A stretch of 64,000 nucleotides of DNA, taken from the NCBI GenBank assembly GCA_049975485.1, contig JBNGDC010000004.1, positions 59,636 to 123,635 of the forward strand, in the 5' to 3' direction. The translations under genes were made by a program, and so were the position numbers. Of the stretch, positions 1 through 64,000 are shown piece by piece; positions within the stretch are counted from its first letter, which is position 1, and each line of letters starts with the position of its first letter. This DNA comes from Phycisphaerae bacterium. Its GTDB lineage: Bacteria > Planctomycetota > Phycisphaerae > SM23-33. The notes beneath the pieces are model-generated. The model had not been told where the DNA came from. It saw only the letters and a program-made list of their open reading frames with translations, and ran no database searches.

Positions 1-233
1 CGGCCGTCCATTTCGTCCATAATCTCTTCGGCCCGTTGGCCTTGTATATCGAGTTGCTCCTGAATTTGCTCGATGTCTTCCTCGGCCTTTTCCCGGGTTC
101 TGAGGGAAGTATCGGCCTGCTCGGCAGCCATGTTTGACATAATGGCTATGGCTATCAGCAGCCCTATCAGCCCCGCGCCGCCGAACAGCGCCGCGACCAG
201 CCGGGCCGAACCTCTGCGAAATCGACTTCTCAT
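1..233 (-). CDS. hypothetical membrane-anchored protein, 5' part only (gene runs off window start)
   Basis: Minus-strand ATG at 233 is preceded by AGGAGG 7 nt upstream. Translation MRSRFRRGSARLVAALFGGAGLIGLLIAIAIM... has one hydrophobic helix followed by a charged coiled-coil-like stretch. It is absent from the ORF track because it is truncated by the window edge. Confidence 0.45.
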   Translation of the reverse strand, partial: MRSRFRRGSARLVAALFGGAGLIGLLIAIAIMSNMAAEQADTSLRTREKAEEDIEQIQEQLDIQGQRAEEIMDEMDG

Positions 234-308
234 GATGTCACCTCCTGCCGCAGCACCATTGTAACAGCCCGCAAGCCAAAGCGACGCGCATGGTCAAGGA
301 GAGACTGC

Positions 309-1364
309 TCAGTCATCAAGAGAAATGGAGAGATCGCTCGCCTCCAGATAAGAGATCAATTGCTTCTCGCCGGTGTTCCTCCAGGCCGATTCGTTATGGG
401 AGTTTTCAGATATCGCCTTTGCACTCAGCCGGCCAAGGGTTTCAGCGACCTTTTCAAGAACCCTTTGCTCATGCTCCGAGAACTCCACGTTCAACTCGCT
501 CGCCTTCGGCCCTGAAGAATAGTAACATCCGACAAGACCTGTGGGATAATGCTCTTCACGAGATGTCAGGAAATCTTCGGACTCCATCCGACTGAGCAGA
601 CCACCATAGTCGGCTGGGACGGGTCCGTATTCCAGCCGCCGGTAGGCGGCTCCGGTCAGCGAAACCGTGGAGGTCTTAAAGCTCAGGAAGTCGGCATAGA
701 ACAGTAGTTTGTTGATAGTGGTACGCGACACGTCTCCCAATCGGTTACAGAACCAAGTGACTGTCGCAGCGAACCTCTCGTAGTCAAACCTTCGGTATCC
801 GGTTCTGTCGGTCACTTCGTCTGGCATGCATATCCAATCCACCTCCCCAAGATGCTCGAGTGCCCGGCAGACCGGCTCGGATTCACCTGCAAGAGACTGC
901 TCCACCCGCTTTCTTTGCCAGTCACTAAGCAGATGTCCTCGCCGTTCGAGCAAATCACGAAGCACATCGGGCTTTTCACATGCGCGGATCGCCGTATCGT
1001 GGGCCGAATCCTGAAGCCCTCCCTGCTCATAGCGATTGATGGTTGCCTCGCTCATTCCGAGCAAAGCCGCGAATGACTTCTGGCTCAGCCGATATTGCCT
1101 GCGGATCTCTTTGATGCGCTGGGGTGTCAACAGGTCGGCTCGACGCCGGTATTCGGCGTAAACGGCATTAAGAACGGCTTGGTCATGTTCGTCCGAGCCG
1201 AGTGGCTCGCCACAGTTGACGCAAATGAGTCTTTCGACGGGTATCGTGATCTGCTGATCTCGAACCTTGTAAGTCTCGTCACGCCTGACGCGCTTCGCGA
1301 GCCGATAGTCTTCGCAGTTCGGACAGAAGACCTCTGTTCTTTTGTCGATGTCGGCCTTCATCAA
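309..1364 (-). CDS. mqsA: MqsA-like antitoxin (Zn-ribbon + HTH-XRE) with additional C-terminal Panacea/DUF4065-like domain
   Basis: N-terminus has CPNC...CVNC (a four-Cys zinc ribbon). A helix-turn-helix follows: RQYRLSQKSFAALLGMSEATINRYEQGG. The C-terminal ~200 aa has Panacea hallmarks: NKLLFYADFL, YGPVPADY and SHNESAWRNT (compare SocA KLQKLLYYAQ...HGPV...PPWRNA). It overlaps the upstream toxin ORF by 4 nt (ATGA). Confidence 0.7.
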   Translation of the reverse strand: MMKADIDKRTEVFCPNCEDYRLAKRVRRDETYKVRDQQITIPVERLICVNCGEPLGSDEHDQAVLNAVYAEYRRRADLLTPQRIKEIRRQYRLSQKSFAALLGMSEATINRYEQGGLQDSAHDTAIRACEKPDVLRDLLERRGHLLSDWQRKRVEQSLAGESEPVCRALEHLGEVDWICMPDEVTDRTGYRRFDYERFAATVTWFCNRLGDVSRTTINKLLFYADFLSFKTSTVSLTGAAYRRLEYGPVPADYGGLLSRMESEDFLTSREEHYPTGLVGCYYSSGPKASELNVEFSEHEQRVLEKVAETLGRLSAKAISENSHNESAWRNTGEKQLISYLEASDLSISLDD

Positions 1365-1729
1365 TTTTTCTTCCGCAAAGGGTATCTCATCCTGTGCTCA
1401 GCCGGGTGGAAAGACCACACCATCGCACGAAACAAGCCTCTTCGTCTGGAATCCTGCACGACGCGCAACTTGATATAGACTTCCACGCCACCAACATCCT
1501 TGCCGAACTCCCACACCTGTCTGGTGTCGTCTGTGTCGTCTGGCTTTGGGCCTGCGTGGTAGTCATCGGGTGTCAGACCAAGGAGCAACTCCTTGCGTTC
1601 CGCACCTGTAAGTCCGAGGTCAATAAGCGCTTGCGCGTTCTTGTCCCTGGCTCTTACGTGCCAAAAGCCCAAGGTCACGCATGCCTTAAACTGGTTCAGG
1701 AACTCAAGGACCTCAGACCGACTAGCCAT
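1361..1729 (-). CDS. mqsR: MqsR-like type II toxin (ribonuclease family)
   Basis: 122 aa. Blocks align to E. coli MqsR from memory: DVGGVEVYIKLRVVQD vs LVTGQVYLKITVIHD; RQVWEFGKDV vs IWQDVY; TPDDYHAGP vs SESDFYKSM. Toxin-first order and 4-nt overlap with the antitoxin match mqsRA. Confidence 0.65.
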   Translation of the reverse strand: MASRSEVLEFLNQFKACVTLGFWHVRARDKNAQALIDLGLTGAERKELLLGLTPDDYHAGPKPDDTDDTRQVWEFGKDVGGVEVYIKLRVVQDSRRRGLFRAMVWSFHPAEHRMRYPLRKKN

Positions 1730-1756
1730 CCCGCAACCCCTATATCGTCACAGGAT

Positions 1757-1772
1757 GCTATCATATGATAGC
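1757..1772. promoter_or_regulatory. perfect 16-bp palindrome GCTATCATATGATAGC in AT-rich promoter region of the mqsRA-like operon; putative antitoxin operator
   Basis: Read directly at 1757-1772, 28 bp upstream of the toxin start (1729, minus strand). Flanked by AT-rich sequence (ttatttatcataaaag). Confidence 0.45.
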
Positions 1773-1898
1773 ATTTTTTTCAGCAGAATCAAGGCAAGAT
1801 GCCCTACTCATGCGGCACCATCACCTTAAGATATTGTTGGACATACGCTTATTTATCATAAAAGATTCTGCTGGCCCCTTATACAAACTTCGCTCCGC

Positions 1899-3172
1899 CT
1901 ACGCCGGCGTTATCTTCTCCATGCCGTGCATGTAGGGTCGCAGGGCCTTTGGCACAGTGACGCTGCCGTCGGCGTTCTGGTACAGCTCCAGGATGGGTAT
2001 GAGTATCCGCGGGCTTGCGATGACGGTGTTGTTGAGCGTGTGGCAGTATTGCAGCTCGCCTTCGCCGTCGCGGTAGCGGATGTTCAGCCGCCGGGCCTGG
2101 AAGTCGTGATACCGGCTGGCCGAGTGTGTCTCGCCGTATGCGCCCCGTGACGGCATGTAGGTCTCGATGTCGAACCGCTGCACCTGCCCGATGCCGATAT
2201 CGCCCGTGCAGCAGTTGACCACGCGGTAGGGCAGATCGAGTGCGTTCAGCACGTCCTCGCTGTTTTTCAGTATCTCGGCGTGAAGCTCCAGGGACTGCTC
2301 GGCGTCGTTAAGGCCTATCACCACCTGCTCGACCTTGTCGAAGTAGTGGATGCGATACAGCCCGTAGGTGTCCTTGCCGGCGGCGCCGGCCTCTCGGCGG
2401 AAGCACGTGGAAAGCGCCACATATTTTTTGGGCAGTTCATCCTGGGAGAGAATCTCGTCGCCGTGGAAGCCCGTGACCGGCACCTCGGCCGTTCCCACCA
2501 GTGCCATTCCGTCCCGCTCAACCAGATAGGACTCATCCCGGCCCAGTGGGAAATGACCGGTGCCTTCCATTGCATGCTCGCCTACCAGGACCGGCACGGT
2601 CAGCAGCGTCCAGCCCTTGGAGATCATCTGGTCCAGCGCCAGTCGCAGCACGGCCTGGTGGAGCATGGCGCCTGCGCCCTTGAGTGTGAAGTTGCGCGAG
2701 CCGGCCAGCTTCACGCCCCGCTCGATGTCGATTATGTCCAGCGCCTTGCCCAGCTCGACATGGTCCTTCGGTTCGAAGTCGAACCTCCGCGGCTCGCCCA
2801 CCCGGCGGAGCTCCACGTTGTCCTCCTCGCTTTCGCCTACGGGGACCTCGTCAGAGGGAACCTGCGGCACGCGCAGCAGAAGGTCGCGATGGGTCGGTTC
2901 CAGCCCGGCCGCGAGGTCTTCCAGTTCCTTGGCGCGGGCCTTGAGGCGGGACATCTCCTCTATCGCCTGCTGCTTCCGCTCGCCGGAGAGCTTGGCTATC
3001 TCCTTGCCGGCGCGGTTCTGTCTGGTGCGGATATCCTGGAGCTCGCGCTGCGCGTCGAGTAGTTGCTCGTCGATGCGCAGCAGCTCTTCTATATCCACGT
3101 CGATTTTCTTGTTCCTGGCGGCCTGGGCGAATTTGTCCGGGTCCGCGCGGAGTTCCTTGATGTCGATCATGT
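1899..3172 (-). CDS. serS: seryl-tRNA synthetase
   Basis: MIDIKELRADPDKF... N-terminal coiled-coil arm and class II core motifs (FRREAGAAGKDTYGLYRIHYFDKVE, TLNNTVIASPR). The ORF track opens 35 codons earlier (3275), but ATG at 3172 gives the canonical SerS N-terminus. Confidence 0.95.
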
Positions 3173-3427
3173 TCTCTCTCGTCCTGGGTTCGCTGGATCG
3201 GCGGCGATTAGACCGGAGTCGGCCGGCTTTTGCAACCGGTGTGCGCACACTGGGCAGAGAGAACACGAATTGCACGAATCACCACCGATTGCACAAATGG
3301 GGATAGCTTACCGGCCGGCGGGGATTCTGCGTCGTCTGCTACTCTGCGAAGTGTCGCTACGAAGCACGAGCTGTGTAGCGTAATGCTCAGAGCAGTACAG
3401 TAAGCCCCAGGGGTTACCGGCTACCGT

Positions 3428-5605
3428 CTATCCAAACGCCGACGAGATGGCCTCGATGCGATAGTCGGCCTCGTCGCCTTCGAGCTTCAGTTGCACCTCG
3501 TCGCCGACCCTTTTGCCCATCAGGTCCTGAGCGAGCTGGGTCTGGTAGCTGTAAATCCGGTTGGCAACGTCGGTTTCCCAGGGCCCTAGGAAACTGACAT
3601 CGAACTCCTTGCCGTTATCGAGCCGTCGCAGGTGGACCTTCGAGCCGATGCCGACCATGTCGGTGGGGACTTCATCAGGATGGATGACGCGGGCGCGTGA
3701 AAGCTCGTCCTGCATCTTGGCCTGTCTGCGCCGCAGGAGGTCACGCTCCTCCATGGCGAAGCTCCACTCGGCATTCTCGCTGAGGTCCCCGTGGGAGGCC
3801 GCCTCGCCTATGCGACGGGAGTTGTCCGGTATCTCGACTTCCGCGAGGTGCTTCAACTCCGCCAGACGACGGTCCATCGCCTCCTGCGTGGTGTAAATGG
3901 TGGACTCGTCCAGCCACGGCTCCACGCGTTTGGATATCCAAAGCGCCGGGAATTTGTTCCGCAGCAACTGGAGCATCTCGCCCCGGACGGCCTGGGCAAG
4001 CCCGTCGCATCGCTGCACCAGGCGCTTGACGGTGGCGGCCACGTCTTCGTCCATCTCCTCCAGCGCCTGCTTGTAGCTTGCGAACCCGTTGGCCGACAGG
4101 GCCGACCGGACCTTCTGGAAGATATCCTTGCGGTGCGAGCGGTCCACCTGTTCGTCCCGGCCGAGGTGTTGCATCATGGTCAGCAGACGGCTGAGCAGCT
4201 CGACCTTTCCAGGCGCGCCCCGCGGGGGCTGCTGCGGGCCTTTCCACAGCCAGATCGCCACCTCCGGCAGCTTCTGCGGGTCCTTGAGGGCCTTGGTGAC
4301 GATGGATTCGACGGCGTCCTCGCGGCCGGCTGATCGCAGCCGGGCCGACACGTCGTCCAGGTGGTCCGACGAAAGCATCGGAAGCAGCTTCGCAAGGCAA
4401 TCGGCCGCGTCGGGTCGGGACGACAACGCCTCGATTGCCGGCGGTATCAGCTCCGCGTCCAGTGAGGCCGCGACCCGGGCCGGGTTTTTCGAGGATGCGA
4501 TGATGTCCGCGGCCGACGGGTGCGGTTGCTCGGCAGTACCCAGCCCCAGTTCCTCGGCCTTTGCCAGCGCCAGAGCGGCCGTTAGCGCGTCGGTCGGTCG
4601 GTTCTGGGCAAACTCCCGCGCCTGCCTGGCAAGGGACTCGATGACGGGACGCACGAAATCCTCCTGGGGCTGTACCTTCCGTGCTGAGGCCTCGCGCACG
4701 TAGCGCCGCAGCAGGTTCAGCTTGTCCATCGGCATCCGCGCAGACTGGGCCTCACCGGCCAGCTCCTCCTCCAGGGATTTGCCGCCCGGGTGGTAGCTGA
4801 TCACGATGGGCCTGCCCTCCAGTGTCAGGTACTCGCTTTTCCTCGCGGCCGTGCGGGCGCGGTTCCACCACGAGCTCCACTGACTGGCGGAAATGTGCTG
4901 GGGGACCAGCTCTTCCTTCAGTTGCTCGGCGTCTATGCTTCCGCCTCGCGAACGGCAAAGACCTATCAGCAAACCGGCCGGGTCGGATTCCAGCAGCTCT
5001 CCCAGGCGGTCGCTGCGATACTGGCAAAGCACCCGGAAGTCGTCGGCGTCGGCGGGGTCGAACTCGTCGGCGAGGTTTTTGCACTCCATGCGTATGGTCC
5101 CGCCGGATGGCTCGCTCAGCTCGAATTCCTTCAGCACCTCGTCGAAGCCGGACACCTTGACCACACGGTGGTCGAAGCGGTTGACCAGGTAGTCGCCCGG
5201 ACCGATGCCCAGGCAAGTGCGCAGGGTCCGGAACGCCCGGCGCGGCGATTGGCCGCTCAGCAGTCCCGCCGCTTCGAATATCGGCTCGAAATGCCGGTGT
5301 TGTCCGTGCGCCCGGCGGAATACCTCGCCGGCCTGGGCACGAAGCTCGTCGCTTTCCGGCACTGCGGTGACGACGGCTTCGGCTTCCTCGAGGGCGCGTT
5401 CGTCGGACAGCTTCTCGGCGCGTTCGGCCAGCAGAGCCCAGCCGAGTGTCTCGGCCGTGTTCAGTTCGCCCGCCTCGACGAGCTTTTCGAGCACGGGCGC
5501 GAGCTGCTCGCCCGGTGTGCCTTCCTCGACGGCCTCCATCCACGCCGTCTCCAGGGCGTCCGCGTCGCCGGCTTCCGTCAGTGCTTTCAGGTCTTCAATG
5601 TTCAT
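3428..5605 (-). CDS. large protein with C-terminal GreA/GreB-like transcript cleavage factor module (N-terminal ~560 aa of unknown function)
   Basis: The C-terminal ~160 aa carry GreA signatures: GDLSENAEW (GreA GDLSENAEY) in the coiled-coil, then an FKBP-like domain (VGIGSKVHLRRLDNGKEFDVSFLGPWE...GKRVGDEVQL). The N-terminal 560 aa are helical and Ala/Leu/Glu-rich with no motif I recognise. Confidence 0.6.
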   Translation of the reverse strand: MNIEDLKALTEAGDADALETAWMEAVEEGTPGEQLAPVLEKLVEAGELNTAETLGWALLAERAEKLSDERALEEAEAVVTAVPESDELRAQAGEVFRRAHGQHRHFEPIFEAAGLLSGQSPRRAFRTLRTCLGIGPGDYLVNRFDHRVVKVSGFDEVLKEFELSEPSGGTIRMECKNLADEFDPADADDFRVLCQYRSDRLGELLESDPAGLLIGLCRSRGGSIDAEQLKEELVPQHISASQWSSWWNRARTAARKSEYLTLEGRPIVISYHPGGKSLEEELAGEAQSARMPMDKLNLLRRYVREASARKVQPQEDFVRPVIESLARQAREFAQNRPTDALTAALALAKAEELGLGTAEQPHPSAADIIASSKNPARVAASLDAELIPPAIEALSSRPDAADCLAKLLPMLSSDHLDDVSARLRSAGREDAVESIVTKALKDPQKLPEVAIWLWKGPQQPPRGAPGKVELLSRLLTMMQHLGRDEQVDRSHRKDIFQKVRSALSANGFASYKQALEEMDEDVAATVKRLVQRCDGLAQAVRGEMLQLLRNKFPALWISKRVEPWLDESTIYTTQEAMDRRLAELKHLAEVEIPDNSRRIGEAASHGDLSENAEWSFAMEERDLLRRRQAKMQDELSRARVIHPDEVPTDMVGIGSKVHLRRLDNGKEFDVSFLGPWETDVANRIYSYQTQLAQDLMGKRVGDEVQLKLEGDEADYRIEAISSAFG

Positions 5606-5755
5606 AGGGATACCAGGAAGGAGTTTTTAGCACACCCCCGGCCGGGCAACAAGACCGACGGCGTCGAGCCAGGCGGTTTCGCTGTACAGGCGCCCTAAGT
5701 AAAGGCCTCCCGGCTACGTCCCGATAACCACTAAAAGACACCCTGTGGGTATGCG

Positions 5756-8700
5756 GTGGCTCAACTCAAGTCGAGATTATCCTGGAGCTTGGAGCCGATG
5801 CCGGGCGGCAGTGCGGAAAACTCGGGGCGGAAATCAGCGCGTTCGGATTCACCGGGGGCGGACAACAGGCCCGTAAGTTTGCCGGCTGTGGTGCTGCCTG
5901 TGCTGGCCGCGGCGTTGCTGGCCGGCGGTGTCGGCGCTCTGGTGTGGTGGACGCACGCGAATTTCGAGCAGTCCCTTGTGGGAAGCTTCCAGAGCTATCA
6001 ACTGACGGCCGCGCGCGGCATCGCCGGCACGATGGAAGATACCTTCGACGACATCCAGGACAATATCCGCACCATCTCAGAATACCCGCAAGTGCTTGCG
6101 GGCGGCAGCGAGGCCGGTGACGCACTCGATAATTATTTCCGCACCCGCGCGGATGTGCTCAGCGAGTTGGGTCTGACAGACTCTTCGGGCAAGGTTGTCC
6201 ATCGTTCAGGCGAGGCGCTTGCCGGCGGCAGTATTGACGATTGGCCGGAGTTCATCTGGACTCGCCGCAGCGGCAGTTCCTACACGGGCTACGGTGCGGC
6301 CCTGAAGAATTCAGAAGGCGAGCGGGTGGTCAGGATCGTCAGTCCGCTGAGCGACGACGGCCGCTTCGCCGGTGTGCTCTACGCGCTGGTCAGCGTCCGC
6401 AAGCTCTCGGTGAAGAGCTTCACACGCCCGGACCGGTGGGCCCAGAATGGCTGGTGGGTCATCAGCCCCGGCGGCAAAGTGCTCTTTGAGGCCGACGTGG
6501 AATCCTTCGACCGACAGTCGCAGAGGGCGGGTTTTGGTGTCCCCGCTGTGATTCGTCGGCAGGTGGTCCGGGCGGTCTCCACCCACGGCGCCGGCCAGGG
6601 TCGGGAGGGGGTAACCCAACTGGCCGGTGCGGATGGCTCGCCCTCCGGAGTTCTGCTGGCGTACACGCCGGTGAAGCTCGGCACGCAACGCTACGCCCTG
6701 GCGATGGCCGCCCCAAAGAGCGACATATCCGTGCCCATCACCGCGCACCAGCGCATTACTTACTCGCTGATCGCCGTGCTGGTGATGATGTTCTTCGCGG
6801 CCGGCTATATCAGCTACCGCAGCGCCAAGGCGCACCTGTCGCTGGCAGAGGAGCGCCGCAAGGCGGCGGAGTCCGCAAGCCGCGCCAAGAGCGACTTCCT
6901 CGCCCGCGTCAGCCATGAGATACGCAACCCCATGAGCGTGATAATCGGGCTGACAGAGCACCTGCTGGACACAAAACTGAACCGATCGCAGCAGCGCTAC
7001 ATGCGGATGGTTCGCCAGGCGGGCGATTGGCTGCTGACGGTCATCAACGACATCCTGGACTTTTCCAAGATAGAGGCCGGTCGGCTGGATCTGGCCAGTT
7101 CGGACTTCTCTGTTCGTGACTGCGTGCGGGATACGTCTGAGCTGATGAGCGTTCGTGCGGAAGAAAAGGGGCTGTCCCTGCGGTTCGAGGTGGACGCCGA
7201 CGTACCGGACATGCTGGTTGGCGACCCGGGCCGGCTCCGGCAGGTGCTCATCAACCTCCTGGGAAACGCCGTGAAGTTCACCGATGAGGGCGAGATAGGC
7301 GTGCGCGCTTCGCTTGAAGCGGACGAGGGCGACACGGCGGTACTGCACTTCGTGGTTACCGACACAGGTCCCGGCATACCCCCGGAGAAGCGTCGGGAGA
7401 TATTCCAGGCCTTCGCGCAGGCCGGGACCTACAGTCGCGAGCGGCACAGCGGTACGGGTCTGGGCCTGGCGATATCGTCCCAGCTTGTCGAAATGATGGG
7501 CGGGCGGATATGGGTGGAAAGCACTGTCGGTAAGGGAAGCGAGTTCCATTTTCTGGTGAGACTGCCTCGCAGTTCGCAGCAACTCGCCGAGGACATGGAG
7601 GTCTCCATCGAGCGGCTCAGGTCGTTGCGCGTGCTCGTGGTGGACTCCGAAGCGTCCAACCGCGACTATCTGTGCGGCGTTCTCGGCGACTGGGGCATGG
7701 ACTGCCAAACCTGCGCCGGCGAACAGGCGGGCATGGAGCTGCTGCGAAGCGGCGCCTCGGACGGCAAACCGTTCGATATCGCCCTGGTGGAGGCGGCCGC
7801 CGACGGCGTGGACGGCTTCGCGCTGGCGGGCAGGATAAAGGCCGCCCCGGAGTTGTCGGACACGGCCGTCATCCTGATGTCGCGTATGGGCGTCCGTGGC
7901 GACGGCGCCCGCAGCGAGGCCGCCGGAGCGGTGGCCTACCTCACCAAGCCCATCGGGCGCAATCTTCTGGCGGCGGCCATCTCCGCGGCTCTGGACGTAG
8001 CCGAAGGAAAAGCCCCGCCACGGCTGATTACTCGACACTCGCTGCGCCAGTCGCGGCGACGTCTGCGCATACTGCTGGCCGAGGACAACCCGGTCAACCG
8101 TGAGCATGTCTCGTTGCTGCTGGAGAAGTGGGGGCACAGCGTGGATCATGCCTCGAACGGCAAGCAGGCCATCGATGCCTGGTCAAAGGGTGATTACGAC
8201 CTGGTCATGATGGACGGGGAGATGCCGGAAATGAACGGCCTGGAGGCGGCGTCGGAAATCCGCCGTCGCGAAGCCGGCACAGGCCGGCACGTGCCCATCA
8301 TCGCCATGACCGCCCACGCTCTCAAAGGCGACCGCGACTGCTGCCTTGCTGCTGGAATGGACGATTACATCGCCAAGCCCATGGAGCCGGAGACACTCTT
8401 TACGCTCATGGAGACATTGACAAACGGCGAATCGGCCGAGCCGACCGAAACTCCGTCGATGGAAACATCCGACGAGAGCGTATCAGAAAAAGCACCCGAA
8501 GAGCCGTCCGAAGCGCCTTGGGTCGTCTCGTTCGATGAGCGAGAAGCCCTGCGCCGCGTAGGCGGCAAACGCGAGACGCTCTGTCGGCTGGCGAAGGTAT
8601 TCGACGAGAACCGCGACACGATGTTGACGGCCGTCGCCGAAGCGCTCGACGCCGGCGACGCCGAACGCCTCCGCCAGGCCGCTCACCGCCTCAAAGGTTC

Positions 8701-8887
8701 GCTGGGGCTTCTGGCGGCCGACGCGGCCCACGACGCGGCTTGCCGACTGGAACTGGCCGCCCGCGAGAACCGCCTCGACGAGGCGGAGCAAATCTGCAGT
8801 GAGCTGCGGCGGGAAGTGCTCCGGTTTTCGGAGCAGCTCGCCTCGTACCGAAAGGACATGACCCATGCGACAAATTCTGGTGGCTGA
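5756..8887 (+). CDS. hybrid sensor histidine kinase/response regulator (periplasmic sensor, HisKA, HATPase, two receiver domains, C-terminal Hpt)
   Basis: Two TM segments flank a ~290-aa periplasmic region. H-box SHEIRNPMSVIIGL; G2 box GTGLGLAISSQLVEMMGGRIWVES; receivers (ILLAEDNPVNRE...DLVMMDGEMPEMNG...YIAKP); Hpt motif AHRLKGS at the C-terminus. The 5' start is uncertain (alternative MPGGS...). Confidence 0.9.
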   Translation: MAQLKSRLSWSLEPMPGGSAENSGRKSARSDSPGADNRPVSLPAVVLPVLAAALLAGGVGALVWWTHANFEQSLVGSFQSYQLTAARGIAGTMEDTFDDIQDNIRTISEYPQVLAGGSEAGDALDNYFRTRADVLSELGLTDSSGKVVHRSGEALAGGSIDDWPEFIWTRRSGSSYTGYGAALKNSEGERVVRIVSPLSDDGRFAGVLYALVSVRKLSVKSFTRPDRWAQNGWWVISPGGKVLFEADVESFDRQSQRAGFGVPAVIRRQVVRAVSTHGAGQGREGVTQLAGADGSPSGVLLAYTPVKLGTQRYALAMAAPKSDISVPITAHQRITYSLIAVLVMMFFAAGYISYRSAKAHLSLAEERRKAAESASRAKSDFLARVSHEIRNPMSVIIGLTEHLLDTKLNRSQQRYMRMVRQAGDWLLTVINDILDFSKIEAGRLDLASSDFSVRDCVRDTSELMSVRAEEKGLSLRFEVDADVPDMLVGDPGRLRQVLINLLGNAVKFTDEGEIGVRASLEADEGDTAVLHFVVTDTGPGIPPEKRREIFQAFAQAGTYSRERHSGTGLGLAISSQLVEMMGGRIWVESTVGKGSEFHFLVRLPRSSQQLAEDMEVSIERLRSLRVLVVDSEASNRDYLCGVLGDWGMDCQTCAGEQAGMELLRSGASDGKPFDIALVEAAADGVDGFALAGRIKAAPELSDTAVILMSRMGVRGDGARSEAAGAVAYLTKPIGRNLLAAAISAALDVAEGKAPPRLITRHSLRQSRRRLRILLAEDNPVNREHVSLLLEKWGHSVDHASNGKQAIDAWSKGDYDLVMMDGEMPEMNGLEAASEIRRREAGTGRHVPIIAMTAHALKGDRDCCLAAGMDDYIAKPMEPETLFTLMETLTNGESAEPTETPSMETSDESVSEKAPEEPSEAPWVVSFDEREALRRVGGKRETLCRLAKVFDENRDTMLTAVAEALDAGDAERLRQAAHRLKGSLGLLAADAAHDAACRLELAARENRLDEAEQICSELRREVLRFSEQLASYRKDMTHATNSGG

Positions 8888-9299
8888 CGACGATCCGGTC
8901 TATCAGGACCTGCTCAGAGACCTGCTGGAGGAGTGGGGCTACGAAACGATCGTTGTCGGCGACGGCGAAGCCGCCTGGGATATGCTCCAGCGGGACTCCG
9001 CCCCAAAACTGGTAATACTCGACTGGATGATGCCCGGCGTGGACGGATTCGAGATTTGCCGACGCCTCCGCGCCGACAATCAGAAACAGGACGTGTACGT
9101 CCTTCTGCTTACCGCCAGTCGCATGGAGGATGAGATAATCAAGGTGCTCGTCGCCGGCGCCGATGACTTCCTGCTCAAGCCCTTCCAGCCGCTGGAGCTG
9201 AAGATCCACCTCCGCGCGGCCAATCGCATACTGGACCTTCAGGAAGAGCTGTACTCCGAGCGGCAAGAGCGCGGCCGGAGCTGTCAGCGGCGCGCATAG
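8865..9299 (+). CDS. single-domain response regulator (CheY-like receiver)
   Basis: MRQILVADDDPVYQD...LDWMMPGVDGFE...FLLKPF. Overlaps the kinase gene by 23 nt. Confidence 0.85.
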   Translation: MRQILVADDDPVYQDLLRDLLEEWGYETIVVGDGEAAWDMLQRDSAPKLVILDWMMPGVDGFEICRRLRADNQKQDVYVLLLTASRMEDEIIKVLVAGADDFLLKPFQPLELKIHLRAANRILDLQEELYSERQERGRSCQRRA

Positions 9300-9357
9300 C
9301 CCCGTTCAGGACGAACAGTCCCCCCCGGGTGTCTCTTATGCGGTCCGCCGGCGTTGT

Positions 9358-12300
9358 CTATGCCTTCAGCACGCCCAGCGAGGGCAGCGACAGCACATCA
9401 AGCGTCTCCGGCAGGTCGTTGCCTGCCTGCGAACCCGCCTGCGGCCGACGGGAGGAGTGCGTCAGTATCGCTCCATTGTCAATCGCCGCCGTGCCTTGCG
9501 AGGACCTTCCGATTTCCGACGCCTCTTTAAGCTCGACGCTCATGTCGGCGTCCAGCGTCGTCGAAAGCGACGGCTCGCCGATGTTCCGTGCGGTTGAGGG
9601 CTGCCGCCGGCCCGCCTGGTCGGCGATGGCCGCCTCCGCCAGTGCGTCGTAGTTCCCGGAGTCTTCGGTCCCGGTTGTCGAGAGGGAAGTCGATGTCGTC
9701 TCCGCGGTGGTGCCGGACTGCGTCGGCTCCGTGCTCTCGGTCGTCTGCTGCGTGGTGGCCGTGGCCTGCGGCTGGGCGTTCCAGTTGGCCAGAATCGAGG
9801 CGAAGTCGGTGTTGCCGACCGCACCGTCGTCGTCCACGTCGCCGTCGGCCCAGATGTTACCCGTGCCCTGCGGGTCCCAGTTGTCGCTGACGGTCTGGAA
9901 GTCGGCGTCATCGACCCATCCGTCGAGCGTTGCGTCGGCGGTGTGGGCTACCGTGACGTTCCAGGTGTAGTCCTGACCACCATTGAACTGGTTGCCGGCG
10001 CGGTCGGCAATGTCGGCCGCCAGGAGCCGCGCCTCGTAGTTGCCCGCGCCAAGGGCGACGGCAGAGACGTCCCAGGTGCCCGTGGTCGTTTCGCGGTCGT
10101 AGCTGAAGGCCGCGTCGGCGAGATCCACGTACTCGTCGGCGTCCAGGTCGTACAGCGTAAGGTCGCTTGCCTCTATGGACGGCGCGACGTTCTCGGTGAA
10201 TACCACGGACATTTCTTCGAGTATGTCCGGGCGCTCATCGGCCGGCTCCACACGCTGCACCTGCTCGACGGTCGGTGCGAGGTTGTCGCCGGCGCGGACG
10301 GAGAACTCGTCGAACTGTATCCAGTGACGGGTGCCCGAGCTGCCGTAACCGGTCGTTATAAAGCCGATTTCCCGGACCTCTATGTCTGAGAGGGCCACAT
10401 CAAACACGGCCGATCCCGCGTCGAACGCGATATCCGTTCCGCTGGGGGAGTAAACCGCCCACATGGAGTCGCCCACGTCCTGGCCTTGCCAGGTGGTGCT
10501 GCCGGTGAAGGTCTGCTGGGAGACGTAGAACTGCTCGCCGTCGCCGAGCAGCCAGCGGGCCGAGCCGAGATTCTCGTATCGCTTGAAGTGGACCTGCATG
10601 GTGGTGCTGTCGCCGAGGATCTTCGGCGATTCGCCCACGAGGAAGTCTTCCTCCGCCCAGACGAAGGCCGTGTGGAACTCCGAAGTCGCCGCGCCCGTCT
10701 GGAAGCGGATGTTCACGTAGTCGTAGGGGTCGGCATTGGCGAGGTTGTGATTATCGAAGTTCTCGGAAGTCGCGCCGTACCCGATGCCGACCACTCCGCC
10801 GTAGAAGGTGGCGCTTGGTCCGTCGTAGCTGTCGGAGATCGGCGGCGACACGGGCGTGGTGGTGCTGAACTCGTAGCTGCGCATGGCGTCGGTGACGCCG
10901 TCGTTGTTGAAGTCGTCCACGGTCTGCGTGCCGGCTCCGCCGTTCTCGCTCGGACGTAGCGTCTGCGTGCTGGAGAGGTAGTCCGCGCCGAAATCGACGA
11001 ACGGTCCGCCGAAGTCAGGGATCACCATCGTCGCGGAAGCGTCGCCCGAGACCGTGTAACCGGCGCCGGGCCTGATATCCAGACGTATCACGTCGTCGCC
11101 GTCGCTGATGGCGTCTTCCCAGGGGGTTATGGTGATTACAGCCGACGAGCTGCCGGCGGGTATCACTATAGATCCCACCAGTTCGCCCAGTTCCGGGTCG
11201 GCCTGGTAGTCGTACGGGTCGGCCGCGTTCGGCTCCAGGTAGTTGACCGTGTAGTTGACGGTCATCTCCTCGCTGGTGTCGCCGGTGCGAGTGATGACGA
11301 ACTCTCCGGGCGTGCCCGTCGTGTCGGGGTCGGTCGCGTCGATGGAGAGAACAGGCATATCCTCGACGACGTTGACAGTGCCTTCGGCCGGTCCCCAGGC
11401 GGCGTCCACGCTGAAGCCGTCCACCTGGTACCACACCCGTGCGCCTCCGACCGCGCCGTCCTGCTCCAGCAGGACGCCGACCGCGCGGATGTCCGTGAAG
11501 CTTCGCGTCGTGAATGTCGCGGCGTCCTGGTCGAAGTCCCACTGGTAAGGACCGGACGGATTGTAAGGCGCCCACTGTGTAATGTTGGGGTCCACGCTGT
11601 GGTCGCCGGTGCCGCTGAAGGTCGCCTGCGAGACATAGAGCTGGCCGCCGTCGGAGACCACCCATCGGCCGGCGTTGAGGGACTCCCAGCGGATTATGGA
11701 AACTGACATCTCGCTGGCGGAATCGAAGTAAACGCTCTGCGAGCCGGCGCCGTTGAGGAAGTCCTCCTTCGCCCACATCAGCACGGCGCGGTGCTCCAGG
11801 ACCTCCGGATACTGCTGGTCGCGGACATTGAGAAAGTCGCCGGTCTCGCTGTTGCTTATCCGGGCGTCGGCGAAGCCGCCGGCGGTGGGGTCGCCTATGC
11901 GGATGCCGGCGATACCGCCGTATATCCTGCCGCTGGGCGTACCGTTGCTTACGTCTATGAACGGCGCGCCGGGCTCGATGCCGAAATCGGTCGTTGCCAC
12001 ACTGTCGTCGGCCTCGCCGTCGCCGTCGGCGTCGATGTTAAGGATCCTTCGTTCGTTGAAGCCGACACGGGAGGAAACGTAATCGCCGCCGAAGTTGACT
12101 ATGGTCCCGGACGTGCCTGCCCCGGAGACCGTCAGTGTGACCGTGTAATCACCGGCCTCGCTGTAGGTATGACTGACCTCTCTGCCTGTGCCGAATGCAC
12201 CGTCGCCGAAGTCCCACTCGTAGGTCAGGGACTCGTCTTCCTCGCCCAGCGCACGGAAGCCCACCTCCAGCGGACTTTCGCCGAAGTTCGGGTCGATAAC

Positions 12301-14799
12301 GAAGCTGTCGGTGGGGTTCGGCTGCATCGCCGATCCGGTGTCGAAGACCTCCAGACCGGAGACGAACCAGTAGGGCTGGATGAACGTTGTTTCCAGTTGT
12401 CCGTCCTCGACGGTTACGTCGAAGACCTTGGTAACGTGCACATCCTGCGCTCCGTATATGGATCCGGTCTCGCGCGTTCCCTCGGCCGCTACGCCGGGGA
12501 AGGAGTGCGAGTCTTTGTGGCTGAACCTCGCCAGGACGGTGTACGTTCCGTCGGGTATGTCCAGCAGGAAGGTGCCGTCCATCACATTGCTGGGGTATTT
12601 GCTGAAGGAGTGGTAGTCACTGTAGAGGGCGTCCCCGGTGTAGCCGCTCGTTCTGAAGTCGCTGGTTACCTCCTGCCAGCCATAGCCGCGTGTGGGGTCG
12701 TATTCCACCAGCGGAACCCCGATATAGCCGGGGGCCGGGTTTTCTTCGGCGTACTGGAAGTCCAGGCGCACGCTGATGCCGCCGGGAGCGGCTATGCCGA
12801 TGATCTCCTCGGTGGTATTGGACCCTCCGTATGGGTCGGTGGCGGTCAGGCGGACGTTGAACACGCCGCCGCGCTGAAAGGTATGCGAGACGGTCTGGCC
12901 GGTGGCGGTGGTTCCGTCGCCGAAGTCCCATTCGAAGGTCAACTCCGAGATGTCGTTGTCGGGGTCGGTGGTCTGGCCTGCGTCGAAGGTGATCTCCACC
13001 GGCGCGGTGCCCGTCCGCTGTGAAACGGAAATGGCCGCGCTGGGCGGGCCGATCGTGCGGGACAGCGTGGACCAGCCGGTGGAATCGTCCTTGGCTGTCA
13101 GCGTCACGGTGGCGGTTGCGGAGGACTCGAAAGTGTGCTGCACGATCTGGCCGGTCGCCCGGCTGCCGTCGCCGAAATGCCAGACATACGTCATCGGGTC
13201 CCCGTCGGGGTCGTTTGTGGCGGTGGCGTCGAATTCCATCGTGTAGGAACCCTCGCCGGAGGAGATACTCTGGAGGGTGAAGTCGGCTGTGGGAGGGTTA
13301 TTGCCGGTTTCGCCCGTGGCGTTGGGGATCACGCCGTACCAGCCATCGGTGCCTCCGCCCGAGGCCATCTGGTCGCCGTCGGTTACGTAAAGCTCGTTGC
13401 CGGTGGAACCGCCGAAAACGACCTGGTAGGAGCCGTCCGGGGCCTGTCCCGACGCGACGGCGTGCGTCCAGCCGCCGGTAAGTCGCGTGCAGAACAGCCG
13501 CTCGTAAAAGTTCGACTTCATCACCAGGACGTAGCCGCCGCCGAGATAGTTGCCGTTGACGCCGGGGTTGAAGCTCGTACCGGCCGGATTAAGCGGGTGC
13601 GTCGATAGCGGCAGTCCCCACGCGCTGCTGCCGACCAGGTATACCTGGCCGAACTCGTCGGCGTGAATATTGCCCATCTGCACGCGCGCGGTGTTGGCCG
13701 TGTCGTCGCTCAGGCGCGTCAGGAAGTGGTTGCCGTTGACGAATGCGCCTGTGGCGGCTTCATACTTGCCGAAGTAAGTTATGTGCGGAGCGCTGATGTT
13801 GTAGGGCGTATGCCAGCCGTCGCCGCCGGCGAGATTGACGCTCTGGTTGATGTCGAACGGGTCGTAGCGGAATATGTTGTTCCCGCCCGCCGACTCGAAG
13901 GCCAGGTAGAGATAGCCGTCGTCCCCGATGGAGCAGCGGTATCCCCGCGTGTCGGCCATGTTGTTGGTGGGGGAGTTCAGGTAGCGGTCGGAGGTGGGAT
14001 CGCCGGACCAGTCGTAGCCGGTGTACTTTATGGTCCCGTCATAGGCGATGCCGCGATAGTAAGCAATCTGAACGGGCAGTCCCGATTCCCCGTCTGTGGC
14101 GTTGCGGTATCCCAGATAGACGACCGTCTCCGAGGCCTCGTCGATGGCGACATCGTTCTTCCATTTGCCGCTGCTGACACCGCCCAGCTCGTTGCCGTTG
14201 GGGTCGAAGACGCGGACGTGGTCGCCCAGAGTGCTGCCGTTGTCCAGCGAGCCGCCGCCCAGAACGACCGAATAGCCCGACGGTCCGGCGTCGATCCGCT
14301 GCACATTGCTGAAGCCGAGATCCACGGTCGTTTTCGACCATAGAACCGTGTCGGCGGTCGCGTTGATCTTGCTGAAGCCCTGCTCCCACTGGGCGACGTA
14401 CAGGTTGCCGCTATCGTCGGCGGCCAGGTCCAGCACCTTATCCGCCAGACGCGTCACGGACAGCACGGTCTGTCCGTCCTGGGAGAGGCGGATGATCGCA
14501 CCGTCCGAGTCGGCCGTCGCGCCGTTCAGCAGAGTCGGAGTAAGTCCACCCGGCGTGGCGTCTGATATGTTGGCGGCCAGCACGATCGTTCCGGAGTCCT
14601 GCACCACGGCTCCGCGCACCGCGTCCTCCCCCAACCCGCCCAGAAACGACGCGGCCGAGATGTCCATCGCGTTCGACGACGCCGACAGCAGCACCCTCGG
14701 CTCGAGCGGTTCAAGCCCCACCCATGTCTGGCTTACGGGTTGGTCGTACTGGTCCTGGTCCGCGGAAGATGAATAGAGTAGTCCTGATCCCATCACCAA
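9358..14799 (-). CDS. giant (1813 aa) extracellular-type protein with beta-propeller-like repeats, PKD domains, dockerin-like Ca-binding module and Thr/Ser-rich linker
   Basis: PKD signatures: WHFGDGSRATGQIVQHTF, WDFGDGTTATGQTVSHTF and WDFGDGAFGTGREVSHTY. Dockerin-like segment: ADGDVDDDGAVGNTDFASILANWN, followed by a T/S-rich linker. The N-terminus has no classical signal peptide but carries VGLEPLEPRVLLSA. Confidence 0.8.
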   Translation of the reverse strand: MVMGSGLLYSSSADQDQYDQPVSQTWVGLEPLEPRVLLSASSNAMDISAASFLGGLGEDAVRGAVVQDSGTIVLAANISDATPGGLTPTLLNGATADSDGAIIRLSQDGQTVLSVTRLADKVLDLAADDSGNLYVAQWEQGFSKINATADTVLWSKTTVDLGFSNVQRIDAGPSGYSVVLGGGSLDNGSTLGDHVRVFDPNGNELGGVSSGKWKNDVAIDEASETVVYLGYRNATDGESGLPVQIAYYRGIAYDGTIKYTGYDWSGDPTSDRYLNSPTNNMADTRGYRCSIGDDGYLYLAFESAGGNNIFRYDPFDINQSVNLAGGDGWHTPYNISAPHITYFGKYEAATGAFVNGNHFLTRLSDDTANTARVQMGNIHADEFGQVYLVGSSAWGLPLSTHPLNPAGTSFNPGVNGNYLGGGYVLVMKSNFYERLFCTRLTGGWTHAVASGQAPDGSYQVVFGGSTGNELYVTDGDQMASGGGTDGWYGVIPNATGETGNNPPTADFTLQSISSGEGSYTMEFDATATNDPDGDPMTYVWHFGDGSRATGQIVQHTFESSATATVTLTAKDDSTGWSTLSRTIGPPSAAISVSQRTGTAPVEITFDAGQTTDPDNDISELTFEWDFGDGTTATGQTVSHTFQRGGVFNVRLTATDPYGGSNTTEEIIGIAAPGGISVRLDFQYAEENPAPGYIGVPLVEYDPTRGYGWQEVTSDFRTSGYTGDALYSDYHSFSKYPSNVMDGTFLLDIPDGTYTVLARFSHKDSHSFPGVAAEGTRETGSIYGAQDVHVTKVFDVTVEDGQLETTFIQPYWFVSGLEVFDTGSAMQPNPTDSFVIDPNFGESPLEVGFRALGEEDESLTYEWDFGDGAFGTGREVSHTYSEAGDYTVTLTVSGAGTSGTIVNFGGDYVSSRVGFNERRILNIDADGDGEADDSVATTDFGIEPGAPFIDVSNGTPSGRIYGGIAGIRIGDPTAGGFADARISNSETGDFLNVRDQQYPEVLEHRAVLMWAKEDFLNGAGSQSVYFDSASEMSVSIIRWESLNAGRWVVSDGGQLYVSQATFSGTGDHSVDPNITQWAPYNPSGPYQWDFDQDAATFTTRSFTDIRAVGVLLEQDGAVGGARVWYQVDGFSVDAAWGPAEGTVNVVEDMPVLSIDATDPDTTGTPGEFVITRTGDTSEEMTVNYTVNYLEPNAADPYDYQADPELGELVGSIVIPAGSSSAVITITPWEDAISDGDDVIRLDIRPGAGYTVSGDASATMVIPDFGGPFVDFGADYLSSTQTLRPSENGGAGTQTVDDFNNDGVTDAMRSYEFSTTTPVSPPISDSYDGPSATFYGGVVGIGYGATSENFDNHNLANADPYDYVNIRFQTGAATSEFHTAFVWAEEDFLVGESPKILGDSTTMQVHFKRYENLGSARWLLGDGEQFYVSQQTFTGSTTWQGQDVGDSMWAVYSPSGTDIAFDAGSAVFDVALSDIEVREIGFITTGYGSSGTRHWIQFDEFSVRAGDNLAPTVEQVQRVEPADERPDILEEMSVVFTENVAPSIEASDLTLYDLDADEYVDLADAAFSYDRETTTGTWDVSAVALGAGNYEARLLAADIADRAGNQFNGGQDYTWNVTVAHTADATLDGWVDDADFQTVSDNWDPQGTGNIWADGDVDDDGAVGNTDFASILANWNAQPQATATTQQTTESTEPTQSGTTAETTSTSLSTTGTEDSGNYDALAEAAIADQAGRRQPSTARNIGEPSLSTTLDADMSVELKEASEIGRSSQGTAAIDNGAILTHSSRRPQAGSQAGNDLPETLDVLSLPSLGVLKA

Positions 14800-15047
14800 G
14801 GTCCTTTCCCTTGTTCACCGGGTTGGATTCGAGCCCTCCGGCAGTGAATAAACAGAATGTTTCGTGCCGCCCACGGCCGCCGTCCAGGCAGAGAAGCGAG
14901 ACGAAAGGCGAGCCGCTTATCTCCGATGCAAGCTCGCATTATTGTACAGGGGATTAGTCGATGCGCCAAGCTTCCAGCCGAGGTGCACCATGCATCGGGC
15001 GGGCTTTTTTTTCTCTCCACGAGGTGCGGATATGGCTTTGCGGCGGC

Positions 15048-15866
15048 TCAGGAGAGCCGCAACCAGCGGTAAGTGCCCGCGGCACAGACGATAGCAGCCG
15101 ACAGCAGCACTATAACCGCTCCGCTGGGCACGTCGGTAACGGCCGAGAGGACAAAGCCACCCACGCCGCTGAGCGCCCCGAAAAACATCGCCAGCAGCAC
15201 CGCCTTCCCACTGCCCCGGACCAGTTGGAACGCCGCGGCCGCGGGGTTTGTGATGAGACTGTAGATCATCAGTCCCCCGACCGTCTGGAAGTTTACGGTC
15301 ATAACCGCCGCCGTAAGCACCAGAAAGCCGGTCCATACGCCCGTAGCGCGGATGCCGGCGGCCTGTGCGTCCGTACGCGAGAACAGGATCGCCCGCATTT
15401 CCTTTCCGAACAGCAGCACGAAAAGCCCCAGCGCGGCAGCGGCCGCCAGCATCAGCCAGACATCCGACCAGCGGCAGTACATCAGACTGCCCCACAGGAG
15501 ACTGCGTACGTCGTGGTCGGCGCGTCCGACGACGGCGAAAAGCCCGAACCCCACGAACGCCAGCCCCAGCGTCACCGAGAACAGCAGACCCATGATGACG
15601 TTGGGGTCCATGTTGAGCTTCCGCGGGTCGGCCAGCCCCAGGGCAAGTGCGGTAAGCACCGCGCCCGCCAGCGCCGGCAGCAGCAGTGTCGCTCCCGTAA
15701 GACCGGCCAGTGCCCCGAATACCGCTCCCGCCAAGGCCGCGTGCGCCACGCAGATACCCAGAAACGGTATCCGCATCCCCACGATATAGACGCTCAGCAG
15801 TCCGCTGGAAGCGCCGGCCACCAGACCGCCCGCGAGTACCGATCCCCAGAAGACGAAGTCAAACAT
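15048..15866 (-). CDS. ABC-3 family metal (Zn/Mn/Fe-type) transporter permease
   Basis: Polytopic membrane protein with ZnuB/MntB/TroC-like hydrophobic profile. Start chosen at MFDFVFWGS (the ORF opens 17 codons earlier). Confidence 0.8.
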   Translation of the reverse strand: MFDFVFWGSVLAGGLVAGASSGLLSVYIVGMRIPFLGICVAHAALAGAVFGALAGLTGATLLLPALAGAVLTALALGLADPRKLNMDPNVIMGLLFSVTLGLAFVGFGLFAVVGRADHDVRSLLWGSLMYCRWSDVWLMLAAAAALGLFVLLFGKEMRAILFSRTDAQAAGIRATGVWTGFLVLTAAVMTVNFQTVGGLMIYSLITNPAAAAFQLVRGSGKAVLLAMFFGALSGVGGFVLSAVTDVPSGAVIVLLSAAIVCAAGTYRWLRLS

Positions 15867-16662
15867 TGGTCGTCTCCCGCGGTACGACGGTCCACCGGCC
15901 CGACCTGCCCACCACATCCAGCCCTCGGCCGTAAAGCTCCTCGATAAGCGCCGTGGTCAGCACGTCGGCGCAGGCCCCGTCGGCCACTACCCGCCCGTCT
16001 TCCAGCACCACCACGCGCCCGCAACTCGGCGGCAGGACCTCCAGCTCGTGACAGACCAGTATCACAGTCAGCGACATCGAGCGGTAAAGCTCGTCGATGA
16101 GGGCAACAATCCTCTCCCGCCATCCCAGGTCCAGGTTGGCTGTCGGTTCATCCAGCAGGAGCATCTCCGGCTGCTGGACCATGGCGCGGGCGATGAGTGT
16201 CTTCCGCTGCTCGCCGCCGGAGATGTCGCCGAAGCCGCGTTGTGCCAGCTCCGACAGTCCCAGGCGGTCTATCCACTCGTCCACAATGCGCCGGTCCTCG
16301 CGCCTCAGGCGGCGCAGCAGACCGCGGACGCCGGTCCTGCCGATGGCCACCACCTCGCGGACCGTCAGCGGCATCTCGCTGCGGGCCGGCAGCATCTGCG
16401 GAACGTAACCGACTCGCTGCCTCAGCGCCGCCATCTCTCCCGCCCCCAGGCGGGCAAGCTCCCGGCCGAGGACCGACAGTTGACCGCGGGCATGGCTTTG
16501 CATGCCCAGCAGGCATCGCAGGTAGGTGGTCTTGCCGGCCCCGTTGGGACCCAGCAGCGCGACCAGCTCGCCGGCTTCAATGCGATGCCGGCGGAGGCGG
16601 AGGATTTCCCCCGCGCCGGTAGAGACCGAGAGGTCAGGGCAGTGGACGGCCGTCGCTGTCAA
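15859..16662 (-). CDS. metal ABC transporter ATP-binding protein
   Basis: Walker A GPNGAGKTT; ABC signature ISGGEQRK; Walker B LLLDEP. Overlaps both neighbours. Confidence 0.85.
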   Translation of the reverse strand: MTATAVHCPDLSVSTGAGEILRLRRHRIEAGELVALLGPNGAGKTTYLRCLLGMQSHARGQLSVLGRELARLGAGEMAALRQRVGYVPQMLPARSEMPLTVREVVAIGRTGVRGLLRRLRREDRRIVDEWIDRLGLSELAQRGFGDISGGEQRKTLIARAMVQQPEMLLLDEPTANLDLGWRERIVALIDELYRSMSLTVILVCHELEVLPPSCGRVVVLEDGRVVADGACADVLTTALIEELYGRGLDVVGRSGRWTVVPRETTNV

Positions 16663-17474
16663 CGTTTTGCCACCTCCAGGAGCTTTGCGACGTTGTCCTC
16701 GACGAGATCCTCAAAGCCGTCGTGTCGCCCGCCGAGCATGGGAAAATTGTCGAAGACCACGACCTCCCCGTCGATACGGTCTGCCAGAAAGTCGGCCGCT
16801 TTGCGCCCCTCGGGTCGGTTGGCTATGACGATGGCTGCTCCGGCATCGACGGCCGCGTCGCGGGCCTGCTGCAGCAGCCGTGGAACCTCCACATCCGCGC
16901 CGCGGTACGTCGCGACGACGTCCAACCCCAGCCACCGGCAGAAAAGCTCCTGGTGCTCGCTGGCGACCACCGGCGTGCCTTCCAGGGCCCGTGTCGCCTC
17001 GGAAATTCGTGCCGAAAGATCATCCATCCGCCCGGCTATAGTCTGCAGTCGCGTCTCGGCCGTGGCGCGGTCCAGCAGCCCGGCGTCCACCAGCGCGTCG
17101 GCCGTCTGACGGCAGGCGGACAGGTAGGTATCCGGCTCGCACAGGCCGCCGGACAGACGAACCTCCGCGATGGTCAGCCCGTCGCCCGTAAGCCCCGACA
17201 GCTTGGTGTCCAGCGATTTCTGGAAGTCCATCCGCAGCAGCAGGCGACTGTCGCGGAGCTGGGATATTTGGCTGGGACGGACGTCGAAGTGCCCGGGGCA
17301 CGCGCCCGGCTCCGCAAGGCGCAGCACCGGCGTGGAGTCGCCCATCAAATCAAGCACGGCGCATTCGAGCAGCGAGTTGGAGGCGGCGACTTCCGCCGGC
17401 GGCGAGTCTTCCTCGCAGCCCGTCGTCAGCACCGCCGCCATGAGTAATGTCGCACAGATAACGCCTTTCATCAC
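16659..17474 (-). CDS. metal ABC transporter substrate-binding lipoprotein (ZnuA/TroA-like)
   Basis: Lipobox LTTGC after the signal peptide. First gene of a three-gene transporter operon with 4-8 nt overlaps. Confidence 0.75.
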   Translation of the reverse strand: MMKGVICATLLMAAVLTTGCEEDSPPAEVAASNSLLECAVLDLMGDSTPVLRLAEPGACPGHFDVRPSQISQLRDSRLLLRMDFQKSLDTKLSGLTGDGLTIAEVRLSGGLCEPDTYLSACRQTADALVDAGLLDRATAETRLQTIAGRMDDLSARISEATRALEGTPVVASEHQELFCRWLGLDVVATYRGADVEVPRLLQQARDAAVDAGAAIVIANRPEGRKAADFLADRIDGEVVVFDNFPMLGGRHDGFEDLVEDNVAKLLEVAKR

Positions 17475-17484
17475 AGGTCTCTCC

Positions 17485-18117
17485 CTAGGGACTCATGTAC
17501 AGCCGCCCTTGCCGGTCCTGGAAATGCACGATGACGCCGGTGTCCGATGCGTCCTGCAGCCAGTACTTCTGCGGTATGGGCAGTCGGCCGGGGACGTCGA
17601 ACTTGGGCGAGTCCGGGTTGGGTCCCATGCTCCAGACGGCGTAGCGGACGGGGCTTTCGTCGGGATCGCGGTAGTAGCTGCCGGTGTCCTTCTCGGTGCC
17701 TCCGAAACCGTCGGGTACCCAAAGAGTAGCCGCGTTCTCCAGGAGCGTGGACTCGTTCATGATCGCCGTCCCGACCGCCCGGTACTTGTAGTATTCGCCG
17801 GGGGTAAATGGGTCGGGCATGTTCACTATGCGGATTCCGTCGTCCTGGGCGCTTGGGAGGTAATCCACAAGCTCGACGGGCAGTTCGTACGCCGTCCGCG
17901 TACTGCACGAGAACCGCGTGGGCGGGATCTCCTCATCGTTGTCCATGCGGTACATCTCCATCGCGTCCGTGATGGCCCGCAATTCCGCGTGGGCCTTGGC
18001 GATGCGTGCGTACACTCGCGCCTGGTGCAGCGACGGCAGCAATATGCTCATCAGCAGCGCGATAATCGCGATCACCACAAGCAGTTCGATGAGCGTAAAG
18101 CCGTTTCTGTTGCGCAT
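17485..18117 (-). CDS. prepilin-type N-terminal cleavage/methylation domain protein (pseudopilin-like)
   Basis: MRNRNGFTLIELLVVIAIIALLMSILLPSL is a classic type IV prepilin leader with G-F cleavage site, Glu+5 and a hydrophobic helix. Start moved to 18117 to give a short leader. Confidence 0.8.
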   Translation of the reverse strand: MRNRNGFTLIELLVVIAIIALLMSILLPSLHQARVYARIAKAHAELRAITDAMEMYRMDNDEEIPPTRFSCSTRTAYELPVELVDYLPSAQDDGIRIVNMPDPFTPGEYYKYRAVGTAIMNESTLLENAATLWVPDGFGGTEKDTGSYYRDPDESPVRYAVWSMGPNPDSPKFDVPGRLPIPQKYWLQDASDTGVIVHFQDRQGRLYMSP

Positions 18118-18141
18118 GTTGCTCAAGCTCGTCCGCAAAAG

Positions 18142-18185
18142 CGCCAGGCCCGAACCTCAAGGGCCGGGCCTGGACGTACTCGTGT
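18142..18185 (-). terminator. putative intrinsic terminator after PEP-CTERM gene
   Basis: Minus-strand reading: CAGGCCCGGCCCTTGAGGTTCGGGCCTG hairpin followed by GCGCTTTTG. Confidence 0.35.
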
Positions 18186-18207
18186 TTTGCCGCGAAAAAA
18201 AGCTCTA

Positions 18208-19251
18208 CTACCGCCGCCGCAGCAGCACGGCCGTGCCGCCGAAAGCCAGCAGCGACATGCTCAGCGGCTCGGGCACAAAGTGGTCCGGGTCCAGCGCCAG
18301 CAGGTAGTATCCGCCTGTGCCTGCGGCGTCGGCCTGGTTGAGTATGCCGGTAACACTTACGGGATCGTCACCGAACAATGAGGACCACTGGCCGCCCAGC
18401 TCGCCCCAGTCGTATCCGTCGGCGTAGCCCAGGCGAACGCGGATGGTCCTGCCATCGTCGTCGGTGAAGTTCACGTAATCCTGCGCTACCCAGTTGCCGT
18501 CCTGAAGATAAAGGTCCTTCAGTTCGATCCACGTTGATTGATACCTCTCGCCGCCGGTCTGGCGGGTCTGGTCGAAGTAGAACGTGTCGCTGCCGTCTTT
18601 GAGGTCGGCCAGCGTAAGCTCGGCCGCTTCCGGCATGCCGAAGCCCGACACCAGGCGGACGACCTCGAAATCCTTCGCGGGGTCTTTGCTGTGCTGTTCG
18701 TTCACGTTCATCTTTCCCTGGTAGTGCAGCCCGGCGCGGGCGCGGACCTCCACCAGGTCGCCGGCGCGGATGGGGTCGGTTACGCCGTCGCCGCCCTGGA
18801 AATTCAGCCGGCCCAGCTCCGCCGTCCACTCGGCGTCGGTGTAGCTGAAATCGGAGTCGCCGCCGTACATGCCGTGGTTGCCGTAGTTCTGGCCGATCCA
18901 GCAGGCGGTGCCGCCGAAGTCGTCGAACGGCTCGCTTTCGAACGGGTCCCAACCCGTTCCGTCGAGGTCCACGGCCTGGACGAATATCTCCGCCTCGCCG
19001 CCCATGTACCACGGCGTGTAGCCGGAGTCGAAGTCCGGCGCGGGGTTCAGCCAATCTTCGGTGTCGTTCAGTACCACGCCGACCATGCGGATCGGCCAGC
19101 CGCCGTCGTAGGCGTCGCTGCCGTCGGAATCGACGGCCTGGTACTGCGAATGCTTTACGTAGTCCACGGACGACCAGTCCTGTGCGGCGGTCGGTGATAC
19201 GACCAGGGCCGCGACGACAAACATGAGCGTAAAAGAGCGAAAGCCGAGCAT
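18208..19251 (-). CDS. secreted PEP-CTERM-anchored protein
   Basis: N-terminal signal peptide (MLGFRSFTLMFVVAALVVSPTAAQ). C-terminal VPEPLSMSLLAFGGTAVLLRRR is a canonical PEP-CTERM sorting signal (PEP motif, TM helix, Arg cluster). Confidence 0.8.
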   Translation of the reverse strand: MLGFRSFTLMFVVAALVVSPTAAQDWSSVDYVKHSQYQAVDSDGSDAYDGGWPIRMVGVVLNDTEDWLNPAPDFDSGYTPWYMGGEAEIFVQAVDLDGTGWDPFESEPFDDFGGTACWIGQNYGNHGMYGGDSDFSYTDAEWTAELGRLNFQGGDGVTDPIRAGDLVEVRARAGLHYQGKMNVNEQHSKDPAKDFEVVRLVSGFGMPEAAELTLADLKDGSDTFYFDQTRQTGGERYQSTWIELKDLYLQDGNWVAQDYVNFTDDDGRTIRVRLGYADGYDWGELGGQWSSLFGDDPVSVTGILNQADAAGTGGYYLLALDPDHFVPEPLSMSLLAFGGTAVLLRRR

Positions 19252-19375
19252 TCTGTGTCTCCTTCTGAGTTTCCGAGCGAACGTCCGCGGCGGATCGCTT
19301 GACCCGCGGGGCAGGGCGTATTACGATTTCCATAAAGATACTACGAACGATGGTATTACTCAAGAGGATTTTCGT

Positions 19376-19987
19376 ATGAATTCCCGACAGGACCCCCGCA
19401 TGGAGTATTTCGATTCCCTCGCCGCCGACTGGGACCGCGAGGAACCGTCGGCCGATGAGATGGTCGCCGGTCTGTCCGCGCAGGCCGATTTGCTGAAGCT
19501 TCGCGCCGGTGAGGATCTGCTGGAGGTCGGCTGCGGCACGGGCAAGACCACCGGCTGGCTCGCCGGGCAGGTGGCTCCGGGGAGGGTGACGGCCATCGAT
19601 TTCTCACCAAAGATGATCGAGCAGGCCCGCGGAAAGTCCATCGACGCCGACTTCGCCTGCGTGGACGTCTGCGCCGACGACCTCGGCCGGGATGTTTACG
19701 ACGTAATCCTCTGCTTCCACAGCTTCCCGCACTTCCGCGACCAGCAGGCCGCCCTGCGGAATTTCGCCACGGCCATGAAACCTACCGGCCGACTCATCGT
19801 TATGCACCTTGTCGGCAGCGAACACCTCAACCAGTTCCACGCCTCACTTGCGGGAGCCGTAAGCGGCGACGCGCTGCCGGTGGGCGACGAGTGGACCGCC
19901 CTGCTCGACGCCGCCGGCTTGCGGCAGACAAAACACGTGGACCGACACGACCTGTTCTTCCTCGAGGCCGTGCTCAAGGCCGGTTAG
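19376..19987 (+). CDS. class I SAM-dependent methyltransferase
   Basis: Motif I LLEVGCGTGKTT. Start at MNSRQD (19376); the ORF track opens upstream at 19223. Confidence 0.75.
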   Translation: MNSRQDPRMEYFDSLAADWDREEPSADEMVAGLSAQADLLKLRAGEDLLEVGCGTGKTTGWLAGQVAPGRVTAIDFSPKMIEQARGKSIDADFACVDVCADDLGRDVYDVILCFHSFPHFRDQQAALRNFATAMKPTGRLIVMHLVGSEHLNQFHASLAGAVSGDALPVGDEWTALLDAAGLRQTKHVDRHDLFFLEAVLKAG

Positions 19988-20323
19988 AGTCGCCGCACGG
20001 CGCCCCGGCGTGCTGCCTTATTCCGCTGGTGTTGTGGTTGTTTCGTGGGTGCGGGAGGTTGGAAAACCTTGGTTTTCAAACTCTGTCGCTTACATAATGC
20101 CCGATTCCACAGGCAGGAGGGCGTCAGCAGACCAACCCGGCAAGCGACTGCAACGCAGGAACGCGCAGGTGTCCATGATTACGTGCGAGATTGCAGAATA
20201 CGACGTAGCCGGGCATTCGAGAGACCCGCTCGATGCCGGGACCTTCAGTTCTGAAGCCGCTTCCCGGTTGTGCAGCGAATGCGCGAAGCACGCAGCGGTA
20301 CCCGAGGGGCAAGGAAAAGCCCG

Positions 20324-22441
20324 ATGGGCTTAATCACGCTAGGTAACGACCGACTGGAACTGACCTTTGATTCGAAGACGGCCGCGCTGCTTGGCCTGCG
20401 ATGCCTGCAGACCGGCTGGGAGGCGATTGGGCGACCGGAACTCGGACTGTCGTTCGAGATGCTGGTGCCCACTCGAGCCAGCGAACAGCCGTGGCAACAC
20501 GGCGGCCGACGGAACAACCGCGTGTTCGGCGACCAGCAGCCCCCGGCACAGGTGGAAGTCTCGCCCGACTACCGGCATGCGAGCTTCGCCTGGGAGTCGC
20601 TTATTGACGAGCGAGGTGAGCGCCTCGGCGTCGGCTTGACCTTGGGGGTGTCCCTGGCGGATGAAGCAGCCGTTTTCCAGTGCACCATCAACAACCAATC
20701 GCCGTACGTGGTGGAGAACGCAATCTGGCCGTTCCTGGGAGACCTGCGGCCGCCGACGGGTGCGGACTTTCTGGAGCTTTTCGCGCCGGGATACTCCGAT
20801 CCGTCGCGGACATCGCTCTGGCCGATGTTTCGCAACCAGCACGGGTACTTTGGAGTCGACCATCCTTCCATGCTCCGCAAGAGTGCGTTCTGCCTTCTAC
20901 GCAGCGACCGGGAGGGGCTTTACTTCGGACGGGACTGCTCTGAGAACCTGCCGATGCTATGGCATGCCGAGCTGCGACCCGGCTATGCGTGTGCGATGCG
21001 AGAGCTTGTGCCCCGCAACGACACACTCGCCGGCAAGCCGGTGACAATGTGGTTCGGGGCGTCCCAACCGCCTTTCATTCAGCCGGGGCAGCGGAGGGAT
21101 CTGGCCCCCGTGGCGCTGTGTCCATATGAGGGCAGTTGGCAAGCAGGCGTTGACGTTCACCGCAACCGCCGGAGCTATCCACGCTCCGCCCAACAACCGC
21201 AATGGGTCAACGAGCCACACGCGTGGCTTCAAATCCAGATGAACTCGCCGGAGGATGAGTTGCGGTTCGCCTTCTCCGAACTGCCTGACGTGGCGGTCGA
21301 GTGTGCGGCCCACGGCGTGAAGGCGATTCAGTTGGTCGGCTGGAACGACGGAGGTCAGGATCAGGGCAATCCATCGCATGATCCCGACCCCCGCCTGGGT
21401 ACGCCGGAGGAACTTAAACAAGCCATCGCACGGTGCCACGAACTCGGGGTGAAGGTCGTGCTCTTCGCCAAGTTCACCTGGGCCGACCAGGCCACCCCTT
21501 GGTTCCGTGAGGAGCTGCACCGCTTCGCCATAAAGGACCCCTACGGCAATTACCCCATTCACAGCGGCTATCGCTACCAGACACAGACCCAGTTGGCCGA
21601 CGTCAACACCAAACGTCTGGTCCCCATGTGCTTCCTGTCTCAGGAGTACCTCGATCTGTGTCGGAAAGAGTTCCGCAAGATGGTTGACCTCGGTGCGGCC
21701 GGCATCCTCTATGACGAGAGCCAGCATCACGGACCGGCTTACCTGTGCTTTGACACCTCCCATGGTCACCGTCCGGGCGCCTATGTGCATTCGAATGACA
21801 ACCGGCTGATCGAGAACTTCTCTGGCGATGTGGACCCGGAGTTCCTGTTTGCCGGCGAAGCCTGCTACGACCAGGAGTTCGGAGTTTATCACCTGGCGTA
21901 CTTCCGCACCTGGAACGTTAATCACATTCCGTTCCAGCGGTACCTAAGACCGGACGCGAAGCTGATGACGGCCATCACCGGCTTCGACGACCGCAACATG
22001 ATTAACCAGTGCCTGCTGTACGGTTACATCCTCAGCTACGAGCCGTACAACTTCAAGGGCCGGTTGGGCGATTTCCCTGAAACGGTTGCGTATGGTCAGG
22101 CCATGGACGCCCTGCGTACGGAGTTGCGGGAGTGCCTCTGGGACGGGGAGTTTCGTCACGAGCTGGGTGCGAGCGTGACAACTGCCGCAGGTGATCCGCA
22201 CCACCCATATGCGGTCTGGAAACGCCGGGGCGACGGGCGGGCCGCTGTCGCAGTCGCCAATTACGAGATGGAACAAGCAGTGACCGTCGAAGCACGTCTG
22301 GACGACGGCACGGAGTTTTCCCGCTTCCGGATCGTGGGAGAGGGATGCTGGCGGAGTGTGGAAGGCGGAATCGAATTGCCGCCCATGTCGGCGGCCGTGA
22401 TCCTCCCGGGACACGCTGCATGGCCGCAATCACGTTCGTAG
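20324..22441 (+). CDS. putative glycoside hydrolase-like protein (TIM-barrel type, family not assignable by eye)
   Basis: 706-aa soluble protein. The central segment IQLVGWNDGGQDQGNPSHDPDPRLGTPEELKQAIARCHELGVKVVLF resembles GH-A-type catalytic barrels. No signal peptide. Confidence 0.5.
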   Translation: MGLITLGNDRLELTFDSKTAALLGLRCLQTGWEAIGRPELGLSFEMLVPTRASEQPWQHGGRRNNRVFGDQQPPAQVEVSPDYRHASFAWESLIDERGERLGVGLTLGVSLADEAAVFQCTINNQSPYVVENAIWPFLGDLRPPTGADFLELFAPGYSDPSRTSLWPMFRNQHGYFGVDHPSMLRKSAFCLLRSDREGLYFGRDCSENLPMLWHAELRPGYACAMRELVPRNDTLAGKPVTMWFGASQPPFIQPGQRRDLAPVALCPYEGSWQAGVDVHRNRRSYPRSAQQPQWVNEPHAWLQIQMNSPEDELRFAFSELPDVAVECAAHGVKAIQLVGWNDGGQDQGNPSHDPDPRLGTPEELKQAIARCHELGVKVVLFAKFTWADQATPWFREELHRFAIKDPYGNYPIHSGYRYQTQTQLADVNTKRLVPMCFLSQEYLDLCRKEFRKMVDLGAAGILYDESQHHGPAYLCFDTSHGHRPGAYVHSNDNRLIENFSGDVDPEFLFAGEACYDQEFGVYHLAYFRTWNVNHIPFQRYLRPDAKLMTAITGFDDRNMINQCLLYGYILSYEPYNFKGRLGDFPETVAYGQAMDALRTELRECLWDGEFRHELGASVTTAAGDPHHPYAVWKRRGDGRAAVAVANYEMEQAVTVEARLDDGTEFSRFRIVGEGCWRSVEGGIELPPMSAAVILPGHAAWPQSRS

Positions 22442-22545
22442 CTTGCCGTTCGGCTTGGCGTGCCGCATAATCCCGGCCTGCCGATGAGCGTCGGCCGTGC
22501 GAAATTCGCCCCTTACCTCGATGCAACGCCCAGGAGCATTTATCA

Positions 22546-24030
22546 ATGACGATGTGTAACATTCTCGATTACGGCGCCGTCGGCGACGGCAAGACCAAAA
22601 ACACAGAGCCATTTCGCAAGGCCGTCGAGGCCGCCGCCGAGCACGGCGGTACTGTGCTGGTACCGCCTGGGGAGTTCCTTACCGGCACGGTCGAGCTGAA
22701 AAGCCGCGTGACGCTGCACCTCGCCCAGGGCGCGAAGATACTCGGCTCCCCGGAGCTGTCGGACTACGCGACCCATAGTTGGGGCCATCACGACGACCGC
22801 ACGCCCTGGCATCTGATATTTGCCGAGGACGCCCATCACGTGAGCATCACCGGCGACGGCGAGATAAACGGCAACGGCAGCCATTACCACCACGGCGACC
22901 GTGAGCACGAATGGTCCTTCTACAAGGAAATACCCAACCGTCCCAGCCCGATGGTGGAAATCAGCCGATGCACCGACGTTCGTGTCGAGAACGTCCGCCT
23001 CTGCGACCCCGCCGGCTGGACGCTCCACCTGCACGACTGCGACCGCGCCTTCGTCCGCGGAATCACCATCGACAACTCGCTGTTCTGGCCGAACAGCGAC
23101 GGCATCGACCTCACCGGATGCCAGGACACCATCATCAGCGACTGCTACATACATACCGGCGACGACGCCATAGCCCTGAAGACCACCTCCGACAGCCAAG
23201 GCTGCGAACACATCACCGTGACCAACTGCGTGCTGGAAACTTCCTGCGCCGCGCTGCGGCTTGGGTTCGAATCCGACCAGGACTTCCGCAACTGCAGCTT
23301 CAGCAACATCACCATCAGGAACTGCTCGCGGGGGATAGACCTGGTCACGTTCGCCGGCGGCGACATCGAGAACATCAGCTTCTCCAACATCGTCGGGCGG
23401 TGCATGAGCGGCTGGCTGCTGGACCGTCCCATCGAAATCTACTGCTCCATCACCAACGAGCCGTACAAGGTCCGCATCCCCGAGCACCCAAATTACGGCA
23501 AGACCTACCCGGACATGCCGCCGGGCAGGATCCGCGGGATAACCGTGACCAATTTCGACCTGGAGACCTGCGGCCGCATCATGATGGCCGCCGACGAGAA
23601 CGCCACCGTCGAGGACATCTCGCTGGACCACGTCCGGCTGCGTTATCCCATGATTGACGACCCCCAGCCCATCGGCAAACGGGCCGGCGGGAAATCCTTC
23701 TTCGCAAACGTGGAGGGCGTGAGGTCGGCGCGGGCCGCACTGGCCGCCGAGAACGTCCGCGACCTCCGCGTGCGAGACTATCGCGTCCATTGGCCGACCT
23801 ACCCGGTGGACGTCGAGAAGGTGGAGCTTCTCCGTTCGCCCAACCGCATGGGCAACCCGGAGTACTACGAGGACATGGAAGCGGTCATAAGCGGCAGTTC
23901 CGCTCCGCCGTTTGCCGCCGCCTGGCTGCGGAACGTTACCGGACTTCTGGAAGCTCGAGGGCTGCGCCCATCGGCCGAGGGGGCGGAACCCCTTGCAATC
24001 CGGGGCGGGGACGTGGAAATCAAGCCGTAG
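22546..24030 (+). CDS. glycoside hydrolase family 28-like (polygalacturonase/pectin-lyase fold), cytoplasmic
   Basis: ILDYGAVGDGKT start typical of GH28. PNSDGIDL (NTD-type) and HTGDDAIALK (G/DD) motifs. Parallel beta-helix repeats. No signal peptide. Confidence 0.75.
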   Translation: MTMCNILDYGAVGDGKTKNTEPFRKAVEAAAEHGGTVLVPPGEFLTGTVELKSRVTLHLAQGAKILGSPELSDYATHSWGHHDDRTPWHLIFAEDAHHVSITGDGEINGNGSHYHHGDREHEWSFYKEIPNRPSPMVEISRCTDVRVENVRLCDPAGWTLHLHDCDRAFVRGITIDNSLFWPNSDGIDLTGCQDTIISDCYIHTGDDAIALKTTSDSQGCEHITVTNCVLETSCAALRLGFESDQDFRNCSFSNITIRNCSRGIDLVTFAGGDIENISFSNIVGRCMSGWLLDRPIEIYCSITNEPYKVRIPEHPNYGKTYPDMPPGRIRGITVTNFDLETCGRIMMAADENATVEDISLDHVRLRYPMIDDPQPIGKRAGGKSFFANVEGVRSARAALAAENVRDLRVRDYRVHWPTYPVDVEKVELLRSPNRMGNPEYYEDMEAVISGSSAPPFAAAWLRNVTGLLEARGLRPSAEGAEPLAIRGGDVEIKP

Positions 24031-24236
24031 GACGGGTCATGCCCGGAGATTGCCAAGACAGTTGCGGTCGATGCGATCAGTCTGGGGGCGTGTCCGGCCG
24101 GCGAGGTCGTAGAACTGCTCGTTGGTGAACCGTTCGAGCGTCTTCACCCGCAGCGGCTGACGGTTGAGCCGCCGCCTTCGACCGTCGGCGCTGAGTTTGA
24201 TTGCCTCCTACACGCTGGCCATGTCCACCTCGGTGC

Positions 24237-25820
24237 TCAGCGTGTCTCGGTGACGTCGCCCGACAGACCCCGCCGCGCCAGCAGAGAACCCTCGGCGCGG
24301 TAAAGCTCGATGCGCGCGGTGAGGTAGTTTATCTGTGCCTCTACTTCGGCGACGCGGCTCTGCAGCAGGTCGCGCTGGGCCGCCGCCACCAGAAAGGCCG
24401 TTGAGTTGCCCACCCGAAACTTTGCGGTCTCTGCCCGTACCTTCTCCTCCTGCGCCTGACGTGTGGCGGCCGTTGCGTGCACCTGCTGCAACGTGCGGTT
24501 GACCTCTATTACAGCCAGCTCCACGTCGTGCGTCACAAGGTCGCGAAGGTTCTCCAAAGCTCTCTGTCTCTGAGTGACGGTCATGGCCGCGCGGCGGTGG
24601 CGGGCCTGTTCGGCGCGTCGCTGCGGCGCGTCGCTCAGCGACAGTCCTACGAACATGTCATATCCGTCGTCCGGAAGATCGCTGACCGATTGGCCGAAAG
24701 AATCCGCATAGCCGGTCTTGCCGAGCGAGATAAACAGGTCCATTTTCGGCAGCAGGCCGTTGCGTGTCTTGACGACCTCCAGCTCTCCGCGCTGGAGTTG
24801 CAGTTGGGCCTCCTTGAGTTCCGGGCGCATTGCCAGGGCGACCTGAATGTGGCGGTCGAGTTTCTCGACCGGCGTCGGCGGCACGGTAGGGGCGGTAACG
24901 GTTCGAACCTCGGATTTTTCGGTCCGCAACATTTGCGGGTTGATGAGTCGCAGAAGCCGAACTCGCAGACTGGATATCTCGCTGCGGGCGTTGATGAGGG
25001 CTTCCTTCCGCAGGGCTACTTCCGCTTCGGCGGCCGCCAGCTCGGTTTCGGCCAGTTGCCCGACACGGATGCGGTGATTGGTGTCCTCCAACTGCTGTTC
25101 CGCGAGCCGCAGCGACTCGGTGACTATCTCCTCCCGCCTGACGGCCAGCACGAGCCGCCAGTAGGTGTTCTCCACTTCCTCTACCAGTGCCTCGGCGAAC
25201 CCGCGGAACTCATACGCCGACAGCGCCGCGTCCACGCGCGCCTGGCGGACATCGGCAAGATTGGCGGCTACGCTTCTGCCCTCCAGCAGGGCCTGTGTTA
25301 CGCTCAGGCCGACGCGTGTTGCATGCCGGTCATCGCCCGACGTGCCCCAGTTCCGCTCGGTGGAGGCCTCCACGCCGACGGACGTCCCGGTCGGCAGGTC
25401 GCGCGACAGACCCAGCTCCGCTCCGGTTTGACTGCTGCGAATGCTGTTGGCGGAGGAGTTCTCGATCCGTTCGCGACCGGCGAACACATCGGCGCTGAAG
25501 ACAGGATCAAAGGCCGCCAGCTCCTGTTCGATAAACGTGCGGCTGATTTCCGGCTCCAGTCGCTCGACGTGCAACTCGCGGTTGTTTTCCATCGCCATCA
25601 GCACCGCTTGCTCGATGGTCAGCTCGAGCGGTTCGTCGGGCCGGTCACTGTCGGGCGTTCCGGTCCCGGCGTCCGGCTCGGCAGTCTGTTCCAGAGGCGG
25701 TTCGAGCTTCGGCAAGTCCACCGACGGACGCCAGTCATCGGTCCATTGCGAGCAGGAGCAAAGCCCCGTCGTCATAACAGTCAGCAGAAGCATGAATACC
25801 TTCAGAGGGGCGACTCTCAC
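24237..25820 (-). CDS. RND efflux outer membrane factor (TolC family)
   Basis: Signal peptide plus lipobox-like LCSCS. Paired coiled-coil/beta-barrel repeat organisation. Last gene of the efflux operon; 4-nt overlap with the RND pump. Confidence 0.85.
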   Translation of the reverse strand: MRVAPLKVFMLLLTVMTTGLCSCSQWTDDWRPSVDLPKLEPPLEQTAEPDAGTGTPDSDRPDEPLELTIEQAVLMAMENNRELHVERLEPEISRTFIEQELAAFDPVFSADVFAGRERIENSSANSIRSSQTGAELGLSRDLPTGTSVGVEASTERNWGTSGDDRHATRVGLSVTQALLEGRSVAANLADVRQARVDAALSAYEFRGFAEALVEEVENTYWRLVLAVRREEIVTESLRLAEQQLEDTNHRIRVGQLAETELAAAEAEVALRKEALINARSEISSLRVRLLRLINPQMLRTEKSEVRTVTAPTVPPTPVEKLDRHIQVALAMRPELKEAQLQLQRGELEVVKTRNGLLPKMDLFISLGKTGYADSFGQSVSDLPDDGYDMFVGLSLSDAPQRRAEQARHRRAAMTVTQRQRALENLRDLVTHDVELAVIEVNRTLQQVHATAATRQAQEEKVRAETAKFRVGNSTAFLVAAAQRDLLQSRVAEVEAQINYLTARIELYRAEGSLLARRGLSGDVTETR

Positions 25821-28800
25821 TGCAGGGCCTCCGATGCGTGGGCGTTTGACGGTTCGCCCCGGCCATGGACGCGGAGCTTCCGCTCGAACAGGGAATAGAC
25901 CACCGGCACGACCACCAGCGTAATCAGCGTGCTGCTGAGCAGCCCGCCGATAACCGCTCTGGCCATGGGCGCCTGCGCCTCTCCGCCCTCGCCCAGTCCC
26001 AGAGCCAGGGGTGTCAGGCCGAATACGGTCGTAAAGGCCGTCATGAGGATCGGCCGAAGCCGCCGCCGCCCCGCCTCCTCGATGGCGTCGCGCAGCGGCA
26101 TTCCGTCGCGGCGGCGCAGCAGGTTGGTGTAGTCCACCAGCAGGATGGCGTTGTTGACGACGATGCCGCCGAGCATGATTCCGCCGATGTACGATTGCAT
26201 GTTGAGGGTCGTGCGCGTCACAAGCAGCATCAGCACAACGCCGATTACCGCCAGCGGCACGGAGAACATCACCACGAACGGGTCGCGCAGACTTTCGTAA
26301 AGGCAGGCCATCACAATATAAACCAACACCAGCGACAGTATCAGCCCTACCAGCAGCTCACCGAAGGCCTCCTGCTGCTCCTCGTAGTCGCCACCGAACT
26401 CGATACTGAAACCGCGCGGTGTGGGCAACTCGGCCAGGCGTTGGCGAATATCCCCCAGGACCGAGCCGAGGTCCCGGTCGGCGATATTGGCCTGGACGGC
26501 GGTGGTGCGCTCCTGGTCGCGACGCTCAATCTGTACGGGACCGGCGCGAGGCGCGACGCTGACGACGTTGCGAAGCACCACCGGTTCGCCTTCGGCGTTG
26601 GTGACGGTCATGTCCAGCAGCTCCCGCAGCTTCAGAAGCTCGGCGTCGGCCACCTGAACGCGGATGGCGTATTCATCGCCGCCCTGGCGGTAGTAGCTGG
26701 CACGCGTTCCGGACAGAACCGTCTGGAGCATCTCCGCCACGTCGCGCACGGCGACCCGCATGCTCTCGGCCTTTTCGCGGTCCACCTGCATGATCCGCTC
26801 CGGAGCGCCCACGTCGCGGGTAATCTGCGCGTCGGTCACGCCCGGCACGCTCTGGACTATCTCGAGCACGCGCTGAGCCAGTCGGTCGCCGGTTTCCAGG
26901 TCATAGCCGCGTATTTCGACCTCCACGCGTTCGGTGCCGCCGCCCATCGCCCGGCTGAGCAGGAACAACCCCTGCCCGGCGCGTGTGCGGATGGTGGCGC
27001 CGGGGATGTCCGCGAGGCGGCGGCGGAGATCGGCGGCCACCTGTTCACTGGAACGCTTGCGCTGGTCCTGCGGTTTGAGTGAAATCCGCATATTGCCCAT
27101 GTGCGACGCCGCTACCCGACGCATGCCCCCGCCGACCATGGCCACTGCGCTGTCCAGCTCGTCGCCGATTTCGTCCTCCACGATGGCTTCTATTTTCCGC
27201 ATGGTCCTGTCGAGTACGTCCAGTCGCGTGCCCACCTCCATTTCGACGTCCACGCGCACCTCGCCCTCGTCGGCCTGGGGCATCAGTTCGGTGCCCACCA
27301 GTGGGACCAGTGCGACGCTCCCGGCCAGCATCGCCGCGGCTACCAGCACCACCAGCAGCCGATGGTTCAGCGCGAAATGCAGCAGCGACTTGTAGCCCGA
27401 CTCCAGTTGCTCAAACGCCTTGCCGGTTACGCGATAGGTTTTGTGGGAAAAGCTCTCGTTCTGATAGGCGTCGGGATTTGTGGGTCGCAGCAATTTGGCC
27501 GACAACATGGGGATAAGCGTCATGGCCACGCCCAGAGAGCACAATAAGGCGAAACTGACCACGAAGGCGAGTTGTTTGAACATCTCGCCGGCCATGCCGC
27601 GCACGAAAACCAGGGGCAGGAAGATTGCCAGTGTCGTCAAGGTGCTGGCGATGATGGCGCCGGTGACCTCCTCGGTGCCCTGTATGGCGGATTCTTCGGC
27701 CGTCAGGCCCCGGTCGCGCATGCGGGTGATGTTTTCCAGCACCACGATGGCGTTGTCCACCAGCATGCCCACGCCCAGCGCCAGTCCTCCGAGCGTCATA
27801 AGGTTCAGCGTGAACCCGCCGAAGTAAATCAGTGTGAACGTGGCGATTATGGACACGGGAATGACCGCCGAGATGATGGCTGTGCTGCGTATGTTGCGGA
27901 GGAACACCAGCAGAACAAGAACCGCGAAGGCGCCGCCGTACAAGGCCGTGTAACCGACATTGGTTATGGACCGCTGGATGTACTCGGAGGTATCGATAAT
28001 CGGCGTCAGGCGGATCTGAGGGATCTCCTCGTTGATTCGGTTCACCTCGGCCAGTACGCGCCGGGCGACATCCACCGTGTTGGTCCCGGACTGCTTGTTC
28101 ACCGACAGTCGAAGCCCGTTCTGTCCGTTCACACGGACGATTCTGCGGACCCGGGCCCAGCCGTCGCGGATGTCGGCTATTTCCGAAAGGCGTATCGGCG
28201 AGCCGTCGCGCACGGTGACGGTCGTGTTGCGCAGCTCGTCAAGGTCGGTGAACTCTCCCGGAGTCCGGACCGTAAGCTCGAGGTTGCCGTCCTCGATAAA
28301 GCCCGCCGGCAGTGTGATATTGGCGCGTTTTATGGCGTCGACAACCTGCTGCAGCGGTATTTCCTGCGCGCGGAGCTTGTCCGGGTTGATGTTGACGTGG
28401 ATTTCACGATCCAGTCCGCCCCAGACGTCCATCACGGCCACTCCGGGGACACGCTCTACTCGGTACTTCACCTCGTCGTCTATGAGTTGCCTGGTCTGGA
28501 CGGGGTCCAGTCCGCTGGAGGCGCCCATGATGAGGATGGGAAACGCCGACGGGTCGAACTTCCACAGCGAGGGGCGGTCCGCGTCTTCCGGCAGGCGGGG
28601 AATAACCCTGTCCAGCCGGTCGCGGACGTCGTTGGCGGCGGCATCGAGGTTCGTACCCCACGAGAAGCTTACCCGAACACTGCTGCTGCCCTCCGAGGAG
28701 ACCGATGAAACCTCCTCCACTCCGGGCACGGCGCTCATGGCCTCCTCGATGGGGCGGGTGATAAGCTCCTCAATCTCCTCCGGGCTGGCGTTCTCGTAGG

Positions 28801-28948
28801 ACGTGGAAATGCCGAGCGTCGGGTAGGTGATGTCGGGCATCAGGTCCACCGGAAGACGCGACAGCGCGATGCCGCCGAGGATGACCACGCTCAGGGTGGC
28901 CATCATCGTGAACACAGGCCTGTGAACCGAAAACGGGGCTATCCTCAC
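25817..28948 (-). CDS. RND family efflux transporter permease (AcrB/HAE1-like)
   Basis: 1043 aa with 12-TM two-fold repeat architecture. AcrB-like N-terminus [25 protein letters not shown]. Confidence 0.95.
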
Positions 28949-30138
28949 GGCCTGGCCCCTCCGGTGTCGCCCTGTGTCCCGGTATCGCTGCCCACTACGG
29001 TCACATCAGCGCCGTCTTCCAGCAGATGGTGTCCCAGGGTAACCACCTCGCCCGTCAGCTCCGGTTCGACAATCTCCACCCACGGGCCTTCGGAAATGCC
29101 CGTGGTAACTCGCACAAAGCTTACCTTTTTGCCTTCACCACCGACGACGAAGACGCCTTGTTGCCCGTTTCGTCTGCTCAGGGCGGCCGAGGGAATGGCG
29201 ACGGCGTCCTCGTGCATTTCAAGCTCGATATTGACCCGCACGAACATACCCGGCGCGAGCAGATGCTCGCTGTTGGGTATCTCCACTTCGACCCGCCCCT
29301 GGCGGGACTGCTCCCGCAGGACAGGCGCCTTGCGGGCGACCAGACCGGTAAAGGTCCTTTCCGGGCGGGCGTCCGAGTGCACGGTGGCCTCCTGCCCGAC
29401 GTCTATGTGCGGATAGTCCCGCTCGATTGCGTATATCACGGCGGTTACCGGATCGATGTCCACGATGGAGACTATCGGGTCATTGGCGCGGAGCATGGTG
29501 CCGGCGTCCACGTAACGCTGGGCGACCAGTCGCGGGCTTTCATCGCCTGTCCAGGTGGCGTGGATGCGTGTGTAGGACTGACGCACACGGGCCGCTTCGA
29601 GCGCGGCCTGGCGCTGCTTTATCTGCGCCTGGTCCACTTGATGACGTGCGACGGCGGCCTCGTACTTCGCGCGGGCCTGGTCCAGGTCCGACTCGGAGAT
29701 GACTCTTTCCTCGCGGAGCTGCTGCGCCCGTTCGAAATCCCTGCGGGCCAGGTCCAGATTGCTGCGTGAGTCGGCGAGGTTCGCCTCGGCGACCTGAAGC
29801 TCCGCGGTCGCCTGCGCGACGTCCTGGTCGTACTCGGCGCTGTCGAGCACTGCTATCAAATCACCGTTTCGGACCATGTCCCCGATGTTGACGGCCAATT
29901 CCTCCAGTCGCCCGCTGACCTTGGGTGCGACCACGACGTGGCTGTCGGGAATCAGCGTGCCGGTGAACTGCGCTACGTTGTGGATGTTACGCCGGACGAC
30001 CGGATGCGTTTCGACGGCGACGGCCCGGCGACCGGGCCCGCCGGGCAAATCCGGTTGCTCCGTTGCCCGCTGGTATATCAGCCAGCCCAGAGCGCCTATG
30101 ACGGCCAGGGCGATTACGCCGGCGATGAGTCGTTTCAT
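28945..30138 (-). CDS. RND efflux periplasmic adaptor (membrane fusion protein, HlyD family)
   Basis: N-terminal anchor, coiled-coil hairpin (QAQIKQRQAALEAARV), barrel-sandwich and beta-roll segments. 4-nt overlaps on both sides. Confidence 0.9.
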   Translation of the reverse strand: MKRLIAGVIALAVIGALGWLIYQRATEQPDLPGGPGRRAVAVETHPVVRRNIHNVAQFTGTLIPDSHVVVAPKVSGRLEELAVNIGDMVRNGDLIAVLDSAEYDQDVAQATAELQVAEANLADSRSNLDLARRDFERAQQLREERVISESDLDQARAKYEAAVARHQVDQAQIKQRQAALEAARVRQSYTRIHATWTGDESPRLVAQRYVDAGTMLRANDPIVSIVDIDPVTAVIYAIERDYPHIDVGQEATVHSDARPERTFTGLVARKAPVLREQSRQGRVEVEIPNSEHLLAPGMFVRVNIELEMHEDAVAIPSAALSRRNGQQGVFVVGGEGKKVSFVRVTTGISEGPWVEIVEPELTGEVVTLGHHLLEDGADVTVVGSDTGTQGDTGGARP

Positions 30139-31583
30139 GAGCTTCCCTCACTGGCTTGGGCCGACGCACCGGCGGGGTTGGTCACCCGCCCCATGAACAG
30201 CACCGCGCCGCTGGAGCGGTGGCGGATGAGGAACATGAACGGCCTGTCCGCCCGGAAGACCTTCGGCTCTTCCGTGGGAGCGGCCGCCCGGGCCATTACG
30301 ACGGCCGTCGCGGCGGCGGCTTCGGTGCCTTTCTCGTCCACGGCGACGAACGCCTTGTGAATGACAGCCGATATGAACAGCTTCTCCGCCGTCGTCATGC
30401 CGGAGAAGTCCGCGTTGCCGGTGAACGCAGTGGGCATACCCATGGCCGAGAGCATCTCCGCCAGCGAAAACTCACTGGTGAACTCCCACTTCGGCAGTGT
30501 GACGTGCACCCGTTGGGGCCGGAGCATGCCCAGCCATTGGTCAAGCTTTCCGCGGCTCAACTCGCTTTCCACATCGTCAAGCCCATCAACTTCGCGCGGC
30601 AGTATGACCACCATGTCCAGCTCGTTGGCCTCATACGGCATCGAGAGCACTTGCAGCCGGTCGGTCTCGGCGTAGCCGAAGTGGTCTATCTGGTTCATCA
30701 TCTCGGCGGTGACCGTCTGGTCGGCGCTGACGTGAAACTCGCCGTCGGCCGTGGCGTGCTCGCTGAACTGCTCGGCCCAGTTGCTCTTGAAGTAGATGGC
30801 GTTGGTCAGCACCAGCACGGTGTCGCGGTCAACAACCCCGCGGGCGAGCAGGTCCTTGATCCTTTCATTGGTCTTCTCTTCGACCCACTCGTTGATACGC
30901 TGTCGTGCCGCTTCCGGCTGGGAGTAATCAAGCTGCTCCAGCACGGCCTTGTATTGGTCACGGACCAGTTGCACGTAAGCTTCCTCGAACGGGTACCCCG
31001 CCTGGGGCCAAAGGGCGTTGGCAACATGGAGCTGGTAGGCGGGCCTTTCGGTCCACTCGGTCCGGCCGTCGATGCGCTCGGGCACTCGTACCGTGGCGGG
31101 GTCGTTCAGCTCGGTTATGAACTCCGCATAGTCCGCATGGATGGCGGCACCCGGGATGTGGAGAACGTCCTCCATCTCCGTTGCCGTTTCGCCACGGGCG
31201 CCGGCGTACGTCATCGAAAGGGCGGTGTGGATGCTCGTCGGCGAGAAGAAAATGTTGCCGTCGGCCTGTTCAGCCAAACGCTGGTACATGTCCACGGCAA
31301 AGGCGTTCGTGGCGTTGGCTACCGTGACCTCCTCCGCGTCGTCCGTAGCCGGCTCTACGGCGGACGGCTCCGTTGGCTCCGGCTCGGCCGGCAGCGGTTC
31401 GGGCGAATCGGCCGGCTGGTCCTGTGGCGTAACGTCGGCCGACTGGTCGGCCGGACCGTTCTGCTCGTCAGGTTCTGCTTCCTGCGACTGGCCTTGGGTC
31501 GTATCAGCGGGTTCTTCGGCATTGCCGCCGCAGCCGATTGCGGCGATCAGTGCAAGTGCCACTAAGAGGGTTCGCGTGTTCAT
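30135..31583 (-). CDS. serpin family lipoprotein (serine protease inhibitor), inhibitory-type hinge
   Basis: FSPTSIHTALSMTYAGARGETATEM and NAIYFKSNW are serpin core blocks. The reactive-centre loop EKGTEAAAATAVVMARAA has the inhibitory hinge (P15 Gly, P14 Thr, Ala-rich P12-P9). C-terminal FMFLIRH. Lipoprotein signal AAIGCGG. Confidence 0.9.
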   Translation of the reverse strand: MNTRTLLVALALIAAIGCGGNAEEPADTTQGQSQEAEPDEQNGPADQSADVTPQDQPADSPEPLPAEPEPTEPSAVEPATDDAEEVTVANATNAFAVDMYQRLAEQADGNIFFSPTSIHTALSMTYAGARGETATEMEDVLHIPGAAIHADYAEFITELNDPATVRVPERIDGRTEWTERPAYQLHVANALWPQAGYPFEEAYVQLVRDQYKAVLEQLDYSQPEAARQRINEWVEEKTNERIKDLLARGVVDRDTVLVLTNAIYFKSNWAEQFSEHATADGEFHVSADQTVTAEMMNQIDHFGYAETDRLQVLSMPYEANELDMVVILPREVDGLDDVESELSRGKLDQWLGMLRPQRVHVTLPKWEFTSEFSLAEMLSAMGMPTAFTGNADFSGMTTAEKLFISAVIHKAFVAVDEKGTEAAAATAVVMARAAAPTEEPKVFRADRPFMFLIRHRSSGAVLFMGRVTNPAGASAQASEGSS

Positions 31584-31741
31584 GGTTGTCTCCTTGGGCA
31601 GTTCGGACAGTGAACATTGGTTTTAGACACGTCCCACATTCATATGTTCCACGAATTCTATGCCTTCGGCAACAAGCGGATGTAAATGCCGGGCGTCGGT
31701 TTAGTGTGCAGCACAAAGCCGGCTTTGTTACCATCCCGCCT

Positions 31742-33169
31742 ATGAGTACCTACACGATTACAGATTACGGAGCCGTCGCGGACACAACCGTTAACAGTGC
31801 GTCGGCCATTCAGGCGGCCGTGGATGCGGCCGAGGCCGCCGGCGGCGGGACCGTGGTTGTTCCCGCGGGCATGAGCTTCATGACCGGTTCGTTCCGGCTC
31901 GCCGGCGGCGTAACGCTGCATCTGGAGCCGGGATCGGTGCTGCTTGCTTCGCCGGACATAGCGGATTATTCGCAGGTGGATGAGTCGCTAGCCCGGCCGA
32001 CGTCGCAGACCGACACCGAGACGGTAACCCCGGAAAAGAGCCATTTCTGGATATACGCCGCCGACGCCGCCGACGTAGCCGTCACCGGGACCGGCACGCT
32101 GGACGGCAACGCCGACGCCTTCGTGGCGGAGAAGCGCAAGAAAAACTGGGTCGCTTCCAACCCGCGGGCCAGGGGGCTTTCGTTTTTCCGCTGCCTACGT
32201 GTGCACGTCCGTGATATCACCATCCGCAACACGGCGAGCTGGGCGCTGCATCCCTGCGGCTGTGACGACGTGCTCATCGACGGCATCACCATCGACAACT
32301 CACTGAAGCTGGTCAACACCGACGGTATAGACCCCGATTGCAGCCGTAATGTGCGGATAAGCAACTGCCGCATCTCCACCGGCGACGACGGAATCGTCAT
32401 AAAGGCCTGCCGCGAGTGGTCTCACCTCGGCCCGTGCGAGAACATCACCGTCACCAACTGTATCGTCCGCTCGACCTGCACCGCCATCAAGATCGGCACC
32501 GAGACGCACGCAGACATCCGCAACGTAACGGTGAGCAACTGCGTCATCCACGACAGCAGCAGGGGGCTTGCGATAGACGGCCGGGACGCCGGCGTGACGG
32601 AGAACGTGCTGTTCAGCGACATCATCATCGGCACGCGGCTGTTCGACCCGGTGTGGTGGAGCAAGTCCGAGCCGATCTATATCGCCACGCTTCCGAGGCC
32701 TAAGGGCGATATTCCGCCGGGACCGTTGCGGAACGTCCGCTTTCGCAACATCCTCTGCCGCGGCGAAAACGGCGTTTACGTCCACGGCTGGGACGCCAAC
32801 AGGCCGGAGAACATCGTGTTCGACAATGTGCGCGTGGAGATAGGCAGTTGGACGCGCTGGGAAGGCGGCACATACGACCCCCGCCCCACGCCGCCGGACC
32901 TGGCGCCGGCCGGCAGCACCGGCTTCCGTGAGCAGACGCCTTGGGGTTCCCTGGCCGAGCACCGCAACGCCGGTTTCTTCCTGCAGGGGTTAAGGAACGT
33001 GACACTTCGTGACTGCGAGGTGCACTGGCTTCAGGAGCCGGGGCGGCGGAGCGAGTGGTTCAGCCACGCCGTCGAGGCCCATGACGTAGCCGGTCTGAAG
33101 CTGGAGAACTTCTCCAGCCGGGCCGCCCATGACGGGGAAGAGGCCGTCCTCGCCGAAAACTGCACATAA
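31742..33169 (+). CDS. glycoside hydrolase family 28-like (pectin-lyase fold), cytoplasmic
   Basis: ITDYGAVADTT start, LVNTDGIDPD and TGDDGIVIK motifs. Paralog of the 22546 gene. Start at 31742 (the ORF opens at 31538). Confidence 0.75.
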   Translation: MSTYTITDYGAVADTTVNSASAIQAAVDAAEAAGGGTVVVPAGMSFMTGSFRLAGGVTLHLEPGSVLLASPDIADYSQVDESLARPTSQTDTETVTPEKSHFWIYAADAADVAVTGTGTLDGNADAFVAEKRKKNWVASNPRARGLSFFRCLRVHVRDITIRNTASWALHPCGCDDVLIDGITIDNSLKLVNTDGIDPDCSRNVRISNCRISTGDDGIVIKACREWSHLGPCENITVTNCIVRSTCTAIKIGTETHADIRNVTVSNCVIHDSSRGLAIDGRDAGVTENVLFSDIIIGTRLFDPVWWSKSEPIYIATLPRPKGDIPPGPLRNVRFRNILCRGENGVYVHGWDANRPENIVFDNVRVEIGSWTRWEGGTYDPRPTPPDLAPAGSTGFREQTPWGSLAEHRNAGFFLQGLRNVTLRDCEVHWLQEPGRRSEWFSHAVEAHDVAGLKLENFSSRAAHDGEEAVLAENCT

Positions 33170-33262
33170 AAGCCATCCGTAGGCGCAGAAAAACAGGCGG
33201 CACCGCTGTTACGCGGCGCCGCCCGTTCTGTTGCGGCCTTTGCGGAAGCTCCGATATTGACA

Positions 33263-35284
33263 CTAACGTCTGCGGCGGATCAGCACACCCACACCGCCAA
33301 AGGCCAACAGGGCCAGCGTAACGGGTTCGGGGACCATATCCACATACATTGGTGTGGCGTACCACATCATGCCATCGTCGTCGTAGGCCACCGCGTTGAA
33401 CATGTACTCTCCGGCCTCATCGGCGGTGAAGGGCATGCTCCAGCCGTCGCTGCCGTCGGTGTCCTCGCCGATGAGCACGTCCTGGTTGAAGAACCGTACC
33501 AGTTCCACCGTACCGTCCGGGTCGCTGGCATCAACCTGCAGGTCTATCTCCAGGTCCGGATGGTCCGGCAGCTCGTAGGCATCCTTGTAGTTGGCCATGG
33601 TGTAGTTGGTCAGCTCAAGGAACGGCGGCAGGTTGGCGATGGTGGAGGGGTTCTGCGAGGTGGAACCGCCGACGGTGTTGCCGGACGCTGTTATCCAGTC
33701 GTTGTACTCGAGGTTGGTCCCGATGATGTTGCTGAGGATCTCGAAATCGATTCCCTCGATGGTCGCGGCGGCCCGGATTTGCCCGGCCACGTCGTTATCC
33801 ACGACGCTGACGTACTGGGCCGACGCCGCTCCGTTGTTGGTGTCCGCCAGCACCAGGATGTTCTGGCCGGAACCCACACCGCCGCGGTCCTCCAGCGTGT
33901 TGCCGGAGATCTCCACGTCCCGAATATCCCACATCTTGTAGATACCGATGTAGGAGTTACCGGTATTGTTGCGGATAACCAGCCCGTCCACGCGGGTATA
34001 GGCGCAGCAGCCCTGCGTGAGAATGCCTTCGCCGTCCACGGAGTAATACGGTCCGCCGTTGATGGCGCCGCGATAGACCGTGTAGTCGTTGTCCTCGATG
34101 AGAAGCTGAGTGCCGATGAAGTCGATCCCGCGGTTCTCGAAGGTCTGTGCGTTCTGCGGCGAGCGGTAGCCGGTCGGGTCGATCCAGTAGTCCTTGCCCG
34201 TTTCGTCGTCGAGTACGTTGCCGGAGATGGTGGTGCCCAGTCCGCCCGTGGACAGCTTCACGCGCGTGGTTGTAAGCACGTAGTTGTCCACCACGTCGAT
34301 GCCCGGACGGAACCGGCTGGGACCTTCCACGGGGTCCACGCCGCCGTCGTTGCGGTTGCCGGACCACGAGCCGCCGCTTCCACGGCCGGCGCTGATGCCG
34401 TAGTGGTCGGTATAGCGAAACAGGGCCTGCTCGCCCGTCAACTCGTAGGTATCGCTTGTGTCGCCGTCACCGTCGAGGTCCAGCCGGTCCTGGACGAGGT
34501 AGCCCGGCTGCTCAAAGTTGTCGCTTGGATCGTCATTCAGGCGGTTGTTGGCGATGAGTATGTTCCGCCAGTTGTTGACGCTGACGTTGTTGGAGAAGCG
34601 ATAAGGGAAACGCTGCCACTCGTGTTGTCCCACGTCCACTTTGGGGACGTTCGGGTCCGGGTCGGTCACGTTGTTCTGCCGTACGCCGAAGACCAGATGG
34701 TTCCTGGCCCGGGAGCTTTTGTCGGAGCTGCCCAGATTGATTCCCGCGCGGTTGATGTCCAGGTTCACCAGCCCCTGGTTGGAGTCGGTCGCCGGGTCCA
34801 TCGAGTAGATGTCCTTGAAGGCCGTGTCGTTCGGCGTTCCGCTGCCGGTGAACGTGGGTTCGTACTTCGGAAAGATCAGGTTCGATGCCGGGTCGTAGCC
34901 GTCCTGCGTGGCGTCGTTGACGCCCCCGGGCGTAGCCCCGCGCATCACTACACCACTTTTGAGGTAAAGGTCCTGGCCGAAATGCCAGTCGCCGCTGCCG
35001 AAGTACACGACGCCACCTCCGGAGGCCGCCGCCGCGTCGCGCGCGGCGTTGAAGGCGGACGTATTGTCCACGTTCGGATCGTTTGCGACGCCGCCGTAAT
35101 CCGCGATGTCGTGGACATTCGACCAGTTGATCTGGTCGGTCCAGTCGTACACGCCGGCGCCGTAGTGCGACGAAACAGGGTTGTCCGTGGGCTGAGCGCC
35201 GGCCTGGGCGCAAATCAGTCCCACCGCCATCAGCGCCGGCAGGACCATGCGCGGTAAGACATATGCTGCTGTTTTGCTGGGCAT
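33263..35284 (-). CDS. PEP-CTERM-anchored right-handed beta-helix protein (pectate-lyase-like fold)
   Basis: Signal peptide MPSKTAAYVLPRMVLPALMAVGLICAQAGAQ. Start 35284 is preceded by AGGAGG. Repeated ...N..G...I.. beta-helix rungs. C-terminal VPEPVTLALLAFGGVGVLIRRRR. Confidence 0.8.
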   Translation of the reverse strand: MPSKTAAYVLPRMVLPALMAVGLICAQAGAQPTDNPVSSHYGAGVYDWTDQINWSNVHDIADYGGVANDPNVDNTSAFNAARDAAAASGGGVVYFGSGDWHFGQDLYLKSGVVMRGATPGGVNDATQDGYDPASNLIFPKYEPTFTGSGTPNDTAFKDIYSMDPATDSNQGLVNLDINRAGINLGSSDKSSRARNHLVFGVRQNNVTDPDPNVPKVDVGQHEWQRFPYRFSNNVSVNNWRNILIANNRLNDDPSDNFEQPGYLVQDRLDLDGDGDTSDTYELTGEQALFRYTDHYGISAGRGSGGSWSGNRNDGGVDPVEGPSRFRPGIDVVDNYVLTTTRVKLSTGGLGTTISGNVLDDETGKDYWIDPTGYRSPQNAQTFENRGIDFIGTQLLIEDNDYTVYRGAINGGPYYSVDGEGILTQGCCAYTRVDGLVIRNNTGNSYIGIYKMWDIRDVEISGNTLEDRGGVGSGQNILVLADTNNGAASAQYVSVVDNDVAGQIRAAATIEGIDFEILSNIIGTNLEYNDWITASGNTVGGSTSQNPSTIANLPPFLELTNYTMANYKDAYELPDHPDLEIDLQVDASDPDGTVELVRFFNQDVLIGEDTDGSDGWSMPFTADEAGEYMFNAVAYDDDGMMWYATPMYVDMVPEPVTLALLAFGGVGVLIRRRR

Positions 35285-35959
35285 TCTGCACCTCCTGGTT
35301 TGAAGAGTAAACGTAGAGTCATGATTCCGGGCGTGAGCTGCCCGGCTGTCGGTCGAAGCATCGGCCTGTGGCTGGGGAGCAGGGGCGTCCATCAGGTGAA
35401 GGCCTTGGGAATACTGCCGCCGCTCGCTCCGGAGACAGCGGTTCCCGTCGCGGCGACTGTATCGCAGCAACCTGAAGGTTGTGAGCTTCAAGAAGCGTTC
35501 TCCTTTGATCGCATCGGCACCGCTGCAGCGGCCGGCCGTCGATGCCGGGCGATACGTTGCGTCCCGGAAGATTTGGGCATCCTTCGTGACGCAGAGCAGT
35601 TTTCACGAGTTGGGCATTCCGAAGAGCACAGAGGGGAGCGGCACCTTGGCGACTTGCCCGCAAGCTGCGAAGGCAACCGTCGCCCGTGAGCGCAAAATTC
35701 GGTTTGCCAACGAAAATTATGCTATGCGCCCTGTCGGACCCAATCAAGGGCAAAGCGGGCACCCGAGCCGTCGCGTCTATAGAGCGCAACAGCGTCTATG
35801 CGGCAAGTATAGGCCAAACTACGACTTGCAAATGTGCTTTTGCTAGAGAAAAACGCACAGGGGCTGTCGGTGGGGTTTGCTTGCCGGCCGAAGCGACTAT
35901 CTCAGGGCCGGCAAAAGCCCTGAATGACCGGTAATTCAGTCGAAATGCGCTTGTTACAT

Positions 35960-35987
35960 TTGCTTCAGACGTTAAAGGGGGTATAAT
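35960..35987 (+). promoter_or_regulatory. candidate sigma-70-like promoter (TTGCTT-16-TATAAT) in an AT-rich island of a 1-kb intergenic region
   Basis: Read directly. A 23-codon ORF with a GGGAGGG ribosome-binding site and the sigma-54 activator gene lie downstream. Confidence 0.25.
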
Positions 35988-36317
35988 AACAAACGCAGCA
36001 GAAGAAGCATCAGGGAGGGTATCACCATGGAGGGACGCGCTGTGGCCGACCGGTTCAGAGCGTCGAGGAGGGTGTCAAAGGATTTGCCCGCGCGGTAGTT
36101 GCGCCTATGTGACGAGCCCGCGAGCGGTCCGGAGTGCACACCGGGGCCCTTCGACGCAGCGATTTGACAGGGCACAGTTTGGTTGCATGGAAGCGTGCAG
36201 GCCCGTGCGTGGGACGGCAGAGCCGTCCACGGGACGCGCAGCGGCATCGGCCGGCTTTTACGTCGTCGATGTCGACCGGGCCAACGGCTTCAGGGGGCAG
36301 GCGGAAAGGAGAAGGAA

Positions 36318-37280
36318 TTGGCCGGAAGTCAGGCCAATGTGTTGTCGGTATCGGCCGACGATCTTGTCGGCCGCAGCCCGGCGATGGAGCAGTTGCGCTC
36401 GGATGTACTGCGGATTGCCCGGCACAACATCAACGTGCTGCTTGAGGGCGAGTCCGGTACGGGCAAGGAGCTGGTGGCGCGGCTGCTGCATGCGAGCGGT
36501 CCCCGGAGTTCCAAGCCATTCGTAGGGGTCAACTGCGCGGCCATTCACGAGTCCCTGCTGGAGAGCGAGCTTTTCGGCCACGAGGCCGGCGCGTTCACCG
36601 GTGCCGCAAAGGCGACATTGGGATTCCTCCGCTGTGCCGACGAAGGCACCGTCCTGCTGGACGAGATCGGCGACATGAGCGAGGCGCTGCAGAGCAAGCT
36701 CCTGCGCGTTCTGGAGCAACGCGAGGTCATACCGGTCGGTTCCACCAAACGCATACCGGTGAACGTGCGCGTAGTGGCGGCCACACACCGCGACCTCCTT
36801 CAAGCCGTCCATGACGGTTCGTTCCGCCGGGACCTCTACTACCGGATAAACGTTGTCCGGTTGTACATTCCCCCGCTGCGCGAGCGACGCGAGGATATAC
36901 CTCCGCTGGCCGAGCGCTTCAGCCGGTCGGTCGCCCGTACTCTTCGGCTGCAGGTCAGGGAAATCTCGCCGGCGGCGATGAAGCTGCTTCAGGAGCACGA
37001 CTGGCCCGGGAACGTCCGCGAGTTGAGCAATGTAATCCAGCGGGCGTACGTGCTCGGAAGCGGCGGCACCATCGGTCCCGACGACCTGCCCGAGCGGCTG
37101 GGCGAGGGCGGACTGACCTGGGAGGCGAGCGACTTTCCCACGCTGGACGAGCAGGTATGCAGCCACGTACGCAACGCACTGTCGCGCGCCGGCGGTGTGC
37201 GGACCAGGGCTGCCGACATGCTGGGAATCGACCGCTCCACGCTGTGGCGCATGATAAAACGCTACGACCTGCGAATCTGA
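36318..37280 (+). CDS. sigma-54-dependent transcriptional activator (AAA+ and Fis-type HTH only; no N-terminal sensory/receiver domain, PspF-like)
   Basis: Walker A GESGTGKE; GAFTGA motif EAGAFTGA; C-terminal HTH AADMLGIDRSTLWRMIKRY. Only ~25 residues precede the AAA+ core. Proposed TTG start at 36318 follows AAGGAGAAGGA. The ORF track opens at 36183. Confidence 0.85.
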   Translation: MAGSQANVLSVSADDLVGRSPAMEQLRSDVLRIARHNINVLLEGESGTGKELVARLLHASGPRSSKPFVGVNCAAIHESLLESELFGHEAGAFTGAAKATLGFLRCADEGTVLLDEIGDMSEALQSKLLRVLEQREVIPVGSTKRIPVNVRVVAATHRDLLQAVHDGSFRRDLYYRINVVRLYIPPLRERREDIPPLAERFSRSVARTLRLQVREISPAAMKLLQEHDWPGNVRELSNVIQRAYVLGSGGTIGPDDLPERLGEGGLTWEASDFPTLDEQVCSHVRNALSRAGGVRTRAADMLGIDRSTLWRMIKRYDLRI

Positions 37281-37304
37281 AACCAACAAGACCGCTTGCT
37301 CATT

Positions 37305-37352
37305 GGCTCCGAGCCGCTGGGAAGGTTTTCAGCAGCGGCCGGGGCCTTTTTT
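37305..37352 (+). terminator. possible intrinsic terminator after sigma-54 activator gene
   Basis: GCCGCTG...CAGCGGC stem (37313-37339), then a T6 run at 37347-37352. Confidence 0.3.
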
Positions 37353-37742
37353 CTGTGAGTTCGCGAAGGGCGTTGGACAACGCAACCATCCATTGCGAAG
37401 TGCATCGTTGCGTGTCTGGACGCATGAGAACAGGCCGACTCGATGGTCGGGGCTTTGGGGGTGTTGACAAGTGCCACATGCCGTCGTTCGTGCAGTCCGC
37501 AGTCGCCTCCGGGGCCTGCCACGTAAAATGTGTTGTGCAAGCAGTTTGTGGAAATAGCTGCCTTGGTTCTGCTTCTGGCATACACGTTGCTCCTATAGTG
37601 TCATAGGCGCTGAGGCGCCTGCTCGAAGTGTGCGTCGCGGAAGCGGACGCAGTTCGGCTAAGCCAATTGGAAAACGGACATGAAGCCGGCTCCGCTGCGT
37701 CCGTTTCCGCCGACGCCACCGGCTCGATGAAACAAAAGCTCG

Positions 37743-38207
37743 TTGTCAGAGGAAACAGGCATGGCCCTGGGAGAGAATGAGTCTGGCGGTTTGCTCGCTG
37801 TGGAGCGCTCAAGGCCGGACGCTGAGAGACTCGACCAATGTTTGCAGAAGGTCGGCATAGAGGCGTCGTTGGCATGGTCCTCCGAGCAGGCCGTGCAGTT
37901 TTTAAGGAACCGGTTGTTCGACGGGGCGATCGCAGCGGTCGAGGTTCGGTATGGAGCCGAACCCCTGCTTGCGGCGCTGTCGCGCCTTCTGTCGTCCGGG
38001 CGGGTCATAGGAATAGGCCCGAGCGGCGATTTGCAGATGGAGCGGCAAGCGCGGCTGGCGGGGGTGGCTGCGTACCTGACGCGTCCTTTGTCTCCAGTGG
38101 CGCTGAAACACGCTCTCCAGCGCTGCCTCGCGGAGCCGCTCGCTCAATCTCCTCAGCCCTCGTCGCTTCGTCGATCGTACCCGTCGAACACTGGTTCACG
38201 TTTGTAG
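37743..38207 (+). CDS. degenerate receiver-like protein (CheY fold signature without phospho-acceptor Asp)
   Basis: LLAVE / AIAAVEV / VIGIG / YLTRP pattern parallels receiver beta-strands. The Asp pocket residues and the conserved Lys (replaced by R) are absent. Coding status uncertain. Confidence 0.35.
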   Translation: MSEETGMALGENESGGLLAVERSRPDAERLDQCLQKVGIEASLAWSSEQAVQFLRNRLFDGAIAAVEVRYGAEPLLAALSRLLSSGRVIGIGPSGDLQMERQARLAGVAAYLTRPLSPVALKHALQRCLAEPLAQSPQPSSLRRSYPSNTGSRL

Positions 38208-38546
38208 CAGGTTATGCGGCGGTCGATAACCGCCGAAGACAACTGAATAGCACGCGGTCACTGAAGTGGAAGTGAAAACCGGGCGGCACCATCGGCAAAT
38301 GCATCGTCGCCGAAAAGACGACGCTTGGGCTTAACGCTGCTGAAGGCGTTGCCCTCGCCCTTCGCCAAGGAACAGGAGGAGAGAGGCGCTCGGAACACCG
38401 CGGTGCGGTCCACCGCTCGAAGCACCCGCGACCGCCCGACGGACGGTGACCCGCCCTTTACCGGCCCGGCCGATAAATCGACCGGGCCGCACTTTTGCGC
38501 CGCGCAGAGGCGCCGACATTGGGCGCGCGGGCGCCTTTCCCATAGA

Positions 38547-39347
38547 ATGTGCGCGGCGGACATGACTCTCGATATCGGCGACATTCTGAACGGCTGGCCT
38601 TACGAGCCCGAGCAATTGTCCGTGCGGCGCATCCGCGGCGACGACGGGCGCGAGAAGATACAGGTCCGTCTGGACCTGGGACTCCTTCAGATGGAGACCA
38701 CCGGCCGCCCGGACGGCGAACGACCCCACGGGCACGAAAGCCTGCTGGACTACCACGAGCATCGGCTGCGACGTCACAAGGCCGCACATGGAACCGACCG
38801 CGGCTTCGACCTGGACGAGGAGGCCTGCGAGCAGCTCCGCGCCGAGGGGGTCATGTACTACCACCGCTACATCGCCGAGTATGTGCTGGAGGATTTCGAG
38901 GCCGTCGAGCGCGACGCAACCCGCAACCTGCGCCTGTTGGACTTCTGCCGGGCACACGCCCGCCGCGAGGCCGACCGCTACGCCCTGGAGCAGTATCGCC
39001 CTTACATACTGATGATGTGCACACGGGCCAGGGCGCGACTGGCGCTCGGCGAGGACCGCCCCAAGACGGCGCTGCAGATTATCCGGCGGGGGATCGCCGA
39101 TATACGTGAGTTCGTGGCGGAGTTCGCCGACGACGAGGTCGGCGAAGCCGGCGCCGAGAGGGAAATAGCAATTCTCAAGGCACTGGCCGGCGAAATCGAG
39201 GAGGGAATGCCGCCCGACCCGCTGGAGAAGCTTCGCAAGGAGCTTAGCCGGGCAGTCAGCGAGGAACGCTACGAGGACGCCGCCAGCATCCGCAACCGGC
39301 TGGACCGCCTCGCCCGTGGCGACGGACAGGGCCATGAAGGCGGCTGA
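38547..39347 (+). CDS. hypothetical protein with C-terminal UVR (UvrB/UvrC-type) motif
   Basis: C-terminal LRKELSRAVSEERYEDAASIRNRLDRL matches the UVR domain pattern. Start at 38547 or 38562; the ORF track opens at 38325. Confidence 0.5.
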   Translation: MCAADMTLDIGDILNGWPYEPEQLSVRRIRGDDGREKIQVRLDLGLLQMETTGRPDGERPHGHESLLDYHEHRLRRHKAAHGTDRGFDLDEEACEQLRAEGVMYYHRYIAEYVLEDFEAVERDATRNLRLLDFCRAHARREADRYALEQYRPYILMMCTRARARLALGEDRPKTALQIIRRGIADIREFVAEFADDEVGEAGAEREIAILKALAGEIEEGMPPDPLEKLRKELSRAVSEERYEDAASIRNRLDRLARGDGQGHEGG

Positions 39348-39389
39348 ATCGCTTCCATAATTCCCGTGGGGCTGCTATGATGAAAAAAG

Positions 39390-39490
39390 TGTCCGCTAGG
39401 GGCGTCCCGGACAGCGACACAGCCCGGGACTGAGAAGACCCTCGGAACCTGATCAACGAGTCCCCTCGGGGGCGAGTTGCGGAGGAAAGC
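39390..39490 (+). promoter_or_regulatory. TPP (thi-box) riboswitch upstream of thiC
   Basis: GCUAGGGGCGUCC...CUGAGA...ACCCUCGGAACCUGAUC...GGGGGCGAG contains the conserved CUGAGA and ACCUGAUC elements of THI elements. It sits 80-180 nt upstream of the thiC start. Confidence 0.6.
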
Positions 39491-39570
39491 GGACGGTGGA
39501 CTCGCCTCCGTCGCCCGGTTTTACCTCCCGCTCGAACCTCCGAAGGTGCTGCCCCGCACCGGAGATAGTC

Positions 39571-40869
39571 ATGACGCAACTTGAGCAAGCCAAGGCCGGC
39601 AACATCACAGACGAGATGCGGCGTGTCGCTAAGCGCGAGCACATTTTGCCGGAGAAAGTCCGCGACGAGCTGGCGGCCGGTCGGCTGGTGATCCCCGCCA
39701 ACAAGCGTCACCTCGCCGGCTGCGACGGCGACAGGGGCAAGCTGGACCCCATCGGCATAGGCCGGGCCGTCAGCACCAAGATCAACGCCAATATCGGCAC
39801 CTCCTCGGTCAGCAGTTGCAAGGACCACGAGCTGATCAAGCTCACCTGGGCGACCCGCTACGGCGCCGATGCCGTCATGGACCTGTCCACCGGTGGAGAC
39901 CTGGACGAGATACGCGAGTACCTGTTGGCGAACAGTTCAGTGCCGCTGGGGACCGTACCGCTCTACTCGGTAATCGCCCACAAGCCCATAGAGGAAGTCA
40001 CCCGCGACGACATGCTCTCGGCCATCCGCCGACAGGCCGAGCAGGGCGTGGATTTCTTCACCATTCACGCCGGCGTGTTGCGGAAGCACCTGCCACTGGT
40101 GCACAAGCGGCGGCTGGGTATGGTCTCACGAGGCGGCAGTCTGCTGGCGAAGTGGATGGTCTACCACGACAGCGAGAACCCGCTCTACGAGATGTTCGAC
40201 GAGATAAGCGCGATCATGCGTGAGTATGACGTCGCGTATTCGCTGGGCGACGGCCTGCGGCCGGGCTGCCTGGCCGACGCGTCCGACGAGGCCCAGTTCG
40301 CGGAGCTGGACACCATGGGCGAGCTGGTCGCCCGCGCCCGAGAGGCCGGCGTCCAGACCATCGTCGAAGGCCCCGGGCATGTGCCCTTCGATGAGATTGA
40401 GCGGAACATGACGCGCCAGCAGGAAGTCTGCGACGGGGCGCCGTTTTACGTGCTCGGGCCGGTCGTCACGGACGTTTTCCCCGCGTACGACCACATAACC
40501 TCCGCTATCGGCGCCACGGCCGCCGCCTATTACGGGGCGAGCTTCCTGTGCTACGTGACACCCGCGGAGCATCTTTCGCTTCCGAACCCTGAAGAGGTCA
40601 AGCAGGGGTGCGTGGCCTATAAGATAGCCGCCCACGCCGCGGACATTGCGCGCAAGCTGCCCCAGGCGCGCGACTGGGACGACAGGATGGCCGACGCACG
40701 GGCCAACTTCGACTGGGCCGAGCAGTTCCGCCTGGCCTTCGACGGCGAGACCGCACGCGACATCCGCCACCGCGACATGGAAGACGATGCGGACTTCTGC
40801 TCCATGTGCGGCCGCGAGTGGTGCGCAATGCGCATCAGTCGGGAACTCAAACAGCAGGCCGGCAAGTAG
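39571..40869 (+). CDS. thiC: phosphomethylpyrimidine synthase
   Basis: GIGRAVSTKINANIGTS, DLSTGGDL and the C-terminal CSMCGREWCAM (CX2CX4C radical-SAM-like) motifs are diagnostic ThiC blocks. Confidence 0.95.
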   Translation: MTQLEQAKAGNITDEMRRVAKREHILPEKVRDELAAGRLVIPANKRHLAGCDGDRGKLDPIGIGRAVSTKINANIGTSSVSSCKDHELIKLTWATRYGADAVMDLSTGGDLDEIREYLLANSSVPLGTVPLYSVIAHKPIEEVTRDDMLSAIRRQAEQGVDFFTIHAGVLRKHLPLVHKRRLGMVSRGGSLLAKWMVYHDSENPLYEMFDEISAIMREYDVAYSLGDGLRPGCLADASDEAQFAELDTMGELVARAREAGVQTIVEGPGHVPFDEIERNMTRQQEVCDGAPFYVLGPVVTDVFPAYDHITSAIGATAAAYYGASFLCYVTPAEHLSLPNPEEVKQGCVAYKIAAHAADIARKLPQARDWDDRMADARANFDWAEQFRLAFDGETARDIRHRDMEDDADFCSMCGREWCAMRISRELKQQAGK

Positions 40870-41120
40870 AATCGCTGGTCGCGAATTGCGAATCGCGAAC
40901 TGGCTCTGGACCAGCCGCGACCGCGAGGGAGCGGACAAAGCCGGCAGAATCGGAAGCTGCCCGGGGTGATGTGCCTGCCGGGGGTATCTCGACGAAACGG
41001 ATTTCCATGCTTTGATATCGCGCGGGGGGCGGTATAGGATTTGTCCAAGTTCCGGCACCGCCTATGCCGACCAGTTCTGATACAGACGACACGAAGCAAC
41101 TGCAGCGAAAGGACGGAGCC

Positions 41121-42158
41121 ATGCGACGGATTTTTGCCGGCCTGGTGTTGACGGGTTTGGCCTGCGTAGCCGGTGGTTGCGCTCATGACAGCTACGCACA
41201 GGCGGACATGGAGCAGGCGATTGCCCGGTACGAGGCGAACCTTGCCCCGGCCGGCGAGCCACTGGCGGCGGCCGGCCGGCGGAACGAGCGCGGTGCGGAA
41301 GTAAGGACCGATGCCGACGGCGGGGGAATCAAACTGCTTATGGCGGCCGCCGAAGGCGACGGTCCGGGCCAACCCACCGAGGCGACCGTGCCCGATGCCG
41401 GCGAGCGGCCGATGCCCAGGTACGTCCATTGGAAGGAGCGTCGCGGGCCTGCCTATCCGGACGACTTCTGGCGCTCCGTGGGGCGCGACCTGCAGGAACT
41501 GCCCGCCACCATGTGGGACGACACCAAGGCCACCGTCTCCAACAACACGTCCCTGGTGCTGCTGGCGCTGGCAGGAGCGGGAGCGGCTCTCAGCGGAGAT
41601 TGGGGAAACGACTGCGTCGAGGAGCACTACGACTATCCCAACGGTTCACAGCTCAACACCACCTGGGACAGCGTGGGCGGTTTCTTCGGCAGTCCGGCGT
41701 TTCACTTTCCGCTGGCCGGGGCGATGTACGCCACGTCGCTCGCCCGCAACGACGTGAAGAACTACGAGATATCCAAAACACTCATCAATGCCCTTGCTCT
41801 GAACGGCATGACCACCATGGCGCTTAAGGTGGCCGCACGCACCGAATCGCCCAACGGCGACGAGTTCGGCTGGCCCAGCGGGCATACTTCCAGCAGCTTT
41901 TGCTTCGCGGCCGTCATGCACGAATCCTACGGACCGTGGGTGGGCATTCCGCTGTACGGGTTCGCAACATTCGTGGCCTATGAGCGTGTGGACGCTCGCA
42001 ACCACGACTTATCCGACGTGGTTTCCGGCGCCTTTTTGGGGATAGCGATCGGCCATGCCGTCGCCCGCAACCACCAGCCGCGGATACTGGGCATGGACGT
42101 GGTGCCCTACGCCGATCCCCGCGGCGGCACGGGACTGGCACTGCTGAAGAGATGGTAG
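41121..42158 (+). CDS. PAP2-superfamily phosphatase lipoprotein
   Basis: Lipoprotein signal LACVAGGCA. PAP2 motifs PSGHTS and ERVDARNHDLSDVVSGA (SRxxxxxHxxxD-like). Confidence 0.7.
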   Translation: MRRIFAGLVLTGLACVAGGCAHDSYAQADMEQAIARYEANLAPAGEPLAAAGRRNERGAEVRTDADGGGIKLLMAAAEGDGPGQPTEATVPDAGERPMPRYVHWKERRGPAYPDDFWRSVGRDLQELPATMWDDTKATVSNNTSLVLLALAGAGAALSGDWGNDCVEEHYDYPNGSQLNTTWDSVGGFFGSPAFHFPLAGAMYATSLARNDVKNYEISKTLINALALNGMTTMALKVAARTESPNGDEFGWPSGHTSSSFCFAAVMHESYGPWVGIPLYGFATFVAYERVDARNHDLSDVVSGAFLGIAIGHAVARNHQPRILGMDVVPYADPRGGTGLALLKRW

Positions 42159-42245
42159 TTGCGAGGCAGCAGGCAACAGGCAGGTGTTAGGTCGTAGGTC
42201 CCAGGTTGCGGACGGGGTCCGGCAATACCGGCGCGAGCGCTAAAC

Positions 42246-42301
42246 GGTTTAACTGCTTAACGGCTCAACTGCTGAACCGATTAACCAGTCAACCAATCAT
42301 C
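42246..42301. repeat. tandem array of seven degenerate octamers NNNTNAAC (GGTTTAAC TGCTTAAC GGCTCAAC TGCTGAAC CGATTAAC CAGTCAAC CAATCATC)
   Basis: Read directly. In the convergent intergenic region between the PAP2 and acyltransferase genes. Confidence 0.5.
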
Positions 42302-42306
42302 CAGCC

Positions 42307-43242
42307 CTACGCTATTCCGTCCGGCCCGCGCTGCTCGCCTCTCGGTCGGTGTTTCCATCGTCGGTGGACCCAGAGATATTGCTCGGGCGCCTTTTTGATA
42401 CCGTCTTCCAGCGCCTTGTTGTACTGGCGGGTAATCCACCGCAGGGGGTCGTCGGCTTCGGCCCATTCGTGCGGCTCGATGATCCGCTGCAGCTCCATCT
42501 CGAAGGTGAAGGGCTTCTCCAGGCGGCGGGCGGTTACCACCGCCACCGGCGCGTCATACTGCATCGCCAGAAGTCCCGGCGCCTTGTAGGTGCTGGCCGC
42601 CCGGCCGAAGAAGTCCACGTACAGGCCCTTCCTGCCGGCGTCCTGGTCTGCGACGAACGATACCGGCATGTTCGCCGCCAGCACCCCGTCCAGTTCCTCG
42701 GTGGCGCCCTTCTTCGACAGCAGCCGCAGCCCGCGGTGCTCACGGACGTTGCGGACGTAGGCGTCTAGGTACTTGTTATCCAGCGGGCGATACAGCGCGA
42801 CGCTGCGAAACCCCAGAGCCGCCAGCGTATAACCGGCCACTTCCCAGCCGCCGAAATGTCCGGTGATGACTATCGTGGGGCTTTCGCGGCGCAGCAGCAG
42901 CCGCACGAACTGCGCCACGCCCTTGAGCCGGATGTGCCGCCGCCACCTGTAGGGTGTGACCATACGCGGCGTGAACAGCATCTCCACGCCCAGGTACATC
43001 ATGTGCCGGAACGACTCGCGGGCTGTCGCCTGCAGGCGTTGCTCGTCCCACGACGGGAAGCTCCGCCGCAGGTGTTCCACCGCCCGGATGCGATGCCGCC
43101 GGTCCAGGCGATATACCAGGTCGCCCAGAAAGCGGGCCGTCCGGTAGTTCTCCTGAAGACCGAATATGCTGCCAATCACGCCCAGCATCCGCAGTGCGGA
43201 ATACTGGAGGTAGTCGATCAGCTTGTTGCGTGGCTTGGCCAT
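42307..43242 (-). CDS. lysophospholipid/lipid A acyltransferase (LpxL/HtrB-like family)
   Basis: ITGHFGGWE (HX4E-type acyltransferase motif H-F-G-G-W-E) and overall similarity of length and motifs to lauroyl/myristoyl acyltransferases. Confidence 0.8.
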   Translation of the reverse strand: MAKPRNKLIDYLQYSALRMLGVIGSIFGLQENYRTARFLGDLVYRLDRRHRIRAVEHLRRSFPSWDEQRLQATARESFRHMMYLGVEMLFTPRMVTPYRWRRHIRLKGVAQFVRLLLRRESPTIVITGHFGGWEVAGYTLAALGFRSVALYRPLDNKYLDAYVRNVREHRGLRLLSKKGATEELDGVLAANMPVSFVADQDAGRKGLYVDFFGRAASTYKAPGLLAMQYDAPVAVVTARRLEKPFTFEMELQRIIEPHEWAEADDPLRWITRQYNKALEDGIKKAPEQYLWVHRRWKHRPRGEQRGPDGIA

Positions 43243-43288
43243 GCGGTCCCGAAAGGCGCTTCGACGGCGCAGATGCTCTGCAGCCGGC

Positions 43289-45037
43289 CTACCCTTGCAG
43301 CGGACTGAGCATTTCGTCCAGCATCCGGCGCGTCTCGGCCACCGCGTCGGCGACGGGCACTACGGTCGGCTCGGCGTCGGTGCGGCGCTTTATCTCGACG
43401 TTTCCCTCCTTCAGCCCGCGGTCGCCCACCACCACACGCAGGGGGATGCCGATAAGGTCGGCGTCGTTGAACTTCACGCCCGGCCGGGCGTCGCGGTCGT
43501 CCAGCAGCACGTCCACGCCGGCCGCCGACAGCTCATCGTATATCCGCCCGGCAGTCTCGGCCACCTGCTCGCCGCCGCCCAGTTGCAGCACCTCCACCTC
43601 GAAAGGCGCTATCGTGGGTGGGAGTATGCAGCCGTTGTCGTCGTGGCCGACCTCGATCGCCGAGGCGAATATGCGATTCACGCCGATGCCGTAGCAGCCC
43701 ATGAGGCAGTGCTTCTCGGCGCCGTTTTCATCGAGGAAGGTTGCATCCAGGGGCTTGCTGTACTTGTCGCCGAGTTTGAAAACCTGACCCACCTCGATGC
43801 CGCGACGGAAGTGCAGCGGCTTTCCGTCGTGGGTGTCGCCCTCCACGGCGTTGCGGATGTCCATAACGGTTACCTTGTCGCCCTCAAGGGGGAAGTCGCG
43901 CCCCGGCACCAGGTTCCGGACGTGGTAGTCCGTCTTGTTGGCGCCGGTTATGCCGTAGCCCATGGCCGCCACTGCGTGGTCGATAATAATCCTGTCCACC
44001 CGCTCCAGGAGTCCCTGGGGGCCCGCGAATCCCACCTCCGCGCCGGTTACGCGCCGGATGGTCTCCGCGCCGGCCAGTTCTATATGACGGCCCTGAACGG
44101 CTCGGGTCAGCTTCTCGTCGTTCAGATCATGGTCTCCCCGTGCCAGGACCACGACGGTCTCATCGCCGACGACGTAGATCAGCGTCTTTATCATCTCCGC
44201 GGGGCTGGTCCCCAGAAATTCGCAGACGGCCTCGATGGTGCCGACGTTTGGCGTGTGGACCTCCTCAGGCGGGGGCGCCTGCTCTCGCGCCGCCCGGGCC
44301 TCGGCCGTCGGCTCCAGCGCATCCACCTCGGCTCTCTCCAGGTTGGCCGCATACGAGCCGTCCTCGGTAAAGACGATCACGTCCTCACCCGACTCACAGG
44401 GCACCGTGAACTGGTGCGATTCGGCCCCGCCCATCTCGCCGGTTTCCGCCTCCACGATCACACAGGGAACGCCGCACCGCCGGAAGATCCGCTCGTAGGC
44501 CTCATACATCCGCCGGTAAGATTGCTCCAGCGACTCGGCGTCCGCGTTGAAGCTGTAGGCGTCCTTCATGATGAACTCACGGCTGCGAAGCACGCCGAAG
44601 CGCGGGCGGAACTCGTCGCGGAATTTGAAGCTCATCTGGTAGAGGTTCACCGGGAGCTGCTTGTAGCTGGAGATTTCCGCCGCTGCCAGCGAAGTCACCA
44701 TCTCCTCGGCCGTCGGGGCCAGCACGTTCTGCCGCCCGTGACGGTCTGTGAAGCGGCACATGGTCTCGCCGTAATCCACGTCGCGACCCGTCCGCTGCCA
44801 CAGCTCGATGGGCTGGACGGCCGGCAGCAGTATCTCCTGCGCGCCGGCGGCGTCCATCTCCTCGCGGATGATCCGCATGATCTTGCGCAGACACCGCCAG
44901 CCCAGCGGCAGGTACGCGTATGTCCCGCTGGCGACCTTGCGGATGAACCCCGCGCGTATCATCAGCTTATGCGAGGGGATTTCCGCCTCGGCCGGGACTT
45001 CCTTGACCGTCGGTATAAGCAGCTTCGAGTATCTCAC
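43289..45037 (-). CDS. proS: prolyl-tRNA synthetase (bacterial type with editing domain)
   Basis: MRYSKLLIPTVKEVPAEAEIPSHKLMIRAGFIRK is the canonical ProS N-terminus. Class II motifs 2 and 3 (FRDEFRPRFGVLRSREF, GCYGIGVNRI) are present. Confidence 0.95.
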   Translation of the reverse strand: MRYSKLLIPTVKEVPAEAEIPSHKLMIRAGFIRKVASGTYAYLPLGWRCLRKIMRIIREEMDAAGAQEILLPAVQPIELWQRTGRDVDYGETMCRFTDRHGRQNVLAPTAEEMVTSLAAAEISSYKQLPVNLYQMSFKFRDEFRPRFGVLRSREFIMKDAYSFNADAESLEQSYRRMYEAYERIFRRCGVPCVIVEAETGEMGGAESHQFTVPCESGEDVIVFTEDGSYAANLERAEVDALEPTAEARAAREQAPPPEEVHTPNVGTIEAVCEFLGTSPAEMIKTLIYVVGDETVVVLARGDHDLNDEKLTRAVQGRHIELAGAETIRRVTGAEVGFAGPQGLLERVDRIIIDHAVAAMGYGITGANKTDYHVRNLVPGRDFPLEGDKVTVMDIRNAVEGDTHDGKPLHFRRGIEVGQVFKLGDKYSKPLDATFLDENGAEKHCLMGCYGIGVNRIFASAIEVGHDDNGCILPPTIAPFEVEVLQLGGGEQVAETAGRIYDELSAAGVDVLLDDRDARPGVKFNDADLIGIPLRVVVGDRGLKEGNVEIKRRTDAEPTVVPVADAVAETRRMLDEMLSPLQG

Positions 45038-45123
45038 AGTTTGCCCTCACTCAAAGGCCCGCGCTTATAGCCGGATAAACCTCTGTTTGCAAGGCGCCCG
45101 CGGGGTGGTACACTCCCTGACAA

Positions 45124-46134
45124 ATGGAAGACGACAGAATATTTGTCAACAAGCTCCGGCCCGGAATGACGGTCGATGAGGTGTTCCTGGTCCGCGAGAA
45201 GGACCTGCGGACCTCACGCAACGGCGATCTGTATGTCACCTGCACGCTGACCGACCGCACCGGCGACGTTGCCGCCCGCATGTGGCAGGCGACGCAGGGC
45301 ATATTCGACAGCATCCCCGTTGAGGGATTCCTGCACGTCAAGGGCCGCACCGACGAATACAAGGGCAACCTCCAGCTCATCATCGACGCCTGCCGCCCCG
45401 TATCTCCGGAGAAGGTGGATCTGGGAGACTACCTGGCCGTCACCGAGCACGATGTCGAGGAGATGTGGTCTCAGTTGCTGGAGATCATGCGCGAGATCAA
45501 GGACCCGCCGCTGCGCCGGCTGATAAAGAAGTTCGTGGAGGACCGCGAGCTGGTCTCGGCGCTGAAGCGTTCTCCGGCGGCCATGCAGATGCACCATGCC
45601 TTCATCGGCGGCTGGCTGGAGCATACTCTCAACGTGGCCAGGGCGGCCCGGCTGCTTCTGCCGCTGTATCCGCAGATAAACCCGGACCTGGTGCTGGCCG
45701 GTGTGTTCCTGCATGACATAGGCAAGGCGGCCGAACTTTCCGGCGGGACCACCATAAGCTACACCGACCGCGGGCAGCTCGTCGGGCACATCACCATCGC
45801 CGTCATCTGGGTGCATGAGAAGGCCCGCGAGGTCTCCGAAGAAAACGGCGAGCCGTTCCCCGAGCGGACGCTGACACTACTGCAGCACATCATCCTCTCG
45901 CATCACGGCGTGCACGAGTACGGTTCGCCGAAGCTGCCGGCCGTTCCCGAGGCGTACTTCATACATTACCTCGACAATCTCGACGCCAAGGCCTTCATGA
46001 CCACCCACCAGATAGCCGAGGACCCCGACGCCGAGGCAACCTTCACTCGCTACAACCGCTCACTGGGCACGGCCCTTTACAAGCGCAGCGGCGACCTGAC
46101 ACCAGACGAAGACGACGAGCCGACGCTCTTCTAG
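45124..46134 (+). CDS. yhaM: 3'-5' exoribonuclease YhaM-like (OB-fold + HD domain)
   Basis: N-terminal OB-fold (LVREKDLRTSRNGDLYVTCTLTD). HD domain (HHAFIGGWLEHT ... FLHDIGK). Confidence 0.8.
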   Translation: MEDDRIFVNKLRPGMTVDEVFLVREKDLRTSRNGDLYVTCTLTDRTGDVAARMWQATQGIFDSIPVEGFLHVKGRTDEYKGNLQLIIDACRPVSPEKVDLGDYLAVTEHDVEEMWSQLLEIMREIKDPPLRRLIKKFVEDRELVSALKRSPAAMQMHHAFIGGWLEHTLNVARAARLLLPLYPQINPDLVLAGVFLHDIGKAAELSGGTTISYTDRGQLVGHITIAVIWVHEKAREVSEENGEPFPERTLTLLQHIILSHHGVHEYGSPKLPAVPEAYFIHYLDNLDAKAFMTTHQIAEDPDAEATFTRYNRSLGTALYKRSGDLTPDEDDEPTLF

Positions 46135-46236
46135 CTAAACAGTTCAACAGGGAAGCCGTTAAGCAGTCAGAGAACGGTTAACCGGGGACCGTAGCATGCG
46201 GACCGTTCAAGACCAACCGACTGCTCAACGGCTTAA
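46131..46236. repeat. degenerate octamer-repeat region related to the 42246 array (AGCTAAAC AGTTCAAC ... GCTCAACGGCTTAA)
   Basis: Read directly. In the convergent intergenic region between the yhaM-like and HAD genes. GCTCAACGGCTTAA mirrors GCTTAACGGCTCAA of the 42246 array. Confidence 0.35.
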
Positions 46237-46955
46237 TGGTTTTCGGGCTCCACGCGCTCCAAACCGGCCAGCGGGAGCACCTCGCTTATCCGCTCGATTC
46301 GTTTTCCGGTCCAGTTGCGGGTCTCGTTGCGGTTGTTGATTATGTGTGCTTCCTTCGGGGGGCAGATGAGCACCGCGTCCATTCCCATCTCCGTCGCGCC
46401 GGACAGCTCCGGACTGCCGCCGTCGCCGACGAATAGGCAACGGCCGGGGTTGACATCCAGCCGCTCGCAAGCCAGCTCGTAGAACCGCCGCTCCGGCTTG
46501 CGCATGCCAACTGTCGGCGAGAACAGGGCCGCGTCTATCCGCTCGGCGAGCTTTGTCTCCGGCCAGACCTGCGGAGTCTCCGGCGGGCAGTCGCTCATCA
46601 GACCGCGCTTAAGCCCCGCGGCGCCCAGCACGTCCAGCGTGTCGGCCGAGTCCGGACGGGGTTGCATGAACCTGCGAAACATGTTGAGCCGCTCGCGCAC
46701 GGCCGCATCGATGGCGGCCGGGTCCGGCTGAATGCCCAGTTCCTCGCAGGCGGCCTGCAGGGCCGAGCGGCTGTCCGGCAGCAGCCCGATGTCGCGTCGA
46801 GTAACGAATTCGTCGTCGCGCCAGACGCCCAGAAACCGCTCGACGGTAATGCCTAACAGTTCGGCAATACGGGTGTGCGTAGCATTGAACTCCTCCTCCC
46901 GCGGGGTAGGCACCAGCGTCCCGAACAGGTCGAAGATGACCGCGTCGTATTTCAT
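46233..46955 (-). CDS. HAD-superfamily hydrolase (subfamily IA-like)
   Basis: Motif I AVIFDLFGTL; motif IV FVGDGG. Confidence 0.8.
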   Translation of the reverse strand: MKYDAVIFDLFGTLVPTPREEEFNATHTRIAELLGITVERFLGVWRDDEFVTRRDIGLLPDSRSALQAACEELGIQPDPAAIDAAVRERLNMFRRFMQPRPDSADTLDVLGAAGLKRGLMSDCPPETPQVWPETKLAERIDAALFSPTVGMRKPERRFYELACERLDVNPGRCLFVGDGGSPELSGATEMGMDAVLICPPKEAHIINNRNETRNWTGKRIERISEVLPLAGLERVEPENH

Positions 46956-47497
46956 CGCTCGCCCTCGTCCGAGAGGTCAATCCAGTACCGCCGCGTCACA
47001 CGGCCGGCCTGCTCACAGTAGCTTTCGGAGTCCAGCACGCCGCCGCACTTCTCGATTACCCGCGCCGAGGCCGCGTTGTCGCTGTCGCAGGTGATCCGCA
47101 CCCGCATGATGCAGCGCTGCCGGCACACCTCCAGCGCCAGCCCCAGCATCTCCGTGCAGTAGCCCTTGTTGCGCTCCTCCGGGCGGATGCCGTAGCCGAT
47201 GTGCCCGCCGAATTCGATAAGGTCGTCGGTCAGTCGGTGTCGCAGCGACAGCTCGCCCAGTATCCGCCCGTTGCGGAGGAGGTAGTAGATGCTCTGGGGC
47301 ACGTAGCCCTGAGGCAGTTCCCGACCGGCCTGCTGCTCGGTGCGGCGGTGCAGAAGCGCCGCGTAGTCCCGCCGCGCCAGCTCGTAGTCCGCTTCGTTCA
47401 CGTGCGAGCTGCCGGAGCGCATCGCATCCACGTAGTCCATGTACGCCTCCCGCATGCCGGGGGCGAGTTGCGTCAGTGTCAGGTTGTCGTTGCTCAT
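46952..47497 (-). CDS. GNAT family N-acetyltransferase
   Basis: Acetyl-CoA-binding motif region RNKGYCTEMLGLALEVC. Start at MSNDNL (47497). Confidence 0.75.
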   Translation of the reverse strand: MSNDNLTLTQLAPGMREAYMDYVDAMRSGSSHVNEADYELARRDYAALLHRRTEQQAGRELPQGYVPQSIYYLLRNGRILGELSLRHRLTDDLIEFGGHIGYGIRPEERNKGYCTEMLGLALEVCRQRCIMRVRITCDSDNAASARVIEKCGGVLDSESYCEQAGRVTRRYWIDLSDEGER

Positions 47498-47530
47498 GCT
47501 CGGCTTCCGTTGACGGCGGATTTGTGGGGC

Positions 47531-47563
47531 AAAAAAAAGGCCCATCCGGCAGGGACGGGCCTT
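47531..47563 (-). terminator. intrinsic terminator (minus strand): GC hairpin followed by T8
   Basis: Minus-strand reading AAGGCCCGTCCCTGCCGGATGGGCC then TTTTTTTT, immediately downstream of a small ORF. Confidence 0.4.
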
Positions 47564-47590
47564 CGACAGTGAGAGAGAAGCTCGCTCGCG

Positions 47591-47698
47591 TCAGGTCAGC
47601 CCGTCCCGCCCGGCGTAGTCGTGGCGCAGTTTCTGCGTCGTGGCCGACCGGCCGGTAAAGCGGGTATGGGATGTATTCCGACGCTTGTGTTTCATCAT
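47591..47698 (-). CDS. small basic 35-aa ORF (MMKHKRRNTSHTRFTGRSATTQKLRHDYAGRDGLT), function unknown
   Basis: An ORF followed by a strong terminator hairpin and T-run. It does not match bL34/bL36 on inspection. Absent from the ORF track. Confidence 0.25.
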   Translation of the reverse strand: MMKHKRRNTSHTRFTGRSATTQKLRHDYAGRDGLT

Positions 47699-47777
47699 TG
47701 TGCCGTTATTTATCCGTATCTAACGGCCGTGTGTCAAGGGCCTTCGTTCGTAGCCCGGCGATTTTAGGCCTATGGGT

Positions 47778-47805
47778 TTGACAGTACCACCCGGACTGGT
47801 ATGTT
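47778..47805 (+). promoter_or_regulatory. candidate sigma-70-like promoter TTGACA-16-TATGTT upstream of the SGNH esterase gene
   Basis: Read directly. A GGAGGA ribosome-binding site lies 8 nt before the ATG at 47873. Confidence 0.3.
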
Positions 47806-47872
47806 TAGCGGACCAACGCCGTAGCAGGATATTCAAGCCCCCGACGGCGCGTATTGGAGGATACCAGCAGTC

Positions 47873-48952
47873 ATGACTGACCAGAACGTAAATGCCGGCA
47901 TGGAGGAACAAGACCCGTATGCAGGCGTGGTGTGGCGCGACGGCTTCGAGTTGACGGTGGAGGGGCTGGGATGGACCGAGGACGCCGGCTCTTACGCACG
48001 CCTGCCGAAAAGGGCCGAGGGAAAGGTCGATGAGGGCGTGTGGGGCCGCAGCCGGGGGCCTGTCGGCGTCAGTGTGCGCTTTGTCACCGACGCCACGGAT
48101 ATCTACGTTCGCTGGCGACTGGCTGGCGAACCATCGCCAGGCCCACACGAGACGGTACTGGCGACTTCGGGCGTGGACTGCTACGGCCGGGCCGAGGACG
48201 GCCGCTGGCTGTGGGTAGGCAAGCAGGACCCCTGGCGGCTGCCCGAATCGGACGGAAAGCTCAACCAGACCGCACTCGACGGCGCGCTCCGCGAATACCG
48301 TGTTTACCTGCCCAAGGCCAGCGAAGTTTCGCGCCTGGAAGTGGGCATTCACGAGCAGTTCCGCTTTGAGCCGGGCGAGACGGACGACCGCCCGCCGATT
48401 GTGGTCTATGGAACCAGCATCTGCCATGGCGTCGGCGCGACCCGGCCTGGCATGGCCTGGCCGTCCATAATGCAGAGACGGCTGGACTACCCGCTGATAA
48501 ACCTCGGCTTCGGCGGCAACGGGCGCATGGAGCCGGAGGTCATGGAGTTCATCAATGAGCTGGACTACCGCCTGCTGATTGTGGACTGCCTGCCAAACAT
48601 GGGGCTGGAGAACATCACCACCAACGGACCGGCACTTGTGAAGAGCGTCCGCCAGACGCACGGCGACGTGCCCATACTGTTCGTCTCGGACCGATTGTTC
48701 GGTGACGCGGCCTTCCAGCCCGAGCGGCTCAAGACCCAGATGGGCAAGAGCGGCTGTCAGAAGCGATTCGTCCAGCGGTTTGTCGAGGCCGGCGACAGGA
48801 ATCTGCACCTCATCGAGCCGGCCAACTACTTCGGCGACGATCATGAGGGAACCGTGGACGGCTCGCACCCGACCGACCTCGGCGCCATGCGGATGGCCGA
48901 CGTAGTCGAGCCGTACGTGCGGCGGATACTCGGCATCGGGGACGGCGACTGA
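47873..48952 (+). CDS. SGNH/GDSL-type hydrolase (carbohydrate esterase-like) with N-terminal beta-sandwich-like region
   Basis: Block I VVYGTSICHG (GDS-like with Ser). GGNG oxyanion region. DGSHP catalytic Asp/His block. Confidence 0.75.
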   Translation: MTDQNVNAGMEEQDPYAGVVWRDGFELTVEGLGWTEDAGSYARLPKRAEGKVDEGVWGRSRGPVGVSVRFVTDATDIYVRWRLAGEPSPGPHETVLATSGVDCYGRAEDGRWLWVGKQDPWRLPESDGKLNQTALDGALREYRVYLPKASEVSRLEVGIHEQFRFEPGETDDRPPIVVYGTSICHGVGATRPGMAWPSIMQRRLDYPLINLGFGGNGRMEPEVMEFINELDYRLLIVDCLPNMGLENITTNGPALVKSVRQTHGDVPILFVSDRLFGDAAFQPERLKTQMGKSGCQKRFVQRFVEAGDRNLHLIEPANYFGDDHEGTVDGSHPTDLGAMRMADVVEPYVRRILGIGDGD

Positions 48953-48966
48953 AGCGCAGGCGGACC

Positions 48967-49956
48967 ATGAACGAAGCGTGGCAACGGTTTGAGGCGACAC
49001 TGCGGGGAGAGGTCACCCGGCGCGTGCCCCTGACGCATACCTGGGGTCTGCACCATGCTCACGCCGCCAAAATGCTGGGCCGTGAGCCGACCACAGAGGA
49101 GGACCGTCTGGAGTACCTCCGGCTGCTGGATACGCACATGGGTCTGCGCGTGTACTATGGCCAGCCCTTCGGCTCACAGAAGGCGGTTGCTTCCGACGGA
49201 ACGACGCATTACATCGGCGGGGCGATTGCCCCAGGCGATTCGCTGACCGGATACAAGCTGCCGGAGGTGTCGAAGCTGGTGGAGCAGTACCGCCCCGTGG
49301 CCGAGCTTAGCCACAAGTGGGGAGCGGCCGCCGAGGGTGTGGTGACCAGTTGCGTCCACGCACTTTCCACCGCGCTGGGGCTGGATGCGTTCGCCATCGC
49401 CTGCTACGAGAACCCCGACTGGCTGGACGAGGCGATGGAGCTGGTCGAGCGGCGGAACCGACTGGCGATAACGGCCATGATAGAGGCCGGCTTCGACATC
49501 GTCCTGTTCGACGGCGACTGCGCCTTCAAGCAGGGGCTGATGATCTCCCCGGATATGATGCGACGGTTCTGGTTCGATAAGACACATCGCACCGTCTCTC
49601 TTCTGCACGAGGCGGGCGTTTGGGCGTATTACCACACCGACGGAAAGGTGGACGAGGTCCTGCCCATGCTTATCGAGCTGGGCTTCGCGGCTTTCCACGG
49701 CTGCGAGAAGGCGGCCAACGACCTCGCGCACCTCAAGGAGCAGTTCGGCTCGCGGATTACGCTCATCGGAAACGCCGACCACGCCGAGTTGACCTTCCAG
49801 ACGCCGGAGCAGATTCGCCGGACCACGGAGGAAATGCTCTCGGCCGGCGCGCCCGGGGGTCGCTACGTGGCCGACGTGAATACCATGGTCCCGGACTGCG
49901 CGGTGGAGAACTACGAGGCGTTTGTGGACACGGTGCGCGCCTTCAGGCGCTGGTAG
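48967..49956 (+). CDS. uroporphyrinogen decarboxylase (URO-D) family protein, possibly methyltransferase-type
   Basis: Length and C-terminal region (LIGNADHAELTFQTPEQIRRTTEEMLSAG...VADVNTMVPDCAVENYEAF) resemble URO-D/MtaA-like TIM-barrel proteins. Confidence 0.6.
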   Translation: MNEAWQRFEATLRGEVTRRVPLTHTWGLHHAHAAKMLGREPTTEEDRLEYLRLLDTHMGLRVYYGQPFGSQKAVASDGTTHYIGGAIAPGDSLTGYKLPEVSKLVEQYRPVAELSHKWGAAAEGVVTSCVHALSTALGLDAFAIACYENPDWLDEAMELVERRNRLAITAMIEAGFDIVLFDGDCAFKQGLMISPDMMRRFWFDKTHRTVSLLHEAGVWAYYHTDGKVDEVLPMLIELGFAAFHGCEKAANDLAHLKEQFGSRITLIGNADHAELTFQTPEQIRRTTEEMLSAGAPGGRYVADVNTMVPDCAVENYEAFVDTVRAFRRW

Positions 49957-50293
49957 GCCCGCTGCGGACGGGGGAATTCAGTTGGGATTGTACATGGACA
50001 TGCCTGGCTACTGGTCACTATCTACGCGCGGGCAGTCCCGGCGCGGGCGGCAATCGCGTAATTCCAGTCATTTGCGGCTTGACGAATTCGAGGTCCGCGG
50101 ATACAAGTTTCAGCAGCAATGAAACATGCATCGGCCCAAATCCTGCGACAGCGTCAGATTGCGACGGTCCTGGCGATCGCGGTCCTGATTGCGCGCGCAG
50201 GAAGCGGGTCCGGCTGATACCACCACAAACCCGGTACACAAAGGCCCGCTTCCGGAAGGAGCGGGCCTTTTCTTTTGCCCAGGGAGAACGAAG

Positions 50294-51049
50294 ATGCTGA
50301 AGCGGCCATGGTATGAGGAACTGTTCGACGACATGTACGCGGCGGTCCTTGGCTCGGAAGCTCACGAATCGAAGGCGCCCCAGGAGGCCCGGTGCGTCAA
50401 GCGGTTGCTGCGCCTGCGGAAGGGACAGCGCGTCCTGGACTGCCCGTGTGGACTGGGCCGGCTGAGCCGCGGGCTGGCACGGCTTGGGCTGGAGGTTACA
50501 GGCGCGGACTTGATGGACTCTTACGTTCGCGAGGCCCGGCGCCGCGCGCGACGGGAAGGCCTGCCGGTCCGGTTCATCGCCAGTGACATGCGCGACCTGC
50601 CGTTCGAGGGGGAGTTCGACGCCGTTGTGAACTGGTTTACAAGCATCGGCTACTTCGACCGGGCGGGCGACCTGGCCGTCGCCCGGGCTGCGTTTGCGGC
50701 TCTGAAGCCGGGCGGATGCTTTCTCGTCGAGGCGATGAACAAGTCCTGGCTGCTGGCGCACTGGAACCCGGAGCCCAAGACAGCGACGGTGGGCGATGTG
50801 CAGGTGACGGCGGCCCCGCGATGGGACGCCCGGGCCGGCGTCATCCGGGACACGTGGGTCTTGCGGCGCGGCCGCGCGCGGCGCCGCCGAGAGTTAACGC
50901 TGCGCCCGTACAACAGCACGGAGATCCGCAAGCTGCTCCGCAGGGCCGGCTTCCGGGATATTTCGCTGCATCCGAATCCTCCGGGTAAGCGGTTCAGCCG
51001 GCATGCAAAGCGCTACATTGCCATCGGGACAAAGCCCCGGCGGCCTTGA
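50294..51049 (+). CDS. class I SAM-dependent methyltransferase
   Basis: Motif I VLDCPCGLGRLS; motif post-I DLMDSY. Start at 50294 (the ORF opens at 50189). Confidence 0.75.
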   Translation: MLKRPWYEELFDDMYAAVLGSEAHESKAPQEARCVKRLLRLRKGQRVLDCPCGLGRLSRGLARLGLEVTGADLMDSYVREARRRARREGLPVRFIASDMRDLPFEGEFDAVVNWFTSIGYFDRAGDLAVARAAFAALKPGGCFLVEAMNKSWLLAHWNPEPKTATVGDVQVTAAPRWDARAGVIRDTWVLRRGRARRRRELTLRPYNSTEIRKLLRRAGFRDISLHPNPPGKRFSRHAKRYIAIGTKPRRP

Positions 51050-51201
51050 CCGTCAAAGTACCGGTGAGAGAATGATACCCCGACACGGGCTGCCATCGGC
51101 AGATTGCGCATCCCCGGCTACGGGCTACCGCGGGCAAGTCAGGGCCACCCGGGTTGCCCACGCTACGGTCCGCGCGTACTGTCGTTCACAAAGGAGAAGC
51201 C

Positions 51202-51525
51202 ATGGCTACTTTGCATAATGTCATCCGAGTGGTGTTTTCGGCGTTAGCTGTGCTGCTGTCGGGCGGCTTTGCATACGGCTATAACGCAGTCTTCTATCAC
51301 AACAAAGTGGAACACTGTGGTCTAGATCTACCGGTCTTTACGTCGTTCGTATCCGCGGTCGCACCATGGGTTCTGCTCCTGTCGCCGGCGGTGCTGTGCG
51401 TGGGGCTTGCCTGGCGACGGAATGAACTCATTGTGCAGTTGGTTACGAACATTGGATGGCTCTTTGCTGTATCTTGGCCTCCGCTGTGCATCTGGGTCTG
51501 GAAGATTCCGGACGCACTTCTTTAG
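51202..51525 (+). CDS. small membrane protein (3 predicted TM helices), lower-GC gene
   Basis: AAGGAGAAG ribosome-binding site 5 nt upstream. Hydrophobic segments VVFSALAVLLSGGFAY, PWVLLLSPAVLCVGLAW and IGWLFAVSWPPLCIWVW. Codon third positions are visibly less GC-biased than in neighbouring genes. Confidence 0.5.
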   Translation: MATLHNVIRVVFSALAVLLSGGFAYGYNAVFYHNKVEHCGLDLPVFTSFVSAVAPWVLLLSPAVLCVGLAWRRNELIVQLVTNIGWLFAVSWPPLCIWVWKIPDALL

Positions 51526-51647
51526 CTCATAGATAGGCACTCTCGGTTCGTTGTAAAAACCACCCCGTCGGAGCGTGTCGGGGCAGGCCACCGTGACGCG
51601 CCTGTCTTCCGCCTTCGTCCCGCGGGCGACATCGACGCGACATGGCT

Positions 51648-51690
51648 GGTTACCGATTACAGGTTACCGGACACTGGCTACTGGTTACCG
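51648..51690. repeat. three copies of GGTTACCG at irregular spacing in the hydF 3' intergenic region
   Basis: Read directly: tGGTTACCGattacaGGTTACCGGacactggctacTGGTTACCGtg. Confidence 0.35.
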
Positions 51691-51711
51691 TGAGCAACGC
51701 AGTTGCCCACC

Positions 51712-52944
51712 CTACCGCGGCTGTAGCTTGCGGAATGTCTCCAGGGCTTCGGGGAAGGGGCCCAGGGCGCGCTGCAGGATGCCGAGCGAGTGTGCGATGG
51801 TCAGCCCGTAATTGGCTATGGGCACGCCGGCCTTTCGGCAGCGGACCATGCGCGACAGGACCTCGCGACGGTTCCACATGCACGCGCCGCAGTGCACGAC
51901 CAGCCGGTAGGGCGAGAGGTCCTCTGGGAAGTCGTGCCCCTGAGTGAAGTCGAACTCCAGCTCGCCGCCGACGCGCTGCCGCAGCCAGCGTGGGATCTTC
52001 ACGCGCCCGATGTCGTCGGCGATGGGGTGATGGGTGCAGGCCTCGGCTATCAGCACGCGGTCGCCGGCCTTCAGCCGATCCAGCGCCGTGACGCCGCGGA
52101 CGAACTCGTTCAGGTCGCCCTTGGCGCGGGCAAACAGAACGCTGAAGCCGGTCAACAGGACGTCCGGCGGCGTTTCGGCGGCCACCTTCGCGAACGCCTG
52201 GGAGTCCGTCACCACCAGCGCCGGCGGACGCTTCAGCCGGTCCAATGCGTCGCGAAGCTCGGTCTCCTTGGCCACCATGCAGTAGGCGTTGTGGTCCAGC
52301 GCGTCGCGGATGGACTGCACCTGCGGCAGTATGAGCCGGCCTTTGGGCGCCTCCAGGTCGATGGGCACGACCATCATGATCAGCTCGCCCGGGGGAACGA
52401 GGTCGCCGAGGATGGCCGGTGCGTTGATGAAGTCCTCCGGCGCCTGACGAATGAGCGCCTCGCGGAAGTCCAGCACGCCCTCGCCCGACGGCGCGACCGT
52501 ACGGACGACCGGCACATTGCGGGCGGCAAGCTCGTCCAGAACGTCGCCCGGCGGCTCGTAGAGGTCGAACTTGTTGAATACGACGATCGCGGGTATCTCG
52601 CGATGCTCCAGCTCCTCGAGCATGGTCTGCTCGAACTGCGCCCAGCCGCCCTCGCCGACGACGATGACGCCCACGTCGGTGCGGTCGAATATCTGCCGCG
52701 TGCGCTGGATGCGCAGCTCGCCGAGGTCGCCGACGTCGTCTATGCCGGCCGTGTCGATGAACAGCACAGGCCCGATCGGCAGCAGCTCCATCGGCTTTTC
52801 GACCGGGTCGGTGGTGGTCCCGGCCACGTCCGAAACAATGGCCACCGACTGGCGCGTGATGGCGTTGAGCAGCGAACTCTTGCCGACGTTCCGCCGCCCG
52901 AAGATGCCTATGTGCAGCCGAAAGCCCTTGGGTGTCTTTTCCAT
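51712..52944 (-). CDS. hydF: [FeFe] hydrogenase H-cluster maturation GTPase
   Basis: N-terminal GTPase ([13 protein letters not shown]). C-terminal FeS motif EACTHH...VVHCGAC (CxHx46HCxxC). Confidence 0.9.
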
Positions 52945-52980
52945 AGCAATCTGTCGGGCAGGTATGCCCGACCTGCATCC

Positions 52981-53028
52981 GGTTAACCGGCTAACCAGTT
53001 AACCAGTTAACCAATTAACCAATTAACC
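52981..53028. repeat. perfectly phased array of six octamers NNTTAACC (GGTTAACC GGCTAACC AGTTAACC AGTTAACC AATTAACC AATTAACC) in the hydG-hydF spacer
   Basis: Read directly. Begins 5 nt after the hydG stop and ends 37 nt before the hydF start codon. Confidence 0.6.
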
Positions 53029-53033
53029 GTTTG

Positions 53034-54458
53034 TCAGAAATAGAGGTCGCGGTCGTCGCTGGTGCGGATACGTCGCAGCCGTTCGGCAAGCTCATCCTTC
53101 ACCGAGCCGTCGGGCAGTTTCTGCAGCTCTTCGGCTATGCGTTTTTCGCCGACGGCGCGGGTCTGCGGCGAGGCGTAGTCGGTGAGGTACTCCTGCAGCG
53201 TGGTCAGGGCGTTGGGCGTGCAGAAGTTCTGAATGAACCCGGGAATCGCGAACTCCATAAAGTGCTCGCCGGTCCGCCCGAGCCGGTAGCACGCCGTGCA
53301 GAAACTCGGGATGTATCCGTCGGCCAGCAGCTCCTGCATCACCTCATCCAGCGTGCGCACGTCGCCGAGGGAGAACTGCTCGCGCTCCATCACCTGAGCG
53401 TCGCCGGCCTCGGTGTAGCCGCCGAGGTCGATCCGGCTGCCGGCATCTATCTGCGAGACGCCGAAGCCCATCACCTCGCGGCGGAGCTTCGCCGGCTCGC
53501 GGGCCGTGAGTATCAGACCGGTGTACGGAACCGACAGCCGCAGGATCGCCACCAGCCGCTTGAACTGCCAGTCGCTGACCTGCCACCTGCCGTCCAGTAC
53601 CGTCCCGGCCGCAGGCCTGAGCCGCGGGAAGCTGATGGTATGCGGACCGACGCCGTATCGGTCTCGAAAGTAGTTGGCGTGGGCGACCAGTCCTAGAACC
53701 TCGAACCGCCAGTCGTACAGTCCGAACAGCGCGCCTATGCCCACGTCGTCGCAGCCGGCCTCGAAGGCCCGGCTAAGCCCGTCCAGGCGGTAGAGGTAGT
53801 TGCCCTTGCGCGTATCGGCCGGGTGTATGCGGGCGTAGGTCTCGTGGTGATACGTCTCCTGGAATATCTGGTAGGTGCCGATCCCAGCGTCCTTGACGCG
53901 CTCGTAGCCCTCGTGGTCGAGCGGCGCGGCGTTGATATTCACTCGACGTATCTCACCGTGCCCGGAGCGGATGTTGTACACATGCCGCACGCATCGGGCG
54001 ATGCAGTCGGCGTCGTAGGCGGGGTGTTCGCCCCACACCAGTATCAGCCGTTTGTGCCCAGCGTCCTCCAGAGCGGTTACCTGTTCGCGGATGTCGTCTT
54101 CACTGAGCGTGCGACGCTGAACTTCCCTGTTGGAGCGACGAAAGGCGCAGTATGCGCAGTCGTTGACGCACTCGTTGCCGATGTAAAGCGGCGCGAACAG
54201 CACGATGCGATTGCCGTACACGCTGCGCTTCAACTCGCGGGCGGCCTCGAATATCTCGCCCACCAGGTCCTCATCCTCGGCCGCCAGCAGAACGGCCGTT
54301 TCGGCGACGTTCAGCGGCTCCTTGTCCATCGCCTTGGCGATTATCCCGCGCACGGCGGAGGGGTCCTGCGGTGTGTTGGCGATGAGTTTGTTCAGATGGT
54401 CGTCGTCTATGAAATCGACGGCGCCTTCACTGAGTGTCATGGTTGTCAATGGGCACAT
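53034..54458 (-). CDS. hydG: [FeFe] hydrogenase H-cluster radical SAM maturase (tyrosine lyase)
   Basis: Radical SAM motif CVNDCAYC. C-terminal CTAC-x22-C (CX2CX22C auxiliary cluster) is characteristic of HydG. GGAGG ribosome-binding site precedes the ATG at 54458. The ORF track opens much further upstream (55130). Confidence 0.9.
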   Translation of the reverse strand: MCPLTTMTLSEGAVDFIDDDHLNKLIANTPQDPSAVRGIIAKAMDKEPLNVAETAVLLAAEDEDLVGEIFEAARELKRSVYGNRIVLFAPLYIGNECVNDCAYCAFRRSNREVQRRTLSEDDIREQVTALEDAGHKRLILVWGEHPAYDADCIARCVRHVYNIRSGHGEIRRVNINAAPLDHEGYERVKDAGIGTYQIFQETYHHETYARIHPADTRKGNYLYRLDGLSRAFEAGCDDVGIGALFGLYDWRFEVLGLVAHANYFRDRYGVGPHTISFPRLRPAAGTVLDGRWQVSDWQFKRLVAILRLSVPYTGLILTAREPAKLRREVMGFGVSQIDAGSRIDLGGYTEAGDAQVMEREQFSLGDVRTLDEVMQELLADGYIPSFCTACYRLGRTGEHFMEFAIPGFIQNFCTPNALTTLQEYLTDYASPQTRAVGEKRIAEELQKLPDGSVKDELAERLRRIRTSDDRDLYF

Positions 54459-54484
54459 GATTACCTCCTTCCGGAGGGGGCAGC

Positions 54485-55531
54485 TCAAACTTTCGCGTGA
54501 CGGTCCAGGTAGCTGGGCGACGCGCCCGGTCCGACGCCGACGGTTCGCCCGATGGACGCGATTCTGTTTCGGATGCAGGCGCTGCAGTCGCCGGCCGACT
54601 CGGCTATGCACGCCTTGGCCGGGTATATCTCGTACATGGGTCGGTAGCGCGGCGGCGTGACGTTGGGCATAACCACGTTCGCGCCGCATTGTAGGGCCGA
54701 TTCCCGTCCGTCCACGGTGTTGATCGTCGCCAGGGCCGTGGTCGCCGGTATGTTGGACGACGGCCGCACGATGCGGGTCAGCGCGATCATCTTTCTGGTC
54801 ATCAGTTCGGTGTTGGGCACCTGGTCCGCACCCGCCGGCGCCGCTTTGGCCAGTGGCGTCGCCGGGTGCGGTATGAACGGACCCAGCCCGATCATGTCCA
54901 GCTCCAGCTCGTCGAACAACTCGACGTCGGCGGCGAGGTCGTCGTAAGTTTGACCCGGTATGCCGACCATGCAGCCGCTGCCGACCTCGTAGTCCAGCCG
55001 TCGCAGCTCCTCGAGCACGGCCAGTCGCTCTCCCAGCGATCGGCCGTCGCCGGCATGCAGGCGGGCATACAGCCGTTCGTTGGACGTCTCGAAACGCAGC
55101 AGGTAACGGTCGGCTCCGGCGCGGCGCCACAGGGCCAGCTCGTCACTGGACCGCTCGCCCAGACTCAGCGTGACGGCCAGGTTGGTTTGGCTCTTGATGC
55201 TCTCTGTCAGGCGGGCGATGCGATCGCCGGTCAGTTGCGGGTCTTCGCCGGCCTGGATGACGACCGTTCCATAACCCAGCCGCTGCGCCTCGCGTGCGGC
55301 GGCGACTACCTCCTCGTTGCTCATGCGGTACCGCCGCAGCCCCCGGCGGGTCGCACTGATGCCGCAGTACGAGCACCGCCGCGTGCAGTAGCTGGATATC
55401 TCGATAAGCCCGCGAAGATGCACCTCCTCGCCGACGTTCTCGCGGCGGACGGCGTCGGCCTCGCGCAGAAGCTTCTCCAGCCGCCGCGGGTCGGTCTCGA
55501 GGAGTCGGCTTTTTATCCACTCATGATCCAT
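54485..55531 (-). CDS. hydE: [FeFe] hydrogenase H-cluster radical SAM maturase
   Basis: CTRRCSYC radical SAM motif. BioB-like fold, 348 aa. Flanked by hydG and hydF. Confidence 0.9.
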   Translation of the reverse strand: MDHEWIKSRLLETDPRRLEKLLREADAVRRENVGEEVHLRGLIEISSYCTRRCSYCGISATRRGLRRYRMSNEEVVAAAREAQRLGYGTVVIQAGEDPQLTGDRIARLTESIKSQTNLAVTLSLGERSSDELALWRRAGADRYLLRFETSNERLYARLHAGDGRSLGERLAVLEELRRLDYEVGSGCMVGIPGQTYDDLAADVELFDELELDMIGLGPFIPHPATPLAKAAPAGADQVPNTELMTRKMIALTRIVRPSSNIPATTALATINTVDGRESALQCGANVVMPNVTPPRYRPMYEIYPAKACIAESAGDCSACIRNRIASIGRTVGVGPGASPSYLDRHAKV

Positions 55532-56696
55532 CTTCGCCGGCTTCCTGCTGTTCGGTCTGCTGATCGCCGACGGCGTCGGCGTCTCGGAGCGTCACGGTAA
55601 AGGTCGAACCGACGTCCGGCTCGCTGCTGACGTTCACTTCGCCGCCGTAGAGCGACACCAGCTTGCGGACGATCGACAGCCCAAGCCCGCTGCCGAGGAT
55701 GTTGCGGGTCTTTTCATTCTTTATGCGGGTGAATTCCTGGAACAACCGCTCGGTGTCTTCCGGGGACATTCCTATGCCCGTGTCGGCGACGCTGATGGTG
55801 ACGGTGTCGTCCTCCCGGCTGACGGTGACGTCCACGCGTCCCTCGGGCTTGTTGTACTTCACGGCGTTGGAGATGAGGTTGTTCAGGATTATCTCCAGCT
55901 CGCCACGGTCGCATTTCAGCGGGGCCGGGCCGTCGGCATGCAGCTGGAGCGTCAGGTTCTTCTCGTCGTCGGCCGCCCGGGCGCCGTCCAGCGCCTCGCG
56001 GGCGACCTCGACGACGTCCTGCTCGGCGATATCGCGCTGCTTCTGTCCCGACTCGATCCGCGTCAGGTCAAGAAGGTCCAGAATGAGCTTCCTCATGCCT
56101 TCCAGGCGTGTAAGCGACCTGTCCAGCATGTGTTTGTAGGCCTCCGGATCGTCGCCCGCGGAGCCATCGCGAATGATCCGCAGATAGCCCTCGACGGCCG
56201 AGAGGGGCGACTTCAGCTCGTGCGCCAGCACCGAGATGAACTGAAAGCGGACCTGCCGCTTTTCCTCGGCCAGTTTCTCGGCCTGACGGCGGATGAGCAG
56301 ATGCCTGGCCGCCTTTCTCACCACGCCTCGCAGCTCGTCGGGCGTGAACGGCTTGGCCAGGAAGTCGTACGCGCCGCGCTTGGTGGCGGTTACGGCGGTG
56401 TCCAGCGAGGCGTAAGCGGTGATGACGATGGTCAGCATCCTGCCTTCGTCGTCGGGGAGCTTCTGCAGCACGTCCAGCCCGCTCATGCCGGGCAGTTTGT
56501 GGTCCAGCAGAAGGATGTCGGGCTGGTTCTCGCCGATGATCTCCAGCGCCTGCTCACCGGTCTCGGCCTGGGCTACATCGAAGCCGTACTCGCCCTCGAT
56601 TTCGTCGAAGCGCACGGTGAAGTCCCGCAGCGCCCGCTGAACGCCCAGACGCATGCCGGCCTCGTCGTCCACAACCAGTACGTTCAGTTTCTCCAT
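55521..56696 (-). CDS. cytoplasmic response-regulator/histidine-kinase hybrid (REC-HisKA-HATPase, no output domain)
   Basis: N-terminal receiver (VLVVDDEAGMRLG...ILLLDHKLPGMSG...FLAKPF). H-box LAHELKSPLSAVEG. G2 GSGLGLSIVRKLV. No TM segment. Confidence 0.85.
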   Translation of the reverse strand: MEKLNVLVVDDEAGMRLGVQRALRDFTVRFDEIEGEYGFDVAQAETGEQALEIIGENQPDILLLDHKLPGMSGLDVLQKLPDDEGRMLTIVITAYASLDTAVTATKRGAYDFLAKPFTPDELRGVVRKAARHLLIRRQAEKLAEEKRQVRFQFISVLAHELKSPLSAVEGYLRIIRDGSAGDDPEAYKHMLDRSLTRLEGMRKLILDLLDLTRIESGQKQRDIAEQDVVEVAREALDGARAADDEKNLTLQLHADGPAPLKCDRGELEIILNNLISNAVKYNKPEGRVDVTVSREDDTVTISVADTGIGMSPEDTERLFQEFTRIKNEKTRNILGSGLGLSIVRKLVSLYGGEVNVSSEPDVGSTFTVTLRDADAVGDQQTEQQEAGEDGS

Positions 56697-56703
56697 CTTC
56701 GCC

Positions 56704-57105
56704 TCACTTCCCGAGCAAACGCTCGATTTCCGCGCGAAGCTGCTCGAACCGCACCGGCTTGGTCAGCATCACGTCCGCCTTCACCCAGGAACGTTCCTCC
56801 TCGGTCGCGGCGTCGAACTCCAGACCCGTCTCAGACGCCATCGCGGTGACCACTATCACCGGCAGCTCCGGCCGGTGCTTCTTGAGGCGGTAGCACAGTA
56901 CGAACCCGTCGTCCATGTGCTCCATCATGACGTCCACCACCGCCAGGTCCGGCCTGGATGATTCGGCGGCCTGCATCGCCTCATCCGCCGACTGGGCGGC
57001 GAGAACGTCGTACCCGGCGGCCTGCAACTGGAGCTGCTGCTGGGTCAGGAAGTCCGGGTCGTCGTCAACGACGAGGATCGTCGGTTTGTCTTTCTGTTCG
57101 CTCAT
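56704..57105 (-). CDS. single-domain response regulator receiver
   Basis: ILVVDDDPDF...LAVVDVMMEHMDDGF...LTKP. Contains an ~20-aa insert also present in its paralog. Confidence 0.85.
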   Translation of the reverse strand: MSEQKDKPTILVVDDDPDFLTQQQLQLQAAGYDVLAAQSADEAMQAAESSRPDLAVVDVMMEHMDDGFVLCYRLKKHRPELPVIVVTAMASETGLEFDAATEEERSWVKADVMLTKPVRFEQLRAEIERLLGK

Positions 57106-57485
57106 TTGCCTTCCTTGAGCAGTTCGTCAACCTTTTTGCCCAGGGCCTTCGGCTCGAAGGGCTTCTCCAGGACCTCCACCACGGGCAGCCAGGTCTCGTC
57201 CGGCTCAAACTTGAACGGTACCCCCGTCGCCTCCCGCACGCCGGTCAGCAGCAGAATCGGAAGGTCCGGGTGTTTCTCGTGGATCTGCCGGGCGACTTCG
57301 AACCCGGCCGTCTGCGTCTCCATCATCACGTCCAGCACGATCACGTCCGGCACGGATTCCTCCATGCGCTTAAGCGCCTCGGCGGCACTGTAAGCGGCCG
57401 TCACCTCGTGTCCGTGGCTTCGCAGGACCACCGAGTTGATCTCGATGAGGTCAACGTCGTCGTCAACCAGAAGTACGTTAGCCAT
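57102..57485 (-). CDS. single-domain response regulator receiver (paralog of 56704 gene)
   Basis: VLLVDDDVDL...VIVLDVMMETQTAGF...LEKPF. Confidence 0.85.
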   Translation of the reverse strand: MANVLLVDDDVDLIEINSVVLRSHGHEVTAAYSAAEALKRMEESVPDVIVLDVMMETQTAGFEVARQIHEKHPDLPILLLTGVREATGVPFKFEPDETWLPVVEVLEKPFEPKALGKKVDELLKEGK

Positions 57486-57517
57486 GTTCCAGTCCTCTTT
57501 TCGTTACGCGGCGGAAA

Positions 57518-59524
57518 TCATTCCTGCTTGCCCCGGCGGGGCAGTGTTATCGTGAAGGTTGTTCCGGTCGGACCTTGCTGGAGGTCCGTGTTCGACTCCA
57601 CGCTGATGTCGCCCTGGTGCATCTTCACCACGCCGTAGGTCACGGCCAACCCAAGCCCGGTGCCTCGGCCCATCTGTTTGGTGGTGAAGAACGGGTCGAA
57701 TATCTTCCTGAGGTTGTCCTGCGGTATGCCGACGCCGGTGTCGCTGACGGTGAATCGGACGTTTTCCGCGTCGCCGCTGGTGCGGACGGTAAGCGTCCCT
57801 TTCTCGCCCATGGCATCGACGGCATTGGTCATCAGGTTGGTGAGAACTTGTATCATCTGGTCCTTGTCCAGTTCCGCCTGGGCGTCCTGCAGCTCGTTTT
57901 CCACAACAAGCTCGATGCCCTCGGGCAGCTTCACCGACTTCAGCGCCTCATTGACCAGAGCGCCCACGTCGGTCATTTCCGGCACAACCTTGTTCTGCCT
58001 GGCGAAGTGCAGCAGACCCGAGACGATCCTTTTGCACCGGTCCGCCTGGTTGGTAATCATAGCCAGGTCATCTTTCAGCTTCGGGTCACCGGTGTACTCG
58101 TCCAGCAGCAGGTGCGAGTACATTAATACTACGCCCAGCGGATTGTTGACCTCGTGAGCAATGCCCGCCGCGAGCTGTCCCATGCTGGCGAGCTTCTCGG
58201 ACTGCATGAGCTGCTCCTGCGTGTCCGCCAGTTCATCGACGGCCTTGCGGAGCTGGTCGATCGTGTTCGGCAGGCACATTTCGCTCTCGGCCAGTCCCTT
58301 GTATATCGCGACGGCGTGCTCGCGGCAGGTGTCGTAGCCGCAGGCGCCGCAGTTCAGCTCGTCCTCGCTGCTGTGTTTGCCCATCCGGGCCATTATTGCG
58401 GCGATTTCATCTTCCGACGGCACCGCTATGCGCTGGTCCTGCGGCGTGTAGCCGCGGTGCAGGTCGATACCTTCTACCCTTTGCAGCCATTTCTCGTATT
58501 CGCGGTCGGAGGCCTGGGCGAGCCGTTCGCGCACGTACCTGCTGACGCGGCTGCGACGGCTGAACAGCGGGGCCTCCGTGGTCATGCCTGCGCCCATTAT
58601 GCAGCCGTTGCAGCAGAGGACCTCCAGCAAGCGGGCGTCCAGGTCGCCGTTGCCGAACTCGCGGATGGCCTCGACGAAATTCGTCCGCCCGTCGGTGGCC
58701 ACGACCTGACCGTCGATGAGGTCCTCGTCGATCTTCGCCGCCTGCAAAAGTCCGCGGCTTATCGGAAAAAGCGCGCCCGGGCCTGCGTGCGGCGGGTCGA
58801 AGTCGCTCTCGCCCGCGTCGTCGAGACCCACGCCCGCCTCCCGCAGCATGTTCCTGAGCTCCGCGAACGTTATGGCCGCGTTGATCTCGTCGGGCACATT
58901 CCGGCTGGCGGCCTCGCCTTTCTTGGCGATGCACGGGCCGATGAACACCACCTTAAGGTCCTCGCCATGCAGCTCCCGCAGCACCCTCGCCGTGGCGACC
59001 ATCGGCGAGACGATGGGAGCCAACTGGTCCACCAGGTCGGGATAGTAGCGCTCCACATAGGCGACTATCGCCGGGCAACTGGTGGCGATGTAGCGCCCCT
59101 GGGGGTCGTCGCTGAGCAACTGTCGGTATTGCCTTGCGACCAGGTCGGCGCCGAAGCCGACCTCGCAGACGTAATCGAAGCCCATTGCCCGTACGGCAGC
59201 GACGACATTGTGCCAGTCGCAGTCGGCGAACTCCGCCGGAAAGCTCGGAGCCAGACAGGCCGCCACCTTATCGTCGCTTTTCAGCAGTCGGCGCACGTCC
59301 GAGGTGCTGTCCAGCACTTCCTTGGCCCGCTGACTGCACACCCGCACGCAGTTGCCGCAGCCGATGCAGCGCTCGGGTATGACCTGCGCCTGGCCGTCGG
59401 AGATGCGGATGGCCTTGGCGGGGCACTCGCGCACACAGGTGTAGCACACGCGGCAGTGCTCGCCGATGGTCCTGACAAGTGTTATGTTTTCCGCACCTTC
59501 CACGATACAGGCCTCCTGGAGCAA
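57518..59524 (-). CDS. sensory-type [FeFe]-hydrogenase H-domain protein fused to histidine kinase transmitter (HydS-like sensor kinase)
   Basis: N-terminal part: two CxxCxxCxxxCP ferredoxin motifs; TSCP (L1-like); [11 protein letters not shown] (L2 MPCxxKxxE-like); [13 protein letters not shown] (L3); then CGACGYDTC-x16-C (Cx2Cx4Cx16C). C-terminal part: H-box [15 protein letters not shown]; N-box [12 protein letters not shown]; G1 DTGVGI; G2 [10 protein letters not shown]. Confidence 0.85.
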
Positions 59525-59525
59525 C

Positions 59526-61247
59526 CTAGAGCAGCACTTCGCGCGGCGCGTAGCTGGTGTGCAGAAGCTCGTGACTCTTCGGCCCCAGCGGGCTGCCGAG
59601 GAACTCCTCGTAGAGCCGCTTGACGGCGGGATTGTCGTGCGATGTCCGCAGTCGCTCGTGGCGGTCTATCTTGTACAGTGCCTTCATGCGCGCCTTGACG
59701 GCATCGCGGTCGGCGCCGTAGGGCTGCCCGCCGCCGGCGATGCACCCGCCGGGGCAGGTCATCACCTCGATAAAGTGCAGGTCGTCCCTGCCGGCGCGAA
59801 CCTCGTCCAGCACCTTCCGTGCCGCGCCAAGACCGCTGGCGACGGCCACGCCCAGCTTCAGCCCGTCTATGGTGAGCGTGGTCTGCTTGAGACGCTTGTC
59901 TCCGCGGACCGGACGCAAGTCGAGATTGTCCATGTTCCGTCCGGTGATGAGCCGATGGGCCGTGCGGACCGCCGCCTCCATTACGCCGCCGCTGGCACCG
60001 AAGATCTTGCCGGCGCCGCTTCGCTGCTCGAAGGGGGTATCCGCGCTGTCCGGCTCGAGCGTGTCCAGCTCCAGCCCGCGCAGGCGTATCATCCTCGCCA
60101 GCTCCCGGGTGGTGAGCACCGCGTCGATATCCCACATGCCGTCGCGGGCCATCTCAGGCCGACGCGCCTCGAACTTCTTCGCGGTGCAGGGCATGACGGC
60201 CACCGAGTAAATCTTCCGCGGGTCGATGCCCTCGCGATCGGCGAAGAACGTCTTTATCACCGCCCCGAGCATCTGCTGCGGGCTCTTGCAGGTGCTGAGG
60301 TTTTCCACGAACTCCGGGTGGAATTGCTCGACGAACTTGATCCAGCCCGGTGAGCAGCTTGTCATCATCGGCAGTCGTCCACCGTTCTGGATGCGGTGCA
60401 CCAGTTCGCTGGCCTCCTCCATGATGGTCAGGTCGGCTGAGAAGCTGGTCTCGAAGACGCGGTCGAAGCCCAGCCGTCGCATGGCCGTGGTCATGGTGCC
60501 GCAGATGTCCTTGCCGGGCTTGAGGCCGAACTCTTCCGCCAGGGTTACCGAGACCGCCGGGGCGTGCTGGACCACCACCAGCCGGTCGGGGTCGTTCAGC
60601 GCCTCGGCGATCTCCTTCATGTGGCTCTGTTCCCGCAGAGCGCCGGTGGGGCAGGCCGTGACGCATTGTCCGCAGTTGACGCAGCTCGAGACGTTCAGAC
60701 CCTCGTCGAACGCCGTGCCCACGGTCGCCCTGCTGCCGCGCCCGATGAAGTCGATGGCGGAGACGCCCTGAACCTCCTCGCATATTCTTACGCATCGGCC
60801 GCAGAGGATGCACTTGGCCGGGTCGCGGACGATCGCCGGGCTGGACGTGTCCAGCTTGCGCTGGGGGTTTTCGCCGCCGTAACGCCGTTCACGCACGCCG
60901 AGTACTTCGGCGAGTCTCTGAAGTTCGCACGTTCCGTTGCGTACGCAATAGAGGCAGTCGTCGGGATGCCCGGCCAGCAGCAGCTCCACGACGGTCTTGC
61001 GGGCGCGGAGTACGCGAGGGGAGTGCGTGAGCACCTTCATGCCCTCGCGCACCTGGTGCGCGCAGCTCGGGACGAGCTTGCCTTCGTCGGGAAGCTCCAC
61101 CACGCACATGCGGCAGGCGCCGCTGGGCGGCAGGCCCGGCACGTGGCAGAGCGTAGGCACGTCCACACCCGCCCGCTTCAGGGCGTCCAGAAGCATCTCG
61201 CCCTCGCGGGCCTCGACCGTCCTGTTATTGACGTCTATCCGAACCAC
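59526..61247 (-). CDS. hydA: [FeFe] hydrogenase catalytic subunit (CpI-like domain architecture: 2Fe-2S + FeS clusters + H-domain)
   Basis: 573 aa. N-terminal plant-type 2Fe-2S and FeS domains. H-domain motifs MTSCSPGW (L1 variant), AVMPCTAKKFE (L2) and EVMTCPGGCIAGGGQP (L3). Aligns block-by-block with Clostridium pasteurianum CpI as I recall it. Confidence 0.9.
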   Translation of the reverse strand: MVRIDVNNRTVEAREGEMLLDALKRAGVDVPTLCHVPGLPPSGACRMCVVELPDEGKLVPSCAHQVREGMKVLTHSPRVLRARKTVVELLLAGHPDDCLYCVRNGTCELQRLAEVLGVRERRYGGENPQRKLDTSSPAIVRDPAKCILCGRCVRICEEVQGVSAIDFIGRGSRATVGTAFDEGLNVSSCVNCGQCVTACPTGALREQSHMKEIAEALNDPDRLVVVQHAPAVSVTLAEEFGLKPGKDICGTMTTAMRRLGFDRVFETSFSADLTIMEEASELVHRIQNGGRLPMMTSCSPGWIKFVEQFHPEFVENLSTCKSPQQMLGAVIKTFFADREGIDPRKIYSVAVMPCTAKKFEARRPEMARDGMWDIDAVLTTRELARMIRLRGLELDTLEPDSADTPFEQRSGAGKIFGASGGVMEAAVRTAHRLITGRNMDNLDLRPVRGDKRLKQTTLTIDGLKLGVAVASGLGAARKVLDEVRAGRDDLHFIEVMTCPGGCIAGGGQPYGADRDAVKARMKALYKIDRHERLRTSHDNPAVKRLYEEFLGSPLGPKSHELLHTSYAPREVLL

Positions 61248-61259
61248 GGTTCACCTCGT

Positions 61260-63209
61260 CTATTCCACTACCACGGCGTCAAAGCGGCATGCGTCCAGGC
61301 ACGAACCGCAGCCGATGCACTTGTCAGGCACGATGTAGTGCGGACTCTTGGGCGCCCCCATGATGGCGCCGGTGGGGCACTTCTTGGCGCACAGTGTGCA
61401 GCCGACGCACTTGTCCTCGTCGATGCTGTATCGCAGCAGCTGCGCGCACGCCCCGGCCGGGCAGCGACGCTCGAAGACGTGCGCCTCGTACTCGTCGCGG
61501 AACCACCGCAGCGTGCTCAGCACGGGGTTCGGAGCGGTCTGTCCCAGCCCGCATAAGCTGGTTTCGCGGATGACCTCGGCCAGGCGGTTCAGGTAAACCA
61601 CGCCCTTGAAACGCTCCAGCGCGTCGAAGTCCTTCTCGCTGCCCCGGCTGCGGGTGATGCTCTCGAGTATCTCCAGCATTCTCCGCGTGCCTTCGCGGCA
61701 GGGGATGCACTTGCCGCAGCTTTCGCGCTGGATGAACTCCATGAAGAACTTCGCCAGGTCCACCATGCAGGTGGTCTCGTCCATCACCACCAGTCCGCCG
61801 GAGCCCATCATCGCGCCGACGGTTTTCAGCGACTCGTAGTCGATGGGTATGTCCAGGTGCTGCTGGGGTATGCACCCGCCGGATGGACCGCCTATCTGGA
61901 CGGCCTTGAAGCTCTTGCCGTCCGGCACGCCTCCGCCGATGTCGAAGATGATCTCCCGCAGCGGCGTTCCCATCGCCACTTCGATGAGTCCGGTCCGCTC
62001 GACCCGCCCGGAAAGGGCGAATACCTTGGTGCCCTTGCTGTTTTCTGTTCCGACGGCCGCGAACCGCTCCGGGCCGCCGTCGAGTATGCCAGGCAGGTTC
62101 GCGAGGGTCTCGACGTTGTTGATGACGGTGGGCTTGTCGAACAGGCCCTTGACCGCCGGGAAAGGCGGCCGGGGACGGGGCATGCCGCGCCGACCCTCGA
62201 TGCTGTGTATCAGCGCGGTTTCCTCGCCGCAGACGAAGGCCCCGGCGCCCTGCTTGATGCGGATGGTCAGCGAGAATCCGCTGTCCATGATGTTCCGTCC
62301 GAGCAGGCCGTTCCGCTCGGCCTGTTCGATCGCCTCGCGCAGGCGCCGGATCGCCAGCGGGTACTCCGCGCGGATGTACACGTACGCCTTGGTCGCGCCG
62401 ATGGCGTACGCGGCGATGGCCATCCCCTCGATGAGCCGGTGGGGATCGCCTTCGATGACGGCTCGGTCCATGAATGCGCCCGGGTCGCCCTCGTCGGCAT
62501 TGCAGACCAGGTATTTCTGGTCGGCCGGTGTGTCGAGGGCGAACATCCACTTCTTGCCGGTGGGGAAGCCGCCGCCGCCCCGTCCGCGAAGCCCGCTGTC
62601 CAGCACCTGCCTGCAGACGTCGCGAGGCGGGACCTCCCGCAGCACTCGCGCCAGCGCCCGGTAGCCGCCCCAGGCGAGGTACTCCTCGATTCGTGTGGGG
62701 TTTATGCGGCCGCAGTTGGCCAGCACCCAGCGCGTCTGGCGGGCGAAGAACGGGTGTTCGTCCAAAAACGGGACGCCGTCGTACGGCGTCAGGTGCTCGC
62801 AGCGATGCTGGCCGAGTACGTGCTCCGATGGCGTTTGCCCGGCGAGCATATCGCCCAGCAGTGCATCAACCATATCGGGTGTAACGGCCTCGAATGCCAC
62901 TCGGCAGCGGTCGGGCAGTTGCACCTCCATAATCGGCTCGGCCGCACAGAGACCGATGCAACCGACCTCGACGACGTCGGCCTCGACATCGCTGTTGTCC
63001 AGGTATTCACTGACGGCGCGGAGGGTCTTTCCGGCGCCGGCGCCCAGGCCGCACGTGCCCGTGCCTACGAATACGACCGGTCTGTCGAGCTTCTCCCGCC
63101 GCAGCGCCGAGGCCAGCTCTGTGAACTCGCCCACGTCCATGCCGTGGGGAGTCAGCAGGTCGGCGTCGCTGTCGCGCTTAGTTTTCGCCGGCTTCGTTGC
63201 GGTAGGCAT
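61260..63209 (-). CDS. hydB: NuoF-like flavoprotein subunit of multimeric [FeFe] hydrogenase (NAD(P)H/FMN/4Fe-4S, C-terminal 2x[4Fe-4S], N-terminal 2Fe-2S)
   Basis: GGGFPTGKKW (FMN/NADH site). CGKCIPCREG (N3 cluster). C-terminal CVGCTLCAKKCP and CIGCGSCLDAC ferredoxin motifs. Confidence 0.9.
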   Translation of the reverse strand: MPTATKPAKTKRDSDADLLTPHGMDVGEFTELASALRREKLDRPVVFVGTGTCGLGAGAGKTLRAVSEYLDNSDVEADVVEVGCIGLCAAEPIMEVQLPDRCRVAFEAVTPDMVDALLGDMLAGQTPSEHVLGQHRCEHLTPYDGVPFLDEHPFFARQTRWVLANCGRINPTRIEEYLAWGGYRALARVLREVPPRDVCRQVLDSGLRGRGGGGFPTGKKWMFALDTPADQKYLVCNADEGDPGAFMDRAVIEGDPHRLIEGMAIAAYAIGATKAYVYIRAEYPLAIRRLREAIEQAERNGLLGRNIMDSGFSLTIRIKQGAGAFVCGEETALIHSIEGRRGMPRPRPPFPAVKGLFDKPTVINNVETLANLPGILDGGPERFAAVGTENSKGTKVFALSGRVERTGLIEVAMGTPLREIIFDIGGGVPDGKSFKAVQIGGPSGGCIPQQHLDIPIDYESLKTVGAMMGSGGLVVMDETTCMVDLAKFFMEFIQRESCGKCIPCREGTRRMLEILESITRSRGSEKDFDALERFKGVVYLNRLAEVIRETSLCGLGQTAPNPVLSTLRWFRDEYEAHVFERRCPAGACAQLLRYSIDEDKCVGCTLCAKKCPTGAIMGAPKSPHYIVPDKCIGCGSCLDACRFDAVVVE

Positions 63210-63651
63210 CTATTACGTCCTTTACCGAATCCGGTGTCAGCTTCGCGTGGAATTCACCGTTCACGGACATCACCGGCGCCAATCCACAGGCGCCGATACA
63301 TGCGACTACTTCCAGACTGAACTGCCCGTCGGGGGTGGTCTGCCCCGGCTCGAGCTTCAACTCCCGCTTGACCGCCTCCAGTACGGCCGATGCGCCCTTG
63401 ACGTGGCAGGCGGTGCCCCGGCAGAGCTGAATGTGGTAGCGACCCAGCGGCTGGAACCGGAACTGGTTGTAGAAGGTCGCCACCCCATAGATCTTGCTCG
63501 CGGGCAGGTCCAGGTGGCGTCCCACACTGGTAACGGCCTCCCGCGAGAGGAACCCGCAGGCGTCCTGGATTTCCTGGAGTATGGGAATCAGGTCGTCCCG
63601 CGAGCCGCCCTGGTGGCGCGCGAGTATTTCCTCCACCGCGTTATCAGGCAT
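63178..63651 (-). CDS. hydC: NuoE-like thioredoxin-fold [2Fe-2S] subunit of multimeric [FeFe] hydrogenase
   Basis: CRGTACHVKGA ... CIGACGLAP are the NuoE 2Fe-2S Cys motifs. Overlaps hydB by 32 nt. Confidence 0.85.
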   Translation of the reverse strand: MPDNAVEEILARHQGGSRDDLIPILQEIQDACGFLSREAVTSVGRHLDLPASKIYGVATFYNQFRFQPLGRYHIQLCRGTACHVKGASAVLEAVKRELKLEPGQTTPDGQFSLEVVACIGACGLAPVMSVNGEFHAKLTPDSVKDVIDAYRNEAGEN

Positions 63652-64000
63652 GTGTGCTCAATCCTTCCTTTCCCTGACTGCGCTGTCTGGCGAAAAACGC
63701 CGCCTTCTCCAGCGAGCTGGTCAGGTCCACGTTTTCCACATACACGCCCCCCGGCACATGCAGCCGGACCGGCGCGAAGTTCATGATTCCGCTTACGCCG
63801 GCGGCTACGAGCGCCTCGGCCACCTGCTGGGCGGCGGACGCAGGCACGGCGATGATCGCGGTATGGATTCCCCGCTGTGTTATCTCCTCGTGCAGGTCGG
63901 AAACCGGCTTGCAGGGGCAGCCGTGTATCAGCCGTTCGGTAACCGCCGGGTCCTCGTCGAAGGCGACGGTTATGTCGAGCTTGGGTCTCCTGCCGGCGAA
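63644..64000 (-). CDS. rex: redox-sensing repressor Rex, C-terminal part (gene starts beyond window end)
   Basis: Open frame to the window edge. ...IAVPASAAQQVAEALVAAGVSGIMNFAPVRLHVPGGVYVENVDLTSSLEKAAFF matches the Rex C-terminal Rossmann/swap-helix region (Rex ...GILNFAPV...V.NVDL..EL). Overlaps the hydC start by 8 nt. Confidence 0.7.
   Translation of the reverse strand, partial: FAGRRPKLDITVAFDEDPAVTERLIHGCPCKPVSDLHEEITQRGIHTAIIAVPASAAQQVAEALVAAGVSGIMNFAPVRLHVPGGVYVENVDLTSSLEKAAFFARQRSQGKEGLSTHA

Follow-up and report, generated by a model that had tools for sequence, protein, structure and literature searches.

Two sensory [FeFe]-hydrogenases, TmHydS and TamHydS, have been shown to bind the H-cluster and to react with H2 (PMC8163306, PMC10055695); for the group C [FeFe]-hydrogenases, H2 sensing is described in the literature as 'putative'. 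The genes for trimeric hydrogenases followed by a sensory hydrogenase fused to a histidine kinase (hydCBA-HydS-HK) have been published as 'BfuABCT sub-type V', and the order rex-hydCBA-hydS has been reported for Caldithrix abyssi (PMC11406978, PMC5317091). In the Bfu complex the HydS-HK type of protein was named subunit T (PMC11406978). We found no paper on the receiver (REC) and receiver-kinase (REC-HK) partners of HydS-HK. Here we describe an operon from a genome of the Phycisphaerae (Planctomycetota) that probably joins a Rex-controlled HydABC hydrogenase of bifurcating type, its maturases, and an H2-responsive module working as a two-tier kinase cascade.

The window analyzed is a 64-kb stretch of DNA (64,000 nucleotides). 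At its end, positions 51712-64000 hold eleven consecutive co-oriented genes on the minus strand, in the order rex-hydC-hydB-hydA-HydS-HK-REC1-REC2-REC-HK-hydE-hydG-hydF. ORF calls, Pfam domains and coordinates confirm the tight array and the domain content as first described, and all of the gene identities hold, with HydA, HydE, HydG and HydF scoring above curated NCBIfam cut-offs. Apart from hydG/hydF, neighbors overlap by 4-32 nt or are separated by at most 32 nt: there are overlaps at rex/hydC (8 nt), hydC/hydB (32 nt), REC1/REC2 (4 nt) and REC-HK/hydE (11 nt), and gaps at hydB/hydA (12 nt), hydA/hydS (22 nt), hydS/REC1 (32 nt), REC2/REC-HK (7 nt) and hydE/hydG (32 nt). Judged from these overlaps and short gaps only, the locus of about 12.6 kb is likely to be a single operon and transcript. 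Genes below 51712 lie on the plus strand and converge with the operon, so hydF is taken as the end of the cluster.

The exceptional hydG/hydF gap measures 89 nt and contains two elements in series (52953-53028, minus strand). An array of six GGTTAAYY octamers at 52982-53028 (TRF: period 8, 5.9 copies, 89% matches, score 66) is followed by an 8-bp GC-rich hairpin at 52953-72, 8 nt ahead of the hydF ATG. As RNA the spacer folds at -49.4 kcal/mol (z = -7.0), and none of 200 shuffles was equally stable; such a hairpin-forming spacer could uncouple the expression of hydF. An octamer array is also found in the hydG-hydF gap of an 87%-identical relative (L003), and in other relatives the gap holds an aspartase-like Lyase_1 gene. 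The 3′ flank of the operon (51561-51693, minus strand) has its own repeats: a heptamer run at about 51645-51693, reading GGTAACC AGTAGCC AGTGTCC GGTAACC TGTAATC GGTAACC on the operon strand, and then a putative terminator-like hairpin with T-run at 51575-51561, picked up by a consensus-match scan only. Three copies of GGTTACC are packed into 36 nt, while all 64 kb of that strand contain 11.

Only the 3′ part of rex (63644-64000, minus strand) is visible, cut by the window end; it encodes the C-terminal NAD(H)-binding Rossmann domain (Pfam CoA_binding, 2.4e-13), with the 5′ end and promoter lying beyond. Its nine top NCBIfam matches are all Rex models, although truncation keeps the scores under the cut-offs; a full-length Rex orthologue from a related locus (L001) has both Put_DNA-bind_N and CoA_binding. 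The operator and promoter of the present operon fall outside the window; the scan for Rex boxes covers relatives. A box (at least 11 of 14 matches, no more than 200 nt upstream of rex) precedes rex at 20 of 26 related rex-hydC loci, including that of L003, versus 0.8% of control windows, which supports indirectly the Rex control that had been predicted.

The hydrogenase proper is encoded by three genes, all on the minus strand. HydC (63178-63651) is a NuoE-like [2Fe-2S] subunit (Pfam 2Fe-2S_thioredx, 1.8e-52; 157 bits against NCBIfam NuoE NF005722, cut-off 141). HydB (61260-63209) is a NuoF-like FMN/NADH subunit with Complex1_51K, NADH_4Fe-4S and two Fer4 domains in Pfam; its N-terminal extension and C-terminal 2x[4Fe-4S] domain are those of a Bfu-type B subunit, and it matches the bifurcating B subunits 7t2r_B, 9n5u_B, 7q4v_B, 8a6t_B and 7p5h_B over nearly full length (E 1e-184 to 1e-216). 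HydA (59526-61247) is the catalytic [FeFe]-hydrogenase (Pfam Fer2_4, NADH-G_4Fe-4S_3, Fer4, Fe_hyd_lg_C and Fe_hyd_SSU) and scores 818.6 bits (cut-off 765) with NF040763, 'NADH-dependent [FeFe] hydrogenase, group A6'; the closest solved structures are Thermoanaerobacter kivui HydA1 (8a6t, E 2.7e-183) and Acetobacterium woodii HydA1 (7q4v). That the best matches of both HydA and HydB are solved bifurcating HydABC enzymes bears out the assignment to the electron-bifurcating type, linked to both NADH and ferredoxin. The three H-cluster maturases close the operon, again on the minus strand: the radical-SAM proteins HydE (54485-55531; TIGR03956, 311 bits, cut-off 254.6) and HydG (53034-54452; TIGR03955, 495 bits, cut-off 312), the latter with a C-terminal Cx2Cx22C motif, and the GTPase/scaffold HydF (51712-52944; TIGR03918, 560 bits, cut-off 325.6), with Pfam domains HydF_dimer and HydF_tetramer. 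Maturases on the common transcript would supply the H-cluster to HydA and the sensor alike.

HydS-HK (57518-59503, minus strand) joins a sensory [FeFe]-hydrogenase domain straight to a histidine kinase; Pfam detects two Fer4, Fe_hyd_lg_C, FeS (PF04060), HisKA and HATPase_c domains. The parts run in the order 2x[4Fe-4S], H-domain, a Cx2Cx4Cx16C motif, HisKA and HATPase. The longest ORF extends to 59524; the start was set at 59503 because a 100%-identical database protein (P0001) has 661 aa. Residues C150, G196, C198, C305, C308, C392, C395, C417 and H457 and the N and G boxes are invariant in 83 family members, and C400 is present in 82 of them. The four H-cluster cysteines, K201 and E204 are likewise invariant. 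Position 149, which corresponds to CpI C299, is D, S, T, A or N and is Cys in none of the family, and the position of CpI M353 is an invariant Gly. With these positions, the N-terminal 2x[4Fe-4S] domain, the Cx2Cx4Cx16C motif and no PAS domain, HydS-HK matches the sensory signature reported for TmHydS and TamHydS (PMC8163306, PMC10055695), and the prediction of an H2-sensor type of kinase appears sound at the level of sequence. Pfam finds no PAS domain in HydS-HK, and residues 313-435 are all-helical in the AF2 model. The kinase core is closest to AtoS/ZraS.

Downstream on the same strand lie two single-domain receivers (Pfam Response_reg), REC1 at 57102-57485 and REC2 at 56704-57105. They had been called paralogous; there are indeed two receivers, yet at only 34% identity they represent two old types, and that word overstated their kinship. 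REC1 (type A, accessory) has D8/D9/D10, D52, T81 and K108, is closest among solved proteins to RR468 (4ja2/3dge_C), the cognate partner of HK853, and is of a sporadic type seen in a minority of related loci only. REC2 (type B, conserved core) is 40-61% identical to the receiver that adjoins HydS-HK in the majority of related loci from different phyla; it has the motif D-[LV]-M-M-E-x4-G-F typical of the family, together with a conserved acceptor Asp. Next comes REC-HK (55521-56696, minus strand), by Pfam a soluble receiver-HisKA-HATPase hybrid, in which D10, D11, D65, K115, H159, N277 and the G1 and G2 boxes are invariant among 74 orthologues and T93 is T or S. Its receiver is closest to AtoC/NtrC/LuxO, with Spo0F also among the better solved matches, and its kinase core is closest to HK853 and PhoR/PnpS. 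Each of the four two-component proteins keeps its phosphotransfer residues, which are conserved in 74-85 orthologues per component, with acceptor Asp, phospho-His and ATP boxes invariant.

Relatives of HydS-HK were found in at least 571 species-level genomes, and synteny was assessed for the best 80, which span about 20 phylum-level labels and yielded 74 evaluable loci. When these were examined for missing sensor kinase or receivers, the outcome favored a functional link: REC-HK lies no more than three genes downstream of HydS-HK at 71 of the 74 loci and hydA no more than two genes upstream at 66, hydCBA is upstream at 55 of 63, and Rex and maturases are frequent neighbors among the best 80. 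The order hydCBA / HydS-HK / (single-domain receiver) / REC-HK is deeply conserved in many phyla, and its recurrence across so many phylum-level labels takes the arrangement far beyond chance. Single-domain receivers number 0, 1 or 2 at 12, 47 and 12 of 71 loci; since the 12 receiver-less loci keep REC-HK, HydS-HK and REC-HK are taken as the core pair. In the reverse search, all 13 metagenome matches to REC-HK at 40% identity or more adjoin an upstream kinase gene; in 11 cases this is a recognizable HydS-HK, and in the other two it is a kinase fragment truncated by the contig. More distant REC-HKs (30-38% identity) follow sCache-HAMP kinases sharing the HydS-HK type of kinase core, so that the kinase and REC-HK look like a conserved module with exchangeable input domain.

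In the cascade that we favor, H2 would reduce the H-cluster of HydS-HK, and the redox change, carried by the C-terminal four-Cys cluster that abuts the DHp helix without an intervening PAS domain, would set autophosphorylation at H457. This AtoS/NtrB-like kinase would phosphorylate D65 in the NtrC/AtoC-like receiver of REC-HK, switching the HK853/PhoR-like kinase of REC-HK toward the RR468-like receivers (REC2 as core, REC1 as accessory) and possibly also, or instead, toward a response regulator encoded elsewhere. In response to ambient H2, the output would tune enzyme activity or the expression of hydrogenase or fermentation genes, and Rex would independently make transcription of the entire operon depend on NADH/NAD+. 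Direction and order are read here from family-level resemblance; covariation over 58 loci is dominated by clade splits and does not separate the alternative pairings.

The operon and the 64-kb window contain no DNA-binding response regulator, in agreement with the expectation that the final output is not encoded locally, and none was consistently linked to the cassette across the loci examined. NarL-type REC-HTH regulators stand beside it in a few Bacteroidota loci only (L049, L062, L067), and the family was found in L014, L049, L064 and L068. Those few neighbors, together with the variable receiver copy number, lend something to a rather doubtful scheme in which the receivers are phosphate sinks or competitors and REC-HK phosphorylates a NarL- or NtrC-type regulator elsewhere; however, the inconsistent linkage speaks against it, and the retention of the REC2 type across phyla, with its distinctive motif, exceeds what is expected of a dispensable sink.

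The original prediction was of a multi-step phosphorelay, which is unproven and in its classical His-Asp-His-Asp form improbable: HydS-HK would pass phosphate to a single-domain receiver, then to the DHp His of REC-HK acting like Spo0B, and on to a distant DNA-binding regulator. The receivers do lie between both kinases in most loci, the likeness of the REC-HK receiver to Spo0F would suit, and so would the missing local regulator. However, Pfam and NCBIfam reveal neither an HPt domain nor a degenerate protein of the Spo0B type, the N, G1 and G2 boxes of REC-HK are invariant (74/74) as in a true kinase rather than a passive phosphotransferase, its own invariant receiver Asp would have no role, and the receiver-less loci retain REC-HK. 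A kinase-to-kinase cascade fits these sequences better.

We give equally little credence to HydS-HK as a redox or electron-flux sensor, or 'BfuT' subunit on HydABC, reading the ferredoxin/NADH state through its Fe-S chain. The ferredoxin-like N-terminal 2x[4Fe-4S] domain, the extra C-terminal cluster, the nearly constant position straight after hydA and the published subunit T designation are compatible with this, but the invariant H-cluster cysteines, K201 and E204 speak for a bound H-cluster, which is costly to make and H2-specific in its reaction, the relatives TmHydS and TamHydS bind one and react with H2, and the operon already has Rex to sense NADH/NAD+. A chance insertion of unrelated two-component genes between hydA and hydE is scarcely credible, being contradicted by the synteny and by the REC-HKs at 40% identity or more, which were found only beside an upstream kinase that is HydS-HK wherever the contig is complete.

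The H2-responsive kinase cascade would belong to a widespread cassette. The arrangement had been thought unusual, wrongly: the cassette is found in no fewer than 571 genomes at species level and is partly published (PMC11406978, PMC5317091). The present operon is a full version, a good but ordinary member of this partly described system.

Eleven successive ORFs occupy 51712-64000, all on the minus strand, and were assigned by their Pfam domains. The rex gene runs off the window end, leaving the C-terminal 118 residues with a CoA_binding/Rossmann match. HydC matches 2Fe-2S_thioredx and scores above the NuoE cut-offs of NCBIfam, HydB has Complex1_51K, NADH_4Fe-4S and two Fer4 domains, and HydA (59526-61247) has Fer2_4, NADH-G_4Fe-4S_3, Fer4, Fe_hyd_lg_C and Fe_hyd_SSU. 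The hydrogenase-kinase fusion HydS-HK (57518-59503; 661-668 aa; two Fer4, Fe_hyd_lg_C, FeS PF04060, HisKA and HATPase_c) is followed by two stand-alone receivers, REC1 (57102-57485; 127 aa) and REC2 (56704-57105; 133 aa), and by the receiver-kinase hybrid REC-HK (55521-56696; 391 aa; Response_reg-HisKA-HATPase_c). The maturases complete the string, each above its NCBIfam cut-off: HydE (TIGR03956, 311 vs. 254.6), HydG (TIGR03955, 495 vs. 312) and HydF (TIGR03918, 560 vs. 325.6). At the junctions the genes overlap (by 4, 8, 11 and 32 nt) or leave gaps of 7, 12, 22, 32 and 32 nt; the sole larger gap, 89 nt between hydG and hydF, holds a period-8 tandem array (52982-53028). The genes below hydF are on the plus strand, convergent with the operon, and a scan for promoter and terminator consensus within the operon gave no excess over shuffled sequence. 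ORF, domain, junction and convergent-flank data thus agree, and the co-oriented eleven-gene hydrogenase locus of the original prediction is correct in every particular. The locus is real and coherent, and it represents in complete form a cassette that is widespread and in part already described.

HydA scores 818.6 bits against NF040763 (NCBIfam cut-off 765), and 8a6t_A matches its residues 1-569 (E 2.7e-183). HydB is an almost full-length match to the Bfu-type B subunits 7q4v_B, 8a6t_B, 7p5h_B and 7t2r_B; it carries the NuoF-like FMN/NADH site, an N-terminal extension and a C-terminal 2x[4Fe-4S] region, and HydC is NuoE-like. By these family matches HydABC is classed as a trimer of the electron-bifurcating type (HydDB group A3; "group A6" in NCBIfam). 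The first H-cluster motif of HydA (residues ~297-303) reads TSCSPGW where the textbook form is TSCCPxW; a defect or anomaly was ruled out, since the solved, working A. woodii HydA1 (7q4v) is identical there, making this a normal variant of bifurcating enzymes. At L001, the locus of a 79%-identical relative, HydB (4480-7746) is a fusion of 1088 aa whose C-terminal half resembles GltD/pyridine-nucleotide-disulfide oxidoreductase; the enzyme subtype thus varies among close relatives while the signaling module stays. The same locus has one receiver upstream, not downstream, of HydS-HK.

HydS-HK is 100% identical to a database protein (P0001) encoded on a 124-kb contig of a Phycisphaerae MAG. The signature of sensory hydrogenases, as described for TmHydS and TamHydS, comprises retained H-cluster cysteines, loss of the proton-relay cysteine (CpI C299), replacement of M353 by Gly, Ser or Thr, an N-terminal 2x[4Fe-4S] domain and a C-terminal Cx2Cx4Cx16C motif (PMC8163306, PMC10055695). 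Conservation was scored in an alignment of 83 family members. The H-cluster ligands C150, C198, C305 and C308 are invariant (83/83); position 149 is Ser in the window and D, S, T, A or N in the family, never Cys, and position 196 is Gly in all 83. The eight N-terminal cysteines are kept in 82/83, as is C400 of the C-terminal motif, whose C392, C395 and C417 are invariant. The third H-cluster motif is L-x-C-x-G-C, and its invariant pair has the spacing Cx2C. Pfam gave no match to a PAS domain between the H-domain and the kinase, and residues 313-435 of the AlphaFold2 model are helices only (mean pLDDT 77, vs. about 90 for the H-domain); Pfam and the predicted secondary structure together rule out a hidden PAS domain. 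Its place is taken by the HisKA-HATPase kinase: the four-Cys motif (392-417) leads straight into the helix bearing the phospho-acceptor H457, which is invariant in the family alignment together with N567, D595/G597/G599 and G621/G623/G625. Judged by these residues and domains, HydS-HK fits a putative sensory [FeFe]-hydrogenase of group C except for the C-terminal PAS, which the literature treats as a defining trait of the group and which TmHydS has; the HydDB subgroup labels C1 and C3 are applied inconsistently in the literature to kinase-linked forms, and our definitions follow secondary citations. The kinase would read the redox state of the C-terminal four-Cys cluster.

The domain architecture of HydS-HK is the same in its 120 best database relatives, all with at least 62% identity. 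When one genome per species was scanned, at least 571 genomes proved to hold a relative. The best 80 of these loci span about 20 phylum-level labels: Planctomycetota, Hydrogenedentota, Sumerlaeota, Acidobacteriota, Myxococcota, Desulfobacterota, Bacteroidota, Fibrobacterota, Verrucomicrobiota, Thermoleophilia, Melainabacteria, Elusimicrobia, WOR-3 and others. Synteny was counted in the best loci after annotation with the window proteins, using only those with sufficient flanking DNA. Gene order is kept among relatives, a point that the original prediction had put forward for comparison: REC-HK lies no more than three genes downstream of HydS-HK in 71/74 loci, and hydA no more than two genes upstream in 66/74. 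The full hydC-hydB-hydA set is upstream in 55/63. The rex gene is upstream in 25/61 and downstream in 15/56, the latter in Bacteroidota directly after REC-HK. At least one maturase gene follows in 35/56 loci and all three in 17/56; single-domain receivers number zero, one or two in 12, 47 and 12 of 71 loci. For L001 and another related locus, L002, the neighborhood annotation was confirmed by Pfam. The arrangement had been called unusual, a description that is not supported for a cassette present in at least 571 genomes and partly in print, hydCBA-kinase-fusion clusters having been described already (PMC11406978, PMC5317091). The cassette is common; the window holds its most complete variant, compact but not itself exceptional.

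When metagenome contigs were queried with REC-HK, all 13 matches with at least 40% identity adjoined an upstream kinase gene; this gene is recognizably HydS-HK in 11 cases, and in two (L083, L086) it is a kinase fragment that the contig end truncates. More distant REC-HKs (30-38% identity) follow sCache_3-HAMP membrane kinases whose kinase core resembles that of HydS-HK, for which reason kinase plus REC-HK looks like a conserved module with an exchangeable input domain, reused with other sensors. In five metagenome contigs (L094, L098, L099, L100, L103) sister cassettes combine an sCache_3-HAMP-HisKA-HATPase kinase, in some cases a single-domain receiver, and a REC-HK as large as that of the window.

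Bacteroidota loci (L047, L052, L054, L055, L058, L059, L061 and others) have a second, divergent hydrogenase-like gene of about 620-630 aa, upstream of and divergent from hydC, adjoining a ~394-aa protein that by eye resembles SpoIIE/PP2C-type phosphatases. The gene that follows rex in Bacteroidota loci, ~307 aa in length, resembles RibF (FAD synthetase), also judged by eye. With these extras and with rex set directly behind REC-HK, such loci may combine two different H2-sensor outputs.

The signaling proteins all keep the residues needed for phosphotransfer. Across 74 aligned REC-HK sequences D10, D11, D65 and K115 of the receiver are invariant and T93 is T or S; H159, N277, D305/G307/G309 and G335/G337/G339 of the kinase are likewise invariant. 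The single-domain receivers share the family motif D-[LV]-M-M-E-x4-G-F; their acceptor D52 is invariant (85/85), D8-D10 almost invariant, and T/S81 and K108 conserved. REC1 and REC2 are only 34% identical, two old types, and recent duplication is ruled out. The REC2 type adjoins HydS-HK across phyla (40-61% identity), and REC1 is sporadic.

The original prediction routed the signal through a multi-step phosphorelay. In its classical His-Asp-His-Asp form this is unlikely, because no operon protein matches an HPt or Spo0B family in Pfam or NCBIfam, and REC-HK, with all its kinase motifs, looks like a true kinase. The order that we favor is a two-tier cascade, in which HydS-HK would phosphorylate REC-HK and REC-HK in turn the single-domain receivers; as stated, we consider it fairly probable. 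It is favored by family matches and by the retention of REC-HK in receiver-less loci. The closest matches are AtoS and ZraS for the HydS-HK kinase core, AtoC, NtrC and LuxO for the REC-HK receiver (with HupR among the solved matches), and HK853 and PhoR/PnpS for the REC-HK kinase core; the best solved match of REC1 is RR468, the cognate partner of HK853. Covariation, as mutual information with APC correction between each DHp domain and each receiver in 58 loci, was dropped as a means of deciding the pairing, as clade structure dominates these loci: the top pairs recur in all four pairings and track the split between Bacteroidota and the others. One covarying pair looks canonical (HydS 489 and REC-HK 17), with few independent changes among the 58 loci.

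No DNA-binding response regulator is encoded in the operon or elsewhere in the 64-kb window, as had been anticipated for the final output. The only other two-component genes of the window belong to a locus unrelated to the operon: a 1043-aa hybrid kinase with two receiver domains (5756-8887, plus strand) and behind it a 144-aa stand-alone receiver (8865-9299, plus strand). Clustering of all unassigned ORFs from 82 loci yielded no output family common across phyla. It did yield clade-specific extras: an aspartase-like Lyase_1 and, in Bacteroidota, RibF-like and SpoIIE/PP2C-like proteins (both by eye) and NarL-type regulators, which adjoin the cassette only in some members of that phylum. With no DNA-binding regulator in the window and no shared output protein, the output is either a regulator encoded elsewhere or a single-domain receiver acting by protein contact. 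A bolder form of the second reading, which we hold only tentatively and think rather unlikely, makes sensor kinase, single-domain receiver and REC-HK a self-contained module: the input would be exchangeable (a hydrogenase domain here, periplasmic sCache-HAMP in the sister cassettes), and the terminal D-[LV]-M-M-E-x4-G-F receiver would pass the H2 level by protein contact, for example to Rex, which directly follows REC-HK in the Bacteroidota loci, or to HydABC. If true, control of the bifurcating hydrogenase would be post-translational or coupled to Rex, and the fused family, with sensor and kinase in one polypeptide, would give the first direct biochemical read-out on H2 sensing by group C [FeFe]-hydrogenases.

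All the best NCBIfam matches of the window rex are Rex models, with scores below cut-offs for an ORF truncated by the window end; full-length orthologues, in L001 and L002, have both the N-terminal winged helix and the C-terminal Rossmann fold. Since the promoter of the operon lies beyond the window end, Rex operators were sought in relatives, as matches of at least 11/14 to the Rex box TTGTGAA-N4-TTCACAA within 200 nt upstream of rex. Such a box was found in 20/26 related rex-hydC loci, vs. 0.8% of control windows; L003, the locus of an 87%-identical relative, has CTGTGAAGCTGTTCACAC 31 nt upstream of rex. Because Rex boxes precede rex in these relatives, the predicted autoregulation of the whole string by Rex is well supported by homology. 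A near-perfect Rex-box-like palindrome with one mismatch, TTGTGAACTGGTTTACAA, also occurs at 50625-50642 (plus strand), about 1.1 kb beyond the hydF end and inside a methyltransferase gene (50189-51049, plus strand). About 0.75 sites with up to three mismatches are expected per window, so that chance is an unlikely origin for it.

The array in the hydG-hydF spacer consists of six copies of the octamer GGTTAAYY (52982-53028, minus strand) and is self-complementary; folded as RNA together with an adjacent 8-bp GC hairpin it gives -49.4 kcal/mol (z = -7). An octamer array occupies this gap in L003 as well. In several other loci (L002 at 16071-17480, L005, L006, L012, L048) the gap holds a Lyase_1 gene, aspartate-ammonia-lyase/fumarase-like with a FumaraseC_C domain; L009 and L023 have remnants of it, and it is absent from the window, L003 and L001. 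The short gap of the window is best read as a probable scar of its loss. The position of the gene between hydG and hydF in many loci of different phyla, and its absence from others, suggests a dispensable accessory role for its product in H-cluster maturation.

Short-period arrays resembling it recur in other Planctomycetota loci and at two more places in the window, 42239-42304 and, as heptamers, just behind the 3' end of hydF (about 51645-51693). Intergenic tandem arrays with a period of 7-9 nt and GGTTAAC- or GTAACC-like units occur at three places in the window (52982-53028, 51645-51693, 42239-42304) and in relatives (L003 14685-14720 and 16055-16080; L005 3233-3354 and 10341-10493). Long hairpins would form from many of them, through self-complementarity or pairing with an inverted array, and in both the window and L003 the arrays stand on both sides of hydF. 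An Rfam scan of the whole window found no riboswitch or known RNA in the spacers. A part for the arrays in differential expression of hydF or in the stability of the mRNA is a guess and no more. A small, lower-GC ORF of 107 aa (51203-51525, plus strand), convergent with the operon, lies between the hydF end and the methyltransferase gene; it has a good Shine-Dalgarno sequence and several hydrophobic stretches resembling membrane segments.

For more than ten years sensory [FeFe]-hydrogenases have been described as putative H2 sensors and, to our knowledge, no signaling output has ever been demonstrated. Here sensor and histidine kinase form one chain, and the genes of the likely partners lie alongside, so that H2-dependent autophosphorylation and phosphotransfer could be measured directly in the HydS-HK family. 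In many anaerobic phyla, our survey shows, bifurcating hydrogenases have a constant companion in the set of kinase, receiver and REC-HK; fermenters may therefore use the module generally, next to control by Rex and NADH, to adjust their H2 production to the H2 around them. This bears on syntrophy, on H2 cycling in gut and sediment, and on engineered H2 production.

The nearest described system is "BfuABCT sub-type V", a group A3 bifurcating hydrogenase with a group C hydrogenase bearing a His-kinase domain encoded after bfuA, in Hydrogenedentota, Calditrichota (Caldithrix abyssi) and Bacteroidota (PMC11406978, mSystems 2024). In C. abyssi, Cabys_3675-3679 form a rex-led rex-hydCBA-hydS operon with a Rex box 38 bp upstream (PMC5317091). 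Both resemble the window in placing hydC-hydB-hydA before the hydrogenase-kinase fusion, and C. abyssi also in its upstream rex with a Rex box; the second divergent hydrogenase-like gene of PMC11406978 recurs in Hydrogenedentota and Bacteroidota members among the surveyed loci. Neither paper discusses single-domain receivers or REC-HK ("Response regulator" occurs 0 times in PMC11406978), and beyond sub-type V the window operon has two receivers and three maturases in one co-oriented string and a Phycisphaerae host. Our literature searches found no paper describing REC or REC-HK partners. Relative to the print found, it is new that the fusion is constantly accompanied by REC-HK and a distinctive single-domain receiver, and so is the apparent reuse of the kinase and REC-HK pair with other sensors.

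TmHydS (Thermotoga maritima, group C) and TamHydS (Thermoanaerobacter mathranii, group D) share with HydS-HK the N-terminal 2x[4Fe-4S] domain, an H-domain without the C299 cysteine and with a small residue at M353, the Cx2Cx4Cx16C motif, and a place beside bifurcating HydABC. However, TmHydS has a PAS domain at its C-terminal end and separate proteins as partners, whereas HydS-HK is without PAS and fused to its kinase; TamHydS has no signaling domain at all, where the four-Cys motif of HydS-HK enters HisKA-HATPase.

In [NiFe] H2 sensing by HoxBC/HupUV (Cupriavidus necator, Rhodobacter capsulatus), a hydrogenase of low activity signals H2 to the histidine kinase HoxJ/HupT, which controls hydrogenase genes through the NtrC-type regulator HoxA/HupR; sensor and kinase are separate and PAS-bridged, and the regulator binds DNA. 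The HydS-HK module has the same logic and an NtrC-family-like receiver on REC-HK, but the metal centers and folds are unrelated, sensor and kinase are one polypeptide here, and the NtrC-like receiver sits on a second kinase rather than on a DNA-binding domain. HK853/RR468 of T. maritima are the best solved matches of the REC-HK kinase and REC1, a pairing carried over here from resemblance alone. A kinase-to-kinase cascade through a receiver-kinase hybrid is known in Rhodospirillum centenum, CheA3 to CheS3 to CheY3. As in the scheme proposed here, the first kinase phosphorylates the N-terminal receiver of the second, which acts on a single-domain receiver; that system is chemotactic, whereas the present operon has no chemotaxis context.

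Follow-up and report, generated by a model that had tools for sequence, protein, structure and literature searches.

A HydS-type [FeFe]-hydrogenase module fused to a histidine kinase, a putative H2 sensor kinase in a Phycisphaerae hydABC operon

Introduction

In the window analysed here, a stretch of 64,000 nucleotides from a Phycisphaerae (Planctomycetota) MAG, one gene (hydS-HK) joins a sensory-type [FeFe]-hydrogenase module to a histidine-kinase transmitter in a single chain. The locus raises two questions: whether such a fusion is new, and whether its product could sense H2 at the H-cluster and report it through its own kinase. The first can be answered from the literature. An earlier note on this DNA, made from the sequence alone, had put the fusion forward as a candidate novelty, a claim that does not hold, as the architecture is already described in HydDB and in the Elusimicrobia and Hydrogenedentota studies (PMC5037454; PMC11406978). 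The hydS-HK fusion is thereby already catalogued, and it is widespread in anaerobic bacteria. For the second question, we lean, on the evidence of sequence and synteny, towards reading hydS-HK, a member of the kinase-fused branch of the HydS-type (HydDB group C) putative sensory [FeFe] hydrogenases, as an H2 sensor kinase.

Gene, start site and domain architecture

The 668-aa open reading frame reported earlier is present and uninterrupted in the ORF listing of the window (57518..59524, minus strand), opening at a TTG at 59524 that lies just 1 nt past the hydA stop codon. The real start is most likely the GTG at 59503, which is preferred because an AGGAGG sits 8 nt upstream of it and because the resulting 661-aa product is identical to an NCBI MAG protein of 661 aa (P0001). 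This start leaves 22 nt between the hydA stop and hydS-HK. Motif residues are numbered here on the 661-aa protein, and Pfam match positions are given as reported alongside the 668-aa ORF.

Pfam searches and direct reading of the motifs bore out the two ferredoxin-type motifs and the H-domain with its L2 and L3 motifs, and profile matches confirmed the boundaries of Fe_hyd_lg_C, HisKA and HATPase_c (Table 1). Fer4-type dicluster matches cover residues 21-66, and the F-cluster cysteines vary little or not at all across two alignments, of 40 and 31 homologues. Beyond the H-domain, CGACGYDTC...C forms an exact Cx2Cx4Cx16C, as the earlier note had it, with all four Cys invariant in both alignments; the PF04060 'Putative Fe-S cluster' profile matches at residues 390-419 (E 4.5e-9). 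This motif has been described as an extra C-terminal [4Fe-4S] site of M2e/M2f enzymes (PMC8163306). The transmitter that follows is complete, with HisKA at residues 448-510 (52.5 bits) and HATPase_c at 553-664 (98.5 bits). No PAS domain was matched by Pfam in the hydS-HK product at E <= 0.01; a PAS hidden between the C-terminal cluster and the kinase was considered and rejected, as the C410-H450 interval has no PAS match, is only 40 residues long and is predicted to be helical. Pfam, alignments and structure matches together support the earlier view of a HydS-type sensory module in which the PAS is replaced by a transmitter.

Table 1. Features of the hydS-HK gene and its operon in the window (all on the minus strand).
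Feature	Position	Strand	Evidence or remarks
rex-like gene, 3' part (redox-sensing repressor), cut by window end	63644..64000	-	Pfam CoA_binding E 2.2e-13
hydC, NuoE-like [2Fe-2S] subunit	63178..63651	-	Pfam 2Fe-2S_thioredx E 1.8e-52
hydB, NuoF-like flavoprotein subunit	61260..63209	-	Pfam Complex1_51K + NADH_4Fe-4S
hydA, catalytic subunit of HydABC-type NADH-linked [FeFe] hydrogenase	59526..61247	-	NF040763 818.6 bits vs cutoff 765; Pfam
hydS-HK, sensory-type [FeFe]-hydrogenase module + histidine kinase, one chain	57518..59503	-	661 aa
Two ferredoxin-type [4Fe-4S] motifs, C17/C20/C23/C27 + C46/C49/C52/C56 (accessory F-clusters)	59336..59455	-	Pfam Fer4 family
H-domain, Fe_hyd_lg_C	58589..59269	-	Pfam residues 86-312, E 2e-46
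L1 motif ATSCPAI	59066..59086	-	C143-P144 = CpI C300-P301 ([4Fe-4S]H ligand); S142 at proton-relay C299 position
L2 motif GPCIAKKGE	58913..58939	-	C191 = C355, K194 = K358, E197 = E361; G189 in place of M353
L3 motif	58586..58624	-	C298 = C499, C301 = C503; L296 in place of M497
C-terminal four-Cys motif Cx2Cx4Cx16C (C385, C388, C393, C410)	58274..58351	-	PF04060
Helical linker L411-A449, last cluster ligand to H-box	58157..58273	-	Heptad pattern + predicted helices
HisKA (DHp) domain, phospho-accepting H450 (codon 58154..58156)	57995..58183	-	Pfam E 5e-14
HATPase_c catalytic domain; N, G1, G2 boxes	57533..57868	-	Pfam E 4e-28
REC1, single-domain response regulator	57102..57485	-	Pfam Response_reg E 9.4e-19
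REC2, single-domain response regulator	56704..57105	-	Pfam Response_reg E 2e-20
Hybrid REC-HisKA-HATPase_c protein, second-tier kinase	55521..56696	-	Pfam
H-cluster maturase block hydE, hydG, hydF (Pfam Radical_SAM, BATS, HydF_dimer, HydF_tetramer)	51712..55531	-	Pfam
hydE	54485..55531	-	H-cluster maturase, Pfam match
hydG	53034..54458	-	H-cluster maturase, Pfam
hydF	51712..52944	-	H-cluster maturase, Pfam match

H-cluster ligands and the lost proton pathway

The four H-cluster ligands of CpI (C300, C355, C499, C503) and K358 are kept as C143, C191, C298, C301 and K194, the equivalences being drawn through two alignments, of HydS to the window's HydA and of HydA to CpI. These cysteines and the K358 equivalent are invariant or nearly so in the alignments of 40 and 31 homologues. 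The PF02906 match reaches 159.1 bits against a cutoff of 22.1, and the top Foldseek matches in the PDB are all [FeFe]-hydrogenase structures over 406-468 aligned columns (E 4.6e-21 for 8a6t_A and 7.4e-19 for CpI 4xdc_A). The Cys-Cys spacing in L3 is one residue shorter than in group A.

The L1 motif does read TSCP, but the adjacent cysteine that the earlier note counted as missing is not a lost ligand. The motif is best read as Ser at the proton-relay Cys299 position, with the ligand Cys300-Pro301 kept and no ligand-damaging deletion. Across 120 homologues the L1 variants include ATSCP (57), ATTCP (40) and STACP (5). The rest of the group A proton pathway is replaced as well (C299 to S, E279 to Q, E282 to Q, R286 to D and S319 to A), and M353 and M497 give way to G and L; the same positions are altered in the characterised HydS enzymes (PMC8163306; PMC10407848). 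The group A catalytic signature (TSCCP with Cys299, E279/S319/E282/R286, M353, M497) is therefore absent, and the NCBIfam group A models, with cut-offs of 406-765 bits, give scores of just 96-103. Binding of the [2Fe] subcluster and activation of H2 are putative, with maturation made possible by hydE, hydG and hydF in the operon.

Linker and kinase transmitter

The transmitter lies further from the four-Cys motif than the roughly 20 residues estimated earlier: 40 residues separate C410 from H450, and the HisKA match begins 31 residues past C410. The linker carries a heptad pattern (L411/I415/L418/V422/L425/L432), and the AlphaFold monomer model predicts helices at 411-425 and 437-469, with low confidence (pLDDT) exactly in the linker, at 424-458. 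Among 120 homologues, the last Cys and the His are 47 residues apart in 108, 40 in 11 and 33 in 1. Steps of this kind are expected if helical register matters for signalling; being whole heptads, the observed lengths fit a continuous signalling helix.

The kinase motifs comprise H450 in AHEVNNPL, an N box, a G1 box (DTGVG) and a G2 box (GRGTGLG). H450 is nearly invariant and N453, N454 and P455 are invariant in the 31-homologue alignment, while N556/N560, D588xGxG592, F602/F605 and G614xG616xG618 are conserved in the alignments of both 40 and 31 homologues. The protein thus has the features of a class I (HisKA) histidine kinase, namely the DHp H-box His with N, G1, F and G2 boxes. The best PDB sequence match of the kinase part is ZraS (9jfj_A, E 4.2e-36), and structure comparison matches the C-terminal fold to the ZraS kinase core. 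Dimerisation, autophosphorylation and transfer of the phosphoryl group to a cognate receiver are predicted activities of the hydS-HK product; the adjoining receivers have intact phospho-acceptor pockets (in REC1 an acidic DDD pocket with D52, T81 and K108, read from the sequence).

Operon and distribution

Gene order in the window is rex-hydC-hydB-hydA-hydS/HK-REC-REC-REC/HK-hydE-hydG-hydF, in one tight operon in which the end of REC1 and the start of REC2 share 4 nt. A full Rex (Put_DNA-bind_N + CoA_binding) stands at the place of the truncated rex-like gene in locus L001 and in many other related loci. Locus L001 additionally has a sigma-54 activator gene about 3 kb upstream of its rex-hydC operon, a gene that falls outside the operon of the window. 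Neither the cassette nor the stretch just ahead of hydC in related loci yielded a DNA-binding response regulator; the candidates turned out to be receiver-only proteins or PAS/GAF kinases.

A database search for the same architecture showed that it is not unique but common to at least 120 protein clusters (90%-identity clusters from NCBI, ENA, JGI and Logan assemblies) of 62-87% identity. With tblastn, 35 genomes gave full-length matches; several of these lie on contigs of megabase scale, and one is on an assembled chromosome. The cassette hydCBA, hydS-HK, REC, REC-HK recurs in about 30 of these 35 full-length loci, across at least 9 phyla; carriers include Planctomycetota, Verrucomicrobiota, Bacteroidota, Ignavibacteria, Elusimicrobiota, Myxococcota, Desulfobacterota and others. 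Full-length homologues of 42-60% identity in Elusimicrobiota, Ignavibacteria and Bacteroidota genomes have the same cassette. Of the 35 related loci, about 28 have an orthologous REC after hydS-HK, and most have the REC-HK hybrid as a conserved partner. In some loci (e.g. L007, L016, L033), hydS-HK and receivers occur without an adjacent hydABC.

Elsewhere the sensor module is fused to PAS, sigma-54 activator, MCP, GGDEF, HisKA_3 and GAF-HK outputs, and it therefore behaves as a generic input domain. A rough neighbour-joining tree of sensor modules, drawn without support values, places PAS-only proteins apart from the direct-kinase cluster that holds the hydS-HK product. A broader proposal would make the HydS module a portable H2-input domain for seven or more kinds of output (direct HisKA and HisKA_3 kinases, PAS, sigma-54 enhancer-binding ATPase with HTH, MCP, GGDEF and GAF-kinase). 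It would signal through a register-sensitive coiled coil starting from the last ligand and, in the kinase branch, would feed a conserved three-protein relay in which HydS-HK is joined by one REC and, as second-tier kinase, a REC-HK protein, with no DNA-binding output. We offer this fuller picture tentatively and think it unlikely to be right in all its parts. Descriptions in the papers compared do not extend to linker lengths in whole heptads, to fusions with sigma-54 and GGDEF outputs or to the conservation of the REC and REC-HK partners; a literature search returned no relevant paper on sigma-54 or GGDEF fusions of the sensor module.

Proposed mechanism

On top of the established domain architecture, we infer the following series of steps. 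HydE, HydG and HydF from the same operon would assemble the H-cluster in the N-terminal module. As the fast proton-transfer pathway of catalytic enzymes is absent, the module is proposed to turn over slowly, so that its redox and ligand state would mirror the ambient H2 pressure. An H2-dependent change may then reach the C-terminal [4Fe-4S] domain, whose last Cys ligand would start a continuous coiled-coil helix into the DHp domain, with the signal travelling either as a conformational change or by electron transfer. Movement of the helix would toggle the transmitter between kinase and phosphatase at His450, and phosphoryl groups would be handed on to the neighbouring single-domain receivers and the REC-HK hybrid, the latter acting as a second-tier kinase toward an output encoded outside the cassette. 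The role may be feedback control of H2 metabolism, through HydABC expression or activity and fermentative redox balance, with hydS-HK acting beside Rex, a sensor of NADH/NAD+.

Control of autophosphorylation by H2 at the H-cluster is, in our judgement, the best available explanation of the locus. It is favoured by the intact H-cluster ligands, the loss of the group A proton pathway, the presence of hydEFG in the operon, the heptad linker and the fusion of the module to many other outputs. TmHydS and TamHydS turn over slowly, stabilise reduced states of the H-cluster and tolerate CO, all of which is consistent with sensing (PMC8163306; PMC13104023; PMC10407848). The authors of the 2026 TamHydS work see in their results a challenge to earlier signal-transduction ideas, and on that account the electron-transfer version of the signal is doubtful, at least for group D (PMC13104023). 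The lack of a DNA-binding response regulator in the cassette and the low model confidence in the linker also count against the mechanism. In the literature we found no biochemical characterisation of, or experiment on, any kinase-fused member, autophosphorylation tests included.

Alternative explanations

There are other possible explanations for the conserved architecture. The first is that the protein senses the cellular redox state (ferredoxin or the electron pool): the F-clusters would exchange electrons with ferredoxin or HydABC and the kinase would read the reduction of the cluster chain, the H-cluster only equilibrating that chain with H+/H2. The two accessory N-terminal [4Fe-4S] clusters are conserved, the accessory clusters of TamHydS are its primary electron-transfer route (PMC13104023), and hydS-HK directly follows hydA in an operon shared with Rex, another redox sensor. 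Such a sensor would nevertheless have no need for four H-cluster Cys, K358 and E361 that are invariant across phyla, nor for an intact sensor module in fusions to at least seven outputs, and a chain equilibrated by an H-cluster would still report H2. We give this explanation a small but real chance of being the right one.

A somewhat smaller chance goes to a fourth, catalytic or electron-transfer subunit of HydABC ('BfuT'), with a kinase domain that was added secondarily or has some other use. The equivalent protein has been called the T subunit of BfuABC (PMC11406978), the synteny with hydCBA is strict down to the short gap after hydA, and a group C1 enzyme may have a metabolic role according to a study of an Antarctic lake. 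Against this, the proton-transfer pathway for fast turnover is absent, the kinase motifs are conserved, two or three cognate-looking receiver genes lie downstream, and some loci have hydS-HK and receivers but no adjacent hydABC.

We consider it very improbable that the module is a degenerate, Nar1/IOP-like domain binding [4Fe-4S] without a [2Fe] subcluster, which would make the protein an Fe-S/O2 or NO sensor kinase. The second L1 cysteine is missing and the L3 spacing is shortened, and in the HATPase_c-bearing group C1 proteins of the Hydrogenedentota study H-cluster motifs are hardly detectable (PMC11406978), so that kinase-linked relatives need not all bind an H-cluster. The hydS-HK product, however, keeps all four ligands and the K358/E361 equivalents, on which ground we rejected a Nar1-like assignment; its residue pattern is that of TmHydS and TamHydS, which bind a functional H-cluster (PMC8163306; PMC10407848), and hydE, hydG and hydF share its operon, though HydA needs them too. 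Finally, an assembly or frame artefact joining a HydS gene to a separate kinase, for which we found no point in favour, is ruled out for practical purposes by the intact ORF, the identical 661-aa protein on a 124-kb NCBI contig, the independent clusters from several databases and the full-length matches in 35 genomes.

Significance

The sensory function of group C/D [FeFe] hydrogenases is termed 'putative' throughout the papers compared, and the TamHydS work of 2026 speaks against the favoured view of the C-terminal cluster as the signal carrier (PMC13104023). A covalently attached kinase offers a simple read-out, autophosphorylation with versus without H2, which PAS-only or output-less HydS proteins lack, making the kinase-fused branch the most practical place for H2-sensing tests on the H-cluster. 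The Phycisphaerae hydS-HK is a good intact representative, with cognate receivers and maturases in one operon. It leaves knowledge of the architecture unchanged and will not surprise a specialist; its value is as an experimental handle.

Comparison with known systems

The closest counterparts are the fusions of the Elusimicrobia and Hydrogenedentota studies. HydDB (2016) already listed putative kinase-linked group C [FeFe] hydrogenases, with C1 bearing the histidine kinase-linked label (PMC5037454). The Elusimicrobia study (2019/2020) explicitly described a kinase fusion next to HydABC and Rex and called it group C. The Hydrogenedentota study (2024) likewise described, and modelled, a group C3 hydrogenase that carries a histidine-kinase domain and whose gene follows bfuA; it named the protein 'BfuT', noted such a domain in one of the HydDB reference entries and found the genes of Caldithrix abyssi clustered in the same way (PMC11406978). 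These fusions share with hydS-HK the 2x[4Fe-4S], H-domain, C-terminal cluster and histidine kinase without a PAS, and they too come immediately after the hydA/bfuA gene of a trimeric HydABC and have Rex close by. The present locus differs in its Phycisphaerae host and in having two single-domain receivers where one is usual. Equivalents are labelled C3 or plain group C in the literature. That hydS-HK is equivalent to them is judged from architecture, synteny and homology, and C1 and C3 are its candidate HydDB subgroups.

TmHydS (Thermotoga maritima, group C, M2f) and TamHydS (Thermoanaerobacter mathranii, group D, M2e) are the two biochemically characterised putative sensory [FeFe] hydrogenases (PMC8163306; PMC10407848). 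The HydS-type hallmarks that they share with the hydS-HK product are two N-terminal [4Fe-4S] motifs, an H-domain and a C-terminal Cx2Cx4Cx16C, loss of Cys299 and the group A proton pathway, and a HydABC-type enzyme encoded alongside, in our case together with regulatory genes. The M353 position is G as in TmHydS and the M497 position is L as in TamHydS. Ser, not Ala, stands at C299, where most close homologues have Ser or Thr. TmHydS ends in a PAS domain, and TamHydS has neither PAS nor kinase but a separate, flanking HATPase-like gene; in hydS-HK the HisKA/HATPase_c transmitter is fused directly. Since the PAS that defines group C/M2f is lacking, the product is a HydS relative with a different output and not an M2f protein in the strict sense.

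The transmitter itself resembles NtrB/AtoS/ZraS-type class I kinases in its AHE(V/I)xNPL H-box, its match to AtoS (NF008468, 204.8 bits over 430-666) and the ZraS match given above. All NCBIfam kinase matches are nevertheless far under their equivalog cut-offs, a hydrogenase module takes the place of the periplasmic or PAS sensor, and the receivers are single-domain or REC-HK proteins, not NtrC-type activators.

In the HoxBC-HoxJ and HupUV-HupT systems, hydrogenase genes are regulated by a histidine kinase, which is itself under the control of a slow, sensor-type hydrogenase. These pairs of a regulatory [NiFe] hydrogenase (HydDB [NiFe] group 2b) and a histidine kinase (PMC5037454) follow the same hydrogenase-sensor-to-kinase logic as that proposed for hydS-HK. 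The metal site and protein family are unrelated, with no homology outside the kinase core, and where the [NiFe] systems keep sensor and kinase as separate chains in a complex, hydS-HK carries both in one.

Domain architecture of the hydS-HK gene

The hydS-HK gene, which joins a HydS-type sensory [FeFe]-hydrogenase module to a histidine kinase, is an unbroken frame of 668 aa in the ORF listing of the window, as the earlier note had claimed. Upstream, a TTG at 59524 lies one base past the hydA stop codon, and a GTG at 59503 has AGGAGG at the right distance. Starting from the GTG yields a 661-aa product identical to P0001, an NCBI protein of a Phycisphaerae MAG (124-kb contig); its numbering is used for residues in the text. 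Pfam searches of the 668-aa ORF returned the proposed order of ferredoxin-type motifs, H-domain, four-Cys cluster and complete transmitter, and no PAS family matched. The motifs are also readable in the sequence: ATSCPAI (L1), GPCIAKKGE (L2) and an L3 of 13 residues; CGACGYDTC...C, an exact Cx2Cx4Cx16C (C385/C388/C393/C410); and AHEVNNPL with H450, followed by N, G1 and G2 boxes.

Coordinates of hydS-HK, its domains (residues of the 668-aa ORF) and the neighbouring genes
Feature	Position	Strand	Evidence or remark
rex (3' part)	63644..64000	-	window ends inside gene
hydC, hydB, hydA	downstream of rex	-	NCBIfam NADH-dependent group A6 model for hydA, 818.6 bits (cutoff 765)
HydA L1, residues 296-302	60342..60362	-	TSCSPGW
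hydS-HK ORF	57518..59524	-	after hydA; Pfam
hydS-HK from GTG	57518..59503	-	661 aa
ferredoxin-type dicluster	residues 21-66	-	Pfam
Fe_hyd_lg_C	residues 86-312	-	Pfam E 2e-46, 159 bits (cutoff 22)
PF04060 'Putative Fe-S cluster'	residues 390-419	-	Pfam E 4.5e-9
linker	58157..58273	-	last cluster Cys to His450
HisKA	residues 448-510	-	Pfam E 5e-14
HATPase_c	residues 553-664	-	Pfam E 4e-28
REC + REC (single-domain)	56704..57485	-	after hydS-HK; acidic pocket, Asp, Thr, Lys intact
REC-HisKA-HATPase hybrid	after two RECs	-	Pfam
hydE, hydG, hydF	after hybrid	-	Pfam

Ligands and proton pathway of the sensor half

Residue equivalences were obtained by aligning hydS-HK with the window's group A HydA, and HydA with the reference group A enzyme CpI, whose numbering was thereby verified. 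All four H-cluster ligands are present, since C143 (with P144; CpI C300-P301, the [4Fe-4S]H ligand), C191 (C355), C298 (C499) and the bridging C301 (C503) align with those of CpI; K194 (K358) and E197 (E361) are conserved near the cluster. The residues behind group A speed are all replaced: C299 by Ser142, E279 and E282 by Gln, R286 by Asp, S319 by Ala, M353 by Gly189 and M497 by Leu296. The characterised putative sensors TmHydS (Thermotoga maritima, group C) and TamHydS (Thermoanaerobacter mathranii, group D) are altered at these positions too, M353/M497 being Gly/Ser in the former and Ser/Leu in the latter and C299 being Ala in both (PMC8163306; PMC10407848), whereas hydS-HK has a hydroxyl residue at C299. 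What TSCP lacks is therefore the proton-relay cysteine, a loss to be expected, and the ligand set is undamaged. Among 120 homologues, L1 reads ATSCP in 57, ATTCP in 40 and STACP in 5.

The AlphaFold model (mean pLDDT 79.6, >90 over most of the H-domain) matched solved [FeFe] hydrogenases over ~440 columns in Foldseek, and its tail resembled the ZraS kinase core. Sequence and Foldseek searches found no HydS-type structure in the PDB.

A heptad-stepped linker to the kinase

Only 40 residues separate C410, the last cluster ligand, from the phospho-accepting His450, and their a/d hydrophobic pattern is continuous (L411, I415, L418, V422, L425, L432). The AlphaFold monomer predicts a helix at low confidence, as would be expected for a coiled coil modelled without its partner. 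In 120 close homologues the Cys-to-His distance is 47 residues in 108, 40 (the rarer form, found in the window) in 11 and 33 in one, changing by whole heptads only. Such steps would be expected if a register-sensitive parallel coiled coil relayed the signal of the C-terminal Fe-S domain to the DHp (dimerisation/phosphoacceptor) bundle. The linker is the strongest new evidence for functional coupling of the sensor and kinase halves.

The sensor module in other fusions

Searched against 1.84 billion cluster representatives, residues 8-430 alone returned 5579 relatives at E <= 1e-3 (1061 at E <= 1e-30). Outputs were classified from the tails of the best 150 of these 5579: PAS only, the classical M2f type, in 57; a directly fused kinase in 39; a sigma-54 AAA+ activator with HTH in 11; PAS with sigma-54 activator, GGDEF and PAS-kinase in 4 each; an MCP signalling domain in 3; and PAS-kinase-REC, kinase-REC, GAF-kinase and HisKA_3 in 1-2 each. 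That so many signalling outputs are swapped suggests that the module behaves like a sensory input domain, which supports the hypothesis of sensing across the family. In a rough NJ tree of sensor modules, without support values, the window protein belongs to the main direct-kinase cluster, and the PAS-only proteins form a different one.

Database proteins P0151, P0165, P0156, P0192, P0147, P0168, P0150 and P0167, from other organisms, join the F-cluster/H-domain/Cx2Cx4Cx16C module directly to other outputs, among them a sigma-54 enhancer-binding ATPase with HTH, a GGDEF diguanylate cyclase, MCP, HisKA_3 and GAF-GAF-kinase. The sigma-54 ATPase fusion is a candidate one-component H2-responsive activator.

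Operon and distribution

The genes from rex to hydF form one operon, as judged from intergenic gaps of -11 to +32 nt (~90 nt before hydF excepted). The stop of the rex-like gene overlaps the hydC start, so NADH/NAD+ probably controls the operon in addition to the HydS relay. The two tandem REC genes overlap by 4 nt and are probably a local duplication; most related loci have one, and a Bdellovibrionales-labelled MAG (L017) also has two.

The window's HydA carries TSCSPGW, not TSCCPGW, in L1. Direct alignment with CpI places the proton-relay Cys299 as retained and the [4Fe-4S]H ligand Cys300 as Ser; both L2 (MPCTAKKFE) and L3 (EVMTCPGGC) have the normal sequence. Of 31 HydA with a readable L1 from loci with kinase-fused HydS (most lying directly upstream of HydS), 19 carry the variant; among HydA that accompany other HydS types, 5 of 12 do. 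By their L1 sequences, TSCSP enzymes are widespread; a 2013 study noted them in Melainabacteria and took the matter no further (PMC3787301).

A word-indexed search with hydS-HK found at least 120 clusters sharing 62-87% identity with it, every one of the same Pfam architecture, from NCBI, ENA, JGI and Logan assemblies and mostly from Planctomycetota/Phycisphaerae; JGI labels them 'signal transduction histidine kinase / iron only hydrogenase large subunit-like protein'. Full-length matches in one genome per GTDB species gave 35 loci (36-63% identity), with taxa including Planctomycetota, Desulfobacterota, Verrucomicrobiota, Bacteroidota, Ignavibacteria/Melioribacteraceae, Elusimicrobiota, Spirochaetota, Myxococcota and Marinimicrobia. 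By ORF and phmmer annotation, ~30 of the 35 hold a hydC-hydB-hydA-hydS/HK-REC-REC/HK cassette, often with rex before and hydEGF after. The fusion, for which the earlier note had proposed a database search, is therefore real, old and widespread.

On a related 2.4-Mb contig (L001) the order is likewise rex-hydCBA-hydS/HK-REC-REC/HK-hydE-hydG-(lyase)-hydF, and its Lyase_1/FumaraseC_C (aspartase/fumarase-like) gene (16071..17480, + strand) is absent from the window operon. In Ignavibacteria/Melioribacteraceae-type loci (L021, L022, L024, L025, L026, L034) the cassette is followed by another REC gene, a second hydCBA whose HydB is shorter (~400 aa), and a PilS-like membrane kinase, so one sensor relay may sit between two different hydrogenases. 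Six loci of Bacteroidota and Planctomycetota (L010, L031, L035, L038, L019, L030) keep the kinase-fused hydS downstream of hydA and have an extra non-kinase HydS-type gene upstream of hydC or elsewhere, in agreement with 'two bfuT genes' reported in Bacteroidota (PMC11406978).

Proposed mechanism and alternatives

From the observed ligands and maturases we infer H-cluster binding, with HydEFG maturing the protein. Lacking a fast proton pathway, it would turn over slowly and, by analogy with TmHydS and TamHydS, its H-cluster state would track H2. The change would pass through the C-terminal cluster domain and coiled coil to DHp, switching kinase and phosphatase activity at H450, and phosphoryl groups would then reach the neighbouring receivers as well as the REC-HK hybrid; the cassette encodes no final output regulator. 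Since 1 atm H2 does not reduce the C-terminal cluster of TamHydS, and this cluster scarcely affects catalysis (PMC13104023), the signal by analogy more likely takes a conformational route than one through a change in the cluster's redox state.

That hydS-HK instead senses the redox pool is improbable, and that it is a catalytic 'T' subunit of HydABC somewhat more so. A degenerate Fe-S domain is very doubtful, as the four ligand cysteines are present and (nearly) invariant both in an alignment of 40 close homologues and in one of 31 distant ones. An assembly artefact is ruled out by the unbroken ORF, the identical NCBI protein and the recurrence of the architecture. The sensor-kinase interpretation is reasonable, and is somewhat strengthened by the heptad linker, conserved relay partners and module portability.

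Comparison with known systems

The earlier note's candidate novelty does not stand: the architecture is not new, and Phycisphaerae adds a member to a catalogued kind (PMC5037454; 10.1101/765248; PMC11406978). [quoted passage not shown] In Hydrogenedentota the protein, named BfuT and classed as group C3 by HydDB, has a histidine-kinase domain in its predicted structure, as noted also for a HydDB reference entry, and bfuT lies downstream of the hydA-type bfuA, as in C. abyssi (PMC11406978). In reviews and biochemical papers the PAS domain continues to serve as the defining feature of group C, and our literature search found no biochemical experiment on a kinase-fused member. With the kinase covalently attached, hydS-HK offers the simplest assay yet for H2 sensing by an H-cluster protein. 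A literature search on sigma-54 and GGDEF fusions of the module returned no relevant paper. HydDB (2016) splits group C, all putative sensors, into C1 'histidine kinase-linked', C2 'chemotactic' and C3 'phosphatase-linked' (PMC5037454), a scheme of kinase, chemotaxis and phosphatase links only.
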